Of a stretch of 54,488 bases of DNA, positions 1-54,488 are shown piece after piece (within the stretch, counting starts at the first letter, position 1; each line of letters begins with the position of its first letter). The notes below the pieces were generated by a model that was not told where the DNA came from, did no database searches, and saw nothing but the letters and a program-made list of their open reading frames with translations. Location of the stretch: IMG/VR virus record IMGVR_UViG_3300003324_000108, positions 1 to 54,488 of that record; one strand, 5' to 3'. This DNA is from a virus. Lineage: Duplodnaviria; Caudoviricetes. Made by a program: the position numbers and the translations under genes.

Positions 1-210
1 GCGGGCAACGTGTCCACACCATGCGCCACCGAAGACTCCACGTGGTGCACGTGGCACGCCGACACGCAGGGCAATGGGCAGGGTCGATCCTTCGTCACAT
101 TGTGGGACGGGGCGACGATCTACCTCCCGTAGGGACAGGGCCCTTTCCGGGCCCCGATCCCGACACGACATACGCGGCTAGGCGCGTCAATACCTACGCG
201 ATTGCACAAT

Positions 211-247
211 GACAATTCCATAGCGATTTAGATAGATCCTCGGTGTC
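211..247. repeat. left copy of 37-bp inverted repeat flanking gene 1
   Basis: GACAATTCCATAGCGATTTAGATAGATCCTCGGTGTC matches the reverse complement of 1121-1157 at 32/37 positions (manual alignment). Confidence 0.9.
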
Positions 248-326
248 TGCACAACCGAATATCGGCAACACCTGTTCACACACATCACACAATGACACGC
301 AAAATGCGTGCGGAAGGAGGGACATT

Positions 327-1094
327 ATGTCCACCAAGCAGAACACCAAGACCATTTCCCGCGAGGCCCTCGCCGACACGTCGAACGAGGAGCTGGCGCG
401 TAGCGTCGCCGCCGAACTCGTCGCATCGTTCTCGGCTGGGAACATGTCGGCGAAGGAGCGCACGTTCGAGCAGGCGCGTATCGCCTACGCGGGCAACCAG
501 TCCGGCGCAACCGACGCCGACGTGGCGCGGGAGACGACCGTCGCGCTGGCCGCGACGTTCCCGAAGGCCCAGCAGGAATGGGCGCGGGAGACCAGCGTCA
601 GCAAGGGCGGGGCCTCCGTAACCCGCGTGACGATCACCCAGCGCCGCACGGCGTGGAGCGACGTCACCGATGCGGGCATGACGCCGACGCTGGAGGCTGT
701 CGCCGCCGCGTTCGCGCTCACCAGCGCCGGGGCGAAGGGTCTCGCCGAACTCCGCAAGGAGCTCATCGAAGACACGAAGAAGCAGGCGAAGGCGCGTCGT
801 GAGGCGTTCTACGTCAAGCAGTCCTTCGAGCGCTTCCAGGAGCTGGTCGCGAAGAACAAGGCAGCGTCGAAGCGCGCCGAGAACGCCGCGACCGCGTCGG
901 CTGACGAGAAGGCCGAGTCCGTCTCGTTCGAGGTCACCCTCGACACTGTGGAGGACATCGCCGCCTACGTGGCCGCCACCGTGGCGCGTCGCTGGTCGGA
1001 GGACGAGGCTGCTCGCCTCGCCGTCATCTTCACCGATGCGACGGAGCGCCTGACCGGTTTCGTCGCGGACGAGGCCGAGGAGGACGCCGCCTGA
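327..1094 (+). CDS. hypothetical Ala-rich helical protein (gene 1)
   Basis: ORF 243..1094; start chosen at ATG 327 after strong RBS GGAAGGAGG; ends in hairpin GCCGCCT-GAC-AGGCGGC (1086-1102). Confidence 0.85.
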   Translation: MSTKQNTKTISREALADTSNEELARSVAAELVASFSAGNMSAKERTFEQARIAYAGNQSGATDADVARETTVALAATFPKAQQEWARETSVSKGGASVTRVTITQRRTAWSDVTDAGMTPTLEAVAAAFALTSAGAKGLAELRKELIEDTKKQAKARREAFYVKQSFERFQELVAKNKAASKRAENAATASADEKAESVSFEVTLDTVEDIAAYVAATVARRWSEDEAARLAVIFTDATERLTGFVADEAEEDAA

Positions 1095-1120
1095 CAGGCG
1101 GCTGTCCCCCACCACACACG

Positions 1121-1157
1121 GGCACCGAGGATCTATCTAGACCGCTATGGGATTGAC
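1121..1157. repeat. right copy of 37-bp inverted repeat flanking gene 1
   Basis: GGCACCGAGGATCTATCTAGACCGCTATGGGATTGAC; its outer end is the -35 hexamer of the next promoter. Confidence 0.9.
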
Positions 1158-1182
1158 TCCAGGATGCACTACCGTATAGCAT
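1153..1182 (+). promoter_or_regulatory. SigA-like early promoter overlapped by palindromic operator copy 1 (1164-1182)
   Basis: TTGACT-18bp-TAGCAT; operator ATGCACTAC-C-GTATAGCAT. Confidence 0.75.
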
Positions 1183-1194
1183 CCTGAGGGAAAC

Positions 1195-1221
1195 ACAAGG
1201 GAAGGGAAGGCCCACATCATG
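1195..1221 (+). repeat. start-associated motif ACAAGGGAAGGGAAGGCCCACATCATG (other copies 1799-1814, 2085-2110, 2791-2810)
   Basis: near-identical extended purine tract plus ATCATG immediately before four early start codons. Confidence 0.85.
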
Positions 1222-1689
1222 ACCACCACACTGCACGGCACGGCTCCGGAGATCCTCCGCATCCCCGCCGATATTCACGCCAAGGCGCTCGCGGCGAACC
1301 TCGTCGCCGAAGTCCGCGCGCACCAGCCTGCAGGGCACGAGTACAGCGGGTACTTCACGTACACGCTCTCGAAGGTCGCAATCGTCGCAGGAGCGCCGGA
1401 CCTGATTTCCATGGTCCGCGGCGTTGTGTCCTCACAGGAGCGCGCCTGGAGCGCCATGCGCGAGGCGCTGGATGGGCTGTTCCCGAGGGCGGAGCGCCTG
1501 CAATGCGACCATGACCGCGCATGCAGGGAGCTGGTCGGCCACATTGACGACAGCGGGTATGTCTACTGCCTGCGTCACGGGCTGGACCGCGCACGCATGG
1601 GACACCGCACGCGCCTGCTGTCCGCCGCTGAGGCGGAGCACATCATGATGGGCGGGACTATCGCCTTCGACGCCCCGGAGGGCCTCTAG
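1219..1689 (+). CDS. hypothetical protein with C-terminal Cys/His cluster
   Basis: ORF with start-associated motif; CDHDRAC...YCLRH. Confidence 0.8.
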   Translation: MTTTLHGTAPEILRIPADIHAKALAANLVAEVRAHQPAGHEYSGYFTYTLSKVAIVAGAPDLISMVRGVVSSQERAWSAMREALDGLFPRAERLQCDHDRACRELVGHIDDSGYVYCLRHGLDRARMGHRTRLLSAAEAEHIMMGGTIAFDAPEGL

Positions 1690-1811
1690 GCGGGCTGGGA
1701 ATGGCTGGTGTGCGTGTTCGTCATCACACACCTGCCTCTCGCGGTCGGCATGGCCGCTGTCCTACGCGGGCAGCTGGCTGACAAACGATCATCACTCAGG
1801 AAGGGAAGATC

Positions 1812-2066
1812 ATGAGTGCAATCACCGTTCAGCGCGTTGTGCGCACGCTCCCCAGCCGCTGGGTTGCGACCGTCGTCTTCGACCGCGGGAACGCCGTCTG
1901 GACAGAGCGCGTCGCGTTCAGCCGCACGCTCACCGGGGACCGGACCATGATCGTCAGCGTCACCGATGACGACTATCCAGACGACCGCCAGGAGCGGCTG
2001 TTCGTCAACTCCAGGCGTGACATGCGCCAGCTGATCCGCGACTACCTGATCGCCGGACGCTGGTGA
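1812..2066 (+). CDS. hypothetical protein
   Basis: ORF preceded by GGAAGGGAAGATC. Confidence 0.8.
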   Translation: MSAITVQRVVRTLPSRWVATVVFDRGNAVWTERVAFSRTLTGDRTMIVSVTDDDYPDDRQERLFVNSRRDMRQLIRDYLIAGRW

Positions 2067-2107
2067 CAGGGACCTGTCAAACAAACAAGGGAAGGGAAGC
2101 CCACATC

Positions 2108-2617
2108 ATGGGAAAGGCAATCAAACTGGGCCGTACGATGCACGGGGAGACCGTGTTCGTGGAGATCCGTATCGACCAGCCGCGCGATGGACGCGAGGTG
2201 CAGTACGTCGATCACACGTTCGCCAAGCCGCCTGTCGAAGTCGGAATCCAGTTCACGGTCATCGGCAAGGGTGCACCCAACCTCCCGCTCAACGAGACCC
2301 CCGATGGATGGTGGCGTCAGAGTGGGCAGGTGCCTCCGGAGGACCGTGTCATCGTCACCGAAAAGCATCCTGACCTGGACTTCATCGAGGAGGTCTGGGA
2401 CAGGTATCACCTGAACACGATGCGCGCCGGGTGCGAGCACATGACCGAGGAGATGCTGGCCCGTCGCGAGGGTGAAAACACCCACGACTGGCAGACCCGC
2501 ATGCTGGGCGAGTGCAAGTGCCCTGTCACCGGGTACACCTGGGGCCACGCCTGGCTCGCGACCCACGTGCCCGACGAGGTCATCGAACGGCTCACCCAGA
2601 TCGTGCAGGGCGCGTGA
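2108..2617 (+). CDS. hypothetical protein (YHLNTMRAGCEHM...CPVTGYTWGHAWL)
   Basis: ORF 2063..2617; start at ATG 2108 after start-associated motif. Confidence 0.8.
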   Translation: MGKAIKLGRTMHGETVFVEIRIDQPRDGREVQYVDHTFAKPPVEVGIQFTVIGKGAPNLPLNETPDGWWRQSGQVPPEDRVIVTEKHPDLDFIEEVWDRYHLNTMRAGCEHMTEEMLARREGENTHDWQTRMLGECKCPVTGYTWGHAWLATHVPDEVIERLTQIVQGA

Positions 2618-2718
2618 TGGGGCCGCGTAAGCGCAGGGTCCACTGGGATCTCGTACTCGTCGCCCTGGTCACTGGCGTCGCCGCCAGTGCCATGCTCACC
2701 TGGGGTTTCGGTCAATGA
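2617..2718 (+). CDS. small membrane protein
   Basis: TGATG coupling; basic N-terminus plus one hydrophobic helix. Confidence 0.65.
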   Translation: MGPRKRRVHWDLVLVALVTGVAASAMLTWGFGQ

Positions 2719-2740
2719 AAATCCCAGGTGAGCACATGAT

Positions 2741-2777
2741 TTGACTGCTAGTCAAGTCGTGTACTACCGTAGTGCAT
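2741..2777 (+). promoter_or_regulatory. promoter-like region with operator copy 2 (2759-2777)
   Basis: TTGACT inside palindrome TTGACT-GCT-AGTCAA; operator GTGTACTAC-C-GTAGTGCAT; -10 hexamer unclear. Confidence 0.65.
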
Positions 2778-2807
2778 CATCCAAAATTCCAAGGGAAGGA
2801 AATCATC

Positions 2808-3020
2808 ATGGCAATCACGGTCAGCTCTTTCGATCTGCCCCAGGCGGTCGGTGTCACGGTCGTCTCCAGCGACAATCGCGAGCGTGTCGACTACCTCCTG
2901 GGCATCGCGCAGAAGGAGGAGAACGGTCCCTACACAGTCGAGGTGATGAAGGTCGGCTGGGTCAAGGGCGAGCGGGACGAGGGGGAGATCCTGCTCTCGG
3001 TCCCCGTGGGGGTGCAGTGA
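2808..3020 (+). CDS. hypothetical protein
   Basis: ATG 2808 after AAGGGAAGGA. Confidence 0.8.
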   Translation: MAITVSSFDLPQAVGVTVVSSDNRERVDYLLGIAQKEENGPYTVEVMKVGWVKGERDEGEILLSVPVGVQ

Positions 3021-3340
3021 TGGGCTACTTCGTCCGTCCCCTCAAGCGGGAATCCTCCGCAGGCATCGTCATCCACGCGGAAGACGAACACGACAAGCGC
3101 GCCGAGGCGTACCTGCTCGGCCTGCGCAAAGACGGCGTGGTCGAGCTGATCCGCGTCCCCCTCGGGCAGGCCGAAGCTGAACTCGGCGAGTTCAACAACG
3201 ACGTGGAGATGCTCTTCGAGTACGCCTCGCCGCTCGCGGAGAAGCTGGAGCAGGAAGACAGGGACAGTGACCTGTCGCCCGAGGAGATCCAGAAGGCAAT
3301 CGACGCCATGCTAGCCGGGGAAGAAGGTGGGGGGTCATGA
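3020..3340 (+). CDS. hypothetical acidic protein
   Basis: TGATG coupling; 3' part of ORF 2741..3340. Confidence 0.75.
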   Translation: MGYFVRPLKRESSAGIVIHAEDEHDKRAEAYLLGLRKDGVVELIRVPLGQAEAELGEFNNDVEMLFEYASPLAEKLEQEDRDSDLSPEEIQKAIDAMLAGEEGGGS

Positions 3341-3663
3341 CCGCCTACCGGATCAAGTCCCGCTTCGTGAACATGGAGAAGGCGCACGTCAGCCTGCGCT
3401 CCTACGATGACGGATCCACAGCCCTCGTCGCCGAAGAACTCGTGCAGGAAGACGGCTACACCGAGCTGGATCGGGAGACCCTGAGCGTCAACCTCGGCGC
3501 ATACGGCATGTACCCTCCCCTGGGCCACGTGTACGTGCGCAACTACGCCGAACACGAAGGGCTCCCGCAGGCGCTCGCTGACGCTGGGATCGTGCGGCTC
3601 GTGGAGCCGATCACCTTCGGCCCGTTCAACGTGGCCGGGTATCTCGTGGAGGTGACACTGTGA
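3337..3663 (+). CDS. hypothetical protein, possibly DUF4313-like
   Basis: ATGA coupling; LSVNL...VYVRNYAEHEGLPQALADAGI. Confidence 0.7.
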   Translation: MTAYRIKSRFVNMEKAHVSLRSYDDGSTALVAEELVQEDGYTELDRETLSVNLGAYGMYPPLGHVYVRNYAEHEGLPQALADAGIVRLVEPITFGPFNVAGYLVEVTL

Positions 3664-3995
3664 CCTGGAGCTTCGATCACGTTAGTAGCGAGCACAATCC
3701 CGCAGTGGGCAGGGAAATGCGGATGGACGTAGCCCAGCGTCCCAGTGTCGAACAATTCCTGGCGCTCCCCAATGACACCGAGATCTACGCCGTGGAAATC
3801 GGCCCCTTCGGTCTCGGCGTTTCCATGCAGGGGCTCATCATGAGTGATGCGAACCGGGAATTGTCCCGGGAATGGGCGAAGGAAACGGGAAATGACAGCA
3901 TGCCATTCCAGTTCATGTTCTACCTGCTCCCGGACGGGTATGACATCACCGCAGAAATGCACAACAAAGGAGAGGGAAATGCCGTACCAGACTGA
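3660..3995 (+). CDS. hypothetical protein
   Basis: GTGA coupling. Confidence 0.7.
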   Translation: MTWSFDHVSSEHNPAVGREMRMDVAQRPSVEQFLALPNDTEIYAVEIGPFGLGVSMQGLIMSDANRELSREWAKETGNDSMPFQFMFYLLPDGYDITAEMHNKGEGNAVPD

Positions 3996-4497
3996 GACAC
4001 TCGTGAACCGCAACCAACACCTGGACCCCATCCAGGTGGACATGCAACCCACCCTGGAAAGCGTTCTGGCACTGGAGCCACCGTTCTCCTTTCACCTGAT
4101 CGGCACACTGGATGGGCCGGATGGGAAGTTCGAGCAGGTTCACGTCGGGCTCGGCGTTCGCACGGAGGCTCAGGCCGTGATGTTCCGCGAGAGAATGCGG
4201 ACCTGGCCCGTGCCGTGGGATGTCACCATCGCCTTCTGGTCGAAACTGGCTGACGAGGAGGAGCAGCCGCTGACCCCTGTCGTGGACATTTCCGGACGGC
4301 TCGCTCCGGGGGAGATCGCGGACACAATCATCCAGACCTACCTCGAAACCCAGCGGGAGTACGAGGAGGACATGTCCGTGAAGAAGCAGCTCCAGGAGGC
4401 TATCGACTCCGGGATGCTCAACGCCGACGACCTCCACCAGCTGCTCCGGGATGCGGTGAAGTCGGCACGCACCGGCTGGCAGCGCAAGCCGTTCTAG
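3979..4497 (+). CDS. hypothetical protein
   Basis: ATG 3979 after GGAGAGGG; 3' part of ORF 3844..4497. Confidence 0.75.
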   Translation: MPYQTETLVNRNQHLDPIQVDMQPTLESVLALEPPFSFHLIGTLDGPDGKFEQVHVGLGVRTEAQAVMFRERMRTWPVPWDVTIAFWSKLADEEEQPLTPVVDISGRLAPGEIADTIIQTYLETQREYEEDMSVKKQLQEAIDSGMLNADDLHQLLRDAVKSARTGWQRKPF

Positions 4498-4500
4498 ATC

Positions 4501-4597
4501 CCTGGGTGGGGTGTCAATCCTTCCCTTCCGCACCTCACCCAGGCCACCTGGGACCGCCTTACGGTGCCCCGCAGATGTGTCATCGTGGGGCGGTCCC
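4501..4597 (+). ncRNA. candidate structured RNA: two hairpins, first loop complementary to the early start-associated motif
   Basis: stem CCTGGGTGGGGTG/CACCTCACCCAGG with loop TCAATCCTTCCCTTCCG; second stem GGGACCGCCTTACGGTG/CATCGTGGGGCGGTCCC; mismatches are G-U on the + strand. Confidence 0.55.
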
Positions 4598-4663
4598 CCA
4601 ACATCTTTGATATCCCGTTTTCAGTCAACGAATATCGACAACATCACGGTCGAAAGGACCACC

Positions 4664-5281
4664 ATGACAACCGCAATCGAAAGTTACCTGTCGGCCCTGG
4701 GCTGCGTCATCGAGATCATCGAGTACGAGATCGCTATCGGACGTACCGCATCCCACACGCTGGGAGTCGTCATGCCGAACGACATGGAGAAGGGCTGGAA
4801 CTGGGAGATCTCGTTCGCCATCGGGACGGATACCTTCTACCAGACTCACACTGTCGCCTGCGTTGACGGCATGATTTCCCTTCCCGGACTGGTCCCGATC
4901 CTGGCGAAGAAACAATCCCCGCTGCGACTGAACTCGCTCATCTGCGCATCAATCCTCGGCGTGCAGGAGATCCCCGCACCCAGCCGTCGCGCTATCCGCC
5001 AGGCGGAGCAGGCGGCGGCGCTCATCGTCGCGCAGGAACTCAAAGCCGCGCTGGCTACCGGCAACATCGATGATCGGTTCTTCGCCCGCGAGGACGAGGC
5101 TGAGGTGTGGGACGAGATCGTCACCATGGCGGATATCCCCCACCCTTACGGACGGATGCGGACCAACTCCATCCCCTCGTACCTGCTGTCGGCATTCGAT
5201 GACGTCTACTACGAGGCGGCATCGGAGGCTATCGGTGCCAAGTGCGCCGCGGCTCGTCGCCGTCTGGGGGTGCAGGCGTGA
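4664..5281 (+). CDS. hypothetical protein
   Basis: ATG 4664 after GAAAGGA. Confidence 0.8.
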   Translation: MTTAIESYLSALGCVIEIIEYEIAIGRTASHTLGVVMPNDMEKGWNWEISFAIGTDTFYQTHTVACVDGMISLPGLVPILAKKQSPLRLNSLICASILGVQEIPAPSRRAIRQAEQAAALIVAQELKAALATGNIDDRFFAREDEAEVWDEIVTMADIPHPYGRMRTNSIPSYLLSAFDDVYYEAASEAIGAKCAAARRRLGVQA

Positions 5282-5595
5282 GCAAGTACGACAACATCGC
5301 CACGCTCAAGTCCAACCTCGCATTCCACGAGGAGATGGCCCGGAGGCTTCGGGACAGGCTGGAGCGCACGCTTCCGAAGGAGCCGGAAAAGGGAACTGTC
5401 ATCAAGTTCCTGGTGCAGTTCCCGCCGCGCCCCGTTACCTACCAGTACTGGGCCGCTCGTTTCCATGACAAGCTGTGGACCATCACTGGCAAGGAGGGCG
5501 CGTACACCTGGCCCGAGGTAGTGGCGTTCATGCGCCTGGATGAGGGTATCCAGATGGGCGCGCGCAAGGTCGAGTTCTCGGTGGTGGGGAAATGA
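5278..5595 (+). CDS. hypothetical protein (paralog of 12053..12325)
   Basis: GTGA coupling; GTVIKF...YQYWAAR...WTITG. Confidence 0.75.
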   Translation: MSKYDNIATLKSNLAFHEEMARRLRDRLERTLPKEPEKGTVIKFLVQFPPRPVTYQYWAARFHDKLWTITGKEGAYTWPEVVAFMRLDEGIQMGARKVEFSVVGK

Positions 5596-5981
5596 TCGTC
5601 ACCCGCAGGACCATCGTGAAGGGTGCCGCATGGAGCATCCCGGTCATCATGGCCGCAACCGCCGTACCGCACGCCGCCGCCAGCGCACAGCCGGGGAACG
5701 CATGCCTGCGGTTCATTGGGAGCAACTTCACCCGCGATGGGCTCAAGGTGAAGGTGCAGAACCAGTGCGGCATGATCGCTCGTGACGTGCAGATCATCGT
5801 GTCCTACGAGAACGGACAGGCTGCTGTCGCTCGCGTCTTCCCACAGGGGGAGCTCGACCCTCACGCTCATGCTCCCGCGGAGCACCTGCGCCTGGATGAC
5901 ATTCCCGACGAGATCAGTCAGGTGACTGTCACTGTCAAGGCGGAGAACGCCGATGCTGTGACTGAGGTGTTCACCCGTTGA
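5592..5981 (+). CDS. secreted protein with twin-arginine-type signal peptide
   Basis: N-terminus TRRTIVKGAAWSIPVIMAATAVPHAAAS. Confidence 0.7.
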   Translation: MIVTRRTIVKGAAWSIPVIMAATAVPHAAASAQPGNACLRFIGSNFTRDGLKVKVQNQCGMIARDVQIIVSYENGQAAVARVFPQGELDPHAHAPAEHLRLDDIPDEISQVTVTVKAENADAVTEVFTR

Positions 5982-5993
5982 TCATCCCCCGAT

Positions 5994-6025
5994 TTGACAC
6001 TATGTATTACCGTATGCCATAGTGT
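5994..6025 (+). promoter_or_regulatory. SigA-like promoter with operator copy 3 (6002-6020)
   Basis: TTGACA-18bp-CATAGT; operator ATGTATTAC-C-GTATGCCAT; arms extend to ACACTATG/CATAGTGT. Confidence 0.8.
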
Positions 6026-6057
6026 TATACATCAGGTCGTTCCGATCCGGCCTGGTG

Positions 6058-6103
6058 AAGGACCGCATCGCCTCCCACACACTCGGGCGGTGCGGTCCTT
6101 TTT
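6058..6103 (+). terminator. intrinsic terminator directly downstream of promoter (predicts ~75-nt RNA)
   Basis: 16-bp stem AAGGACCGCATCGCCT/GGGCGGTGCGGTCCTT followed by T-run. Confidence 0.75.
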
Positions 6104-6131
6104 CCTACCCCCGATGAAAGGGCACTGACCA

Positions 6132-6773
6132 ATGTCGGCAGTCATCACCATGCTCCCGAACGACCTCCGGGACATGACGGCAGCTCTTGTCCCGCACGCC
6201 GAGGACCACAGGAAGAGCATCACCCCCATCCTCCAGTGCATCCACATCGACCCCACTAAGGGCAACTACGCCTGGGCCACCAACAGGTACACCGCAGGCC
6301 GGTTGAACCTGCGGGCGTTCGACAAGCTGGTCATGCCCGAGGAGCCCATGCTGATCCCCGCCTACGTGCTGACCATCCTCAGCCGCATCGGACCCGGAAC
6401 CCTGCCCGCACCGTTCGAGCAGTACGTGATCCGCATCGAGGAGACCGCGAAGGGAATCGTCACGCAGTTCGTGTGGGCCTCGGAGGACAAGGAGCTGGAG
6501 GAGGTCCACTGGCAGCGTGTGTTCTTCCTGCACGGCAGGTACGGTGACTTCCCACCCGTCCAGAAGCTGTTCGACAAGTTCCAGGAGACCGAAGTCCCCA
6601 CGAAGATCGCGGTGAACGGTGACGGCTTGGACACCTTCGTCAACTACGCGATGCGTAAGCATCTGCCGGTGCGGTTCACGGCGGACGGTGGCAAGAATAC
6701 GAACCCGATCCTCGTGGAGATCGGCACCGAGTTCCGCGGGCTCATCGCGCCCAGCATTCGAGGTGAGTTCTGA
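6132..6773 (+). CDS. DNA polymerase III beta-clamp-like protein
   Basis: PILQCIHI, WATNRYTAG, FPPVQKLF, FRGLIAP motifs resemble phage sliding-clamp-like proteins. Confidence 0.7.
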   Translation: MSAVITMLPNDLRDMTAALVPHAEDHRKSITPILQCIHIDPTKGNYAWATNRYTAGRLNLRAFDKLVMPEEPMLIPAYVLTILSRIGPGTLPAPFEQYVIRIEETAKGIVTQFVWASEDKELEEVHWQRVFFLHGRYGDFPPVQKLFDKFQETEVPTKIAVNGDGLDTFVNYAMRKHLPVRFTADGGKNTNPILVEIGTEFRGLIAPSIRGEF

Positions 6774-7195
6774 TGCGCGTCACAGTCCGCGGTGAACAGG
6801 TCGAACTGCACGGCACCGCCAGTGCCAACGCGATCTTCGGCGACTTCCCCAAAGCCATGGAACCCTACGGGGTTGTCATCGCCAGCGACGGGTACACGCA
6901 GGAGGAGCTGACAGTCGCCTGTCGCCACGTCCTGGCCGTCATGTTCGGCGACCACGAGGCGGGCGAACAGCCCGGAGGTTTCATCACCTCCCTCATCGAG
7001 ACCATCCTCCGCGCCGATGCATCCAACGCACAGCGCCTCGCCCTCGGCTTCCCCGCGTACACCGCGGCGGTGGAGCTGTACAAGACCGTGCCCTACGGAG
7101 AAGACGCGCTCCGTGTTTGGGCCACACAGACCCCCGCCACCACTCCCGGTGACGGGTCATCCCCGAAAGAAGAGAAAGAAGACAGCAATGGCTGA
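6773..7195 (+). CDS. hypothetical protein
   Basis: TGATG coupling; PGGFITSLIETILRADASN. Confidence 0.75.
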   Translation: MRVTVRGEQVELHGTASANAIFGDFPKAMEPYGVVIASDGYTQEELTVACRHVLAVMFGDHEAGEQPGGFITSLIETILRADASNAQRLALGFPAYTAAVELYKTVPYGEDALRVWATQTPATTPGDGSSPKEEKEDSNG

Positions 7196-8687
7196 CACCA
7201 CCACCCAGAACCTGCCGGACATCACCACGCTCATGGCGCAGGTGATCGCGGAGACGCAGAAGGCGGACTTCGGCGCGAAGGTCATCACCGGAGACGAGGT
7301 CGAGTTCCACGACGGAACCAAGATCGGCCTGCCGAAGGGCATGACCTACACCAAGGCGAAGAAGGTGCTCACCCGTCTGGAGGAGGAGGCAGAGACGCCG
7401 ACCCACTTCCTCCAGGACTTCCGCTACCGTCCCGACGACGGCGCGTACGCTGCGCTCCAGGTCATCAAGAAGCGCTGGGGCATGGCGCTCGGCAAGGTGC
7501 AGCACACCTTCTTCGGCACCATCCCGGCGTCGAAGCGCACGATCAACATCGGCGTGGGCCAGACGATGCAGGTTCCGTGGGGCCTGCTGGAAGTCCCGAT
7601 CTTCGAGGGGCTGGAGCTGTACCTGGACCAGGTCCGCGACCGTGACTACGGCATCATCTTCCGCATCCACGGCAAGGGCCCGCGCAAGTACCAGGACGAG
7701 ATCCAGGGCTTCTTCGATGATGTGGAGGACTACCTGCGCACCAACTCCATCTACCGCGGGCGTGCCATCGTCGGCTCCGACGACCCGGAGTTCCTCGACA
7801 CGAGCAACTTCGACGCCTCGAAGATCATCTTCTCCGACGAGGTCACGGCGACGCTGAACGGGACGCTGTTCGCGCCGATCCGCTACACCGACGCCATGCG
7901 CCGGGAGGGTGTGCCGCTCAAGCGCGCCCTGCTGCTGGAGGGCCCGTACGGTACGGGCAAGACCTCTGTCGGCCAGATGACGGCCCAGGTCGCCACCGAC
8001 AATGGCTGGACCTTCATCAGCGCCAAGCCCGGTCGCGACAAGGTCGAGGATGTGCTGCGTACCGCTCGCCTCTACCAGCCCGCCGTCGTGTTCATCGAGG
8101 ACATCGACACCGAGGCGAACAACGGCGAGGCCGACGCGGTCACGAAGCTGCTGGAGGCGTTCGACGGCATCACCAGCAAGGGCGGGGAACTCCAGATCGT
8201 CATGACGACGAACCACCTGGACCGCATCCACAAGGGCATGCTCCGCCCGGGTCGCCTCGACGCTGTCGTGCACATCGGCTCGCTCGACCGCAACGGCGTG
8301 GAGCGTCTGTGCCGCGTCGTGATCGATGAGTCGCACCTCGACGCGGATGTGGACTTCGACGCCGTCTGGGAGGCCATGGAGGGCTTCCTCCCGGCGTTCG
8401 TGAAGGAGTCCATCACCCGTGCGGTGACGTTCGCCATCGACCGCCTGGAGGGTGGCCGTGGTTACAGCATCGCGACCGCCGACCTGGTCAACGCGGCGCA
8501 CTCCCTGCGTCCGCAGCTCGACGCGCTGAACGACGCCGGGGAGGGCACGCGCAAGCCGACCCTCGATGCCGCCCTGGCCAACACGGTCAAGACGGCGCTG
8601 AACCAGATGAGCACCTACGACCCCAACTACGAGGTGCACTCGCGCATCGAGGAGCTGGACAGCGAGGGCAACGTCATCGAGAAGTGA
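7188..8687 (+). CDS. AAA+ ATPase (classical AAA clade, no protease domain)
   Basis: Walker A GPYGTGKT, Walker B VFIEDID, second region of homology TTNHLDRIHKGMLRPGRLD. Confidence 0.9.
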   Translation: MADTTTQNLPDITTLMAQVIAETQKADFGAKVITGDEVEFHDGTKIGLPKGMTYTKAKKVLTRLEEEAETPTHFLQDFRYRPDDGAYAALQVIKKRWGMALGKVQHTFFGTIPASKRTINIGVGQTMQVPWGLLEVPIFEGLELYLDQVRDRDYGIIFRIHGKGPRKYQDEIQGFFDDVEDYLRTNSIYRGRAIVGSDDPEFLDTSNFDASKIIFSDEVTATLNGTLFAPIRYTDAMRREGVPLKRALLLEGPYGTGKTSVGQMTAQVATDNGWTFISAKPGRDKVEDVLRTARLYQPAVVFIEDIDTEANNGEADAVTKLLEAFDGITSKGGELQIVMTTNHLDRIHKGMLRPGRLDAVVHIGSLDRNGVERLCRVVIDESHLDADVDFDAVWEAMEGFLPAFVKESITRAVTFAIDRLEGGRGYSIATADLVNAAHSLRPQLDALNDAGEGTRKPTLDAALANTVKTALNQMSTYDPNYEVHSRIEELDSEGNVIEK

Positions 8688-8693
8688 CAGGCC

Positions 8694-8767
8694 CCTGGCA
8701 CCCTGAACACCTGTCCCCTAGCTGGGTGAGCAGGGTGCCAGGTTCTGAGTACCTCTTTCGGGGGTAC
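8694..8767 (+). terminator. hairpin pair after ATPase gene
   Basis: CCTGGCACCCTG...CAGGGTGCCAGG (8694-8742) and GTACCTC-TTTCG-GGGGTAC (8749-8767); no strong U-tail. Confidence 0.5.
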
Positions 8768-8795
8768 GTGATCTGACGTACGGAGCCCGCAGGTT

Positions 8796-8814
8796 CTGCA
8801 CTACCGTGTAGCAT
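8796..8814 (+). promoter_or_regulatory. operator copy 4 overlapping -10 TAGCAT
   Basis: CTGCACTAC-C-GTGTAGCAT, 6 bp before ATG 8821 (possibly leaderless transcript). Confidence 0.7.
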
Positions 8815-8820
8815 GAGGAC

Positions 8821-9225
8821 ATGGATCGCAGGCCCATCACGGTCGCCGAACTGATCGAGGCGCGCATCACATTCGTGGGCTCGTGCTGGATCTGGGACGG
8901 CTATCTTCTTGATGGGCGTCCTGTGATTGCATCCTCTACCGGAACCGTAGGCGTCATTTCACTCCTGTGGACGCAGAAGAACGGCCCTGTACCTAAGGGC
9001 AAAGTTCTTATCTGCGACCACCCTCGGGCCGGGTCGGACGTGTGTGTCAATCCTGACCACTACCGACCCGGCCTGGGGAATCCGGGCGGCCCCAATGTGT
9101 GCCGCTTCGGGCACGATCTCTCTGACGAGGTCAACGTCTGGTACTCGGGTGGTAAGCGCTACTGCCTGCTGTGCATGACGAGACGGAAGGTAGGAAGTCC
9201 AAGACCCCGTCCCGAAAGGAAGTAG
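8821..9225 (+). CDS. HNH/His-Me endonuclease-like Zn-binding protein
   Basis: CWIWDG, GPVPKG, CVNPDH, CRFGH, CLLC. Confidence 0.7.
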   Translation: MDRRPITVAELIEARITFVGSCWIWDGYLLDGRPVIASSTGTVGVISLLWTQKNGPVPKGKVLICDHPRAGSDVCVNPDHYRPGLGNPGGPNVCRFGHDLSDEVNVWYSGGKRYCLLCMTRRKVGSPRPRPERK

Positions 9226-9226
9226 C

Positions 9227-9538
9227 ATGCCTGGTCTGCCCATCCACTCCCTCTGGATCGACCCGTATTTGCGGGCCGCCCTCAGGGAGTACGCATACAA
9301 CAAGCGCACTTCCATGTCGGATGTTGTCCGTGCCGTCTTCCGGGACATCGTCCGAAACCCCAACAATGAAAGCGTTCTGGCACCCGATGGTGCCACCGCA
9401 ACGTTCCGCCTGTCCGTGAAGATGGAGGACGAGCTGTGGGATGAGGCACGCGAGGCCGCTCGTGGTGCCGGTCACAGCCTCAACAGTCTCGTCCGCCGTC
9501 GCCTGCGGAAGGTCATGATCGAAGAAGGATTGCTATGA
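9227..9538 (+). CDS. tandem ribbon-helix-helix DNA-binding protein
   Basis: two RHH-like units: HSLWIDPYLRAALREYAY...SMSDVVRAVF and LSVKMEDELWDEAREAAR...SLNSLVRRRL. Confidence 0.8.
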   Translation: MPGLPIHSLWIDPYLRAALREYAYNKRTSMSDVVRAVFRDIVRNPNNESVLAPDGATATFRLSVKMEDELWDEAREAARGAGHSLNSLVRRRLRKVMIEEGLL

Positions 9539-9804
9539 CCAACGTCAACCCCGTGTCCAAGTCCGAGGATCTCCGCGAGAGTGCCGAGCGACTGGTTCTC
9601 TCCATCGAAAACGAGGTGTCGGCCTTCGAAGGATACGACCGCGTCCATACCCTGGGTGTCATCGCCGACCTCAAGCAGCGAGCGCTGGAGCTGGAGCAGC
9701 AGGAGATCGCCAACCTCCTGCGCGTGGTCGAGTCCGAGGTGTTCCCCAACGAGATCCGCGTCGAGGCTGCCCGCATCGTGCAGAAGGTTCTGGAGCTGGG
9801 CTGA
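9535..9804 (+). CDS. hypothetical protein
   Basis: ATGA coupling. Confidence 0.75.
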   Translation: MTNVNPVSKSEDLRESAERLVLSIENEVSAFEGYDRVHTLGVIADLKQRALELEQQEIANLLRVVESEVFPNEIRVEAARIVQKVLELG

Positions 9805-9805
9805 C

Positions 9806-10045
9806 ATGGCTACCTTCATGGCAACGTTCGGGGTGCAGTACAAGACCGTGCCGCACCCCAGTGGCCTGGACGCTAACCCGGACGGGTATGTGCGCATCGA
9901 GGCTCCGAACTACGACCTCGCCGTCGAGGCGATGCAGGCCGTCTACGGGGTCGAGTACGCGTTCATCTATCGGGAGGAAGATTTCGCGTACGAATACCAC
10001 CCGGACGGCGTCATCAACGAGATCAGTGTGATGGGGAGCGCGTGA
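9806..10045 (+). CDS. hypothetical protein
   Basis: 3' part of ORF 9581..10045. Confidence 0.7.
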   Translation: MATFMATFGVQYKTVPHPSGLDANPDGYVRIEAPNYDLAVEAMQAVYGVEYAFIYREEDFAYEYHPDGVINEISVMGSA

Positions 10046-10206
10046 TGGCAGGCGACAACAGGAAAATCGCTGAGGATATCATCGACTCAGCCGAGCTAAT
10101 GAGTGCCGAGGGGTTGCGTGCGGAGGTTATTGCCCGAGCGATCCTCGACGTTGCCGATGCAATCCGGGAATCAGCGCGTGCGCAGATGACAATGAGGGGC
10201 TTGTGA
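10045..10206 (+). CDS. small hypothetical protein (53 aa, not in ORF track)
   Basis: TGATG and GTGA coupling on both sides; MAGDNRKIAEDIID... Confidence 0.65.
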   Translation: MAGDNRKIAEDIIDSAELMSAEGLRAEVIARAILDVADAIRESARAQMTMRGL

Positions 10207-10871
10207 CAGGAATCCTTTTCGATGATGAGCTGACCACCATCATCCATGGCAAATGGCAGGACCACCTCGACATCATCGCCGAAGCTAACGTGCTCATAAC
10301 CGATCCTCCATATGGGATGCAGTACGTGAGCAACTCGTCCAAGCTTGGGCCGACCGCACCCGTGCGAGGAGACCAGGACACGGACGAGCGTGATGGCCTG
10401 CTGGAGGAGTGGTACGCGCAGGGCAACCGGCCCGCCATTGTGTTCGGCACCTGGCGAGTCCCCCGTCCCGCGTTCCCCGTCCGTCAGCTTCTCGTGTGGC
10501 ACAAGGGCGACAGCCCCGGCATGGGAGACCTGACCCTGCCGTGGGGCCCCAGCCACGAAGAGATCTACGTGATGGGTGGCCTGGGTCCGGAGCATTGGAC
10601 GGGCAAGCGCGGCCCGAGTGTGATCCGTTCGCGGGTGTCCGAGGGCAACGCGAAGGGTGAGCGCGACAGGCACGGGCACCCCACCCCGAAACCTGTTCTG
10701 CTCATGCAGGACATCATCAGCCACACCACGGGGAGCCTGATCCTTGACCCGTTCCTGGGATCTGGGACCACGTGTGTGGCAGCAAGGCTTCTCGGTCGCC
10801 GTAGCGTCGGCATCGAGATGGATCGCGGCTACGCGGAAGCTGCGGTCGAGCGCGTGAAGCGGATTTCATAA
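10203..10871 (+). CDS. DNA methyltransferase, N6-A/N4-C beta class
   Basis: DPPY motif before HPTPKP and DPFLGSGTT. Confidence 0.92.
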   Translation: MTGILFDDELTTIIHGKWQDHLDIIAEANVLITDPPYGMQYVSNSSKLGPTAPVRGDQDTDERDGLLEEWYAQGNRPAIVFGTWRVPRPAFPVRQLLVWHKGDSPGMGDLTLPWGPSHEEIYVMGGLGPEHWTGKRGPSVIRSRVSEGNAKGERDRHGHPTPKPVLLMQDIISHTTGSLILDPFLGSGTTCVAARLLGRRSVGIEMDRGYAEAAVERVKRIS

Positions 10872-10891
10872 CCCCGCGGAACCGCAACAGG

Positions 10892-10926
10892 GAACCCCCG
10901 GTCATGGCATAGGCCGGGGGTTCTTC
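10892..10926 (+). terminator. intrinsic terminator-like hairpin
   Basis: GAACCCCCGGTC/GGCCGGGGGTTC + TT. Confidence 0.65.
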
Positions 10927-10944
10927 AACCCCGAAGGAGAAAAC

Positions 10945-11322
10945 ATGTCGAAGTTTGTTGATGACGCAGCCGAGTTCATCGCCGGGGCTCAGCCCGATCA
11001 TGACTGCTCGCGGGACAGAACCTGCAAGGTGTCGCCCGCGTACTACCTGATGATGCACGAGAGGCCGGATGGAGAGACCATCATCGTCACTCACGGCGTG
11101 CACCAGATGAACGCGAAGCAGGTGATGGAACTCATGATCCAAGCTGTGGAGCAACTGTTCATCGACGCAGCGGACGGACAGATCCCCGACTTCATCGCTG
11201 TCATGGAGGCCCGACGCAGGTTCCGGGACGCTCTGGATGAAGCGTCCCTCAGCGAGGAGGGGAAATCCTCCATCGCAGAGTTCCTTTCCCGCCTCATGGA
11301 GGGTCGTGGCGAAGATGTGTGA
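10945..11322 (+). CDS. hypothetical protein
   Basis: RBS GAAGGAG. Confidence 0.8.
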   Translation: MSKFVDDAAEFIAGAQPDHDCSRDRTCKVSPAYYLMMHERPDGETIIVTHGVHQMNAKQVMELMIQAVEQLFIDAADGQIPDFIAVMEARRRFRDALDEASLSEEGKSSIAEFLSRLMEGRGEDV

Positions 11323-11701
11323 GGCGCGGCATGGGTCGGCAACCATCACGTTCAGCTATGACGTGTGTGCAGAGCATGATGCAGTCAGGTTCACGGGTGG
11401 AACCATGGAGGTCATCGGCGTCGGCCCCGTGGATGTCGTGGACGGAATGCTCTCGTATTGCGAATACCTGATCTCGAACATGATCGAGGGGCGCGAAGAC
11501 ATTTCCGAACTGCTTTCCTCGACATTCCCTTCCGCCGTGAAGAAGAGCAATGGGGACTGGTCTTTCAATGACGAGGACAAGCATTTCCTCCTCAATCTAC
11601 TGGCGCATAATCTCCTGATGCGCCAGGTTGTCAGCCGTGAATACCCGAGGGGTGGCAAGGGAGCAATCCTGGATATGACCCCCCGCGATGACCACGGCTG
11701 A
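11315..11701 (+). CDS. hypothetical protein
   Basis: 3' part of ORF 11237..11701. Confidence 0.7.
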   Translation: MCEARHGSATITFSYDVCAEHDAVRFTGGTMEVIGVGPVDVVDGMLSYCEYLISNMIEGREDISELLSSTFPSAVKKSNGDWSFNDEDKHFLLNLLAHNLLMRQVVSREYPRGGKGAILDMTPRDDHG

Positions 11702-11721
11702 TCTTCGGGGATGAAGAGAAA

Positions 11722-11759
11722 GCCCCCCGGGTGTGTCTAGGTCAGCATGCCCGGGGGGC
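11722..11759. terminator. GC-rich hairpin
   Basis: GCCCCCCGGG...CCCGGGGGGC. Confidence 0.55.
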
Positions 11760-11786
11760 GAGTTGAAATCACAAGGGAGTGGAGTC

Positions 11787-12044
11787 ATGACTATTTCGGA
11801 AAGCAGTTCCACACCATCCGGGTGGTATCCGCACCCGGAGGGAAAGCCCGCTGTCATGTGGTGGGACGGGAATGCTTGGGACGTTTCCCGGCAGCGCTGG
11901 TTTGGTGCTGTTGTGGAGCCTCAGCAGACCGTGATCGTGAACCAGCGGAAACAGGTGAACCATGCTTTGCACCTGATCCTCACGTTGCTGACGTGTGGGT
12001 TGTGGCTGCCGGTGTGGATCATCGTCGCCATTGCAAAAAGCTAG
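11787..12044 (+). CDS. DUF2510-like small membrane protein
   Basis: PSGWYPHPEG...WWDGNAW and NHALHLILTLLTCGLWLPVWI. Confidence 0.75.
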   Translation: MTISESSSTPSGWYPHPEGKPAVMWWDGNAWDVSRQRWFGAVVEPQQTVIVNQRKQVNHALHLILTLLTCGLWLPVWIIVAIAKS

Positions 12045-12052
12045 GAGGAGAA

Positions 12053-12325
12053 ATGTCAGAGAAGGCTGCGAAGTATCTGACGAAGGAGATCGCGAAGCGC
12101 ACACCGAAGGTGGAGGAGAACACCATCGTGCGTTTCAAATCGCGTGGCCGCAACGGGATCGACTACACCTACGCCGCCCTGTGGGTGGCCGGGTTCTGGT
12201 GGATCACGGGCGTCGCGAACTACTTCGGCGGCACGAAGCTGACGAATGAGCGCTTCCTGGAGATCGTGTCCGATGGGACGATCTTCGGCATCGAGGTGGC
12301 CGACAGCTTCGTCATCGTCAAGTAG
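12053..12325 (+). CDS. hypothetical protein (paralog of 5278..5595)
   Basis: RBS AGGAGG; NTIVRF...YTYAAL...WWITG. Confidence 0.8.
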   Translation: MSEKAAKYLTKEIAKRTPKVEENTIVRFKSRGRNGIDYTYAALWVAGFWWITGVANYFGGTKLTNERFLEIVSDGTIFGIEVADSFVIVK

Positions 12326-12333
12326 GCAAAGAA

Positions 12334-12374
12334 CTAGCCGCCTGGTCTTCCAAGAGATGGAACCAGGCGGCTAG
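12334..12374. terminator. hairpin before replication genes
   Basis: CTAGCCGCCTGGT/ACCAGGCGGCTAG perfect 13-bp stem. Confidence 0.6.
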
Positions 12375-12450
12375 GCTGATGTTTGTTCACGACACCACGG
12401 TGACAGCATACCTGTCGCGTGGTGTCGTAGCGCAACCCGCGAAGGAAAAC

Positions 12451-13218
12451 ATGAGCGTCAAGGTCATCACCTGGGCTTTCGATCAGGACCTTCCCCCCGT
12501 GAAGAAGTTCATCCTGGTAGCCCTCGCAGACTGGGCCGATGGGGATGGTGTCGCCTTCCCCGGCCAGCTGTCTCTGGCATCTAAGACTGGCATCTCGGAG
12601 CGAACCCTGCGCACCCACCTCAAGGAGCTGGAGGAAGCAGGCTTCCTCACACGAGCGAAGCGGTACACGGAGGGTGGCAAGCGGACCTCTGACGAGTACC
12701 GGCTATCGCTACTACCGGCAAATATTGCCGGTAGTTCTACCGGCAATCTGCGTCGTGACTACCGGCAAACTGTTGCCGGTACAGAAGCTATAAGGAAGGA
12801 ACCGTCAGAAGAACCGTCAGTAGTTAACGCGCGCGTGAGGACGAAGGACTTCGACGCTCTCCTGGATCGGTACTTCGAGGGGTTCTGGAAGAACTACCCC
12901 CGCAAGGTTGGCAAGGTCGCTGCGAAGGCTGCGTACATGGCGGCGATCAAGCGCAAGGTCAGCCCGTTCGTCATCGCGGAGGGGCTGGACAGACAGTTGC
13001 CTGACCTGTCCTCGCGGGAGGAGCGGTACATCCCGCACCCGGCTACGTGGCTGAACGGCGAACGCTACAACGACGATGTTGCGACCGGTCAGTCCGTCGT
13101 GAACACCGCGAACCGTACGAACCCCCACAGCGTCCGGGACAAGATGCCGATGGACAGGGCCAGGGAGATCATGAACATTCAACCCCTCACTGAAAGGCGA
13201 CACGATGAACTTCGATGA
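12451..13218 (+). CDS. phage replication initiator (N-terminal winged HTH)
   Basis: KFILVALADWAD...FPGQLSLASKTGISERTLRTHLKELEEAG; C-terminal FWKNYPRKVGK and YIPHPATWLNGERY. Confidence 0.85.
   Translation: MSVKVITWAFDQDLPPVKKFILVALADWADGDGVAFPGQLSLASKTGISERTLRTHLKELEEAGFLTRAKRYTEGGKRTSDEYRLSLLPANIAGSSTGNLRRDYRQTVAGTEAIRKEPSEEPSVVNARVRTKDFDALLDRYFEGFWKNYPRKVGKVAAKAAYMAAIKRKVSPFVIAEGLDRQLPDLSSREERYIPHPATWLNGERYNDDVATGQSVVNTANRTNPHSVRDKMPMDRAREIMNIQPLTERRHDELR
12696..12820. repeat. iteron cluster, probable replication origin inside initiator gene
   Basis: (A)CTACCGGCAA at 12711, 12737, 12758; inverted TTGCCGGTA at 12725, 12773; GAACCGTCAG twice (12799, 12811). Confidence 0.8.
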
Positions 13219-13630
13219 GACGAAGAAGCTTCTGATGCGGGTCAACGTCCATGACAACCGCAAGGTGGATGGCCTGGTTGTCGAACACTGGGCGGATATC
13301 CTTCGCGACTACACCGAGAAGGAGTGCATGGCTGCGTTGCGGTGGTTCATCATGACGAACACCGAGGACTACCTCAAGCCTGCTCACCTCGTGCAGTACA
13401 TGAACCAGCGTCGCCGTGAGCATGCCTGGGCGAATCCGGCGATGGAGGCGGGGAAGTATTTCCTCGACGGTTGGGTGGACCAGGACGAGGCGATCCAGCG
13501 TGCGTCCGAGGAGAACCGCAGGCTGCGGGGTGGCAAGCCCACCGCCGTCGATGTCGCCGAGTCGTACACCAAGGAAGAACTCGAAGAGTTCAAGGGCATG
13601 ATGATCCCCCCGCCCGAGGGGTTGGGCTGA
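13205..13630 (+). CDS. probable helicase loader/inhibitor (G39P-like)
   Basis: follows initiator; ETKKLL...DNRKVD...WADILRDY...YLKPAHL. Confidence 0.6.
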   Translation: MNFDETKKLLMRVNVHDNRKVDGLVVEHWADILRDYTEKECMAALRWFIMTNTEDYLKPAHLVQYMNQRRREHAWANPAMEAGKYFLDGWVDQDEAIQRASEENRRLRGGKPTAVDVAESYTKEELEEFKGMMIPPPEGLG

Positions 13631-13750
13631 GACACCACCCCTGCGTCACGCCAGGGGGGCTACGAGCGCCGATCACACCCCACCTGGCCCAACTACACCA
13701 GCCCGCAATTTCTAGGCCGTTAGCAAGCCCTTACCCGAAAGGTCACTGTC

Positions 13751-14230
13751 ATGGGTAGTTCTCTCCTTAGCCTGTCCAACGCGTGGAAGATCGCACTCTC
13801 CCATCCCTCGCGGAGGATCCGAGTGTTCCGCCGCCTGGAAATCTGGTTCTACATCTTCATGACAACGACGGAACTCGGTCTGGCCGTGCAGGCATTCGTC
13901 GCTGGCGATGGCCTCCGCGGCTTCACTGACATCACATACGCGGTTGTCATCGCTTGCATCGGGATCACGTTCCTGCACATCTGGGCTCGCGACGTCATCG
14001 CGCAGGATCTTGCGAAAGCCATATTGGGATTCGAAGCCGTGGACAGCAGCGGTAAGACCGTAGGCACGGGGCAGATCGTCAACGTCGTCCCGTCCGAGGA
14101 AGCCACAGACCCGAACACGTACGCGATGATGCGGGCACTGGAAACTGGGAAGCCCATACACATCGAAGTGCGCGACGGAGTCTGGTACGAGAACGGGAAG
14201 CCGATCCCGCACGTGAAGGGCAACGAGTGA
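13751..14230 (+). CDS. membrane protein
   Basis: two hydrophobic segments; RBS GAAAGG. Confidence 0.7.
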   Translation: MGSSLLSLSNAWKIALSHPSRRIRVFRRLEIWFYIFMTTTELGLAVQAFVAGDGLRGFTDITYAVVIACIGITFLHIWARDVIAQDLAKAILGFEAVDSSGKTVGTGQIVNVVPSEEATDPNTYAMMRALETGKPIHIEVRDGVWYENGKPIPHVKGNE

Positions 14231-14721
14231 TGGGAACCTGCAAGTCATGGACTAGAGAATCGTGGACCGACAGAGAGGCTACGGAGGCGTTGCGCTGCAT
14301 GCTCCCCGAAGAGCACGGGATTGTGCGGGCTTTCGACCTGCACGGACACATCGCCCGTGATTCACGTGGTCAGCTGTGGACCTGGGACAGTGGTGGGCTG
14401 CCCCGCCGCCTCGTGGTCCAGGAGGATCCATCCGACGAGCGGGAAGCGCTGCAAGCTGAGCTGGCCGCGTGGCAGCGACACACAGGTGACACCGCGCTTT
14501 CCAACCTGCTCAGGCGAGCAGCATCCGCTCTGGCGGCCATTACCGCGGAGAAGGAGAGATGGCGAATCCGATGCGCCGAGAAGACGATCGCGGGGGCTGA
14601 CGAAGTGGCCGCACATCACCGCACCGTGCAGGGTGAGCCGTGCGATTGCATGGACCAGTACTGCCCGAAGGACCACGATTACCAGGCCCAGGTCGAGGCA
14701 GGTCGCGCAGGAGAGGAATGA
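14227..14721 (+). CDS. hypothetical protein
   Basis: coupled ORF. Confidence 0.7.
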   Translation: MMGTCKSWTRESWTDREATEALRCMLPEEHGIVRAFDLHGHIARDSRGQLWTWDSGGLPRRLVVQEDPSDEREALQAELAAWQRHTGDTALSNLLRRAASALAAITAEKERWRIRCAEKTIAGADEVAAHHRTVQGEPCDCMDQYCPKDHDYQAQVEAGRAGEE

Positions 14722-15002
14722 CTGTGGCATTAGTGGTTGATCTAGGAATCACTGCCGTAGCAGGTGGTGTGAAACGCATTGAAGTTCTGGAGATTCGACG
14801 CCTCGAAATGCTCCAGGATCGCAGCCAGCCATTCGATGAAGTCCACACATACCGGGTAAGGCGATACAGCAAAGAGCAGGGGAACCCTGTTCAGGATGGG
14901 CTCACCTATCTGGATGAAAAAGAAATTGAGCACAGATACGGTGACGGCGCGTGGGTGCTCGTGCGCAAAGCAATGGACGCTCTCGGATTGGGAGAACAAT
15001 GA
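14718..15002 (+). CDS. hypothetical protein
   Basis: ATGA coupling; IEHRYGDGAWVLVRKAM. Confidence 0.7.
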   Translation: MTVALVVDLGITAVAGGVKRIEVLEIRRLEMLQDRSQPFDEVHTYRVRRYSKEQGNPVQDGLTYLDEKEIEHRYGDGAWVLVRKAMDALGLGEQ

Positions 15003-15190
15003 CGTACTCGGAACAGACAATGCAAGCCATGAACAAGGCGCTCGGAAATGCGCCGAAGCCCCAGAGCTTTTGGGAGGAGATCGATGCAAACCTCCCGGCA
15101 CCCCTCGAAGAGTTCCGCATCGAGGACACGTGCTGCGGGAAATGTCCCATCGGAACCACCTGCTATGTAGATGAAGTGACAGGAGCCTGA
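14999..15190 (+). CDS. small Cys-rich protein
   Basis: ATGA coupling; DTCCGKCPIGTTCYVD. Confidence 0.65.
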   Translation: MTYSEQTMQAMNKALGNAPKPQSFWEEIDANLPAPLEEFRIEDTCCGKCPIGTTCYVDEVTGA

Positions 15191-15191
15191 C

Positions 15192-15416
15192 ATGTATGAC
15201 GACGATGATGACGACGACAAGGAAGTAACCGTCAAGCTCACATTGACGGTGGACGAATGGGCGCGGATCAGTGCACTCATCAAGACGGCAATCATCGTCA
15301 GCGAGAACGGGGCCAGGAACAACGGGGTCCCCATGCCGGACGTGATCGCCGACATGTGCCGCACGGGTGAATGGTTCATCTTCCGGGTCGGCGTCGAGAT
15401 CGATAAGCAGTCATGA
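15192..15416 (+). CDS. hypothetical protein with poly-Asp N-terminus
   Basis: RBS AGGAG. Confidence 0.7.
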   Translation: MYDDDDDDDKEVTVKLTLTVDEWARISALIKTAIIVSENGARNNGVPMPDVIADMCRTGEWFIFRVGVEIDKQS

Positions 15417-15619
15417 AGAAGAAGCTGGCCGCGATTGCATTGCTCGCGCTCGTCCTCACCGGGTGTGGGTACAAGGCGGCGGAGAACGCGAACTACGACA
15501 AGGGCTCGTTCTACGAACAGAACGTGGAGCTGAATGATGGCCGTTCAGTGCACTGTCTGTTCTGGGCTTCCGACAGCGACCTGGGCGGCATGTCGTGCGA
15601 CTGGGGGAGCGCAGGATGA
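15413..15619 (+). CDS. small lipoprotein
   Basis: MKKKLAAIALLALVLTG-C lipobox. Confidence 0.8.
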   Translation: MKKKLAAIALLALVLTGCGYKAAENANYDKGSFYEQNVELNDGRSVHCLFWASDSDLGGMSCDWGSAG

Positions 15620-15987
15620 AGTACTACGACAAGCAGGGCCGCGAGATCGACATGATGGAATGGGGTCGCCTGCACTCTGCCCCATACAAGCGCGTCGCTG
15701 AAACCACGCTGGAAGACGGCACATGGATCTCCACCGTGTGGCTCGGGATCGATCACCGGCTCGGCGGCGACGGCCCGCCGCTCATTTTCGAGACCATGGT
15801 GTTCGCCAGCAAGGATGACCTTTCTGAGAAGGACATGGCACGCTACTCCACAGAGGCGGAGGCCCTGGCTGGTCACGCCGAGATGGTGAACATCTGGTCG
15901 CTGGATCTTGCCGCGGAGTCCACCGACAACCCTGAACTACAGCGCCACATCAAGCAGGAAGAACTCGCGAGGGACGAAGAAGAATGA
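15616..15987 (+). CDS. hypothetical protein (ISTVWLGIDH...PLIFETMVF)
   Basis: ATGA coupling. Confidence 0.75.
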   Translation: MKYYDKQGREIDMMEWGRLHSAPYKRVAETTLEDGTWISTVWLGIDHRLGGDGPPLIFETMVFASKDDLSEKDMARYSTEAEALAGHAEMVNIWSLDLAAESTDNPELQRHIKQEELARDEEE

Positions 15988-16211
15988 CGAAGGACTTGAA
16001 CGAACCCCTCACCATGGAACTCACCTTCACCATGGATGAGTGGGCTGACATCGGGAGCATGCTCATGACCATCGCCGCGGATATTGCCCAGGAGGTGTTG
16101 CACGCGGGCGACGCGGAGAAAAGAGCGAGGGGTAGGGTCATGGTGCACCGTGCACACTCCATCGCGGAAACGATAAAGGCCAAGTGGCACGAGGCGAACA
16201 ATGCAGGTTGA
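15984..16211 (+). CDS. hypothetical protein (paralog of 15192..15416)
   Basis: ATGA coupling. Confidence 0.7.
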   Translation: MTKDLNEPLTMELTFTMDEWADIGSMLMTIAADIAQEVLHAGDAEKRARGRVMVHRAHSIAETIKAKWHEANNAG

Positions 16212-16344
16212 CGCCGACAAGCTCGTAAAGTTCTGCAACGAGCGCATCGAAAAGATGCACAACCCCCTGACCAAGGCCATCTACGCGGGTCTGCGTGATC
16301 GTGTTCTGCGCGGGTTCTTCTCTAAGGAGTACGACGGTGACTGA
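16201..16344 (+). CDS. small hypothetical protein (47 aa, not in ORF track)
   Basis: MQVDADKLVKFCNERIEKMHNPLTK...; fills the operon gap. Confidence 0.6.
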   Translation: MQVDADKLVKFCNERIEKMHNPLTKAIYAGLRDRVLRGFFSKEYDGD

Positions 16345-16669
16345 GGAAAAGATCCCTGTACGTCTCACCACGGCGGCTACTGCGTACACCCAGAAACACG
16401 TCGGTGGCATGCAGCCAGTAGAGACTGTCGGCGACAAGGTCTACGCTGCATTCCTCGCTGGCGCACGGTGGATGGCTGTGCGGGCCTGGTCCGAGGGTGC
16501 AGCCTGGGCCGCCGTAGAAATTGGGGCGATAGATCACGAAGACCAGTCGTGGGAGGCTCCCGGCGACAACCCGTACGCGCGGCACGACCACGCCACGCGG
16601 GACATCAAGCCGCTCGGACAGTGCCCTGGCTGTGACGAGTACCACAACCGCAACCTGGACCGGGCATGA
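16337..16669 (+). CDS. hypothetical protein
   Basis: GTG 16337 after AAGGAG. Confidence 0.7.
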   Translation: MTEEKIPVRLTTAATAYTQKHVGGMQPVETVGDKVYAAFLAGARWMAVRAWSEGAAWAAVEIGAIDHEDQSWEAPGDNPYARHDHATRDIKPLGQCPGCDEYHNRNLDRA

Positions 16670-17004
16670 GCTACTACGGCACCGAGTCCCACCCCAACTG
16701 CAACAGCAAGGCTGGTCACGTCTGTCAAGACCTGACCGGCAAGACATGCTGGACGGATGGATGCGAGGAACCAGCCGGGACTCTGTGGGGTCCGTACTGG
16801 TGCCCCGACCACGACGCCGAAAGATTGGATCGCATCTCAGCCGGGATGAGGTCCATACTGGAGGAGTTCAACGACACGAGCCAGTGCATAGGCACCACCG
16901 CGAAAGGTGTCCGGTGCAGGCGCACACACAAAGGCCATGCCGAAGGTGGGTATCTATGCCCCACGCATCGCTGGCAGGACGGGGTAGAAGATGGCAACAG
17001 GTAG
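16666..17004 (+). CDS. Cys/His-rich Zn-binding protein
   Basis: C..DGC, WCPDH, CIGTTAKGVRC, LCPTH. Confidence 0.7.
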   Translation: MSYYGTESHPNCNSKAGHVCQDLTGKTCWTDGCEEPAGTLWGPYWCPDHDAERLDRISAGMRSILEEFNDTSQCIGTTAKGVRCRRTHKGHAEGGYLCPTHRWQDGVEDGNR

Positions 17005-17098
17005 TCCGCGTAGTCCCTGGTTTTGGCCGGTGGTAACGCTCGCCGCCCTGATCGTTCTCGTCGTCGGCGGTACGATCATCGCCCTCATCCAGTCATGA
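16991..17098 (+). CDS. small membrane protein (35 aa, not in ORF track)
   Basis: MATGSPRSPWFWPVVTLAALIVLVVGGTIIALIQS; ATGA coupled to primase. Confidence 0.6.
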   Translation: MATGSPRSPWFWPVVTLAALIVLVVGGTIIALIQS

Positions 17099-18714
17099 CG
17101 GGACAGGCAACTGTCCGCCTCCTGGATGCACTCCAGGCGCACGGCGCGACCATCAAGCAGGCCCCCGGGGGATGGCTGGCAACATGCCCCGTCCCCTCCC
17201 ATGAGGATCGCAACCCCAGTTTCTCCGTGCAGGAGGGGAACGGCATGGTCCTGTACCGGTGTCGTTCCGGGTGTGACCAGGCTGTGGTCACTGACGCGAT
17301 CTACAACGTCCTCGGGCTGACGCGTGACGACCTGTACGACAACCGGCGTGGTGTCGAGTATGTCTACCGTGACAAGCCTGGCGGGCGTGACGTGCGCAAG
17401 GTGCGGCGGTTCAATGACCGTACCAGCGGCACCAAGACATTCGCGCAGGTGGGGCCACAGGCCAGGTCCACACGGGGTGCAGCACTGTACCGCCCCAACG
17501 ACTTCGACCTGGAGAAGGTTCTCGACAAGGACGTGTGGATCGCGGAGGGGGAGAAGGACGCTGACATCCTCTACCGCTACGGGATCCCCGCCGTGTCCGG
17601 TGCTGCTGGTGCTGGCAACTGGGACAAGCATGATTACTCAACAGTGGCAAGGGCGGCACGGGTCACCATCGTCGTGGACGACGACAAGGCCGGGTACGAG
17701 CGGGGCTATGGGCTGTACCACCACCTGACCAGCGTGTACGACGCCAACGTGCGGCTCGTGGTTCCCATGGCAGGGAATGACGTGACAGACCACTTGCTCC
17801 AGGGTCTCACCGTGAACGACTTCAAGGAGATCCCGGGCGATCCGGATTTCGAGGAGCAGGTAGCGGAGCAGCGGCGGGCATGGAAGATCACACGCGAGGC
17901 GAAACGGCGGGACGGTCAGGCGTTCGCTGCTGCGGCTATCGAGAACTTCCACCCGAAGACGCTGGGGGAGATCCAGGACGCCACAGAGGAAGCCCGGGAC
18001 TGGATCATCCCTGACCTTCTGGAGCGGCACGAGCGGTTCGTCCTGACGGGCGCTGAGGGCGGTGGTAAATCGTGGTGGATGCGGCAGGTGATGATTACCG
18101 CGGCAGCTGGGCTGAACCCGTTCTATCCGCACCTGGAGTACACGCCCGTGAAGGTGCTCGCCATCGATGCGGAGAACACCGAACTGCAGTGGCAGCGTTC
18201 CACGAAGTACCTGACGAACCTGGTGCAGGCAAAGGGTGGCAGGGATCCGCGTGACCATGTCATCGTGCAGGCGGGGTATCGCCTCGACTTTACCCAGCAG
18301 GCGCACATCGATCACGTGCACCAGCTGATGGATCTGCACAAGCCGGACATCGTGTTCCTCGGCCCGCTGTACAAGCTGGTCCCGAAGGAGATCACGAACG
18401 ACGACGATGCGGCACCGCTGCTCGCAGCTCTCGATGGGATCCGGGAGCGCGGGGTGGCACTCCTGATGGAAGCCCACGCTGGCAAGTCGAAGGAGCAGGG
18501 TGGGGAACGGAACCTGGCACCTCGCGGTTCGTCGGCGTTGTTGGGCTGGCCGGAATTCGGGTACGGGCTGCGACCATTGACGAATGACCCGGGGATGGCG
18601 ACGATGGTGGGATGGCGTGGGGATCGCGAGCAGCGCCCCTGGCCGAAGATGATTAGGCGCGGGGAGGCTGGGGAGTACCCCTGGGTTCCCACGAATGTTC
18701 AGGGGATGCAATGA
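17095..18714 (+). CDS. DNA primase-helicase (Zn finger, TOPRIM, RecA-like AAA_25 helicase)
   Basis: CPVPSHEDRNPS...CRSGC; IAEGEKDAD and VVDDD; Walker A GAEGGGKS; PRGSSALLGW. Confidence 0.9.
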   Translation: MTGQATVRLLDALQAHGATIKQAPGGWLATCPVPSHEDRNPSFSVQEGNGMVLYRCRSGCDQAVVTDAIYNVLGLTRDDLYDNRRGVEYVYRDKPGGRDVRKVRRFNDRTSGTKTFAQVGPQARSTRGAALYRPNDFDLEKVLDKDVWIAEGEKDADILYRYGIPAVSGAAGAGNWDKHDYSTVARAARVTIVVDDDKAGYERGYGLYHHLTSVYDANVRLVVPMAGNDVTDHLLQGLTVNDFKEIPGDPDFEEQVAEQRRAWKITREAKRRDGQAFAAAAIENFHPKTLGEIQDATEEARDWIIPDLLERHERFVLTGAEGGGKSWWMRQVMITAAAGLNPFYPHLEYTPVKVLAIDAENTELQWQRSTKYLTNLVQAKGGRDPRDHVIVQAGYRLDFTQQAHIDHVHQLMDLHKPDIVFLGPLYKLVPKEITNDDDAAPLLAALDGIRERGVALLMEAHAGKSKEQGGERNLAPRGSSALLGWPEFGYGLRPLTNDPGMATMVGWRGDREQRPWPKMIRRGEAGEYPWVPTNVQGMQ

Positions 18715-19010
18715 GTAAGAAGCCTGTCTTGGTCTCCATTGCGAAGGAGTCCGTACGTGTCTTGGAACTGGCGAAGGGCGAGGACGACGTTCTCGCTGTT
18801 CCTATGGGCCGTCCGTGGCGTTATGTGGGGGACGTTTTCAGGGATGAGATCGTCATCGATGGCACGGCTCGTAAGCGCTGGTTCTCAACTACGAGCATCG
18901 ATGTCACGCTGGGTCCGTTCACGACGAAACGGGAAGCCGTGACGCAGATGCTCGACTGGTACAACCTGGCGGAAGCGCACGTGAAGGACACCAGCGCACC
19001 GCTGTTCTGA
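18711..19010 (+). CDS. hypothetical protein
   Basis: ATGA coupling. Confidence 0.75.
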   Translation: MSKKPVLVSIAKESVRVLELAKGEDDVLAVPMGRPWRYVGDVFRDEIVIDGTARKRWFSTTSIDVTLGPFTTKREAVTQMLDWYNLAEAHVKDTSAPLF

Positions 19011-19011
19011 T

Positions 19012-19041
19012 TTGACCGTAGCCGTCATACCGTAGTACAAT
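19012..19041 (+). promoter_or_regulatory. SigA-like promoter with degenerate operator copy 5 (19022-19040)
   Basis: TTGACC-18bp-TACAAT; CCGTCATAC-C-GTAGTACAA. Confidence 0.75.
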
Positions 19042-19087
19042 ATGTACAGGACCCAAGGTCCAATAATCTACAACGAGGGAGCTGTAA

Positions 19088-19528
19088 GTGGATAGCACTC
19101 TGACCATTGCGGGGAACGTCGCCCGAGGCCCGGAGCTTCGGCAGACCGCATCAGGAAAGTCAGCTGTCGGCCTCACCATTGCGGTGAACAAGCGGCGGTA
19201 CAACCAGGATACGAAGCAGTGGGAAGACGGTGACGCCACATTCATCGACGCCAGCGCCTTCGACACCCTCGCCGACAACATCGCCGCATCCATCAGCACA
19301 GGTGACCGTGTGATCGTCAACGGATCCATCCGCCAGGACAACTGGGTGGACAAGGAATCCGGCACGAACCGCTCCAAGCTGGTCATGGTCATCGATGAGA
19401 TCGGCCCGTCCCTCAAGTTCGGCACCACCCAGTTCAGCAAGGGTGGCGGCGGCTCCCGCCAGGCTCAGCAGAACACCACCGAGGACTCCTGGGCATCGTC
19501 CGGGATCGACACGCAGACCCCCTGGTGA
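19088..19528 (+). CDS. ssb: single-stranded DNA-binding protein
   Basis: TIAGNVARGPELRQTASGK...GDRVIVNG...DEIGPSLKF; C-terminal tail ending in PW. Confidence 0.95.
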   Translation: MDSTLTIAGNVARGPELRQTASGKSAVGLTIAVNKRRYNQDTKQWEDGDATFIDASAFDTLADNIAASISTGDRVIVNGSIRQDNWVDKESGTNRSKLVMVIDEIGPSLKFGTTQFSKGGGGSRQAQQNTTEDSWASSGIDTQTPW

Positions 19529-20010
19529 CGATCCTCCAGTTCACCGCCTACGGGGTTCCGGCCCCGCAAGGCAGCGTGAAGTCCATCCCCCTCAAAGGCG
19601 GCAAGGGCGTGCGCACCGTAGCGAAAACGCCACGACTCGTTGAGTGGCGTGAGGTTGTTCGCCATGCTGCCGAGATGGCAGCGGGTCCCACCTGGCAGAC
19701 TCAGGATGGACCGGCCATCATCCGCATGACGTTCTGGGTTCCTCGCCCAAAGAACGCGCCTAAGACGGTGGACGTTCTCCCCCTCCGTGGGGAGGACAGC
19801 GATAAGTATGCGAGGGCTACTAATGACGCCATCACAAACGCCGGGATCTGGACGGATGATAGCCGGGTTATCCGCATGGAGGTTGAGAAGCTCTATGCGG
19901 TAGGGCCAGACCTCCCCAAGATTTACGACCCGGCAATACACAAGTCGATGCCCTGTGTGGAGGTGGTTATCCGATGGATACCCAACGACGCCACATCACT
20001 CCGTGGATAG
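19525..20010 (+). CDS. rusA: RusA-like Holliday junction resolvase
   Basis: GVPAPQGS, DSDKYARATNDAIT...IWTDDSRV. Confidence 0.88.
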   Translation: MTILQFTAYGVPAPQGSVKSIPLKGGKGVRTVAKTPRLVEWREVVRHAAEMAAGPTWQTQDGPAIIRMTFWVPRPKNAPKTVDVLPLRGEDSDKYARATNDAITNAGIWTDDSRVIRMEVEKLYAVGPDLPKIYDPAIHKSMPCVEVVIRWIPNDATSLRG

Positions 20011-20537
20011 TCGAGGAGATGGTCCGCGCCCTTGAGGTCGGACAGGACACTTGCATCCTGCTCCACCCGGGGATGCTCCCGCAGAACAAGATGCCGCGGG
20101 TGCGTGTGCCGGACGGACGCCGCATGTTCCTGCACCGCTACCTGTACTGGCGGGCGACGGGTGAGGAACTGGAACCGGAAACCGCTCTCCTGCGGAACTG
20201 CAGGAACAGCACATGCCTGAACCCGTTCCACTATCGGCAGTCCCGACGCCGGTCGATGCAGCGGGTGGTGTGCCCGAACGGTCACCGCTACCCGAAGCAG
20301 GAAACGGTGAAGTTGAAGTGGGGCTACCGGTGCGTCACCTGCTACCAGGACAGGTTGCGGCGCAACAGGAAAGGTGAGCACGGGAAAGGGAAGTGCAGGA
20401 AGGGCCACCGGTTGACCGGGGACAACGTGTATTGGTACACGAGACAACGTGACGGGAAGCGCATCCGGAAGTGTCGCAGGTGCGCGAAAGAAGTACAGCA
20501 GCAGTATCGGGACAGGAAGGCAACATCACATGGTTGA
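19974..20537 (+). CDS. HNH-like multi-Zn-finger protein
   Basis: LHRYLY, CLNPFH, CPNGH, CVTC, CRKGH, CRRC. Confidence 0.7.
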   Translation: MDTQRRHITPWIVEEMVRALEVGQDTCILLHPGMLPQNKMPRVRVPDGRRMFLHRYLYWRATGEELEPETALLRNCRNSTCLNPFHYRQSRRRSMQRVVCPNGHRYPKQETVKLKWGYRCVTCYQDRLRRNRKGEHGKGKCRKGHRLTGDNVYWYTRQRDGKRIRKCRRCAKEVQQQYRDRKATSHG

Positions 20538-21156
20538 CGAGAAGCGGGGCCTCACGAGGGCGCAGGTAGAGCGGCTGCTCCAGCCCATCGACCCCACTCA
20601 TGTGGACAAGAAGCAGGGAAAGCTGTCTTACATGTCCCAGCATCAGGTGCGTGCCGAGCTGACGCGCGTGTTCGGGCCGACCGGCTGGGACTCGCAGGTA
20701 GAGCGCATGGAGTTCCTCTGGGAAGACTCCTACGAGAACAAGGGCAAGACCTACTACCGCGCCTGCTACATGGCCCAGGTCCGGCTCAACATTCGCGACT
20801 ACTGGGGGAACGCCGTCGCGTCCTTCGTGGAATGCCACGCGGAAGCGAACAGCGGCCTGCCCGACCGCGGCGAAGCACATGCCATGGCGATCACGTCCGT
20901 GGAGTCCTACGCCCTCCGTCGCGCCGCCATTGGTCTCGGTGACCGGCTCGGCCTGGGACTGTACGATGACGGCTCCACTAAGGCCCTCGTGAAGGGCAGC
21001 CTCGTCCTGGTGGACAAGGACTCCCCGCTCTATTCGGGCGGGAAGCCGACGCCTCCTAGCGATGTACCTGAGGAACCGCCTGCTCCCACGGCTCAGCCTG
21101 TCAGCGCTCGCCTGCAGAAGGCCGTACACGCGGGAGCCGGTGTTGAGTCTCGCTGA
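20530..21156 (+). CDS. Rad52/Sak-family single-strand annealing protein
   Basis: LSYMSQHQVRAELTRVFGPTGW...SVESYALRRAAIGLG...GLGLYD. Confidence 0.85.
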   Translation: MVDEKRGLTRAQVERLLQPIDPTHVDKKQGKLSYMSQHQVRAELTRVFGPTGWDSQVERMEFLWEDSYENKGKTYYRACYMAQVRLNIRDYWGNAVASFVECHAEANSGLPDRGEAHAMAITSVESYALRRAAIGLGDRLGLGLYDDGSTKALVKGSLVLVDKDSPLYSGGKPTPPSDVPEEPPAPTAQPVSARLQKAVHAGAGVESR

Positions 21157-22054
21157 CGAACTCCTGGTAGCCCTCAAGGCTCACGAGGAGGAGAGGCCCC
21201 GTAGCAAGCAGCTCACCCTCGGGCCGTCCGAGCTGGGCGGGTGCAGGGAATACATTCGCAACGTCATGATGGAAACCCCGCGGCAGGTTCCTGATGAATG
21301 GCCCACCGCGGCGGTCGTCGGAACCCTCGTGGGCGAGCACGTGGAGAAGGTGGCCGAGAAGCACATGGGGGCCATGACGGAGGTCCCCGTCGTGACAGTC
21401 CTCCCCAACGGCCTCACCGTCGCCGGTCACGCAGACATCGTGCTGTTCGAGCGCAACATGGTCATGGACGTGAAGAGCAAGGACAAGTTCGACGGTGTCA
21501 AGCGCGAAGGACCCAGCCTGGAGAACTGCGTCCAGATCAGCGTCTACGCGCTCGGGCTCGTGCAGGAGGGAATCCTGGAGGAAGGGTGCACCGCGCACCT
21601 GATCTACGTGGATCGTTCTGGGGAAACCCAGATCCTCCACGAGGAGATCCTGGACTGGGACCAGCAGCAGCAGTACATCGAGGTTGCAATGAACCGCTTG
21701 CAGGACGTGGTGGACGCGCAGGATCGCATCGACCGTGGCGAGGTGGAAGCCGCCCGGGAGTTGCGGGACAAGACGCCGCCGTTCTGCTACTCGAAGAAGG
21801 TGCAGTGTCCGTTCCGTGATGCGTGCTGGCTCGGGTCCGAATGGGTGCCGCACGAGGTGATCGAGGATCCGGACATTCTCAAGATCATCGACGTATACAA
21901 GGATGCTCGCGACACCGAGAAGATCGGGGGGAACATGCGCCGCGAATATCGCGAGAAGCTGCGTGGCGTGTCCGGGGTTACGCCGGATGGATGGGCTGTG
22001 ACATGGGCCGGTTCGGAGGAGCGCCCCATGCTGTACGTGACTCGGGTTCGATGA
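21140..22054 (+). CDS. PD-(D/E)XK / Cas4-like exonuclease
   Basis: GPSELGGC, GHADIV, DVKSK, QISVYALG, C....QCPFRDAC. Confidence 0.85.
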   Translation: MLSLADELLVALKAHEEERPRSKQLTLGPSELGGCREYIRNVMMETPRQVPDEWPTAAVVGTLVGEHVEKVAEKHMGAMTEVPVVTVLPNGLTVAGHADIVLFERNMVMDVKSKDKFDGVKREGPSLENCVQISVYALGLVQEGILEEGCTAHLIYVDRSGETQILHEEILDWDQQQQYIEVAMNRLQDVVDAQDRIDRGEVEAARELRDKTPPFCYSKKVQCPFRDACWLGSEWVPHEVIEDPDILKIIDVYKDARDTEKIGGNMRREYREKLRGVSGVTPDGWAVTWAGSEERPMLYVTRVR

Positions 22055-22055
22055 C

Positions 22056-22439
22056 ATGGAGACGATCCTGGAGTACATCGAAGAGGTGATGCTTCCTCGG
22101 CTCGACCGGGACCGTGCGGAAAGGATCCTGTCACGTGCACGTGGCTGCGTAGACGGCTACGGCGCACAGCACAGGGCCATCACAGCAGCCCGAATGAACG
22201 GCATTGAGGCGGAAGCTGTGGAAGCTTCCGAACGCCTCCGTGCAGCCGCGTGGGACACCGTATGGGATTCCACGCAGACGGAAGCCTGGCTGATGAGTTG
22301 GGTGATGAGCCGGGTCGGGCTCGCCATCGCAACCATTGACCACGTCGGGGATGGGCACTACGGGTTCCAGGATTACATCGACCTGGTTGACCCGTTCGCC
22401 GCAGGGTTCCCCGACTTCCCGATACCTACGAAGGAGTGA
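22056..22439 (+). CDS. hypothetical protein
   Basis: ORF in operon. Confidence 0.75.
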   Translation: METILEYIEEVMLPRLDRDRAERILSRARGCVDGYGAQHRAITAARMNGIEAEAVEASERLRAAAWDTVWDSTQTEAWLMSWVMSRVGLAIATIDHVGDGHYGFQDYIDLVDPFAAGFPDFPIPTKE

Positions 22440-22799
22440 GTGATGGAGATATACGAGCAGTTGACCCTGGGTGCCCTGATCGATGCGCTGGATGAGCTGG
22501 GCGATGACTACGTGCGCGGCCTCGGCAGGGAGATCGACTCCTACCGCGGCTACTACGAGCGCAACACCATCGAGCCGGATCCCGATGAGGTGAACCGGGC
22601 GAGGGTGCTGGCCGAGATCTACCGCAAGCAGATCGGCAAGTACATCCAGGGCTACAAGGGCGGTGACTACCGCGTGAGCACCGACGAGAACGTCTACTGC
22701 GCTCCCTACGGAGCCACCGGCCCCGCCATCTGCGGATTCATTCGTACCGACGATGGTGTGTACGAGCCGCTCCTGGTGCACGTTTTCCCGTGGGGTTGA
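22440..22799 (+). CDS. hypothetical protein (LTLGALIDAL...SYRGYY)
   Basis: RBS AAGGAG. Confidence 0.75.
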   Translation: MMEIYEQLTLGALIDALDELGDDYVRGLGREIDSYRGYYERNTIEPDPDEVNRARVLAEIYRKQIGKYIQGYKGGDYRVSTDENVYCAPYGATGPAICGFIRTDDGVYEPLLVHVFPWG

Positions 22800-22966
22800 T
22801 GATGAGGACCGTGTTCACCTTCGGTGACATCAAGAAGGTCAGGATCATCGGACCAGACCTTGTCGGGTTCGGATCGTTCGGAACCTACCATGACGGCGTG
22901 ACGCTGGAGCTGCAAGACGATGGTCAGACACTGCGGATCGCGCCCATCGAGAAGGAGGAGTCGTGA
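22799..22966 (+). CDS. small hypothetical protein (55 aa, not in ORF track)
   Basis: TGATG and GTGA coupling. Confidence 0.6.
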   Translation: MMRTVFTFGDIKKVRIIGPDLVGFGSFGTYHDGVTLELQDDGQTLRIAPIEKEES

Positions 22967-23349
22967 GCGAGATCGATGACCTGATCGCACGTGCGCGTGC
23001 CCGCGTGATGGGGCACCGCGACTTCGCGAAGCATGCCCGGACAAGCGCAGAGCTAGATGCCCTGTACAACGACCACGAGGAGCTGGCGAAGGCCCTTGAG
23101 GAGGCAGTCCGGGAGATGCACGCGCGGGAGCTGCACCATTTCGAGGAGGAGAAGTTACGGGCGGAAGCCGAGACCGAACGTGACGCCCTCCGCGCCGCGA
23201 TCCAGCCCGTTCTCGATGCCTGGAACATCCCTGGGATTCGACCGGACTATCACGAGTGGGCAAAGCGCGAACTCTGGCGCATGTGGTCCACTCTCAGCGT
23301 TGCGCTGGACGAGATGGCCCGCGCTATCGACATGAAGGAGAAGGAATGA
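22963..23349 (+). CDS. hypothetical coiled-coil protein
   Basis: RBS AAGGAGG. Confidence 0.75.
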   Translation: MSEIDDLIARARARVMGHRDFAKHARTSAELDALYNDHEELAKALEEAVREMHARELHHFEEEKLRAEAETERDALRAAIQPVLDAWNIPGIRPDYHEWAKRELWRMWSTLSVALDEMARAIDMKEKE

Positions 23350-23573
23350 CCAAGGGAGTCCCTGACGGATGCAAGCTCCGTGACGACTACGAAGAAGAGG
23401 AAGTCCTGGAGCCGGGGCATTGGACGGTAGCCAATCTCATCGCAATGCTCCAAGGCCATGACCAAGACGCCCGCGTGTGGATCGTGGACGACTGGGCCGT
23501 GGATAGCGATGACGACATGACCATCCACCCCATGGACATCATCCTCGGGAACAACGGCGAGGTGTTCCTGTGA
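23346..23573 (+). CDS. acidic hypothetical protein
   Basis: ATGA coupling. Confidence 0.7.
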   Translation: MTKGVPDGCKLRDDYEEEEVLEPGHWTVANLIAMLQGHDQDARVWIVDDWAVDSDDDMTIHPMDIILGNNGEVFL

Positions 23574-23830
23574 CCGTCAACCCGCCCATCAAGTTCCGCA
23601 TCATCCCCGAACGGCTGGGGCGGCACACGGACGTGAAGCCGTTCACCATCCAGCTGTACGAACACCGCAGGCACACCGCGGACATTCTCGCAGAGAAGCT
23701 GCACAAGGCGGTCAGGAAGTACTTACTCAGCGACCGCTATTCCACCGTCGTGGACCTCGACAAGGGAGTGTTCCACATCACGCTTGGCCGTCACGGTCAG
23801 GGCACTATCGAGAAAGTTGAGGAGGAGTAA
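23570..23830 (+). CDS. hypothetical protein
   Basis: GTGA coupling. Confidence 0.7.
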   Translation: MTVNPPIKFRIIPERLGRHTDVKPFTIQLYEHRRHTADILAEKLHKAVRKYLLSDRYSTVVDLDKGVFHITLGRHGQGTIEKVEEE

Positions 23831-24084
23831 TGAGCAAATCATCAGCGCAAGATCTACTGGACGGCCTCGGCAGGCTGGGCGTGGAACTTGCGGCACGTTC
23901 AAAAGAAAGCCTGGCACGGGGGGACACGGCCATGTCTGGCGCGTGTGGTGTCGTCGTCGGCTTCATCCAAGACATCGGACCAAGGTTGGAGCATGCGTTC
24001 AACCACGGCGCTGACATCGGCGTAGGCGCGGAACTCGACCAGTTCTACGCGGGGATGCGCGACTCCATCAAGGAGGGGGAGTAA
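23830..24084 (+). CDS. hypothetical protein
   Basis: TAATG coupling. Confidence 0.7.
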   Translation: MSKSSAQDLLDGLGRLGVELAARSKESLARGDTAMSGACGVVVGFIQDIGPRLEHAFNHGADIGVGAELDQFYAGMRDSIKEGE

Positions 24085-24965
24085 TGGCAAGTTACACAAG
24101 CCGGATCATGGCTGACCTGGAGAAGCAAGGCGCGAAGGTGCGCATGACAAAGAAGGGGATCATGGTGACCACGTCATACGGATCAACCACCCTGCACAAC
24201 ACACCCAGCGATCACCGGTACCTACAGAATGACGCCGCGGAGTTGAAGCGGATCGGCCTGGAACACCCGGACGTGTCGAAGCCACAGAAGCCGAAGCAGA
24301 AGAAAATGCACGCTCACATGGCAGGGGAATATCCCGATTACATCAAGAACGATGTGTCGCAATCGTTCATCCGCCAGGCCCGCAAGGAGCTGTGGGAGAA
24401 GGGTTGGCCGCTGGAGGTAACCACGTCCGACCTCAGTGTCGCCAAGACGGTAGGCACGAAGGGTGCAATCCTCTACTCACTCGGATACCGCTGGCACCCC
24501 GAGGGGAAGAAGCGTGGCCGGTTCCTCATCTGGGTCGCACCCGATGAAATCGTGAAGGCCCACCATGAACTCAAGAAGGTCCGGGAGACGGGTGGACCGA
24601 GCCCGCTGGAGATGGCTAAGCGTGCACGGTTGGGTGCGAACCTACCGCCCCTTGACTTCGTGAAGCCGGTAGGACACGAGGGGGAACATCATCCCGTGAA
24701 GTTCAACGAGGGGGATATCCCAGTCCCGGAAGTGAAGGTGGTTCATGAGTTCATGCCCGAGGGTGCCATCGTGAACCCGACACCCCAGCCGGAACCCGAG
24801 GTGGTTGTGCACAAGGAGGCGGACATGGAGTTCATCGATACCCGCGACAGCTGGGTGCTCGGCGAACTCCCCGGCTACACCACGATCAACTCCATGAGGG
24901 AGATGGCGAATGCCATGGGCCTGGAGCTGGAGATCAGGGTGTGGCGGAAGAAGACAGAGGACTGA
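24084..24965 (+). CDS. protein with N-terminal HicA-like domain
   Basis: KVRMTKKG...TLHNTPSDHRYLQNDAAELKRIGL resembles actinophage HicA-like proteins. Confidence 0.6.
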   Translation: MASYTSRIMADLEKQGAKVRMTKKGIMVTTSYGSTTLHNTPSDHRYLQNDAAELKRIGLEHPDVSKPQKPKQKKMHAHMAGEYPDYIKNDVSQSFIRQARKELWEKGWPLEVTTSDLSVAKTVGTKGAILYSLGYRWHPEGKKRGRFLIWVAPDEIVKAHHELKKVRETGGPSPLEMAKRARLGANLPPLDFVKPVGHEGEHHPVKFNEGDIPVPEVKVVHEFMPEGAIVNPTPQPEPEVVVHKEADMEFIDTRDSWVLGELPGYTTINSMREMANAMGLELEIRVWRKKTED

Positions 24966-24966
24966 C

Positions 24967-25098
24967 ATGGCCCTCGCAATCATCGGCATCGCAACCACGA
25001 TGATCCTCCTCGGAGGCATCGTCACCCTGCTCGCCATCATCGTTTTCGGAGCGAACAACAAGCTTCGGAAGTCCCGCAAGAATGACCCTGAAAGGTAA
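24967..25098 (+). CDS. small membrane protein
   Basis: hydrophobic N-terminus, basic tail. Confidence 0.65.
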   Translation: MALAIIGIATTMILLGGIVTLLAIIVFGANNKLRKSRKNDPER

Positions 25099-25101
25099 AC
25101 C

Positions 25102-26037
25102 GTGTTCCTCTTCATTCTCGCCTGCGTCGCGGCGCTGGTGATCGTCATCGCCATTGGCACGGCGGTGTTCTCCGAAGATTTCCGTTTCGGTGCCATCATC
25201 GTCGCCGTCATCGCACTCATCGCTGGCGCTATCTGCTTGTTCTTCGCCACGTTCTACTCGAACAGTCAGGGCGAGGCGAAGGTGCTGGTGAACAACGTTG
25301 ACCGTTCCATCGTCGGCACTGTGACCGAGCCGATGGCCGGGTTCAAGGCCCCGTGGATCGACTACGAGGCGTTCGACCTGTTCAGCCAGGAACTCGTCTA
25401 CGCCGGGTCGAAGAATGACGCCCCGTCGTACACGGGCGGATCCGTGAACGGGGCAGAGGTGACTGCCTCCGTGGGCGGTGCGAGTGGCGGATCCACGCAG
25501 GCGAACATCGACATCGCGATCACCTACTCCATCGACCCGAGCAAGGTGGCTGACATCTACAAGACGTACCGCACGCAGGAGCGTTTCACGAAGCAGGTGA
25601 TCGAGAAGACGGTACTCGCCACGATTCGTTCCGTCCCGTCGCAGTACACGACCACCCAGTTCCGTGGTGACAAGCGCACCGAGGCGAGCGACAAGATCAC
25701 CTCGGCCCTCAAGAGCAAGCTGGGGACGCAGGGTGTGGAGATCGACTTCGTCAACATTCAGAACATCTCCTACCCGGCTGAGGTCGAGAAGGCGTTGAAG
25801 GCGGTGGAGGTCGCGAACCAGAAGCAGCAGCAGGCGGAAGCTAACCTGCGAGCGGCGGAGGTCAGCGCCCAGCAGAAGGTGGTGGAGGCGAAGGCCGAGG
25901 CAGATGCCAACGCCGTCCTGGCAGCGTCGCTCACGGAGCCGATCCTGCGTCAGCGGATGATCGACGCCATCTCGAAGTCGGGGAGCACGATCATTGTCCC
26001 CGACACCTTCACCAGCCTGGGGAACCTGACCAAGTAG
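25102..26037 (+). CDS. SPFH/band 7 (prohibitin-like) membrane protein
   Basis: two TM helices, GFKAPW, IDIAITYSID, VNIQNISYP, coiled coil with AKAEADAN. Confidence 0.9.
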   Translation: MFLFILACVAALVIVIAIGTAVFSEDFRFGAIIVAVIALIAGAICLFFATFYSNSQGEAKVLVNNVDRSIVGTVTEPMAGFKAPWIDYEAFDLFSQELVYAGSKNDAPSYTGGSVNGAEVTASVGGASGGSTQANIDIAITYSIDPSKVADIYKTYRTQERFTKQVIEKTVLATIRSVPSQYTTTQFRGDKRTEASDKITSALKSKLGTQGVEIDFVNIQNISYPAEVEKALKAVEVANQKQQQAEANLRAAEVSAQQKVVEAKAEADANAVLAASLTEPILRQRMIDAISKSGSTIIVPDTFTSLGNLTK

Positions 26038-26147
26038 CAGACAGGTGGTGGCGTGGACAGCGACATAAGAATGAGGGCGACCGCGCTGGCTGGCTGGGCG
26101 CGGACGATGATAAGTCTCCCTCATCGCCACCCCCCTAGGAGGAAATC

Positions 26148-26471
26148 GTGCTCAAGCGTTACGTGCCTAAGTTCGTCCAGATGGTCAAGGACACCGTCCA
26201 GCGTAACTACTACACGCCACCGGACAGTGAGATGGAAATGTACTGGTGGGACAACTGCGCCCCTAAGTGGCAAAGCCGGGTAGGCAGGGCAAAGCTGGTC
26301 AACCACGAGGCGGCGACCAGGGCCTCGGAGCTTCTCGACTCCATCAGCCTCGCGGCATACCCGAACGATCTGGACATGAAGGATCTGATCCGGGATGCGC
26401 GTGACGCCGCGGATGCCTTGTGCCGCGCTATCGCTCGCGACAACTGGGACCGCATGGAAGGCAAGAAGTGA
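26148..26471 (+). CDS. hypothetical protein
   Basis: RBS AGGAGG. Confidence 0.75.
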   Translation: MLKRYVPKFVQMVKDTVQRNYYTPPDSEMEMYWWDNCAPKWQSRVGRAKLVNHEAATRASELLDSISLAAYPNDLDMKDLIRDARDAADALCRAIARDNWDRMEGKK

Positions 26472-26698
26472 GCGATGACGAGAAGGTGATGCGCGTTGCC
26501 GCAGCCATTGCGCAGGCGTACGAGTTCGACGGCACCGTGAACAAGTACGACGTGCAGGCGGCTGAAAGTTTCCTGGCATCGGACATCCTGGCCGACATGC
26601 TGGATGAGGCGTGGGGGCTGGGGGTGGATGCAGCTTGGAATGCATCCCAGCCATTCCTGCGCCCCATGCGGAGCCCATACAGAAAGGAATCGACATGA
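26468..26698 (+). CDS. hypothetical protein
   Basis: GTGA coupling. Confidence 0.65.
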   Translation: MSDDEKVMRVAAAIAQAYEFDGTVNKYDVQAAESFLASDILADMLDEAWGLGVDAAWNASQPFLRPMRSPYRKEST

Positions 26699-26955
26699 CG
26701 TACAAGTGGAAGGCGTTCTGCCCTGAGTGTGACTCGAAGAACGACGGATACACCGGAGTCTCCGATTCGACCGCAGTGCCCGAGGATGGCGACATCTCCA
26801 TCTGCGCGTACTGCGGGACGATCTCGAAGTTCGCCATCGCTAACGACGTGGTCAAGCTGGAGCGAGCCAGCGATGAGGAGATGAAGCACCTCATGGAGAA
26901 CCCTGACATTCGCCGCGCTCTTGCCAGCCTGCGCGCTGTTGGGGCATCCAATTGA
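26695..26955 (+). CDS. Zn-ribbon protein
   Basis: CPEC...PEDGDISICAYCG. Confidence 0.7.
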   Translation: MTYKWKAFCPECDSKNDGYTGVSDSTAVPEDGDISICAYCGTISKFAIANDVVKLERASDEEMKHLMENPDIRRALASLRAVGASN

Positions 26956-27101
26956 GCGACACTAAGACAGTCCACAAGAAGATCCTCCGCCCATGCGCCC
27001 GGTGCGGGATTCTGCGACAGGTAAACGGCAGGCCGTCCAACCTGTGTCGTGACTGCTCGGGGAACATGACCCCCGAAGAAAGGAAGGTTTGGAATGAATG
27101 A
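26952..27101 (+). CDS. small Zn-finger protein (49 aa, not in ORF track)
   Basis: TTGA coupling; CARCG...LCRDC. Confidence 0.55.
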   Translation: MSDTKTVHKKILRPCARCGILRQVNGRPSNLCRDCSGNMTPEERKVWNE

Positions 27102-27243
27102 AGTAGAGATCGATAAGCACAAGGATGTCAGTCGCCGGAACATTGCTGTCGGCTTCGGGTGCCTGGGGTTCGTGGTCATCACAGTGGCTGTCATCGTGCC
27201 CCTCGCCATCTTCCTGTACCGTCTCGCGTTTGGGGTGAACTGA
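27094..27243 (+). CDS. small membrane protein (49 aa, not in ORF track)
   Basis: RBS AGGAAGG; one long hydrophobic helix. Confidence 0.6.
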   Translation: MNEVEIDKHKDVSRRNIAVGFGCLGFVVITVAVIVPLAIFLYRLAFGVN

Positions 27244-27244
27244 C

Positions 27245-27424
27245 ATGGACCATGTGTGCACCATTGAATGCTTCCGGGCTGGCGTCGTCATGTCGCATAC
27301 TTACGCCACCGCCAGAGCGCGTCAGGACCGCTTGCTCAAGATCAAGGAACACAAGAACAGTCGGGTACGCGGACGTATCAAGCTGAGGGTGGGACACCTC
27401 GCCGGATGGGGGACAGGGGCATGA
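27245..27424 (+). CDS. small basic protein (59 aa, not in ORF track)
   Basis: fills gap, ATGA coupled to next gene. Confidence 0.45.
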   Translation: MDHVCTIECFRAGVVMSHTYATARARQDRLLKIKEHKNSRVRGRIKLRVGHLAGWGTGA

Positions 27425-27696
27425 GTGAGAAGGATGTACGCGAGCGTATCCAGCAGATTGATACCCTCCGCAGGACCATCGAGTCGATAGACGCCATGCT
27501 GGATGGCATGTTCATCACCGCTGACGTTTCCATGGACGTTCCCCGCACGGTACGTCGCCGCCTCCGCTACCAGAACCGTGTCGAGGAGTACAAGATGAAC
27601 ACGGAGGAGGTCCGCATTTTCAACGACTACCTGAGAACCAGACGCTACCAGCTGGAGAAGGATGTCCAGAAGCTGTCGGCTGAGTTTGAATCCTGA
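27421..27696 (+). CDS. hypothetical coiled-coil protein, last rightward gene
   Basis: 3' part of ORF 27268..27696. Confidence 0.7.
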   Translation: MSEKDVRERIQQIDTLRRTIESIDAMLDGMFITADVSMDVPRTVRRRLRYQNRVEEYKMNTEEVRIFNDYLRTRRYQLEKDVQKLSAEFES

Positions 27697-27743
27697 CAGA
27701 CGAAAGCCCCCGAGCACATGGAGTGCAAGGGGGCTTTCGTCTG
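27697..27743. terminator. bidirectional terminator between convergent arms
   Basis: perfect 15-bp stem CAGACGAAAGCCCCC/GGGGGCTTTCGTCTG. Confidence 0.85.
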
Positions 27744-27756
27744 CAAGTTCCACCGC

Positions 27757-29466
27757 TCAGAGGGTGTAGGCGTAGATGTACCCGAACGCCACGAAAGCGC
27801 GGGAGGCGTCGGGGGTGATGTGCGTGGCGGTCCACACCTTGCCAGCCGACATGTTCACGTACTGCCAAGACGTGTTCACGTCGTAGGAGAGGTACACGCC
27901 ACTCTGGTAGGTATCGGCGATGATCGCCTGGTACCCATTGGACGCGACGGAGATGTGGTCCCAACGTGCTGACGGGGGCGGGGCATATCCGCCCGTGACA
28001 CCCCACGAATCGCCCGTGTCACCCGAGACCCACGTGCCGCCGAAGGAATCGGAACCAACCATGTCGGACCCATCTGTGGACATACCCACATAGAGCCAGC
28101 CGTTGTTGCGCGGCTCGTCGTAGGAGCCCCGAGCCCAGGCGCGGAAGACGCCCCACGTGGTACCACCATCCTTGCTGATCCGGAACCCGTTGACGCCGTT
28201 CATGTAGCCGTTGGCGTAGATGACGCTGCCGTTGCCGGAAATGCTCACAGGCGTGTTCCAGATGTCCGTGTCCGATACGTCAATCGGGGAGGACCAGGTA
28301 GTACCCAGATTCGTGGACGTGTACACCTTGCCGCCCCGGCCAAGGACGATCTTGGCGAGGGTGGAATCACCTGCCAGATTTATCGTCTGCGTGGAGGTTG
28401 ACGGGATGGTGGGCGTGGTGAAAGACGTTCCGCCATTGCTGGACACCAGGAGGATCTTCGTGTCCGACGTGATGGCTGCGATCTTGCTGCCGTCAGCGGA
28501 GGTGATGACATCCGCCCACTTGCGCGATCCCGCCGCCGTCAGGGCCGTCCAAGTAGCTCCCGAGTCCGTAGACCGGTACAGGTTCCCCGCCGTGTTGATG
28601 CCCGCAGCGGCCACCAGAATGGCCCCATTCGTGGAGGAGGAAATGGCGGCCCACTCGCGGTTGCCCGCGCTCGTGAGGGCAGTCCAGGGGATCGTAGTCG
28701 GCTCCGTGTAAGCGGTCGCCGAGATGGTCCCGCTGGTCGAAACCTTGATGCGCCACTTGCCTCCGGAGCTGTCCTCCAGAATGATCCCCGTCTCGGGTCC
28801 AGTCGGGTAGTCTCCGAAAGGATCCACGCCGATGGGGCGGCGAATGTGAAGATCACGCGCCCCGATCTGAGCCTCCTCGTGGCGGATGATCGCCGGGGCA
28901 TTGCCGTTGTACCCGTAGCCGTTGATGGAGGTGTTGTCCGCACCCCAAGGCTTCGGGCCAGATCCGATCTGGACGGATCGCTGGCCAAGAGCGCTGGCGT
29001 CCTGTCCTATGGCAACAGACTTTGTGCCATACGCCTTGGACGCGGGGCCGATGGCGACCGAGTCAGTGCCGGACGCTTCCGCTCCAGTCCACGAGCCGAT
29101 GGCGATGGAGTTCTCGCCGTCCGCGGCGGCGCGCCAGCCGATGGCGACGCTGTAAGGGCCTCTTGCACTGGACCATCCCGCTGCCAGTGTCCCGTCCATC
29201 CCCGTGAACGCGTCAGCCGTCATGGTGTACGTGTGGTCCAGGACGGGGTCGGCAGGGATGGGGCCACCCACGGACCCGATGGGCACGGTCATGCCATTCT
29301 GGAGCGTTGCCTGCATGACGCCGCTGCTGATCGTGAGGCCGGTGATCGCCAGGCCGCCCGACGTCTCCAGACCATTGACGAACGAGGCGATGGCATCTGC
29401 CCACGCCTTGAAGGGGATGAAGTAAGGGTTCGTCCCCCGTGCCGGGATCTGGGTGTTGAACGGCAT
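27757..29466 (-). CDS. tail spike/receptor-binding protein: YadA-head-like repeats plus Asp-box beta-propeller
   Basis: SVAIG/SIAIG repeats; SxDxGxTW Asp-boxes (STDSGATW, STNLGTTW, SKDGGTTW, SGDTGDSW). Confidence 0.7.
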   Translation of the reverse strand: MPFNTQIPARGTNPYFIPFKAWADAIASFVNGLETSGGLAITGLTISSGVMQATLQNGMTVPIGSVGGPIPADPVLDHTYTMTADAFTGMDGTLAAGWSSARGPYSVAIGWRAAADGENSIAIGSWTGAEASGTDSVAIGPASKAYGTKSVAIGQDASALGQRSVQIGSGPKPWGADNTSINGYGYNGNAPAIIRHEEAQIGARDLHIRRPIGVDPFGDYPTGPETGIILEDSSGGKWRIKVSTSGTISATAYTEPTTIPWTALTSAGNREWAAISSSTNGAILVAAAGINTAGNLYRSTDSGATWTALTAAGSRKWADVITSADGSKIAAITSDTKILLVSSNGGTSFTTPTIPSTSTQTINLAGDSTLAKIVLGRGGKVYTSTNLGTTWSSPIDVSDTDIWNTPVSISGNGSVIYANGYMNGVNGFRISKDGGTTWGVFRAWARGSYDEPRNNGWLYVGMSTDGSDMVGSDSFGGTWVSGDTGDSWGVTGGYAPPPSARWDHISVASNGYQAIIADTYQSGVYLSYDVNTSWQYVNMSAGKVWTATHITPDASRAFVAFGYIYAYTL

Positions 29467-29474
29467 GGCCTACC

Positions 29475-29789
29475 TCACTGGGCGCTCGGGAACACGGCGA
29501 GAATCGCCGCCCGCAGGTGATCGTCGGTGACAGCGCCAGGGTTCAGCCCAGGCGGGAGGGCGCGGGTGTCCGACAGGTATTCACTGCGCACCGCATTCGC
29601 GTAGGCGTGGACTGCAGTGACGGTCGTCTCCTGGCCAGCCACAGTGATGGGGGTGGATACGATCCTCCCCAGCTGGCCGTCGATTGCCGCGGCGGGCGAT
29701 AGGATCCCCAACTGCTCCGCCGCCGCGACAAGACGGTTGCGCAGATCGCCGTCGTCACGTGCTGCGATGTGTTCAGCGGTGGTAGGCAT
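29475..29789 (-). CDS. small tail-fibre-associated protein (paralog of 35122..35427)
   Basis: MPTTAEHIAARDDGDL...PGLNPGAVTDDHL. Confidence 0.75.
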   Translation of the reverse strand: MPTTAEHIAARDDGDLRNRLVAAAEQLGILSPAAAIDGQLGRIVSTPITVAGQETTVTAVHAYANAVRSEYLSDTRALPPGLNPGAVTDDHLRAAILAVFPSAQ

Positions 29790-29802
29790 GATGCTCCTTC
29801 AT

Positions 29803-32256
29803 TTACCAGGTTGCGATGGCGACGCGCTTCCACGTGTTCGTGGCAACGCAGATGTAGATGTAGTTCGCATCATAGGCGCGCTGGCCCGCAGTTCCAGCAG
29901 CCGTGGCCGTGGCGGGCACAGCTGCCCAGGCCACGTTGAGGCCGTCAACATACCCCTTCGTGGCGATGTCTCCCGCAGCAGAGGGGGTGGCGACCTGAGC
30001 GCGCCCGCTCGCATCCCGGAGCATAACGGTGTTCGCCGTGGCCGCAGCAGTCATGGCGGCAAGGTATCCGCCGTTGACCCAGTTCAGCGGGATGCGGGTC
30101 CAGGTGTTCGTGGCCGTGCAGATGTAGAGGTAGCTCGCGTCGTAAGCCCTCTGTCCAGCCGTGCCGGTAGCGGTCGCAGAAGCGGGAGCCGCAACCCACG
30201 TGACATTGAGTCCATCCACGTACCCCTTAGTGGCAATGTCACCAGAAGCGGAAGGCGTCGCCACCTGCGCGCGACCAGCGGAGTCACGCTGCACAACGGC
30301 GCTGGCAGTCGCGGCAGACGTGGCGAGGCCCTGGGTGTCACGCTCGATAGTCGCGTACACCGTGTTTCCGTACCACGTGAACGTGACGATATCGGTGGCG
30401 TTAGCGGCGGTGGACAGTGCGAACCCCGGGGCACGCTTCACGCTGGCAGGGATCGTCAGCGTGCGCCCTCCCGTGGCGTCCTGGATGAGCACGAGGACAA
30501 TCTTGCTCACCTGCCGATACCCGTCAGGCGTCAGAGCGGTGAACGTGACATTCAGGTTTGCATTCATGTTGATGCGGAAAACCTGCGTGCCGTAAAGGTA
30601 GTAGGAACCCCCAGCACCGTTCGAGAAGTCGAAGTTGAGCGGGTTCGGCTGCGCAGATGCGTTCAGCGTGTTGACCGGGGCGACGCCAGACTGAGCGTTC
30701 ACGTAATACGCAGATGTTGCGTTGTACAGCCCCGCAGCACCGGCCTGTGGGGCAACGGGCACAGTTATCTGCCCTGCCCCATTCTTGACGACGATGTTGC
30801 CGGGATCTCCGATGTACCTCGAAACCCAGCTCTTTGACGTGTTGTCCCACACAAGAAGCGTTCCATCGAATGCCGCGGTGGGGAGCGAAATGGGAGCGAA
30901 TGACCAGTACGGCGCAGCTTCGTAGTTCTGCCACGCGGTAGCACTCAGGAGGGTAGGCCCGCCCCCACCACGAACGTACGTGAACAGGGCCATAACCTGC
31001 TTCACGCCGGGGATGATTTCATCGTAATCCACGATGAAGATCTGGCCCGCGTAGTCCGTGGGTGCCGGATCCAAATATGCATTCGGATCCATGGGGGGAT
31101 TCATCGCCCTGGCGGGATCCCAGTGGAAGATTGCCGGACCAGCCTTGGTCACATTTTGCAGGTCGCCAGCCTGGTAGACGTGGAAAATCTGGTCATCCAC
31201 ATACTTCTTGTTGGCAATGTGGACGTCGTACGTCGGCGTAGTGACAGCCGAGTTCCCCGTGGCGTCTCTGCCCATCACACTGTGGGGGGTGGAGGTAGCA
31301 TCGGGAAGCTCTACCTGGAATGAATATCCACTGGACGAGGTAGAATCGGCGCGAGCTACGAGGATGACTCCGTCCTGATACGGCTGGGCCGGGAACGGCG
31401 CTTTCCAAATTGTCCACGCATTCTGCGTGGTATCTGCCGGATAGTACCTGGCCGTGAGTTCATCACCATGGTCCGTCACCACAAAGAACTCGATGGCCCA
31501 AATGACGCCAGAATCAAGAATGTGTCGAATCTCGCCGGACCATTCATTCCCCGCCCCGACCCATTCGTAGTATGCCTTGTAGTAGTCCGGAAGGTCCGGA
31601 TCGTACGTCACGTCGGCGCTGTAATGCCACACGGCGGGACCAGGCTCTGCGTTTGCCAGCTCACTGATCTGCTGGAAATGCAGAATCGGCTTCCCCACCG
31701 GCCCAATGTCCAGGTCGGTGCCGCCATGGGTGAAGAGGTGCAGCTCCTCGTTCGTGATCGTGCCGCCCACAACAGCCGGATTGAGGGCAACATCAACGTC
31801 ACCCGCAGCCGCTTCCGCGCGATCCGCCGCGGCGTCCGCCCGGTCAGCATCCTCCTCTGCGGCTGCGGCTGCCGCCTCCGCACGGATGCGCTCTGCCTCG
31901 GAAACGATGATGACCGTATCCGGGTATGGAATCGGAGGCTGTGCCGTGTTCAGATCCAGCGGTGCCAGTGGTGTGTGCGTGTTCTCCACGCGCACCGGGA
32001 ACACCGGCATGGAGGTGCCGTCCGAGAAAGTGACCCGCACGTTGTACAGGCCGGTGACCAGCCAGCCAGAGATCTTTCCATCCTGGGTGAACTCGATCTT
32101 CTCGGTAATCCGGCCAGCCGTGCGCGAAGGGTCAGCGAGGTGACGGATCTGATGCGGCATGAAGGTGACGCACCCGAGGGCGGGTCGATCTGTAGGCGCA
32201 GGGGATCCCAGGGGGTGGATGAACGTACCAACCACATAGCCGTAGTCGTCAGCCAT
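29803..32256 (-). CDS. tail fibre-like minor tail protein with tandem C-terminal repeats
   Basis: IANKKYVD/IATKGYVD fibre motifs, IQDATGGRTLT domain, duplicated terminal unit. Confidence 0.75.
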   Translation of the reverse strand: MADDYGYVVGTFIHPLGSPAPTDRPALGCVTFMPHQIRHLADPSRTAGRITEKIEFTQDGKISGWLVTGLYNVRVTFSDGTSMPVFPVRVENTHTPLAPLDLNTAQPPIPYPDTVIIVSEAERIRAEAAAAAAEEDADRADAAADRAEAAAGDVDVALNPAVVGGTITNEELHLFTHGGTDLDIGPVGKPILHFQQISELANAEPGPAVWHYSADVTYDPDLPDYYKAYYEWVGAGNEWSGEIRHILDSGVIWAIEFFVVTDHGDELTARYYPADTTQNAWTIWKAPFPAQPYQDGVILVARADSTSSSGYSFQVELPDATSTPHSVMGRDATGNSAVTTPTYDVHIANKKYVDDQIFHVYQAGDLQNVTKAGPAIFHWDPARAMNPPMDPNAYLDPAPTDYAGQIFIVDYDEIIPGVKQVMALFTYVRGGGGPTLLSATAWQNYEAAPYWSFAPISLPTAAFDGTLLVWDNTSKSWVSRYIGDPGNIVVKNGAGQITVPVAPQAGAAGLYNATSAYYVNAQSGVAPVNTLNASAQPNPLNFDFSNGAGGSYYLYGTQVFRINMNANLNVTFTALTPDGYRQVSKIVLVLIQDATGGRTLTIPASVKRAPGFALSTAANATDIVTFTWYGNTVYATIERDTQGLATSAATASAVVQRDSAGRAQVATPSASGDIATKGYVDGLNVTWVAAPASATATGTAGQRAYDASYLYICTATNTWTRIPLNWVNGGYLAAMTAAATANTVMLRDASGRAQVATPSAAGDIATKGYVDGLNVAWAAVPATATAAGTAGQRAYDANYIYICVATNTWKRVAIATW

Positions 32257-32288
32257 CGTCAGCCCTTTCGTCCCCTGCGCGTAGGATA

Positions 32289-32621
32289 TCAGTCGCCCTG
32301 CGCGTAGTTCACGCCATTGCTACCGATAGCCTGCAACTTCTGTGGCAGACCCGTGGCCTTCCAAAGGCCGAGGTACATACCAACAGAGGTGATGAACGCA
32401 GGCAATGCCAGGAGCAGGCCCCGGCCAAGGTCGTACGTCACACCCTCCTGGACTGCCCGGAGCAGTTCGGTTCCGAGGGTGGAGATGAGCGTGAACACGG
32501 CGAGAAGCACGGCGCGCACCCAGGACTTGGAATCGAGCTTCGTCACCAGCCCGACCAGCAGGGGCAGGAGGCTGGACACGACCAGCTGGATAACCAGGGC
32601 GGGGTCAAAGGTGATGGTCAT
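32289..32621 (-). CDS. holin
   Basis: three TM segments, LLPLLVGLVTK; downstream of endolysin. Confidence 0.75.
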   Translation of the reverse strand: MTITFDPALVIQLVVSSLLPLLVGLVTKLDSKSWVRAVLLAVFTLISTLGTELLRAVQEGVTYDLGRGLLLALPAFITSVGMYLGLWKATGLPQKLQAIGSNGVNYAQGD

Positions 32622-33199
32622 TTCTTCTGTCCTTCCATGAAGTTCACGACCGCGTCAGCCAGTCGTCCTAGATCCCCCCGGAGCGCGTTCATGCCCTCCT
32701 CGGTAGACTTTCGCAGACCGCCGATCTCCGCACCGACAGACTTGCGCAAATCGGAGATATTCACAGCTTGTGTGTGCAGGCGTTCATGCGTCTCCCGACG
32801 TGAATCTTGTAGTTCCCCGCGGATCTGCTTGATGTCGTCCTGGATGTCCTTCACGTCCGTCTTCACATCTGCGACTTCCTCCTTGATATCCGCAGCATCG
32901 GAAGCTGCACTCGCCGAGGAATCCTTCACCACGTCCACGTCCGCTCGGAGGTTTGTCTTGTGGCTGTTCTGGACCTGGTGACGTACGTCGTTCTGCCGCT
33001 GGAGGATGATGCTCATGAGAGTTACCGCACCACCAATCAGCGCCAGCAGGATCTTGGTGACACCATCATCGAGAAATGTGTCACCGTTGGGGTCTGGAAC
33101 GTTCGACACCCAGATGATCGCAGCCCCCGTGCCAACAATCCCCAACCCCAGGACCATCCACTCTGGGAGTCGGAACCTCCGGTCATCCTCGCCGCTCAC
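32618..33199 (-). CDS. membrane protein of lysis cassette (DUF2746-like)
   Basis: two TM helices, QVQNSHKTNLRADVD, coiled coil; GTGA coupling. Confidence 0.7.
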   Translation of the reverse strand: MSGEDDRRFRLPEWMVLGLGIVGTGAAIIWVSNVPDPNGDTFLDDGVTKILLALIGGAVTLMSIILQRQNDVRHQVQNSHKTNLRADVDVVKDSSASAASDAADIKEEVADVKTDVKDIQDDIKQIRGELQDSRRETHERLHTQAVNISDLRKSVGAEIGGLRKSTEEGMNALRGDLGRLADAVVNFMEGQKK

Positions 33200-35067
33200 G
33201 ACAGGAAGCCCTCGATATCGGTGGCGAGCTTCTCCAGCCACGCGCGCGGTACCTCTACCTCCTCCGGTTCCGGCTCGGGCTCAGGCTCGGGATCAGGTCC
33301 AGCGGTGACAGGGTTCTGTCCGAACTCGGCGACGGTCGCGCGGAGGAAGTCCACCTGACCGCCCCACTGGCCATTGCAATACTGCTGGATCTGGGCGCGA
33401 GAATCCCACTTGCCACCAGACCAGGCGTACGTCTGGAAACCCCAGGTGATGAGGCCCGCGTCGAACATGAGGGTGAGCACGTTGTACCCGGCGTAGAGGC
33501 CGACGCGCTGGAGGCCGATGACCTCCGCGATGGCACGCAGAGCGTCGCCGATCTTGTTCAGGTCGTCGCCGGAAGCGTCGTAATCCACATTGAAGTAGAT
33601 GGGAACCTCGCCGAGGCCCAGCTTCACCCGGTACTCTTCTGCCGCCTTCGCTACCCGCAGACCAGCCTCACGCCCGCCAGCAAGCTCCTTGCCGTCCTCC
33701 TCGTAGATGAAGAACACGGTGAACCCGTTGCGGTGCAGCTCGGCAAGCTCGGTGACGCTCAGCCCCTTGTTAGTCCGACCATCCGCGTACTTCTCGTTCC
33801 ACAGGTAGCGGCCAGCAACCTTGAAGCCGAACGAGGAAAGCTCGGTGATCGAGGGGCGCGAGAACGAGTAGTCGATGCCCTCCCACTGGGGGTTGGCCGG
33901 GAACCCGCGACCATCCGAGCAGGAACCCCACAAGCCGTCCGTGTCCATGCGGTTCTTGCCCTGCCACACCGTGACGGCCTGCGCGGTGGGCGCATCCCAC
34001 TTGCCGGTGACGGGTGCGCCGACAAGCTTCTGGATGTCCGACGTAGGGCGAGACGTGTAGTTCCCGTCGTTCGGGTCAGGATCCGGCTCGGGGTCCGGAT
34101 CGGGATTCGGGGGAGTGATCGGCGCAGTCCATGCACCGGTCCACGTCTCGGGTCCGATCAGGCCGTCTGCCTTGTAACCCTTCTCCTTCTGGAAGGCGAG
34201 CGCCGTGCGGCCCGTCTCCGTGTCCGTGCTGTCGGAACCCTGCGGTCCATACAGTCCATCGGGGTCGATGGTCCACCCGCGGTCCTTCATGCGCTGCTGC
34301 CAACGGCGGAGGTCTTCGCGGTGCCCGTGCCACCCGGAAACGGACTCGACGCCACCCTGCTCGGGGCCAAAGTAGGAGCCTGCGGGGAGCGGGAACGGGG
34401 GGACACCGGTCTCCTGCTCTGCCAGAGCCCTGTCAACGTAGTCGTTCGTGTTCGGGCCGTAGACGCCGTCCACGTTCAGGCCAGCCTTGCCCTGCACGTC
34501 ACGCACGGCTGCCTGCGTATTGGCCCCGTCGTAGCCGTCAGCGCCGTCCGGGCCGAGATCGTAGCCGAGCTTGATGAGCTTCTGCTGGGCGGCGACAACC
34601 CAGTCGGCACCGTAGAGGTTGCGCGCGGGCCACTGCAGGCTGGTGTCGCCGCCGCTGCTGCCACCAATGTCACCACGGAAGGTCTTGTGCCACGGCTCCC
34701 CAAACAGGTAGCCCTCGTTCTCGAAGCCGTAGTTGCCTGCGTTCCAGCGCATCCAGTTGTCGCGTGCGGTGCCAGCCCACGTCACGCCAGGGTCGTCGCA
34801 GCTGTCGTAGATGTCGATGGAGCGGGGGCCATTGGGACCATCGATCTCATGGTTAGAGGTGCCAGGCTCGGCCACGCGTGGGGGTGCGTAGCCGCGGGCT
34901 ACGTATGCATCCCACTCGGCCTGCTGCTCTTCACGGGTGCGGGACCCGTCACGGACATGCAGGGAGCAGCCAGTGTCGCGCTCGAAATCGGCGGCCATGC
35001 GGTAGAACGCCGCGGCCACATTCACCTCGACCCGCTTGCCGTCGATGCTCGTGAACTCGTACGCCAT
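33196..35067 (-). CDS. endolysin: M15 peptidase, three peptidoglycan-binding domains, DUF1906 glycoside hydrolase
   Basis: RTREEQ, PGTSNHE, SIDI, EPWH; DGYDG/DGVYGP/DGLIGP repeats; GIDYS, FIYEE, IYFNVDYD. Confidence 0.9.
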   Translation of the reverse strand: MAYEFTSIDGKRVEVNVAAAFYRMAADFERDTGCSLHVRDGSRTREEQQAEWDAYVARGYAPPRVAEPGTSNHEIDGPNGPRSIDIYDSCDDPGVTWAGTARDNWMRWNAGNYGFENEGYLFGEPWHKTFRGDIGGSSGGDTSLQWPARNLYGADWVVAAQQKLIKLGYDLGPDGADGYDGANTQAAVRDVQGKAGLNVDGVYGPNTNDYVDRALAEQETGVPPFPLPAGSYFGPEQGGVESVSGWHGHREDLRRWQQRMKDRGWTIDPDGLYGPQGSDSTDTETGRTALAFQKEKGYKADGLIGPETWTGAWTAPITPPNPDPDPEPDPDPNDGNYTSRPTSDIQKLVGAPVTGKWDAPTAQAVTVWQGKNRMDTDGLWGSCSDGRGFPANPQWEGIDYSFSRPSITELSSFGFKVAGRYLWNEKYADGRTNKGLSVTELAELHRNGFTVFFIYEEDGKELAGGREAGLRVAKAAEEYRVKLGLGEVPIYFNVDYDASGDDLNKIGDALRAIAEVIGLQRVGLYAGYNVLTLMFDAGLITWGFQTYAWSGGKWDSRAQIQQYCNGQWGGQVDFLRATVAEFGQNPVTAGPDPEPEPEPEPEEVEVPRAWLEKLATDIEGFLS

Positions 35068-35121
35068 GATCGGTGTCCTCTCCACCGACATGCTACAGCC
35101 GTTAGTTGCTGACGACAGGTA

Positions 35122-35427
35122 TTACGGGGCGGGCGGATTTAGCACGGCATTGATCGCGGTCTCCAGATGCGTATCAGTCACGGCCCCGAGGTTTGCGCCA
35201 GGGGCGGGAGGGGTGGCCGCAATGTGTGCTTCGCGGGTTTCCTTCGCATAGGCGTACACGCTGACAATGGTGTCATAGGGTCCAAGTTCTGCCTGCATCA
35301 GGTCAGAGAGGTGCTGCTGTACCCACTCCGCAGGACTGGGGATTTTCATCATCTCCGCCTGTGCAATGAGACGCATGAGGAGGTCACTGTCCTGTTTGGC
35401 GCTGATGTATTGCTGCGTGGTAGGCAT
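35122..35427 (-). CDS. small tail-associated protein (paralog of 29475..29789)
   Basis: MPTTQQYISAKQDSDL...PGANLGAVTDTHL. Confidence 0.75.
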   Translation of the reverse strand: MPTTQQYISAKQDSDLLMRLIAQAEMMKIPSPAEWVQQHLSDLMQAELGPYDTIVSVYAYAKETREAHIAATPPAPGANLGAVTDTHLETAINAVLNPPAP

Positions 35428-35438
35428 GCTATTTTCTC

Positions 35439-36191
35439 CTAGCTGGTTACGAGAGGTGGTCCGATGTATTCCATTGTCATGAAGCTCTCCGCGTCACCCA
35501 CGGTCCAGGATGCCGCGATGGTTTGGAAGTAGCAACGTCCGGTCGGGAAGAGCAGGATGTTCTTGAAGTCGAATGTGGCAATCTGCCCATAGCCGCTAAG
35601 GAGGGGGGCGGGCTGGTCGCGGATGACAGCCGGGTTGACCCCATCGAGATACGCGAAGCGCCAGACACCGGTCCCTGCTCCGCTCGGCAGTGTCATGCTG
35701 ACAGCGCAGCGGTAGCGGCCAGCGAGGTTCGTGCGGATAGTGGCGAGATCCCCGGGGAGCGGGCGGTCGATGAGCGTGGAGCTGCGCCACGACCCACCCG
35801 TGCCGAAGTTGTTCCAGTTCGTGAAATAGGAGCCATTGCCGTGCGCTTGGCCGCCCGCCGCCATCAGCTTCCCGTACGGACCGTCATCGCCCACCGGATA
35901 CCACCCCGCAGGCGCGCCAGATGCAAGTCCTCTTACCGTGAGGCCAGCAGAACCAGTGGGTGCGTAGTAGCTTTCCGTCCACCCAGTGTCCGTATTGATC
36001 CAGGTGAGCTGCGAGTTTGCAAGATATACCTGCTCCGCGACGGTGGACGGGGGAGGAAAGTCGGCGTCCCGCTGAGCGATGGACCCGCGACCCAGGCCAG
36101 AGATGATCCCCTTCCCGAGGCGGCGCTGGAGGAGATTGATATCGCGGCGCATCTCCGCGAGCATGCCGCGAGCCGACTTGTCGATAGTCAT
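35439..36191 (-). CDS. minor tail protein
   Basis: position; N-terminal coiled coil; SIAQRDADF...GWYP. Confidence 0.75.
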   Translation of the reverse strand: MTIDKSARGMLAEMRRDINLLQRRLGKGIISGLGRGSIAQRDADFPPPSTVAEQVYLANSQLTWINTDTGWTESYYAPTGSAGLTVRGLASGAPAGWYPVGDDGPYGKLMAAGGQAHGNGSYFTNWNNFGTGGSWRSSTLIDRPLPGDLATIRTNLAGRYRCAVSMTLPSGAGTGVWRFAYLDGVNPAVIRDQPAPLLSGYGQIATFDFKNILLFPTGRCYFQTIAASWTVGDAESFMTMEYIGPPLVTS

Positions 36192-36203
36192 GTGGTCACG
36201 CTC

Positions 36204-37616
36204 CTAGAGGAGGTAGTCGGCGGATCCGGAAGTCCACGGACCCGCTCCATTGAGGGTGATCTGGATGGTGGCCCAGCTGTCCCCGAGCACGGAGGCGAGC
36301 GCCACATCAACACCGTTAGCCATGGTGCCACTAACCGTGAAGTCGTGGTACTCACCGGACCCCACATTGTAGAAGCCGTCCGGGATGTGCTTAGTGTCAT
36401 CGGAGGGGGCAGGGGAATTGGTGCCCGGGTTCACCGTCACAGTGACAGTATTGCCGACACGCGTAAAGGTGGCTGTCGTCCCATCCGCCCAGGTGAGCGT
36501 GGCGGGCTCGGGAATGATCTCATCAGAGTCCGCCTTGTTCGCGGGGCTGAGTGTCACCTGGACGGTCTCACCATCGGAGTTCTCCGTCACAGTCACCAGG
36601 TCCAGCTTCTGCGTCTGCTGCATGCGTCGCGCGTTCAGCGTGGCACGGAGGGGCATCTGCACTCCGGGGAAAAGATCATCGACCGTCAGGTCGTAGGACA
36701 GCCGCAGGCTGGAGTTGTCGGGGATGCGGACCTCAACCGGGACGGGCGTGCGCCCCGCAATGTTGCGTGCAGCCTGCGAGTCGAGTTCCTGCTGCGTCGG
36801 TGCATCCGTGCCCTCCTCGTTGTAGACGGTAAAGATCTTCGTCCACGGCCCGTAGTAACTGGATGCCGTACCAGCCTTGCCGTATGTCCCATCATCGGCA
36901 ACCACGTACGCAATCTCGGTGTGGTCGGACCCATACGCGGTGATGATGATCTCGCCGAAGAAGTCCGCCTCCGTGAGGATGCGCGTCTTCCCCAGGGAAC
37001 GCGACGTGTCCCAGATATGGATGGCGCGCCCTACGGCGGCGTAGTCGATTCCGGAAGCGCGGGCCAGAGAGTCCAAGTGCTCACCCACGGTCATCTCGAA
37101 CGGTGCCGTCTTCGCTGTGGTCCGCGCCTCATTGGGGAAGTGGTGCACAGACAGGTAGGGGAGCACGTTCGCTGGTGCGTCGATTGTCTCCCAGACCACC
37201 ATTTCATTCTGGATGATCTCCTCGATACGGGTGGTCACCTCTGTGGCATTCGCCCCGGCATTGTTGTACGCCTGCGTCAGCGGCGTCCCGAAGAGGTACT
37301 GAGTCACGTCGTGTGCGTAGATCTCCACAGAATCAGAGCGCCACGCCACGCGCATGATCGGCCCCTCCCATACGCGGACGTTGCCACGGTAGATCACAAG
37401 CTCATGCCGCTTCGGCTCGATGAGAGCCAGCTGGTCTGCCTGAGCCTGACATGCGCGACCAGCGATGACGACCGTCGCCTCGCTCGTCTCGTCACGGCGG
37501 CGCGACCACTGCACACTGAAAGCGTCGATCAGGGAAATGAGGCGCTTCGTGCCCCCCCGGTCGTAGATCTCGGCACGGTGATGCTGAACACAGGGACCGC
37601 CATACGTGGATGCCAC
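36204..37616 (-). CDS. minor tail protein (baseplate hub-like)
   Basis: VQWSRRRDETSEA, HELVIYRGNVRVWEGPI, DDLFPG. Confidence 0.8.
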   Translation of the reverse strand: MASTYGGPCVQHHRAEIYDRGGTKRLISLIDAFSVQWSRRRDETSEATVVIAGRACQAQADQLALIEPKRHELVIYRGNVRVWEGPIMRVAWRSDSVEIYAHDVTQYLFGTPLTQAYNNAGANATEVTTRIEEIIQNEMVVWETIDAPANVLPYLSVHHFPNEARTTAKTAPFEMTVGEHLDSLARASGIDYAAVGRAIHIWDTSRSLGKTRILTEADFFGEIIITAYGSDHTEIAYVVADDGTYGKAGTASSYYGPWTKIFTVYNEEGTDAPTQQELDSQAARNIAGRTPVPVEVRIPDNSSLRLSYDLTVDDLFPGVQMPLRATLNARRMQQTQKLDLVTVTENSDGETVQVTLSPANKADSDEIIPEPATLTWADGTTATFTRVGNTVTVTVNPGTNSPAPSDDTKHIPDGFYNVGSGEYHDFTVSGTMANGVDVALASVLGDSWATIQITLNGAGPWTSGSADYLL

Positions 37617-37624
37617 TGGCCCTC

Positions 37625-39745
37625 CTAGAACCGGTTCGTCAGAGCTACGTCTACAGTGAGGTTACCCGCGGGTGCATCCAGGGGAACATCCACGCTCATC
37701 AGGTATGCGATGCCACACTTCATGATGGGCCACGAGGCGGGTCCACCACCCGACCCGAACAGAAGGTGGTCGGCGCGCACCGTCTGATCGCCCACGGTGG
37801 CGCGAGCCGTCTCCGAGACCCCGTCCAGGACGAAAGTTGCACCCGGGGGGATGAAGGAGACAATCTGCTCAGACACCCAGTCCTGGGATCCGATGAAGGA
37901 ATCGGGGTCCAGTTCGTCCGGGTTCTCCCACAGGCGAATGCGCGCCTGGCGGGTAGCCTGGTTGCCGCTCGTCAGGGTGATCGTCGGGACGTTTGCCAGC
38001 CACTTAGCGATGTTCTCCGCGGGGATGATCGCCCAATAGCGACGCCACGTCCCCACCTCATCGATGCACTCGTCTTCGATGATCGGAGGCCGGGGAGGTG
38101 CGGGAGGGGGCGGGCAGTCCGGGTCTGCGAGCGGGTCCACGGTAGAGGTGAGCACCACCGTTGCAGTCGAAGTGGACTCGTCGGGGGTGCCCAGCCAGTC
38201 GTACGTAAAGTTCGCATCGTCCGGGGTAGCGCCGTCGAAGTACGGGTAGAGACCCAGGGAAAGCATGGCGTTGTCAGCGATGACAACATCGCCACCCACC
38301 CACGCCGTCCACCCCGTGCCCGCCACGTCGGTGAAGAACAGGGCTGCCTCAACCGCACCGGCAGGCGCTGTTGCCGACACAACAAGGCGCGTCCAGAGGC
38401 CGGGGTTGGGTCCAGTCAGGACGCTGTCCCCCATGTCCGTACCCAGGCTGGTGCCGCTACCGTCGAACCATTCGATGCCAGCGCCCATGAGCTGATCCCG
38501 AGCGGGGATCTGCACATAGATGGACCCGTTGTATCGGCCACCCTCGGCGACCTGGGACCGGCTGTCAGTGCGCTGGCGCACGATGATCTGACCAGGGGCG
38601 GTCGTGTCCGCGGTGTACGTGATGCGTGCAGCGTAGGTACGCGTGCGACCACCCACCTGCTGGGAGAGGATTCCTCCGTAGCCAGTGGTGATCGCCCACC
38701 CCCTGACACTCTTGCCGTTCGCCTGGCTGACGGAGTTGTTGGTAGTGCCGAGCCACGAGAAGGTGGCGTCACCAGTCGCCGCACTGGACCCATCGAAATA
38801 CGTCCCGGGGCTCGTGTTCGGATTAGGCTGCTGCACCGCCTGCCACGAGCTGTAGGGAGACGTGTAGGTGACGCCGTTCTGGGTAACCCGCGCAGCGACT
38901 CGCCATTCATAGATGGTGCCCTGTGCAAGCCCGGTAGCCGTGTAGCTGGAGGTGCTGAACGAGTAGGACGTGACGGGCGTCGTAGTCCCCTGCACACGTC
39001 GATCCACCAGCCAGGTATCCACGGATGGCATGGTGTTGCTGAGCGTGGGCGTCAGCGTCGCAGATGTCCCCTGGATGGAAGCGGCGACGTTCATGGTGGA
39101 GGCGCTAGCGGCGAGAGTCGTGCCCTTCGCTACGGAAGACCACGGGCCAGCACCGATGGCATTCACACCACGCGCGTGCCAGTTCCACTCTGTTGCGGGG
39201 AGGAGGTCATTGCGCGTCGTCGTCCCCGAAGAGGTGCCGAGACCGGTGGGCGCACCACCAGTCGGCCAGCACTCGTATTCCCAGCGGATGATTCCGGATC
39301 CGCCGTCTCCGTTGCCAGTGAACTGGTAGCGCATCCCGCGCGTCGTGATCTGGTCAGGGGTGCCCGAAACATTACTCGGTGCGGGGGGCACGGTCGCCAC
39401 CGACTGATAGCCGGAAACGCCACCGTACCCGGCACCGCTCGTGTCCGTGTTGAAGTACCCGGCACAGAGCGCGCTGCCGACAGCGCCCACGTTGTAGCTG
39501 CCGCCGCCGATGTACTGCTCGCCGATGGGACCACCGGCAGGCCCCTGGAAGTTGTATGAACCCGATGCGACAGATACGCCCTGGATGGTGACGTTGTAGG
39601 TGGCTCCGCCGTTGTACGAGGTGTATCCCACCGATCCGGTGCGCTGCCAGTACAGGCTGACGTTGACAACCGTGCCGCTGTTCGAGGTGTAGATGACGAC
39701 CTCGTAAGGGCCGGTACCATCCATCGCTGCTGCATAGCGAGGCAT
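37625..39745 (-). CDS. minor tail protein with FN3 and carbohydrate-binding-like domains
   Basis: LLPATEWNWHARGVNAIGAGPWS, GLAQGTIYEWRVAA, YFDG repeats. Confidence 0.8.
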   Translation of the reverse strand: MPRYAAAMDGTGPYEVVIYTSNSGTVVNVSLYWQRTGSVGYTSYNGGATYNVTIQGVSVASGSYNFQGPAGGPIGEQYIGGGSYNVGAVGSALCAGYFNTDTSGAGYGGVSGYQSVATVPPAPSNVSGTPDQITTRGMRYQFTGNGDGGSGIIRWEYECWPTGGAPTGLGTSSGTTTRNDLLPATEWNWHARGVNAIGAGPWSSVAKGTTLAASASTMNVAASIQGTSATLTPTLSNTMPSVDTWLVDRRVQGTTTPVTSYSFSTSSYTATGLAQGTIYEWRVAARVTQNGVTYTSPYSSWQAVQQPNPNTSPGTYFDGSSAATGDATFSWLGTTNNSVSQANGKSVRGWAITTGYGGILSQQVGGRTRTYAARITYTADTTAPGQIIVRQRTDSRSQVAEGGRYNGSIYVQIPARDQLMGAGIEWFDGSGTSLGTDMGDSVLTGPNPGLWTRLVVSATAPAGAVEAALFFTDVAGTGWTAWVGGDVVIADNAMLSLGLYPYFDGATPDDANFTYDWLGTPDESTSTATVVLTSTVDPLADPDCPPPPAPPRPPIIEDECIDEVGTWRRYWAIIPAENIAKWLANVPTITLTSGNQATRQARIRLWENPDELDPDSFIGSQDWVSEQIVSFIPPGATFVLDGVSETARATVGDQTVRADHLLFGSGGGPASWPIMKCGIAYLMSVDVPLDAPAGNLTVDVALTNRF

Positions 39746-39756
39746 TGCGGTGCTCC

Positions 39757-41094
39757 TTACGGGATGGTGACGGCCAGGGCGTCGGCGAACAGATTGACCA
39801 CGTTCCCACTAGCAATACCAGAAACGGCTACGGTCACGTACACGCGCGCCTGTGTTGCCGTGGCGGGAGGGAGAATGTGAGACTTCGTAACGGCCCCGCC
39901 GCCCGCGGGGGCGGTACCCACTGCATCCGTGCGCAGGACAGTGTTGGATGCGTTCAGCCAATCCACCGAGAACGACAGGGAGCTGAGCGTAGGGGTTCCC
40001 GTAGTAGCCAGGGCGGCACCCCACATGTTGACCGAGTAGCGCGTTCCCGTAGGGACGGACGGGAGGGCCACTGTCTGCAATGCGGACATGGTTCCCGTTC
40101 CCGTGGTGGTGGACGTGAAAACCACCTTGTAGGAGGCCGTTCCCACGGCGGCAAGCTCAGTGCTGCGCGATGCCGACATCTGCCCTGCGGTAATGACGCC
40201 GGACTGCCCGAAGGACCAGCCCGTTGCATTGGTCTCGCTGGAAGGGTTCGTGGAGTAGTTCTGCGCCAGAATCACGGTGGAACCACCGTCGAGTTCCATG
40301 GACGGATACGGGATCAGGTTGTACCGGATGTCCTCCACAATGCTCGGGGTGGTGACGGGAAGATCGACAGTGCGAGTAACCCCGTACACCCACGGGCGCA
40401 TGGATGTAACGGTGAACTCGATGACCTCCCCTACCGCATCTTCACGGGCGAATTCCTGGATGGTGAGCGGCCCGGACGTGGTCACTGCCCCATGCAGGAA
40501 CCGGCGCTGTGCGTCAACGGCCTCTTCCCACGCCGTGTCATCGCCACCACCGAAATCGCCCTCACCGAAAGACCCCTCACCGAAACCCTCCGAGGTGGAC
40601 TCACGGGTAGGGGGGCACGCGGCGAAGAATGCCATGTCCGTCGTGCCGCACTCCTCGCCGTGCTGTCCGCAGGCATCCGGGTCTAGTGCCGCCTCCAGCC
40701 AGGAGCGCCCATAGGAGAGGGCGTCCCGACCGCGGGCGAGAATGGCCGCCCGGACACGCACAGATCGGACGCCCTTCCGGATGGAGCCAATAGCGCCACC
40801 GTCTGCAAGACCCTCTGTCACCTGGACCTGACGGGTGGAGTCTTTCACTCCGGAGAACCCCAGCCCGAACACGCCGTAGAACCGCTCAGATTCAGGGCGG
40901 GTCGGGTCGTACCACGGGGCAGCCTGGATGTTCTGCGCCTCGTATGGCCCATCGCCCAACGCCTCCCGCAGGGACTCACATTCGTCGCTCACGAGCCACG
41001 GGATAGGGCATGACGCGGAACGGCTAATGCCGATGGCACGAGAGTTGTTGATGACCTCGTTTCCACCGAACGCCAGGTAGCCGTCGTAGACCAT
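39757..41094 (-). CDS. minor tail protein (distal-tail-like) with CBM-like C-terminus
   Basis: follows tape measure; YLAFGGNEVINNSR, APWYDP, NPSSETNATGW. Confidence 0.8.
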   Translation of the reverse strand: MVYDGYLAFGGNEVINNSRAIGISRSASCPIPWLVSDECESLREALGDGPYEAQNIQAAPWYDPTRPESERFYGVFGLGFSGVKDSTRQVQVTEGLADGGAIGSIRKGVRSVRVRAAILARGRDALSYGRSWLEAALDPDACGQHGEECGTTDMAFFAACPPTRESTSEGFGEGSFGEGDFGGGDDTAWEEAVDAQRRFLHGAVTTSGPLTIQEFAREDAVGEVIEFTVTSMRPWVYGVTRTVDLPVTTPSIVEDIRYNLIPYPSMELDGGSTVILAQNYSTNPSSETNATGWSFGQSGVITAGQMSASRSTELAAVGTASYKVVFTSTTTGTGTMSALQTVALPSVPTGTRYSVNMWGAALATTGTPTLSSLSFSVDWLNASNTVLRTDAVGTAPAGGGAVTKSHILPPATATQARVYVTVAVSGIASGNVVNLFADALAVTIP

Positions 41095-41102
41095 GACCTC
41101 TC

Positions 41103-44100
41103 CTAACCGAGGGAGTCAACCCGCTCAGCGATGCGATCCAGAACCTCTACGGCAGTCCGTGCAGGATCACCAGAGTCCTGCACCACGATAGCGCCCGACT
41201 CGATGTTCACCGCCTTGCCACCGCCGACGACACCACCACTTCCCATCGCCGGGGTCTTGCCCTGGGCGAGAGCGGAAAGCCACCGCACGGAGGGATCCAC
41301 CTGCGACAGGGGGCGACGCAGCGGGACGATGGCCTCCGGTCCCGCCTCGCCAGCGAGGATGCGACGAGGGCCATTGAGGAGTCCACCGGACGCGAAACCG
41401 CCACCGGATCCGCCGCCACCGCCCCGACCAGCAGCACCCTGCGCACTGGACCCTGCGGATGCAGCCGCGTTAGCCGCGCCGAAGAGGCTCTGGAACCATC
41501 CGATAGCGTCTTGAATCCACCCGATCATCCCACTGATGGCATCACCTACGGCACTTGCCATGTCGTAGAAGAAGTTCCCGATAGGGGTAACGAACCGCGC
41601 GACACCGTTGTACATGTCCTGTACCCAGCTAACGAACTGGTCGAAGTCCCCGCCGAGGGTGTGGAATACGCCACTGACCGTGGTGTACATCGACTCGAAT
41701 GCTCCCGAGAAATCACCGCGTAGCAGGGCGGAAATAGTGTTCAGAATGCCGCTTGCCACCTGGAAGAAGACGGAGATGATGTTCGCAATAGCCTCGAACG
41801 TCACCCGCACAACTTCACCAACGACGATAATCGCATCCCCGAAGTCCTTCGCGCTCACGTTCGTTCCAAAGATCGCGTTCGTGAGCGCGACAAGGTAATC
41901 CGCCACCTGCGGCAGGATCGCAAGCAGGGGGGGGAGGGCGTTCGCGACGATGACGGCGAGCAGCTCGATGAAGGGGGTGAGTATCTGAACGATCTGCACG
42001 AATGCATCCACCACGGGGCCAAGGGCATCGAGCAGCGGCGGGAGCACGGCGAGTAGCGCCTTGCCGAGGATCTCCACCACCGGGACAAGAGCCTGGCCGA
42101 GGCGGGTCAGCGGTCCTTCCAACTTCGCAAAAGCCGTCACCAGCAAGCTACCGATGTTCTCGGCCAGCTGCCCAAGGACAGGCATGAGCGGCTGGAGAAT
42201 GTCGGCGATGCTGTTCAGGATCCCGACGAAGATGTTGAGCACGTCGAGCTTTCCGATGACGCCCAAGATCTGCGATGCCACCGGGAGGAAGTTGCCCAGG
42301 CCATCGATGAAGGACAGCAACCTGTCAATAGTCTCGGGCGTTACGAGGTCCGCCAGAGCCGAGCCCAGCTTGCCGGACAGGGTGAGCAGGGCGTTGAAGA
42401 TGCGCTCACCGTTTGCGAACCAGGTCTCCAGCGCCTTCTGCCCCTCGATGGACTTCATCCAGTCATTCCACTGGTTGAGCAGTCCAGTGAGGGTGTTCAG
42501 CATGGAGTTGCCCGTGGCGGCACCAGCCTGGAAGAGGGTGTTGAGGGCACTGCCGAGGGATCCGACGACGCCGAGGATCGCATTGATGGATTCCAGCGCC
42601 TTGTTGAAGAACGTTTGCAGAGAGCCATCCTGCGCAGCAGCAGTCATCGTGTCCGACCACTGCTTAGCCCAGGTGTCGAACTGCCCTGCGAACGTCTCCA
42701 GGGCCGGGGATGCAGCAGAGAACACTGCGGCCAGGCCGCTGGCCAGAGATGCAGCGCCCGTTCCAATCGAGGCGATGGCGTTGGGGATAGTGGTGGCGAG
42801 CGCCTGGTAGAACAGCTGGAACCCGGGGGACGAGAGCGCGGCGCTGAACGCATCCGTGATACGGGACAGGCTTGCCGCGAACGCATCCACGATGGACGTG
42901 TTGGACAGCACTGTCGTCAGCGTGTCCAGGAAGTTCGCGACAGACGGCCCCCAGGCGGCGGCAAATCTGCGGCCCGAGTCCTCCGCCGCCTTCGACAGCC
43001 CAGACAGGGCGTCGGCGACAGCGGGCACCTCCTCCTTCATGAACCGGAAGGAGTTGATCGCCAGACCAGCGGCAGCAGCGAATCCGGCTACGGCTGCCCC
43101 GGCGAGACCGAGTGCACCGACAAGTGCTACACCGATGCTGGAGATGAGGGCCGTAAGCCCTGCCCCCACGCCGGACCCGAGGGATGCCGTCCCCTCACCG
43201 ATAGCGGCGACAAGCGCTGTCCACAGAACAATCAGACGGGCAACACGCGACTTGAGTACGCGCTCATTGCCACCGAACTGCGCGTTCAGGTTCTTGTTGC
43301 CGTTGCGTACGGCGTTGACGGCGCGGGCCATGCCAACCTCTGCCTCGCGCCCGAACGTTCCCCAGCGCCGCCCATTCGAGTCGAAGAACCGCGTGAGTTC
43401 ATGGTCGCCAGACAAGCGCTTGGACTCGTTCACGAAATTGCTGACCTCGGAGCGGAACCCGCGGAGAGCAGATGCGGAGCCACTGAGGCGGCCGAACGAT
43501 GCACGCAGGCGATCCACGGCAGGACGAACGGCGTCAATGTCGATGACGCTGTCCCGCACGCCACGCCCGAAACGCACGACACGATCACGCGCACCCTCGA
43601 TGACAGGGTTGAGTCGCTGTAGCTGGGTGCGCAGCAGGCTGACAGCACTGTTTGTGCGAGTGCGAACCTCATCGCCGAATTCCCGAACACCGCCGAGGGT
43701 ATTTGCGAAACCTCGTCGCACATTCTCCACTGCACGCACGAGTCCAGGGAAAGTGTCCCTTACATCCTGCGCACTAATGCGCAGATCACGCATGCCCTGG
43801 ACGAACGGGGACAGATTGCGTGCAGATGCATCCCGGAGCATCTGCCCGAAATCACGCAGGCCCGTGGAGATCCGTCCAATAGTCCGGTCCAGACCTCCAC
43901 GGATAGCCGTGCGCAGGTTGCGGAAGCTCGTCGCCAGGCGGTTGATAGCAGGGCTGGTGCGCAGGGCCGTGGTGAGAACCTGGCCCAAGCTGCGGGCCAC
44001 GTCACGGGAACCCTTGCGCACTTCCGCATTGAGCGCCTTGTTGAGTTCCTTGCCGCCGATAGCGCCAGCGGTACGCCCGACACGACGAAGATCGCGGGGG

Positions 44101-44156
44101 AGAAGTGTGCCGTCAGCGCCGACGATGAACTCGACGCGCCCAATGTTTGTTGCCAC
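41103..44156 (-). CDS. tape measure protein
   Basis: 1017 aa Ala/Leu-rich helical; C-terminal GEAGPEAIVPL; follows chaperones. Confidence 0.92.
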   Translation of the reverse strand: MATNIGRVEFIVGADGTLLPRDLRRVGRTAGAIGGKELNKALNAEVRKGSRDVARSLGQVLTTALRTSPAINRLATSFRNLRTAIRGGLDRTIGRISTGLRDFGQMLRDASARNLSPFVQGMRDLRISAQDVRDTFPGLVRAVENVRRGFANTLGGVREFGDEVRTRTNSAVSLLRTQLQRLNPVIEGARDRVVRFGRGVRDSVIDIDAVRPAVDRLRASFGRLSGSASALRGFRSEVSNFVNESKRLSGDHELTRFFDSNGRRWGTFGREAEVGMARAVNAVRNGNKNLNAQFGGNERVLKSRVARLIVLWTALVAAIGEGTASLGSGVGAGLTALISSIGVALVGALGLAGAAVAGFAAAAGLAINSFRFMKEEVPAVADALSGLSKAAEDSGRRFAAAWGPSVANFLDTLTTVLSNTSIVDAFAASLSRITDAFSAALSSPGFQLFYQALATTIPNAIASIGTGAASLASGLAAVFSAASPALETFAGQFDTWAKQWSDTMTAAAQDGSLQTFFNKALESINAILGVVGSLGSALNTLFQAGAATGNSMLNTLTGLLNQWNDWMKSIEGQKALETWFANGERIFNALLTLSGKLGSALADLVTPETIDRLLSFIDGLGNFLPVASQILGVIGKLDVLNIFVGILNSIADILQPLMPVLGQLAENIGSLLVTAFAKLEGPLTRLGQALVPVVEILGKALLAVLPPLLDALGPVVDAFVQIVQILTPFIELLAVIVANALPPLLAILPQVADYLVALTNAIFGTNVSAKDFGDAIIVVGEVVRVTFEAIANIISVFFQVASGILNTISALLRGDFSGAFESMYTTVSGVFHTLGGDFDQFVSWVQDMYNGVARFVTPIGNFFYDMASAVGDAISGMIGWIQDAIGWFQSLFGAANAAASAGSSAQGAAGRGGGGGSGGGFASGGLLNGPRRILAGEAGPEAIVPLRRPLSQVDPSVRWLSALAQGKTPAMGSGGVVGGGKAVNIESGAIVVQDSGDPARTAVEVLDRIAERVDSLG

Positions 44157-44167
44157 TACCCACCTCC

Positions 44168-44473
44168 TCAGCTACTAGTCTGCCGCTTGAGGTCGTTGAA
44201 TAGCGACATTTCCTCCTCGATAACATCACGCGTCACCCTATCCGGGTTGCGCCCTGCCGTCGATTCGGCCCACATTTCCTCATGCCAGCGCCTGTAGTCC
44301 TCCTCCGGTGCCATTGACATTCTCTCCACGCACCAGGCATAGACGAGATTGAGGAAACGGGTGACGGGGAGTTCTACTGGATCGAACCCTTGCCGCGCGC
44401 ACGCCCCGTCGATCTCGTGCCAGTATTCGCCCGCGACCCAGAAGAGGCGACGGGCGACGGGGTAGGGAAACCC
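44168..44473 (-). CDS. tail assembly chaperone, -1 frameshift extension
   Basis: ORF 44168..44479 entered at slippery site; LPVTRFLNLVYAW. Confidence 0.8.
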   Translation of the reverse strand, partial: GFPYPVARRLFWVAGEYWHEIDGACARQGFDPVELPVTRFLNLVYAWCVERMSMAPEEDYRRWHEEMWAESTAGRNPDRVTRDVIEEEMSLFNDLKRQTSS

Positions 44474-44838
44474 TGCCACTTCTCCATCAGCATCTCGAAG
44501 ATCTCAGTGATGAGTTCGGAGTCAACATCCACATCCTCCGGGTCGCGCAGGCGCTTCACCAGGCGGCGGTAGTCCTTGTCGCTCAGAACGTCCTTGAAGA
44601 AGGAGACGATGGCGTTGACCTCGTCGGCGACGGTTGCCTCAGAGTTGCCACCGTAAGCCATCATGAGCATGAGCTGCTCTTCGGTGGGGGCTGTCGCGGT
44701 GTAGTCATCGCGACTGACGATAATCTCGTTGCCATCCTCGTCTTCGTCGGTGACCTCGATGAAGAAGGGGATGGGCTCCCGTTCCTTGGTGACGCGATCC
44801 TTGACGCGGCGGCGGAATCCCTGCGCGGCTGTTGCCAT
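44374..44838 (-). CDS. tail assembly chaperone
   Basis: ATG 44838 after GAAAGGA; LVKRLRDPED; position before tape measure. Confidence 0.85.
   Translation of the reverse strand: MATAAQGFRRRVKDRVTKEREPIPFFIEVTDEDEDGNEIIVSRDDYTATAPTEEQLMLMMAYGGNSEATVADEVNAIVSFFKDVLSDKDYRRLVKRLRDPEDVDVDSELITEIFEMLMEKWQGFPTPSPVASSGSRANTGTRSTGRARGKGSIQ
44467..44473 (-). other. programmed -1 ribosomal frameshift heptamer G GGT TTC
   Basis: X XXY YYZ in correct phase (CAG GGT TTC) joining the two chaperone ORFs. Confidence 0.8.
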
Positions 44839-44878
44839 GGTCAGGTGTCCTTTCTGTCCTACAGAAAGAGTACAGCGA

Positions 44879-45301
44879 TCACAGGAACGGGGCGAGAGCG
44901 ACTTCCCCGGCGCGGGTGATCCACGGGTTGGCAGCCTGCCCCCTAACGGACGTAACTGCATGGCGAGGGAAGGGGAGGCCCCGATACACGGGCACCCACA
45001 GGCCGAGGTCGCCATTCGCCGTGATGGGGCCGTTCGTCCCCTCGTGCACGTACAGTGCGTAGTCGGCATCATTCCGGATCGTGTACCGCGCACCACGCTG
45101 GCCACCAGTAGTGTAGGAGGTCATGATCGGGGCCGGGTAATGGCTGGCCTTGAGGTGACCGGTGCGGGCTGGCGCGAAGGCGATAGCCAGGTTCAGGTGT
45201 TCCGTCCCGAGCAAGCCCAGCCAGTTCCACGCATCACCACCGGGGCGGAAGAGTCCGTCCACGGCGGTGTCGTAGATGGTGACACGAACAGGTGCGGCCA
45301 T
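44879..45301 (-). CDS. HK97 gp10-like tail completion/neck protein
   Basis: APARTGHLKAS, ADYALYVHEGT, VRGQAANPW. Confidence 0.8.
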   Translation of the reverse strand: MAAPVRVTIYDTAVDGLFRPGGDAWNWLGLLGTEHLNLAIAFAPARTGHLKASHYPAPIMTSYTTGGQRGARYTIRNDADYALYVHEGTNGPITANGDLGLWVPVYRGLPFPRHAVTSVRGQAANPWITRAGEVALAPFL

Positions 45302-45843
45302 CAGACGCTCCAGACCGTAACCAACCAGAACCCGCCGCCACAGTCTCCCGTGATCTGGAGCGGCTGATACTGGCCGATGGTGTAGGTGAGATCAAGGTCG
45401 GTGAGGCAGCAGTTGATCGCGGCCTTGATCGCGGCCTTATCCGCCATCTGGAGACGCGTTGCCTCGACCAGCTCCTCTGTCGTCGGGACGGTGATTCCAG
45501 TGATCGCATTGCCCTTCCCTACCGGAAGGCAGCGCGCAATCCCCACCTCGAAGGTTGACGCGACAGGGGACTGACACGACGCCCCGGAAGTATCCGGCTG
45601 CGGAAAGTTGGAGGAGGGGAACTCTGTTTGCAGACGCACCCACCCCTGTCCGCCACATGCCTTCCGTCCAGGTAGCGCAGTGTCACTGCAGGAGCCGCAG
45701 GAGTCCATGATCGCCAGTGGACCGGGCACGGGCGCGCAACGGCACACACCTGGCAGCATGCGATCCTCCAGGGCCTGCTGCACGCATGCCGCAAGACTGA
45801 CCATCGTCGGCCAGGCGTCGCGATCCTCCACGTATTCGCTCAT
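45301..45843 (-). CDS. tail terminator-like protein
   Basis: position; CGGQGWVR, EVGIARC, GDCGGG. Confidence 0.65.
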   Translation of the reverse strand: MSEYVEDRDAWPTMVSLAACVQQALEDRMLPGVCRCAPVPGPLAIMDSCGSCSDTALPGRKACGGQGWVRLQTEFPSSNFPQPDTSGASCQSPVASTFEVGIARCLPVGKGNAITGITVPTTEELVEATRLQMADKAAIKAAINCCLTDLDLTYTIGQYQPLQITGDCGGGFWLVTVWSV

Positions 45844-46637
45844 GCCGTACGGATCCTTCCCCGCAGGGTGTCCGGGCTGACGACGCGGGAAGGCGTCTTG
45901 AGGTTGTTCGGGTTGTACATGCCGACAATCTCATCGACCATCCGGACGCCGCTCATGCCGATGCGCTCGGGGATGGTGATGACAACACCCTGGCGCACAA
46001 CCTGCGTTGTTCCATCCGGGAGAGCGCAGGGCTGGCCGATGCACGCCTTGTACCACTCGATGGCAAGCAGTCCCGCCGCATACGTCAGTGCCTCGTCCGG
46101 GCCGATTCCCGGGTAGTAGCTGACGGAGAGAGTGTTTACGGACGGATTGGGCGTGCTCGGGAGCGGCTCCGACATGTCCTGGCACAGCGGCCAAGTCCCG
46201 CCATCCTGGCGCACCAGACGGTTCCCGTTGTCCACCCGATAAGCGGACGGATCCAGGACCGCCCCGTTGAGCTTGACAACAATGGGTCCCGACACTTCCT
46301 GGTTCGGCAGGACAATCTCGCTCACCGACGAGCAGGAGCAGTCAGAAGGCCGCGTGCAGCCGCAGGAGTTGTACCAGGTTCCATCCAGCATGTACGGGGA
46401 AAACGACGTGCCAAACGCATTTACCGAAGCTTCCAGCCATGCGCCAGGGTGGCACCGTGCAGCACACGGACGGATGGTGACGGGGCACAGCGACAGGCGG
46501 TAGCCGGTCATGCGCTGGAGCATGTTCCACGCCAGCAGTTCCGACCTGGCCCGCATGGTGGGGTCAAGCTCAGCAACCTCTTCCGGAGAGAGGGAACAAC
46601 CCCAATCCGTGGTGTCTGGATAGCAGTTCGACAGCAT
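45840..46637 (-). CDS. head-to-tail adaptor
   Basis: CPVTIRPC, YRVDNGNRLVRQDGGTWPLCQDM, CALP...VRQGV. Confidence 0.8.
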   Translation of the reverse strand: MLSNCYPDTTDWGCSLSPEEVAELDPTMRARSELLAWNMLQRMTGYRLSLCPVTIRPCAARCHPGAWLEASVNAFGTSFSPYMLDGTWYNSCGCTRPSDCSCSSVSEIVLPNQEVSGPIVVKLNGAVLDPSAYRVDNGNRLVRQDGGTWPLCQDMSEPLPSTPNPSVNTLSVSYYPGIGPDEALTYAAGLLAIEWYKACIGQPCALPDGTTQVVRQGVVITIPERIGMSGVRMVDEIVGMYNPNNLKTPSRVVSPDTLRGRIRTA

Positions 46638-46686
46638 GTCAGCGTCCTTTCAGTCCGAGGATACCCGGGCACCCCCCGGATATGGC

Positions 46687-46721
46687 ACAGCCCCCGCCAG
46701 GAGAAACCCAGCGGGGGCTGT
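46687..46721 (-). terminator. hairpin after major tail gene
   Basis: ACAGCCCCCGC/GCGGGGGCTGT. Confidence 0.6.
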
Positions 46722-46733
46722 CGTCGTTGCCGA

Positions 46734-48011
46734 TCAGGGGAGCGGGATGGTAACCGTCGTGCTCACCCACACGCCGTTCTGCGAGGCGCGGGCGGTGTAG
46801 GTGCCCGCCTTCGCGTACTTGTGCGTGGTGACACCAGGGGCGGCCACGTAGTCCCAGGTGTCGTCGCCGAAGTCGTAGAACACCGGACCAATCGACGCGG
46901 GGGTGGGGGTGAACTTCGCCGTGTACCCGGAGGTCTCCACCGTGTCCTTCACGCCCGCGAGGGAGGTCAGGGTGGGGAGAGTCGGGTCCAGGAGCGGACG
47001 AGCGCCACATGCGGCGGCAGGCGGGGCCAGGTCCACAACCATGGTCCGAAGAGCCGTGGTCGTGGAAACCGGGGCAGACATGGCACCCGGCTTAGCGTCC
47101 ACGCCAGGCGTGGTCGTCGTCACCGCGACTGCCGGGGTGGTGCCACCCGTGAAGGCTCCCGTCGCCGTCATCTGTGCGACATCGCCGAGCGACGAGGCGA
47201 AGGTGACCACGTAGGGGGTGCCCGGGCCGGGGCCACCCGTGACCGTAGCGTTACCTGCACCGACGTTGCTCAGGTTCGTGATCGCCGTCTGCACCGCAGC
47301 AGCAGCCGCGTTGTACGCGATGTTCGCGGTGGTCTGACCAGCGTACGTCAGGGTGAAGTTTCCACCCGTGGGCGTACCCGTGATCGTCACCGTCTGCACC
47401 TCAGACGACGCCGACGCCGGGTTCAGCATGATGTCCTTGTACGGACCCACCCCCCAGGCGTTGCCCTCCTTGGTGTTGGCACCCGTCACCGTGAAGGTGA
47501 CGCTGTTGTTCTCCACCGTGAAGTCGCCGAGGATGCCACCCGAGAGGAACGGCAGGAGGATGTACCCGTACGACCCCGTCGCGTTGGCACTGGTGCATGC
47601 ATCTCCGGTCGGCGCACCAGCCCACAGCTCCAGGGCGAAGCGGGAGTTGCTCAGGTTCACCTTCGTGTCCACGTCGAAGCCGATGACCGTAGTTCCGTCC
47701 GGACCGAGCACCACTTCCTGGCCGGTGACCAGGCTGAGCAGTTCGGGGTCCACGTTGCAGAACTGGATCTCCAGCCCGTACCCGACGAGCGAGGTCACGC
47801 TGGCCTCGTACACGCAGACCTCGCCAGCGGCGTTGGTCACGTTGATCTCATCGGAGTCCGTGGTGTTGGCGGTGAAGTTGACGGTGATGAAACCAGACGA
47901 AACCGCCTGGGAGTCAACACCATAGACAGGCCGTCCACAGCCGTCGAGGCGCGTAACACGGATGCGACGCCCCTTGACAAAGGACAGGCACTTCGTGACG
48001 TGCGAGGCCAT
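46734..48011 (-). CDS. major tail protein with C-terminal accessory/PKD-like domains
   Basis: VKGRRIRVTRLDGCGRP, FALELW, YILLPFL; SEVQTVTITGTPTGGNFTLTY insert; YDFGD...HKYAKAGTYT. Confidence 0.9.
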   Translation of the reverse strand: MASHVTKCLSFVKGRRIRVTRLDGCGRPVYGVDSQAVSSGFITVNFTANTTDSDEINVTNAAGEVCVYEASVTSLVGYGLEIQFCNVDPELLSLVTGQEVVLGPDGTTVIGFDVDTKVNLSNSRFALELWAGAPTGDACTSANATGSYGYILLPFLSGGILGDFTVENNSVTFTVTGANTKEGNAWGVGPYKDIMLNPASASSEVQTVTITGTPTGGNFTLTYAGQTTANIAYNAAAAAVQTAITNLSNVGAGNATVTGGPGPGTPYVVTFASSLGDVAQMTATGAFTGGTTPAVAVTTTTPGVDAKPGAMSAPVSTTTALRTMVVDLAPPAAACGARPLLDPTLPTLTSLAGVKDTVETSGYTAKFTPTPASIGPVFYDFGDDTWDYVAAPGVTTHKYAKAGTYTARASQNGVWVSTTVTIPLP

Positions 48012-48015
48012 TTCC

Positions 48016-48207
48016 TTACTCCTTCGTGTTGGTGCGCTTACGCGCGGTCTTGGTCGGCTTGGGGTCGGTGGACTCGTCGGCCCCCGGGATAAGGAAGCCC
48101 TCACGGGTGGTGAGAACGTCTTCCTCCTTGAAGCCCCGCTCCACAGCGAGGGCCAGGGCCTTCTTCGCGTTCTCGGCGTCAAGGCCGGGAAGGATGTCGT
48201 ATGCCAT
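48016..48207 (-). CDS. small virion-associated protein
   Basis: ATG 48207 after AGGAGG; basic tail. Confidence 0.7.
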   Translation of the reverse strand: MAYDILPGLDAENAKKALALAVERGFKEEDVLTTREGFLIPGADESTDPKPTKTARKRTNTKE

Positions 48208-48217
48208 GTTCTTCCTC

Positions 48218-48958
48218 CTAGGACACCGGGACGACGTTGATGTAGTTGCAGTCCACGAGGAGCGCAAACACCTGCTCGGCGATGGCGTACTCCTTGTTGT
48301 ACGTGTAGTTCTGAACGCGGTTGACCTCAGGGGTGGAGATCAGGACCGTGAGGCCACCGATGACAGCGACCTTTCCAGCGGTGATCTGACTCGACGCCAG
48401 GACAGGTGTTCCGTTTCCGGTCCACAGGTTCCCAGTGCCGTCACCCTCCAGAGCGCGGGCGGCGAAAGCAGCCTCCGCATCTGCACGGTTCAGGACAATG
48501 ATCGGCAGTCCCACGTAGGCACCGTCAGCCGCGTTCTCGGCAGCTGCGATAGCTGCCGCCACACCCGTCTTTGCGGCTCCCGGAGTCGCCGCCTGGATCC
48601 AGGTGTTGAGCGCAGCCTCAACGGCCCGGTCGGATCCGTTGCTAAGAAGGTTGAGCGCGTCCTGCTCGAAGTCGGATCCATCCAGGAAGCACTCGACTCC
48701 CGCGTAGATTCCGGCTACCGGTGCGATGCCGGTGAGCGTGTTGATGCCTGCGCGCGTCTTCGTGGGCTGCGCCGCGGCGGGCGACGGGTAGCACAGCTTG
48801 ACGTCGCCGACAGCGATCTGACACCCGGGGGACGTGTACTCCACGACACCACCCAGGCCAAGGCGGTTGGGGGCGTCGCGGAACTCAGCGACACTCCGTA
48901 CACCACCACGACGCGGGGAGCGACGGGGGGCGTCCACGTAATGCGTTGCATCAGCCAT
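48218..48958 (-). CDS. capsid pentamer-type (minor major capsid) protein
   Basis: follows major capsid; IYAGVEC, LWTGNGTPV, AIAEQVFALLVDC as in mycobacteriophage cluster B-type capsids. Confidence 0.7.
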   Translation of the reverse strand: MADATHYVDAPRRSPRRGGVRSVAEFRDAPNRLGLGGVVEYTSPGCQIAVGDVKLCYPSPAAAQPTKTRAGINTLTGIAPVAGIYAGVECFLDGSDFEQDALNLLSNGSDRAVEAALNTWIQAATPGAAKTGVAAAIAAAENAADGAYVGLPIIVLNRADAEAAFAARALEGDGTGNLWTGNGTPVLASSQITAGKVAVIGGLTVLISTPEVNRVQNYTYNKEYAIAEQVFALLVDCNYINVVPVS

Positions 48959-48983
48959 GTGTTGCCCTCCTCTCGGTAAGAGA

Positions 48984-49016
48984 ACCCCCGGGCCAGCGGG
49001 CTACTGACCCGGGGGT
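48984..49016 (-). terminator. terminator between the two capsid genes
   Basis: ACCCCCGGG/CCCGGGGGT stem, minus-strand TTCTCTT tail. Confidence 0.7.
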
Positions 49017-49021
49017 ATCGC

Positions 49022-50722
49022 TCACGGGATGGTGACGCCCGTACCGGCACCGACCTTCGGGAAGCCGGTGGAGCCGAGGGCGTTGATGGTCACGGAGACC
49101 TTCACGCCACCAGCGCAGGTGTTGGCGACGGCGATGCCCTCCTCGAAGAAGGCGGCGGTGTAGACGTTGGTCCCGAGGCCGACGCTGTCGTAGATCGTGT
49201 CGATGGAGAGCACGTCCTTCGCCAGCTTCGTGTAGGAACCAGCGGGCCACATCATGAACTCCAGCACGGTCGGCCAGTTCTTCCACGTCGTGGTGTTGCC
49301 AGTCGCGAGGGGCTGGTAGTCGTACACGAACTGCGGGGCGATGCCGCGGACCGCGAACCACTGCTGGATGGCGGCATCCGTCACGTTCAGCGGGTTGTCG
49401 ATGTTGAGGCGACGACCCACGTCAGCGCGGATGGCACCGAGCGCCCAGATCGGGAACACGGCCTCGATGGTGGCGTTGGGAGCCATCGAGTAGGTGTAGC
49501 GCAGACGAGCCGCCTGCAGTTCCGCGGCGTCCAGGATGTCGGAGGTGGAACCACCCACCTCGGTCCAGTCGATGGCCGCACCGATCAGCGTGCTGATCTT
49601 GTTGATGATGTAGGCGTTCACCTTGTGGGCGTGCGCCACGGCACCGATCTGGAGGACGCGGTTCACCAGCTCCGGGAACGCCGCCTCAGTCAGGACCGGA
49701 GCGGTGACGCAGAAGCCGATGGCGTCGAGGCGAACCTCGGACCACGGCGGGCAGTCGATGGTGTTGCACACCTTGGCGGTGCCAGCGATTGCCTGCGCCT
49801 CGGTCTGGAGGAAGCCCCAGGTCGCGGCGAGGGTCGCGTAGTCGGGACCCTTGGTGAACGAGATGCCACCACGCTTGGCCTGCACCTCCGGGAGGGACAG
49901 GAGGCCGGACACCGTCTCCAGCTCGCAGAAGCCGTAGACCTGCTCAGACGGGGCGCACCAGCCACCAGCGGCGACCAGGTTGCCCCCCGGGAGGCGGGCC
50001 TCCTTGGTGGCCGCGATCATGGTGTCGTACTGGTCCTGAGCGCTCATGCGCTCCTCCAGCGTGAACTCCTGCTCGGCCTTCTGAACCTGCGCGACACCGA
50101 AACGGCGGTGGTTGTCAGACAGCTCGTACTGGCCGGGGTTGATGACCTTCGGCTTCTCGCCACGGCCACCAGCCACGAAGCCCTTGGACCGCGACTGGAA
50201 CGCCTTGGCGACCTCCAGCATGTCCGCAAGCTCAGAGTGCGCCGGGATGCCGGGGACATCCGCCGAGGCGATGAGGCTGAACGCCTTGGGCGTCTCGACC
50301 TCCTCCTCGACCGGAGCCTTGGGGGCGGGGGCGCGGGTGGCCGCGCTCTTGACGGTCTTGGCCGGGGCGGAAGCCACGACGACCTCCTTCTCCGACTCGG
50401 CCTCAGCCTCGTCCTCACCAAGCTCGACGGCGGGGTTCTCCTCGTCGTCCTCTTCTGCCTCGACCTCGTCGGCCTCAGCAAGACCATCCTGGAGGGCGGC
50501 GAGACGCGCGGCACGGTCAGCCTCAGCTGCCTCCATCTCGGCGATCTTCGCGTCGATCTCCTGGGAAGCGGACATCAGGCCCTCGGCCTGCGCCAGCTCG
50601 TCGTCGTTGAGGTCGCTGCCCTTGGCAGCAAGCTCACGGCCCTCGGAACGGGCCTCGTTGCGCAGCTTGCGAAGGTCCTCAATGCTGAGGCCATCGAAGC
50701 TCTCGGGCTTCTTGAATGCCAT
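49022..50722 (-). CDS. major capsid (hexamer-type) protein with N-terminal scaffold
   Basis: acidic coiled-coil N-terminus; LVAAGGWCAPSEQVY, LPEVQAKRGGI, YTAAFFEEG. Confidence 0.92.
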   Translation of the reverse strand: MAFKKPESFDGLSIEDLRKLRNEARSEGRELAAKGSDLNDDELAQAEGLMSASQEIDAKIAEMEAAEADRAARLAALQDGLAEADEVEAEEDDEENPAVELGEDEAEAESEKEVVVASAPAKTVKSAATRAPAPKAPVEEEVETPKAFSLIASADVPGIPAHSELADMLEVAKAFQSRSKGFVAGGRGEKPKVINPGQYELSDNHRRFGVAQVQKAEQEFTLEERMSAQDQYDTMIAATKEARLPGGNLVAAGGWCAPSEQVYGFCELETVSGLLSLPEVQAKRGGISFTKGPDYATLAATWGFLQTEAQAIAGTAKVCNTIDCPPWSEVRLDAIGFCVTAPVLTEAAFPELVNRVLQIGAVAHAHKVNAYIINKISTLIGAAIDWTEVGGSTSDILDAAELQAARLRYTYSMAPNATIEAVFPIWALGAIRADVGRRLNIDNPLNVTDAAIQQWFAVRGIAPQFVYDYQPLATGNTTTWKNWPTVLEFMMWPAGSYTKLAKDVLSIDTIYDSVGLGTNVYTAAFFEEGIAVANTCAGGVKVSVTINALGSTGFPKVGAGTGVTIP

Positions 50723-50857
50723 GATTTTCACTCCTGTGCTTCGTATGGCGGGTGGGTTATTACGTGAAATCTGCGGGTGAGCTACGCTTCACGACCACCG
50801 CCTACGGCGGAGTGCTAACGGTGACTTTGTACCACGAATGTCATTCCGGCACAAAGA

Positions 50858-50897
50858 ACAGAACCCCGACACGCCGTGTTTCGTGTCAGGGTTCTGT
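50858..50897 (-). terminator. terminator upstream of capsid promoter
   Basis: ACAGAACCCCGACACG/CGTGTCAGGGTTCTGT plus minus-strand TCTTT. Confidence 0.7.
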
Positions 50898-50951
50898 CGT
50901 TTTAGGGAAATTAGTCCGGTTTATCCGGAACGTCTTTAAGGTTCCTTTAGG

Positions 50952-51095
50952 TCAGGCCGGACGCCAGGTCCCACCGACACGACGGGCGGCTGCGATGGCC
51001 TCCACCTCCGTGCGATACGACTGCTTCGTGCCATCCGGCTTCGTGACTACATACGACTGCGGCTTGCTGGAACCGCCCTGGCATGCGCACCCCAT
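50952..51095 (-). CDS. small protein MGCACQGG... (47 aa, not in ORF track)
   Basis: ATG after GAGGAGG; manual translation MGCACQGGSSKPQSYVVTKPDGTKQSYRTEVEAIAAARRVGGTWRPA. Confidence 0.75.
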   Translation of the reverse strand: MGCACQGGSSKPQSYVVTKPDGTKQSYRTEVEAIAAARRVGGTWRPA

Positions 51096-51096
51096 C

Positions 51097-53424
51097 TCAG
51101 TCCTCCTCGAAGAAGCTCACGATGCGGGCGGCCTGTTCCGCACGCACCTCGTCATAGAACGGCTCAATGGCAGCGAGACGGCGCTGCCGATCCTCCGCAG
51201 AACGGTACTCGTCCACGGCGGTACGCACGATACCCGCGATCTCCTCGTTCGAGGGGAACAGTCCAGCCGTGATGCTGTCGCGAGCGACCGGGCTGATTCC
51301 GTAAACCGCGTCCAGGTCGTCCGCGTCGATGGCGATGTCCTCCAGGCGCTGACCCTCCTCGCCCTCAGCGACGGCGGACGCTGCCAGCGCGGGACGCGGA
51401 ACCGGGAATCCAGGCACGTTGACGGCGAGCGCGGCGACCAGTTCCAGGCCAGCGGCGGTACGCCGCCAGTCGCCCGAGAGGCACGAAGCCGCCAGGGCGG
51501 TAACCTGCTCCTCGGTGAGGTTGGGGCGCAGCATGCCCGCCACCCAGATGCCGAAGCTGTCCTCGCCCGCGACGACATCAGCCACGACAGTGCCCGTGTT
51601 GTCGTAGTGCTCCACCGCATTCTTCGCGTTGGATCGGATGCTGGCGTGGCCGGTCCCCATGGTGATCTGTCCGACAGGGATCTTTCCCTCGTCGGTCACC
51701 ACGACGCCCGTGCGGTAGAACGCATACCCAGTGTTCGAGTGCGGGGCGGTAACGCACGTGTCCTGGATGCCGATGTGGCAGACGCCCCACGTAGCGAGGT
51801 GCCCGAAGATGCGGCCACCCTCGATGGTGATGGGGGTGGGGCCGGTGAGCCCCGGATCGCGGAACGCCTCCGCGGGCTTGACGGCGATATCCGCCGATGC
51901 GGTCAGAACCATGGCGGTTACCTCCGTGTTGTGATGGCCCTTGCTTCCCTTGCTCCCACCGGCTTCCTGGCCAGGCCAGATGCCGATGGCCTCCTTGTGC
52001 ATGTTCGCACAAGCTCCTGCCAGCCAGTCGGGGTTGGCAATGTACTTCGCCAGCTGTCGGCGGCAGCGATTGAAGTCGCCGGGGACGCCCCAGCGAATCT
52101 TCGCCGCGCCCTTGCCGTGCGTCCAGTAGCGGCGGATGCGTCCGGTCGGGATCGGGTGGGTGATCCACCCGGGTCCGTCATGCGTGCCCGGTGCGAACGC
52201 ATTCTCTCCCTCGTCCGCGAACCGCTCTTCCTCCGCCATCTTCTCGGCGCACTCGGCGCATGCAGCCAGGGCCTCGTCGCTCATCTCGTCCGGGAACTCC
52301 GGACCGAGGGCGATGTACGCCTCCTGGAAAGCGCCGGTCGGAACCATGTCGAACCGGCGCACGCGCACCTGCGAGAACGTCTGCGTGAGGATGTGGCCGT
52401 CCGCGGTGTCGGCGGCGTCGGCCTCCGTGGTCTCAAGGTCGAGCGCCATGGAGTCGGCGATGATCGACACGCCACCGCGGGTACCGTCGATGATGCCGTT
52501 GATCGCATCCGAGGCGTACGGCTTGTCGGGGAAGATAACGCCGCGGTAACGGATCTCCGTGTACTCGCCGTTGTCCACCTTGAAGAACTCGTCCGCACGC
52601 CCGATGATCGCGACGCGGGAGTTGTCGGACCCGTGACCGGACTCATACTCGTAGCCAATGGGCTGCGGCATCTGTCCGAACTCGACAGCGCCGACAGCGA
52701 ACTTTCGCCCGTCGCCCGTGGGCTTGCCCTCGATGGCTGCGACGCCATGCACGGGGATCTCGGTGACCAAGTCCTCGCCGTCCTCGGCCTCGTCCATCGG
52801 CATCTCATCGGCCTGGTCGTCCGCGACAACCTGATCCGTGCTGGCCGCAGTGATGGTGCTCACGGTGAGCGCTCCTTCCACGCGTGCACTCACGAGAATG
52901 CATCGGCAGTTGATCCAGATTTCCGGGGGGCCAACCGGCTCTCCGGGGTAGTGCAGTTCAAATCCTCCAATGTCAAAGGTGCCATCGGAACCGGCAACCT
53001 CCCCATTGGCGTGCCGGTGAGTCTCGCGCACGGCGTCATCGTTCATCGTGACCCAGCGCATGCCCTTGCCGCCATGGGCGCGGTTGCCCAGGTAGGTGGC
53101 ATTGTTGATCGTCGCGGTGGACAGCCAGTACGTAACCCGCTGCACCTCAGCGTCCGTGGGTGGGCTGGAGGGCTTCGCCGTCTTGGACAGCGCCTCGCCG
53201 AGCATGTCGTGGAAGCGCCCGATGAAGATGTCCGGATCTGCGTTCGGGGCTTCCTGCTCGAAGAACTCCAGCCACAGCACGGAGGCGTCCTCGATAAGCT
53301 GCTTGTACCAGTCGCCCTTGGCAGACCAGTTCTCCAGTGCCTTGCGAACCTCGGGGCCGAGATCCTTGTCGGCACCGTTCATGCGGTCGCGGCGGGCAGC
53401 TGCGAAGGCCATGACGGCGTCCAT
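51097..53424 (-). CDS. MuF-like domain / capsid maturation protease fusion
   Basis: WVTMNDDAVRETH...YPGEP...INCRC (MuF); EGKPTGDGRKF; GRIFGHLATWGVCH; start may be 53424 (TGATG coupling) or 53442. Confidence 0.85.
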   Translation of the reverse strand: MDAVMAFAAARRDRMNGADKDLGPEVRKALENWSAKGDWYKQLIEDASVLWLEFFEQEAPNADPDIFIGRFHDMLGEALSKTAKPSSPPTDAEVQRVTYWLSTATINNATYLGNRAHGGKGMRWVTMNDDAVRETHRHANGEVAGSDGTFDIGGFELHYPGEPVGPPEIWINCRCILVSARVEGALTVSTITAASTDQVVADDQADEMPMDEAEDGEDLVTEIPVHGVAAIEGKPTGDGRKFAVGAVEFGQMPQPIGYEYESGHGSDNSRVAIIGRADEFFKVDNGEYTEIRYRGVIFPDKPYASDAINGIIDGTRGGVSIIADSMALDLETTEADAADTADGHILTQTFSQVRVRRFDMVPTGAFQEAYIALGPEFPDEMSDEALAACAECAEKMAEEERFADEGENAFAPGTHDGPGWITHPIPTGRIRRYWTHGKGAAKIRWGVPGDFNRCRRQLAKYIANPDWLAGACANMHKEAIGIWPGQEAGGSKGSKGHHNTEVTAMVLTASADIAVKPAEAFRDPGLTGPTPITIEGGRIFGHLATWGVCHIGIQDTCVTAPHSNTGYAFYRTGVVVTDEGKIPVGQITMGTGHASIRSNAKNAVEHYDNTGTVVADVVAGEDSFGIWVAGMLRPNLTEEQVTALAASCLSGDWRRTAAGLELVAALAVNVPGFPVPRPALAASAVAEGEEGQRLEDIAIDADDLDAVYGISPVARDSITAGLFPSNEEIAGIVRTAVDEYRSAEDRQRRLAAIEPFYDEVRAEQAARIVSFFEED

Positions 53425-54488
53425 CACTGGCGCTCCATCCATGTGTGGAAGCCGTCAACGCTGAACGGCTCGTTGCTCATTAGCAGGTGCCGCGCGTAGG
53501 CGTCCATCTTGGTCGGCGGGACGGTGATCCCCAGGGCGGCGGTACACTCCCACGCGCCCACGAGAAGGTCGTCAATAACGTCGTCGGGAATGTTCGCGTA
53601 GCGGTAGACCACATCGTTGGTAACCCTGTCGCCACCGGGAACCAGGAGGCCCGGGTGCTTGGACTTGAGTCGTGCCCCGGCCCGTTCCAGCGCGCGCCAA
53701 ACCACCACAGACGCTGCGGGAATTGCGTCCTGAACAGGGATTTCCCTGGTGGGATGATCCTGCAGGGACGGATCCGGTCGAGCGTCCGTGGGCTGCGCCT
53801 CCGGGACCACGAGCGCCTGGGCGGGGATCGGCACGCCCAGAATGTTCAGCGCCCACGCCACCAGTTCCGGGGTCGTGGATCCACCCGCCACCTTCTTCGT
53901 CAGCCACGCGGCACGCTCCTTGTCGTCCATGATGTCGGACGGGTCGAAACCGTTCTCTCGAACCATCGCCGCCATCGACAGCGCGCCCTCGTTGTACAGC
54001 TCGATGGCCTCCTTGGAGCGGTTCGGGCGCAGACGGATCTTCGACGTGTCCGCGTAGATCGTGAACGCGCGGGCTTCCTCCTCGGACATGCCCGACGCCT
54101 CCAGATACGGACGCAGGTAGGCATCCGTCAGGGACGTGGTGATGATCTGGAGAAGCGGCTCGGTGTGCGCCTTGATCGACGCCTCCTCCACCTGCCACGA
54201 GTTCCAATGGTTCATGTCACCCGTGCCGGTCAGGATCTCCGGGGGCATGTCCATGCCGAGGGCGAGGCGGCGAATGTTCTCCTCGCGGAGTTCCTTCGCG
54301 TGCTCATCCAGCTGCGACCAGAACGTCAGGTGGTTGACCTTGTCGATGTACTCGCCGGGACCCTGCAGGATGATCGGGGTGCGGGCGGAAGCGTCGGTCG
54401 GGTCGGACACTGCGGTGTTGATCGTCTCCACGAGTTCGCGCAGGAAGGCGTCAATCCCGGTATCCGTTGTCGCGCCCGTGTCGTTGAT
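53424..54488 (-). CDS. portal protein (5' part outside window)
   Basis: IRRLALGMDMPPEILTGTGDMNHWNSWQ; LRPNRSKEA. Confidence 0.88.
   Translation of the reverse strand: MNDTGATTDTGIDAFLRELVETINTAVSDPTDASARTPIILQGPGEYIDKVNHLTFWSQLDEHAKELREENIRRLALGMDMPPEILTGTGDMNHWNSWQVEEASIKAHTEPLLQIITTSLTDAYLRPYLEASGMSEEEARAFTIYADTSKIRLRPNRSKEAIELYNEGALSMAAMVRENGFDPSDIMDDKERAAWLTKKVAGGSTTPELVAWALNILGVPIPAQALVVPEAQPTDARPDPSLQDHPTREIPVQDAIPAASVVVWRALERAGARLKSKHPGLLVPGGDRVTNDVVYRYANIPDDVIDDLLVGAWECTAALGITVPPTKMDAYARHLLMSNEPFSVDGFHTWMERQ

What the first reader, a model, noticed from the sequence alone, without database searches (positions are those of the whole stretch)
4501..4543. Candidate phage sRNA whose loop is antisense to the ribosome-binding motif of the earliest genes
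Seen: an intergenic 13-bp stem (its one mismatch is a G-U pair on the + strand) displays the loop UCAAUCCUUCCCUUCCG. Its reverse complement CGGAAGGGAAGGA matches 10-11 nt of the purine tracts before four upstream start codons: GGAAGGGAAGG (gene 1219), GGAAGGGAAG (1812 and 2108) and AAGGGAAGGA (2808). A second long hairpin follows (4550-4597). Known: trans-acting sRNAs use pyrimidine-rich loops to occlude Shine-Dalgarno regions, e.g. staphylococcal RNAIII and actinobacterial 6C RNA. Inference: this is a phage-encoded matched sRNA/target-tag system that shuts off translation of a tagged set of immediate-early genes once transcription has passed 4.5 kb, acting as a timing circuit. It might also silence host mRNAs with GAAGGGA-type RBSs. 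I know of no described example in actinophages, but I could not search.
Basis: partly seen in the sequence, partly recalled or inferred. Interest (0 to 1): 0.85.

Follow-up and report, generated by a model that had tools for sequence, protein, structure and literature searches.

The report
Hairpin loop antisense to early RBSs
An uncultivated actinobacterial phage carries, just after an early gene block, a stable RNA hairpin whose exposed loop is the exact complement of an unusual ribosome-binding motif shared by four early genes; cultured mycobacteriophages show the same layout, which gives a testable idea for their long-unexplained start-associated sequences.

Summary
Positions 4501-4543 fold into a 14-bp stem with a 15-nt pyrimidine loop, followed by a stronger hairpin at 4550-4597. 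The loop is the exact complement of GGAAGGGAAG(G), which otherwise occurs only 3-8 nt before the ATGs at 1219, 1812 and 2108, with a 10-nt variant before 2808. That is 4 hits against 0.09 expected.

The element starts 4 nt after a stop codon, has no detectable promoter of its own, and sits where other hairpins in this phage end transcription units. It therefore looks like an operon 3' end, not a separate sRNA gene. No RNA data exist, and its only relatives lack the region.

New support comes from Cluster K mycobacteriophages. The single reverse-oriented start-associated sequence (SAS) noted in 2011 lies in the loop of a conserved hairpin, in the gap where late transcription of Adephagia is reported to start. 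There are counter-examples: Marshawn and AnnaSerena have SAS but no antisense loop, and Amgine and Unicorn have loops that are only partly complementary.

My best reading, at about 0.4, is a terminator-type 3' hairpin doubling as an anti-RBS RNA. A plain terminator with a fortuitous loop is nearly as likely. I rate it a new variant of a known kind, interest 0.62.

The parts
4501..4543 (+). Hairpin 1. Stem 4501-4514 / 4530-4543; loop 4515-4529 (CAAUCCUUCCCUUCC), the exact antisense of the start-proximal motif.
   Evidence: -25.3 kcal/mol as + RNA against -20.5 as - RNA; loop unpaired probability 0.94.: minus-strand motif hit at 4520-4529.
4550..4597 (+). Hairpin 2. A 17-bp stem with several G.U pairs. 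With hairpin 1 it forms a tandem stem-loop module after the stop codon at 4495-4497.
   Evidence: -34.3 kcal/mol as + RNA against -26.2 as - RNA.
4607..4635 (+). Weak sigma-A-like promoter candidate, TTGATA (4607-4612) - 17 nt - GAATAT (4630-4635), ahead of gene 4664-5281. This is my own reading and falls below the scan tool's threshold.
   Evidence: sequence; not listed.
1195..1210 (+). Tag 1, ACAAGGGAAGGGAAGG, 8 nt before ATG 1219. It follows promoter P1 (TTGACT 1153 - 18 nt - TAGCAT 1182).
   Evidence: (D6)
1799..1808 (+). Tag 2, GGAAGGGAAG, 3 nt before ATG 1812.
2085..2099 (+). Tag 3, ACAAGGGAAGGGAAG, 8 nt before ATG 2108. No promoter lies in the 41-nt gap.
   Evidence: (D6)
2789..2800 (+). 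Tag 4, CCAAGGGAAGGA, before ATG 2808. It lies downstream of a promoter-family copy at 2741-2777.
   Evidence: (D3, D6)
3979..4497 (+). Last gene before the hairpins (172 aa, orphan). Its stop codon is 4 nt before hairpin 1.
4664..5281 (+). First gene after the hairpins (205 aa, orphan). RBS GAAAGGA.
2692..2731 (+). Comparable hairpin that closes the first transcription unit, just before the second promoter copy. It supports an end-of-unit role for such hairpins.
   Evidence: -20.4 kcal/mol
8694..8742 (+). Comparable hairpin directly after gene 7017-8687 and before the promoter-family copy at about 8797.
   Evidence: I21, D3; -33.8 kcal/mol

Best explanation
Two tandem stem-loops mark the 3' end of the second early transcription unit, which runs from the promoter near 2741 through genes 2808-4497. 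They act as a terminator, as a 3'-end protecting structure, or both. The first hairpin holds a 15-nt single-stranded pyrimidine loop that is the exact antisense of a phage-private, SAS-like ribosome-binding motif. That motif precedes four unrelated early genes.

I infer that the hairpin-bearing 3' end, or a processed fragment of it, pairs with these initiation regions. This would out-compete the 16S anti-SD and lower translation of the tagged genes as the RNA accumulates.

Shown: the structure, its strand bias, loop accessibility, the complementarity and its statistics, its position at a unit end, and a parallel layout in Cluster K mycobacteriophages.

Inferred: that the RNA exists as a stable species, that pairing occurs, and the direction of the effect.
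For: - Structure and loop accessibility.
- The G.U pairs make both hairpins 5-8 kcal/mol more stable as + strand RNA. This points to an RNA element and not a DNA palindrome.
- Motif enrichment is 4 hits against 0.09 expected. All 3 plus-strand copies and the 10-nt variant lie 3-9 nt before an ATG, both behind promoters and inside an operon.
- The tagged genes are not paralogues.
- Shuffled-loop control: 0.42%.
- Duplex energies are -17.0 to -22.0 kcal/mol for the four tags, against -9.8 to -12.3 for the recalled anti-SD motif.
- Hairpins at 2692 and 8694 sit in the same stop-codon-to-promoter position.
- Independent parallel in Anaya. The only reverse SAS copy (1 of 16 hits) is the loop of a hairpin in the 385-nt non-coding gap between gp96 and gp97.
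- Adephagia has the same hairpin in its gene 92-93 gap. PMC11373665 (passage read) reports that late transcription appears to start in that gap.
- The Cluster K region is conserved in 182 records. Its hairpin has 7 of 21 pairs with compensatory changes in 14 sequences.
Against: - There is no RNA evidence of any kind for this phage.
- No promoter is seen upstream, and no U-tract follows either hairpin, so neither a discrete sRNA nor termination is shown.
- The motif is a low-complexity pentamer repeat, (AAGGG)n, which arises by chance more easily than a complex word. Single 10-mer complements occur in 24% of shuffled loops.
- Energy-only scans rank other G-rich sites nearly as high.
- The module and both flanking genes are absent from the 97%-complete relative G002, which also lacks the motif.
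- In Cluster K the antisense loop is dispensable. Exact complement was seen in 7 of 18 genomes examined, other pyrimidine loops in 4, and none in 7.
- Marshawn keeps 17 SAS copies with a non-complementary loop.
- Amgine and Unicorn keep the K-type SAS, but their loops are CUUCCCUUCCCU and UCUCCCUUCCCA.
- AnnaSerena has SAS copies but no antisense copy.
Confidence: 0.4

Rival explanations
1. The element is a plain intrinsic terminator or 3'-end stabiliser. The tandem hairpins only end or protect the early transcript. The match between loop and RBS is a by-product of low-complexity pyrimidine sequence and has no function.
For: - It sits directly after a stop codon, as the hairpins at 2692, 8694 and 10890 do.
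- G002 has a post-stop hairpin followed by a similar pyrimidine tract, CCCCCTCCCTTTCCCTTCCC, with no matching RBS family.
- Amgine carries almost the same loop without a matching SAS.
- The motif is a pentamer repeat.
Against: - A 15-nt loop is unusual for a terminator, and no U-tract follows.
- Only 0.42% of composition-matched loops hit a 10-mer present 3 or more times.
- The Cluster K1 loop matches a complex, non-repetitive SAS.
Confidence: 0.33
2. The loop is a general pyrimidine-rich (anti-SD-like) loop with a different partner. It mimics the 16S 3' end and binds SD regions in general, host ones included, or it binds a host protein that prefers C/U-rich single strands. The exact match to the four tags is secondary.
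For: - Loops of the homologous Cluster K hairpin vary but stay pyrimidine-only in 4 further genomes.
- The window loop also matches 9 nt at the RBS of gene 9535 and pairs well with the RBSs at 327 and 3337.
Against: - The exact 10-11 nt matches are confined to the four tags.
- 7 of 18 Cluster K genomes have no pyrimidine loop at all.
- The host is unknown.
Confidence: 0.12
3. GGAAGGGAAGG is an orientation-independent DNA site for a phage or host protein, and its place in a hairpin loop is incidental.
For: - G002 carries a pervasive 12-mer, AAGCRTGCTKAC (51 hits against 0.46 in shuffles). It looks like a protein site of the stoperator kind.
- Promoter-linked inverted repeats exist in the window.
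Against: - All 4 plus-strand copies sit 3-9 nt from an ATG whether or not a promoter is near.
- The fifth copy sits between arms whose G.U pairs favour the + strand RNA.
- There are only 5 copies.
Confidence: 0.07
4. It is a stand-alone trans-acting sRNA gene with its own promoter.
For: Two consecutive strong hairpins resemble the body of an sRNA.
Against: - The hairpin starts 4 nt after the stop codon.
- No promoter-family copy or sigma-70-like site lies in 4400-4500.
- No Rfam family matches.
Confidence: 0.05

Closest known systems
Start-associated sequences (SAS/ESAS) of Cluster K mycobacteriophages, including their single reverse-oriented copy (PMC3203893, passages read; PMC11373665, passages read)
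   Same: - An asymmetric motif longer than a Shine-Dalgarno sequence, 3-9 nt before ATG starts of non-structural genes, in one orientation.
- Some copies lie behind a promoter that carries an inverted repeat (ESAS in Cluster K; the copies at 1153 and 2741 here).
- One extra copy lies in the opposite orientation, away from any gene start.
- Shown here: in Anaya and Adephagia that copy is a hairpin loop on the sense strand, as in the window.
   Different: - The motif sequence is unrelated (GGGATAGGAGCCC against GGAAGGGAAGG).
- There are 4 copies here against 11-19.
- In Cluster K the hairpin lies in a long non-coding gap where late transcription is reported to start. Here it lies at the 3' end of an early unit.
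- The SAS function is stated as unknown in both papers.
Trans-acting sRNAs with C/U-rich loops that occlude Shine-Dalgarno regions (staphylococcal RNAIII and RsaE, actinobacterial 6C/B11). Mechanisms are recalled; only the listing of PMC10470900 was seen.
   Same: A pyrimidine loop on a stable hairpin that is complementary to purine-rich initiation regions.
   Different: - No Rfam match, 6C included.
- No own promoter.
- It is phage-encoded with phage-private targets.
- No expression data.
3'-UTR-derived regulatory RNAs of bacteria (recalled from general knowledge)
   Same: A regulatory seed carried on the terminator-proximal end of an mRNA.
   Different: Processing and stability are untested here. 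The proposed targets include the first gene of the same operon.
Intrinsic terminators
   Same: G+C-rich stems directly after a stop codon and ahead of the next promoter.
   Different: The loop of hairpin 1 is 15 nt, there is no U-tract, and the hairpins come as a tandem pair.
Abundant non-coding RNAs at the right end of Cluster A mycobacteriophages L5, D29 and StarStuff (PMC5712189, passages read)
   Same: Structured non-coding RNA made by an actinophage, of unknown function.
   Different: No sequence relation, and no reported antisense relation to ribosome-binding sites.

Membership tests
Start-associated sequences (SAS-like system) | Repeated asymmetric motif, conserved beyond the SD core | tested here: met
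   10-11 nt identical at 4 starts; 4 hits against 0.09 expected.
Start-associated sequences (SAS-like system) | Located within a few nt (3-9) of the start codon, with ATG preferred | tested here: met
   Spacings are 3-9 nt, and 4 of 4 starts are ATG.
Start-associated sequences (SAS-like system) | One orientation, restricted to non-structural genes, with at most one reverse copy away from a gene start | tested here: met
   All + copies lie in 1.2-2.8 kb of the early arm. The single - copy is at 4520-4529 in the gap.
Start-associated sequences (SAS-like system) | 11-19 copies per genome, conserved across related phages | tested here: not met
   There are only 4 copies. The motif is absent from relatives G001 and G002.
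Start-associated sequences (SAS-like system) | Sequence related to the Cluster K or Cluster EF consensus | tested here: not met
   The motif is different.
Trans-acting anti-SD sRNA | Own promoter and a defined 3' end | tested here: not met
   No promoter in 4400-4500. The hairpin starts 4 nt after the stop codon. No U-tract.
Trans-acting anti-SD sRNA | Accessible seed complementary to translation initiation regions | tested here: met
   Loop unpaired probability is 0.94. Exact complements of 10-11 nt; duplexes of -17.0 to -22.0 kcal/mol.
Trans-acting anti-SD sRNA | Expressed as a stable RNA | not testable with these tools
   No RNA run is listed for this sequence.
Trans-acting anti-SD sRNA | Seed and target conserved or co-varying in relatives | tested here: inconclusive
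   The window's own lineage has no relative with the region. In Cluster K the exact antisense loop occurs in 7 of 18 genomes, while the SAS is unchanged in Amgine, Unicorn and Marshawn.
6C RNA (Rfam) | Match to the covariance model | tested here: not met
   No hit at gathering threshold or at E up to 10 in 4380-4720.
Intrinsic terminator | G+C-rich stem directly downstream of a gene | tested here: met
Intrinsic terminator | Short loop (3-8 nt) and a 3' U-tract | tested here: not met
   The loop is 15 nt. The tails are GCCACC and CCCAACAUC. Neither hairpin is listed by the scan.

The most novel reading that the evidence does not exclude
Actinophages of at least two unrelated lineages encode a structured sense-strand RNA whose hairpin loop is antisense to their own start-associated sequence. 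The lineages are this uncultivated phage and the Cluster K1 mycobacteriophages. Together the motif and the loop would form a phage-private translational switch: the 3' end of an early unit here, or the region where late transcription starts in Cluster K, shuts off the SAS-tagged non-structural genes. This would give the SAS motifs, unexplained since 2011, a mechanism.
Probability: 0.28. Interest if true: 0.8.

Novelty: new variant of a known kind. Interest (0 to 1): 0.62.

Why it matters
Start-associated sequences were described in 2011 and were still called functionally undefined in 2024 (PMC3203893 and PMC11373665, passages read). If the antisense hairpin loop is their partner, a whole class of actinophage regulation becomes testable.

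The test can be run in a tractable system. Adephagia and Anaya grow on the laboratory strain Mycobacterium smegmatis, where RNA-seq and phage recombineering already exist. The result would add a phage-private translational timer built from an RBS tag and an anti-tag RNA. Such a pair could also serve as an orthogonal part for synthetic biology.

If the loop match proves fortuitous, the locus is an ordinary tandem terminator.

Tried and rejected
**Relatives of the region**
- DNA and protein searches of the phage collection found nothing for 4300-4900, 1-20000 or the upstream gene.
- The two flanking proteins have no relatives in viral contigs.
- The alignment of the first early protein with its G002 homologue found only G002 itself in viral contigs and metagenome contigs, and nothing in genome contigs.
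- The exact 15-mer of the loop occurs in 25 viral contigs. 0 of 25 has the stem context, so these are chance hits.
- The promoter-family consensus found 0 viral contigs.

**Inverted remnant of a leader cassette.** Rejected, because the similarity stops at 10-11 nt.

**An ORF through the hairpins (GTG 4511).** Rejected on GC3: 0.63 against 0.80-0.84.

**A minus-strand RBS reading.** Rejected, because no start codon lies at a usable distance.

**RNA evidence.** No RNA holder was listed. One DNA run holds 27% of the words.

**Rfam.** No family at gathering threshold. Three weak, irrelevant hits at E 0.56-9.7.

**Energy-only target ranking.** It was not discriminating, because G-rich sites with G.U pairs score close to the tags.

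**G002.** Its pyrimidine tract has no matching RBS family.

**Pfam and PHROGs on ten early proteins.** Nothing informative. Only 3337-3663 hits two unknown-function PHROGs.

**Literature**
- Searches: 'start associated sequence' + mycobacteriophage; Cluster K + non-coding RNA + RNAseq; ZoeJ/TM4/RNAseq; SAS + phage + small RNA; 'Mycobacteriophage ZoeJ'.
- None turned up a paper that interprets the reverse SAS as an RNA.
- The ZoeJ expression paper was not in the library.
Fig. S3 of PMC3203893, which lists the reverse sites of Adephagia, Angelica and CrimD, was not seen. Anaya and Adephagia were checked directly; Angelica and CrimD were not.

**Other limits**
- The 16 Cluster K loci were picked by hand from the 60 'spread' rows of 182 records to span the identity range, so they are not a random sample.
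- The consensus fold used 14 of the 17 sequences. Keshu, MacnCheese and Pixie were left out because a longer insert replaces the hairpin there.
- An early note called the conserved Cluster K block TTGACG-N17-TAGACT. On recount the spacer is 11 nt, so it is not a canonical sigma-A spacing.

Full report
**What the window is.** The window is a whole IMG/VR virus record: 54,488 bp, classed linear, 88% complete, 62.7% G+C. Genes run on the + strand up to about 27.2 kb and on the - strand from 27.7 kb onward.

Recognisable proteins are a Toprim/AAA_25 primase-helicase and a lysin with VanY, PG_binding_1 and Rv2525c-like domains. There is also a Mu-F-like head protein. The primase-helicase has only distant relatives, all below 60% identity, in 94 phage records. 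Most of these are Gordonia (63) and Arthrobacter (16) phages. The phage is therefore an uncultivated actinophage.

All ten proteins of the first 5.3 kb are orphans in Pfam. Nine of the ten are also orphans in PHROGs.

**The observation.**
- The stem is 13 bp with one G.U pair, plus a possible closing U.G pair.
- The loop is 15 nt, CAAUCCUUCCCUUCC, and is 94% unpaired in the ensemble.
- The energy is -25.3 kcal/mol.
- A second hairpin at 4550-4597 scores -34.3 kcal/mol.
- The 4480-4640 stretch folds with z = -4.9.

Both hairpins lose 5-8 kcal/mol when the minus strand is folded. They are therefore built for the + strand RNA, the strand of all neighbouring genes.

GGAAGGGAAG occurs four times in the window against 0.09 expected. 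Three copies are on the + strand immediately before ATG 1219, 1812 and 2108. The fourth is on the - strand and is the loop. AAGGGAAGGA precedes ATG 2808.

The four leaders also share ATCATG at the start. Their proteins are unrelated, and the likeness to the loop's complement ends at 10-11 nt. Neither gene duplication nor an inverted leader cassette explains the pattern.

Shuffling the loop while keeping its composition gives a complement to a 10-mer present three or more times in 0.42% of 200,000 trials. A single 10-mer complement is common, at 24%. The multi-site match is thus unlikely by chance, but not overwhelmingly so, because the motif is a low-complexity (AAGGG)n repeat.

**Context.** A promoter-like family, TGYAYTACCGTRTRGCAT, recurs at 1165, 2760, 6003 and 8797. 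At 1153 and 5994 it is preceded by TTGACN.

Strong sense-strand hairpins sit between a stop codon and the next promoter copy at 2692-2731 and 8694-8742. Other strong hairpins follow genes at 10890 and at about 12350. A convergent terminator lies near 27.7 kb.

The 4501-4597 pair starts 4 nt after the stop codon of gene 3979-4497. A weak TTGATA-17-GAATAT candidate and gene 4664 follow it. No promoter-like site lies in 4400-4500, and the gap is non-coding by GC3.

The simplest anatomy is the 3' end of the transcription unit that begins near 2741. It does not look like a separate sRNA gene. Against a classical terminator, the loop is 15 nt and neither hairpin has a U-tract.

**Relatives.** Only two related records exist in the collections searched. 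G002 is 59,902 bp and 97% complete. G001 is a 33-kb fragment that lacks the early region.

G002 is syntenic, with the early region at 49.9-59.9 kb. However, it lacks the two genes flanking the hairpins, the hairpins themselves and the GGAAGGGAAG motif. Its homologues of genes 327 and 1812 use other RBSs.

G002 has its own pervasive 12-mer, AAGCRTGCTKAC, with 51 hits against 0.46 in shuffles. It also has one post-stop hairpin followed by CCCCCTCCCTTTCCCTTCCC, with no matching RBS family. Loop/target co-variation therefore cannot be tested in this lineage. No RNA run holds the sequence.

**A parallel in cultured phages.** The start-proximal motif behaves like the start-associated sequences (SAS) of Cluster K mycobacteriophages. 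These are 13 bp (GGGATAGGAGCCC), lie 3-7 bp before mostly ATG starts of non-structural genes, and face one way. Their function is unknown.

[quoted passage not shown] It leaves open whether SASs bind an RNA or a protein (PMC3203893, passages).

I located that site in Anaya. It is the only minus-strand hit among 16, and it lies in the 385-nt unannotated gap between gp96 and gp97. There it forms the loop, CCUCCUAUCC, of a hairpin on the sense strand (z = -4.0).

Adephagia has the same hairpin in its gene 92-93 gap. [quoted passage not shown] Whether the hairpin lies inside that late transcript is not shown.

The gap is conserved in 182 Cluster K records, most of them unannotated there. In 14 aligned sequences the hairpin is the consensus structure, and 7 of 21 pairs carry compensatory changes.

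**Results against a strict anti-SAS model.**
- Of 18 Cluster K genomes examined (hand-picked to span the identity range), 7 carry the exact complement in the loop: Anaya, Adephagia, LastHope, YoureAdopted, Validus, Niklas and LilPharaoh.
- 4 carry other pyrimidine-only loops: Ekdilam, Amgine, Unicorn and Shandong1.
- 7 carry none: Marshawn, Nibb, Yuna, SirPhilip, Keshu, MacnCheese and Pixie.
- Amgine, Unicorn and Marshawn all keep 17-18 K-type SAS copies. The loop therefore does not co-vary with the SAS, and the SAS persists without it.
- Amgine's loop, CUUCCCUUCCCU, is nearly the window's loop, yet its SAS is different.
- The Microbacterium phage AnnaSerena has 9 copies of its own SAS but no antisense copy.

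**Mechanism.** The tag contains GAAGGGA and GGGAAGG. By my own pairing with the recalled 16S 3' end, these can form about 7 pairs including wobbles, so the tag is a working SD.

The loop pairs with the four tags at -17.0 to -22.0 kcal/mol. The same sites score -9.8 to -12.3 with the anti-SD motif. Most untagged neighbours pair with the loop less well than, or about as well as, with the anti-SD motif.

I therefore favour, at about 0.4, a terminator-type 3' hairpin that also acts as an anti-RBS RNA. It would lower translation of the three genes of the first unit and the first gene of its own unit as it accumulates. A plain terminator with a fortuitous loop is almost as likely (0.33). Lesser rivals are:
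- a general pyrimidine loop with another partner (0.12);
- a DNA protein-binding site (0.07);
- a stand-alone sRNA gene (0.05).

**Comparison and novelty.** The locus works like anti-SD sRNAs with C/U-rich loops, but it matches no Rfam family and lacks its own promoter. The tags meet the positional criteria of SAS but not the copy number or the conservation.

The link between a start-associated motif and a sense-strand hairpin loop carrying its complement, seen in two unrelated lineages, did not appear in the literature I could search. I rate it a new variant of a known kind. Its interest is 0.62, mainly because it makes the SAS question directly testable in Adephagia or Anaya on M. smegmatis.

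Noticed in passing
L040 29751-29915 (Anaya record about 59,750-59,914); L062 1948-2379 (Adephagia gene 92-93 gap): Conserved non-coding module of Cluster K mycobacteriophages. It consists of a U-tract terminator, an invariant block TTGRCG-N11-TAGACT, and three hairpins. The third hairpin shows the reverse SAS (CCUCCUAUCC) in its loop. The module is present in 182 records and mostly unannotated. It lies in the gap where Adephagia late transcription is reported to start.
   Followed up: partly
G002 (L033-L035), whole record: A 12-mer, AAGCRTGCTKAC (core palindrome GCATGC), occurs 51 times with up to 1 mismatch, against 0.46 in shuffles. It is mostly on the + strand. Some copies lie right before start codons and some just upstream of promoter-like sites. 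It is reminiscent of stoperator-type repressor sites and is absent from the window.
   Followed up: partly
window 213-245 and 1123-1155: A 33-nt inverted repeat, 91% complementary, flanks the first gene (327-1094). The right arm abuts the -35 of the promoter at 1153. The left arm may belong to a leftward promoter. It is a candidate operator pair.
   Followed up: no
window 1165-1182, 2760-2777, 6003-6020, 8797-8814: Four copies of TGYAYTACCGTRTRGCAT, a promoter-linked family with a near-palindromic core (CTACCGTAG-like). G002 has similar copies at about 51,255 and 59,740. At 1153 and 2741 it precedes the tagged RBSs, like ESAS before SAS.
   Followed up: partly
window 9524-9532: The RBS of the gene starting at 9535 (GAAGGATTG) is a 9-nt complement of the 5' half of the same loop (CAAUCCUUC). 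It is a possible fifth target.
   Followed up: no
window 6096-6123; G002 59,257-59,290: Sense-strand pyrimidine tracts lie a few nt upstream of the next gene's SD: UCCUUUUUCCU before GAAAGGG, and CCCUUUCCCUUCCC before GAGAAAG. They could sequester that SD in cis.
   Followed up: no
window 27,680-27,745: A very strong hairpin (CAGACGAAAGCCCCC...GGGGGCUUUCGUCUG) lies where the + and - strand gene arms converge. It is a likely bidirectional terminator.
   Followed up: no
window 2692-2731 and 4501-4543: Both end-of-unit hairpins share CCTGGG...GTCAAT...CCCAGG, and hairpin 2 begins with CACCTGGG. This may point to a common origin or a shared recognition element.
   Followed up: no
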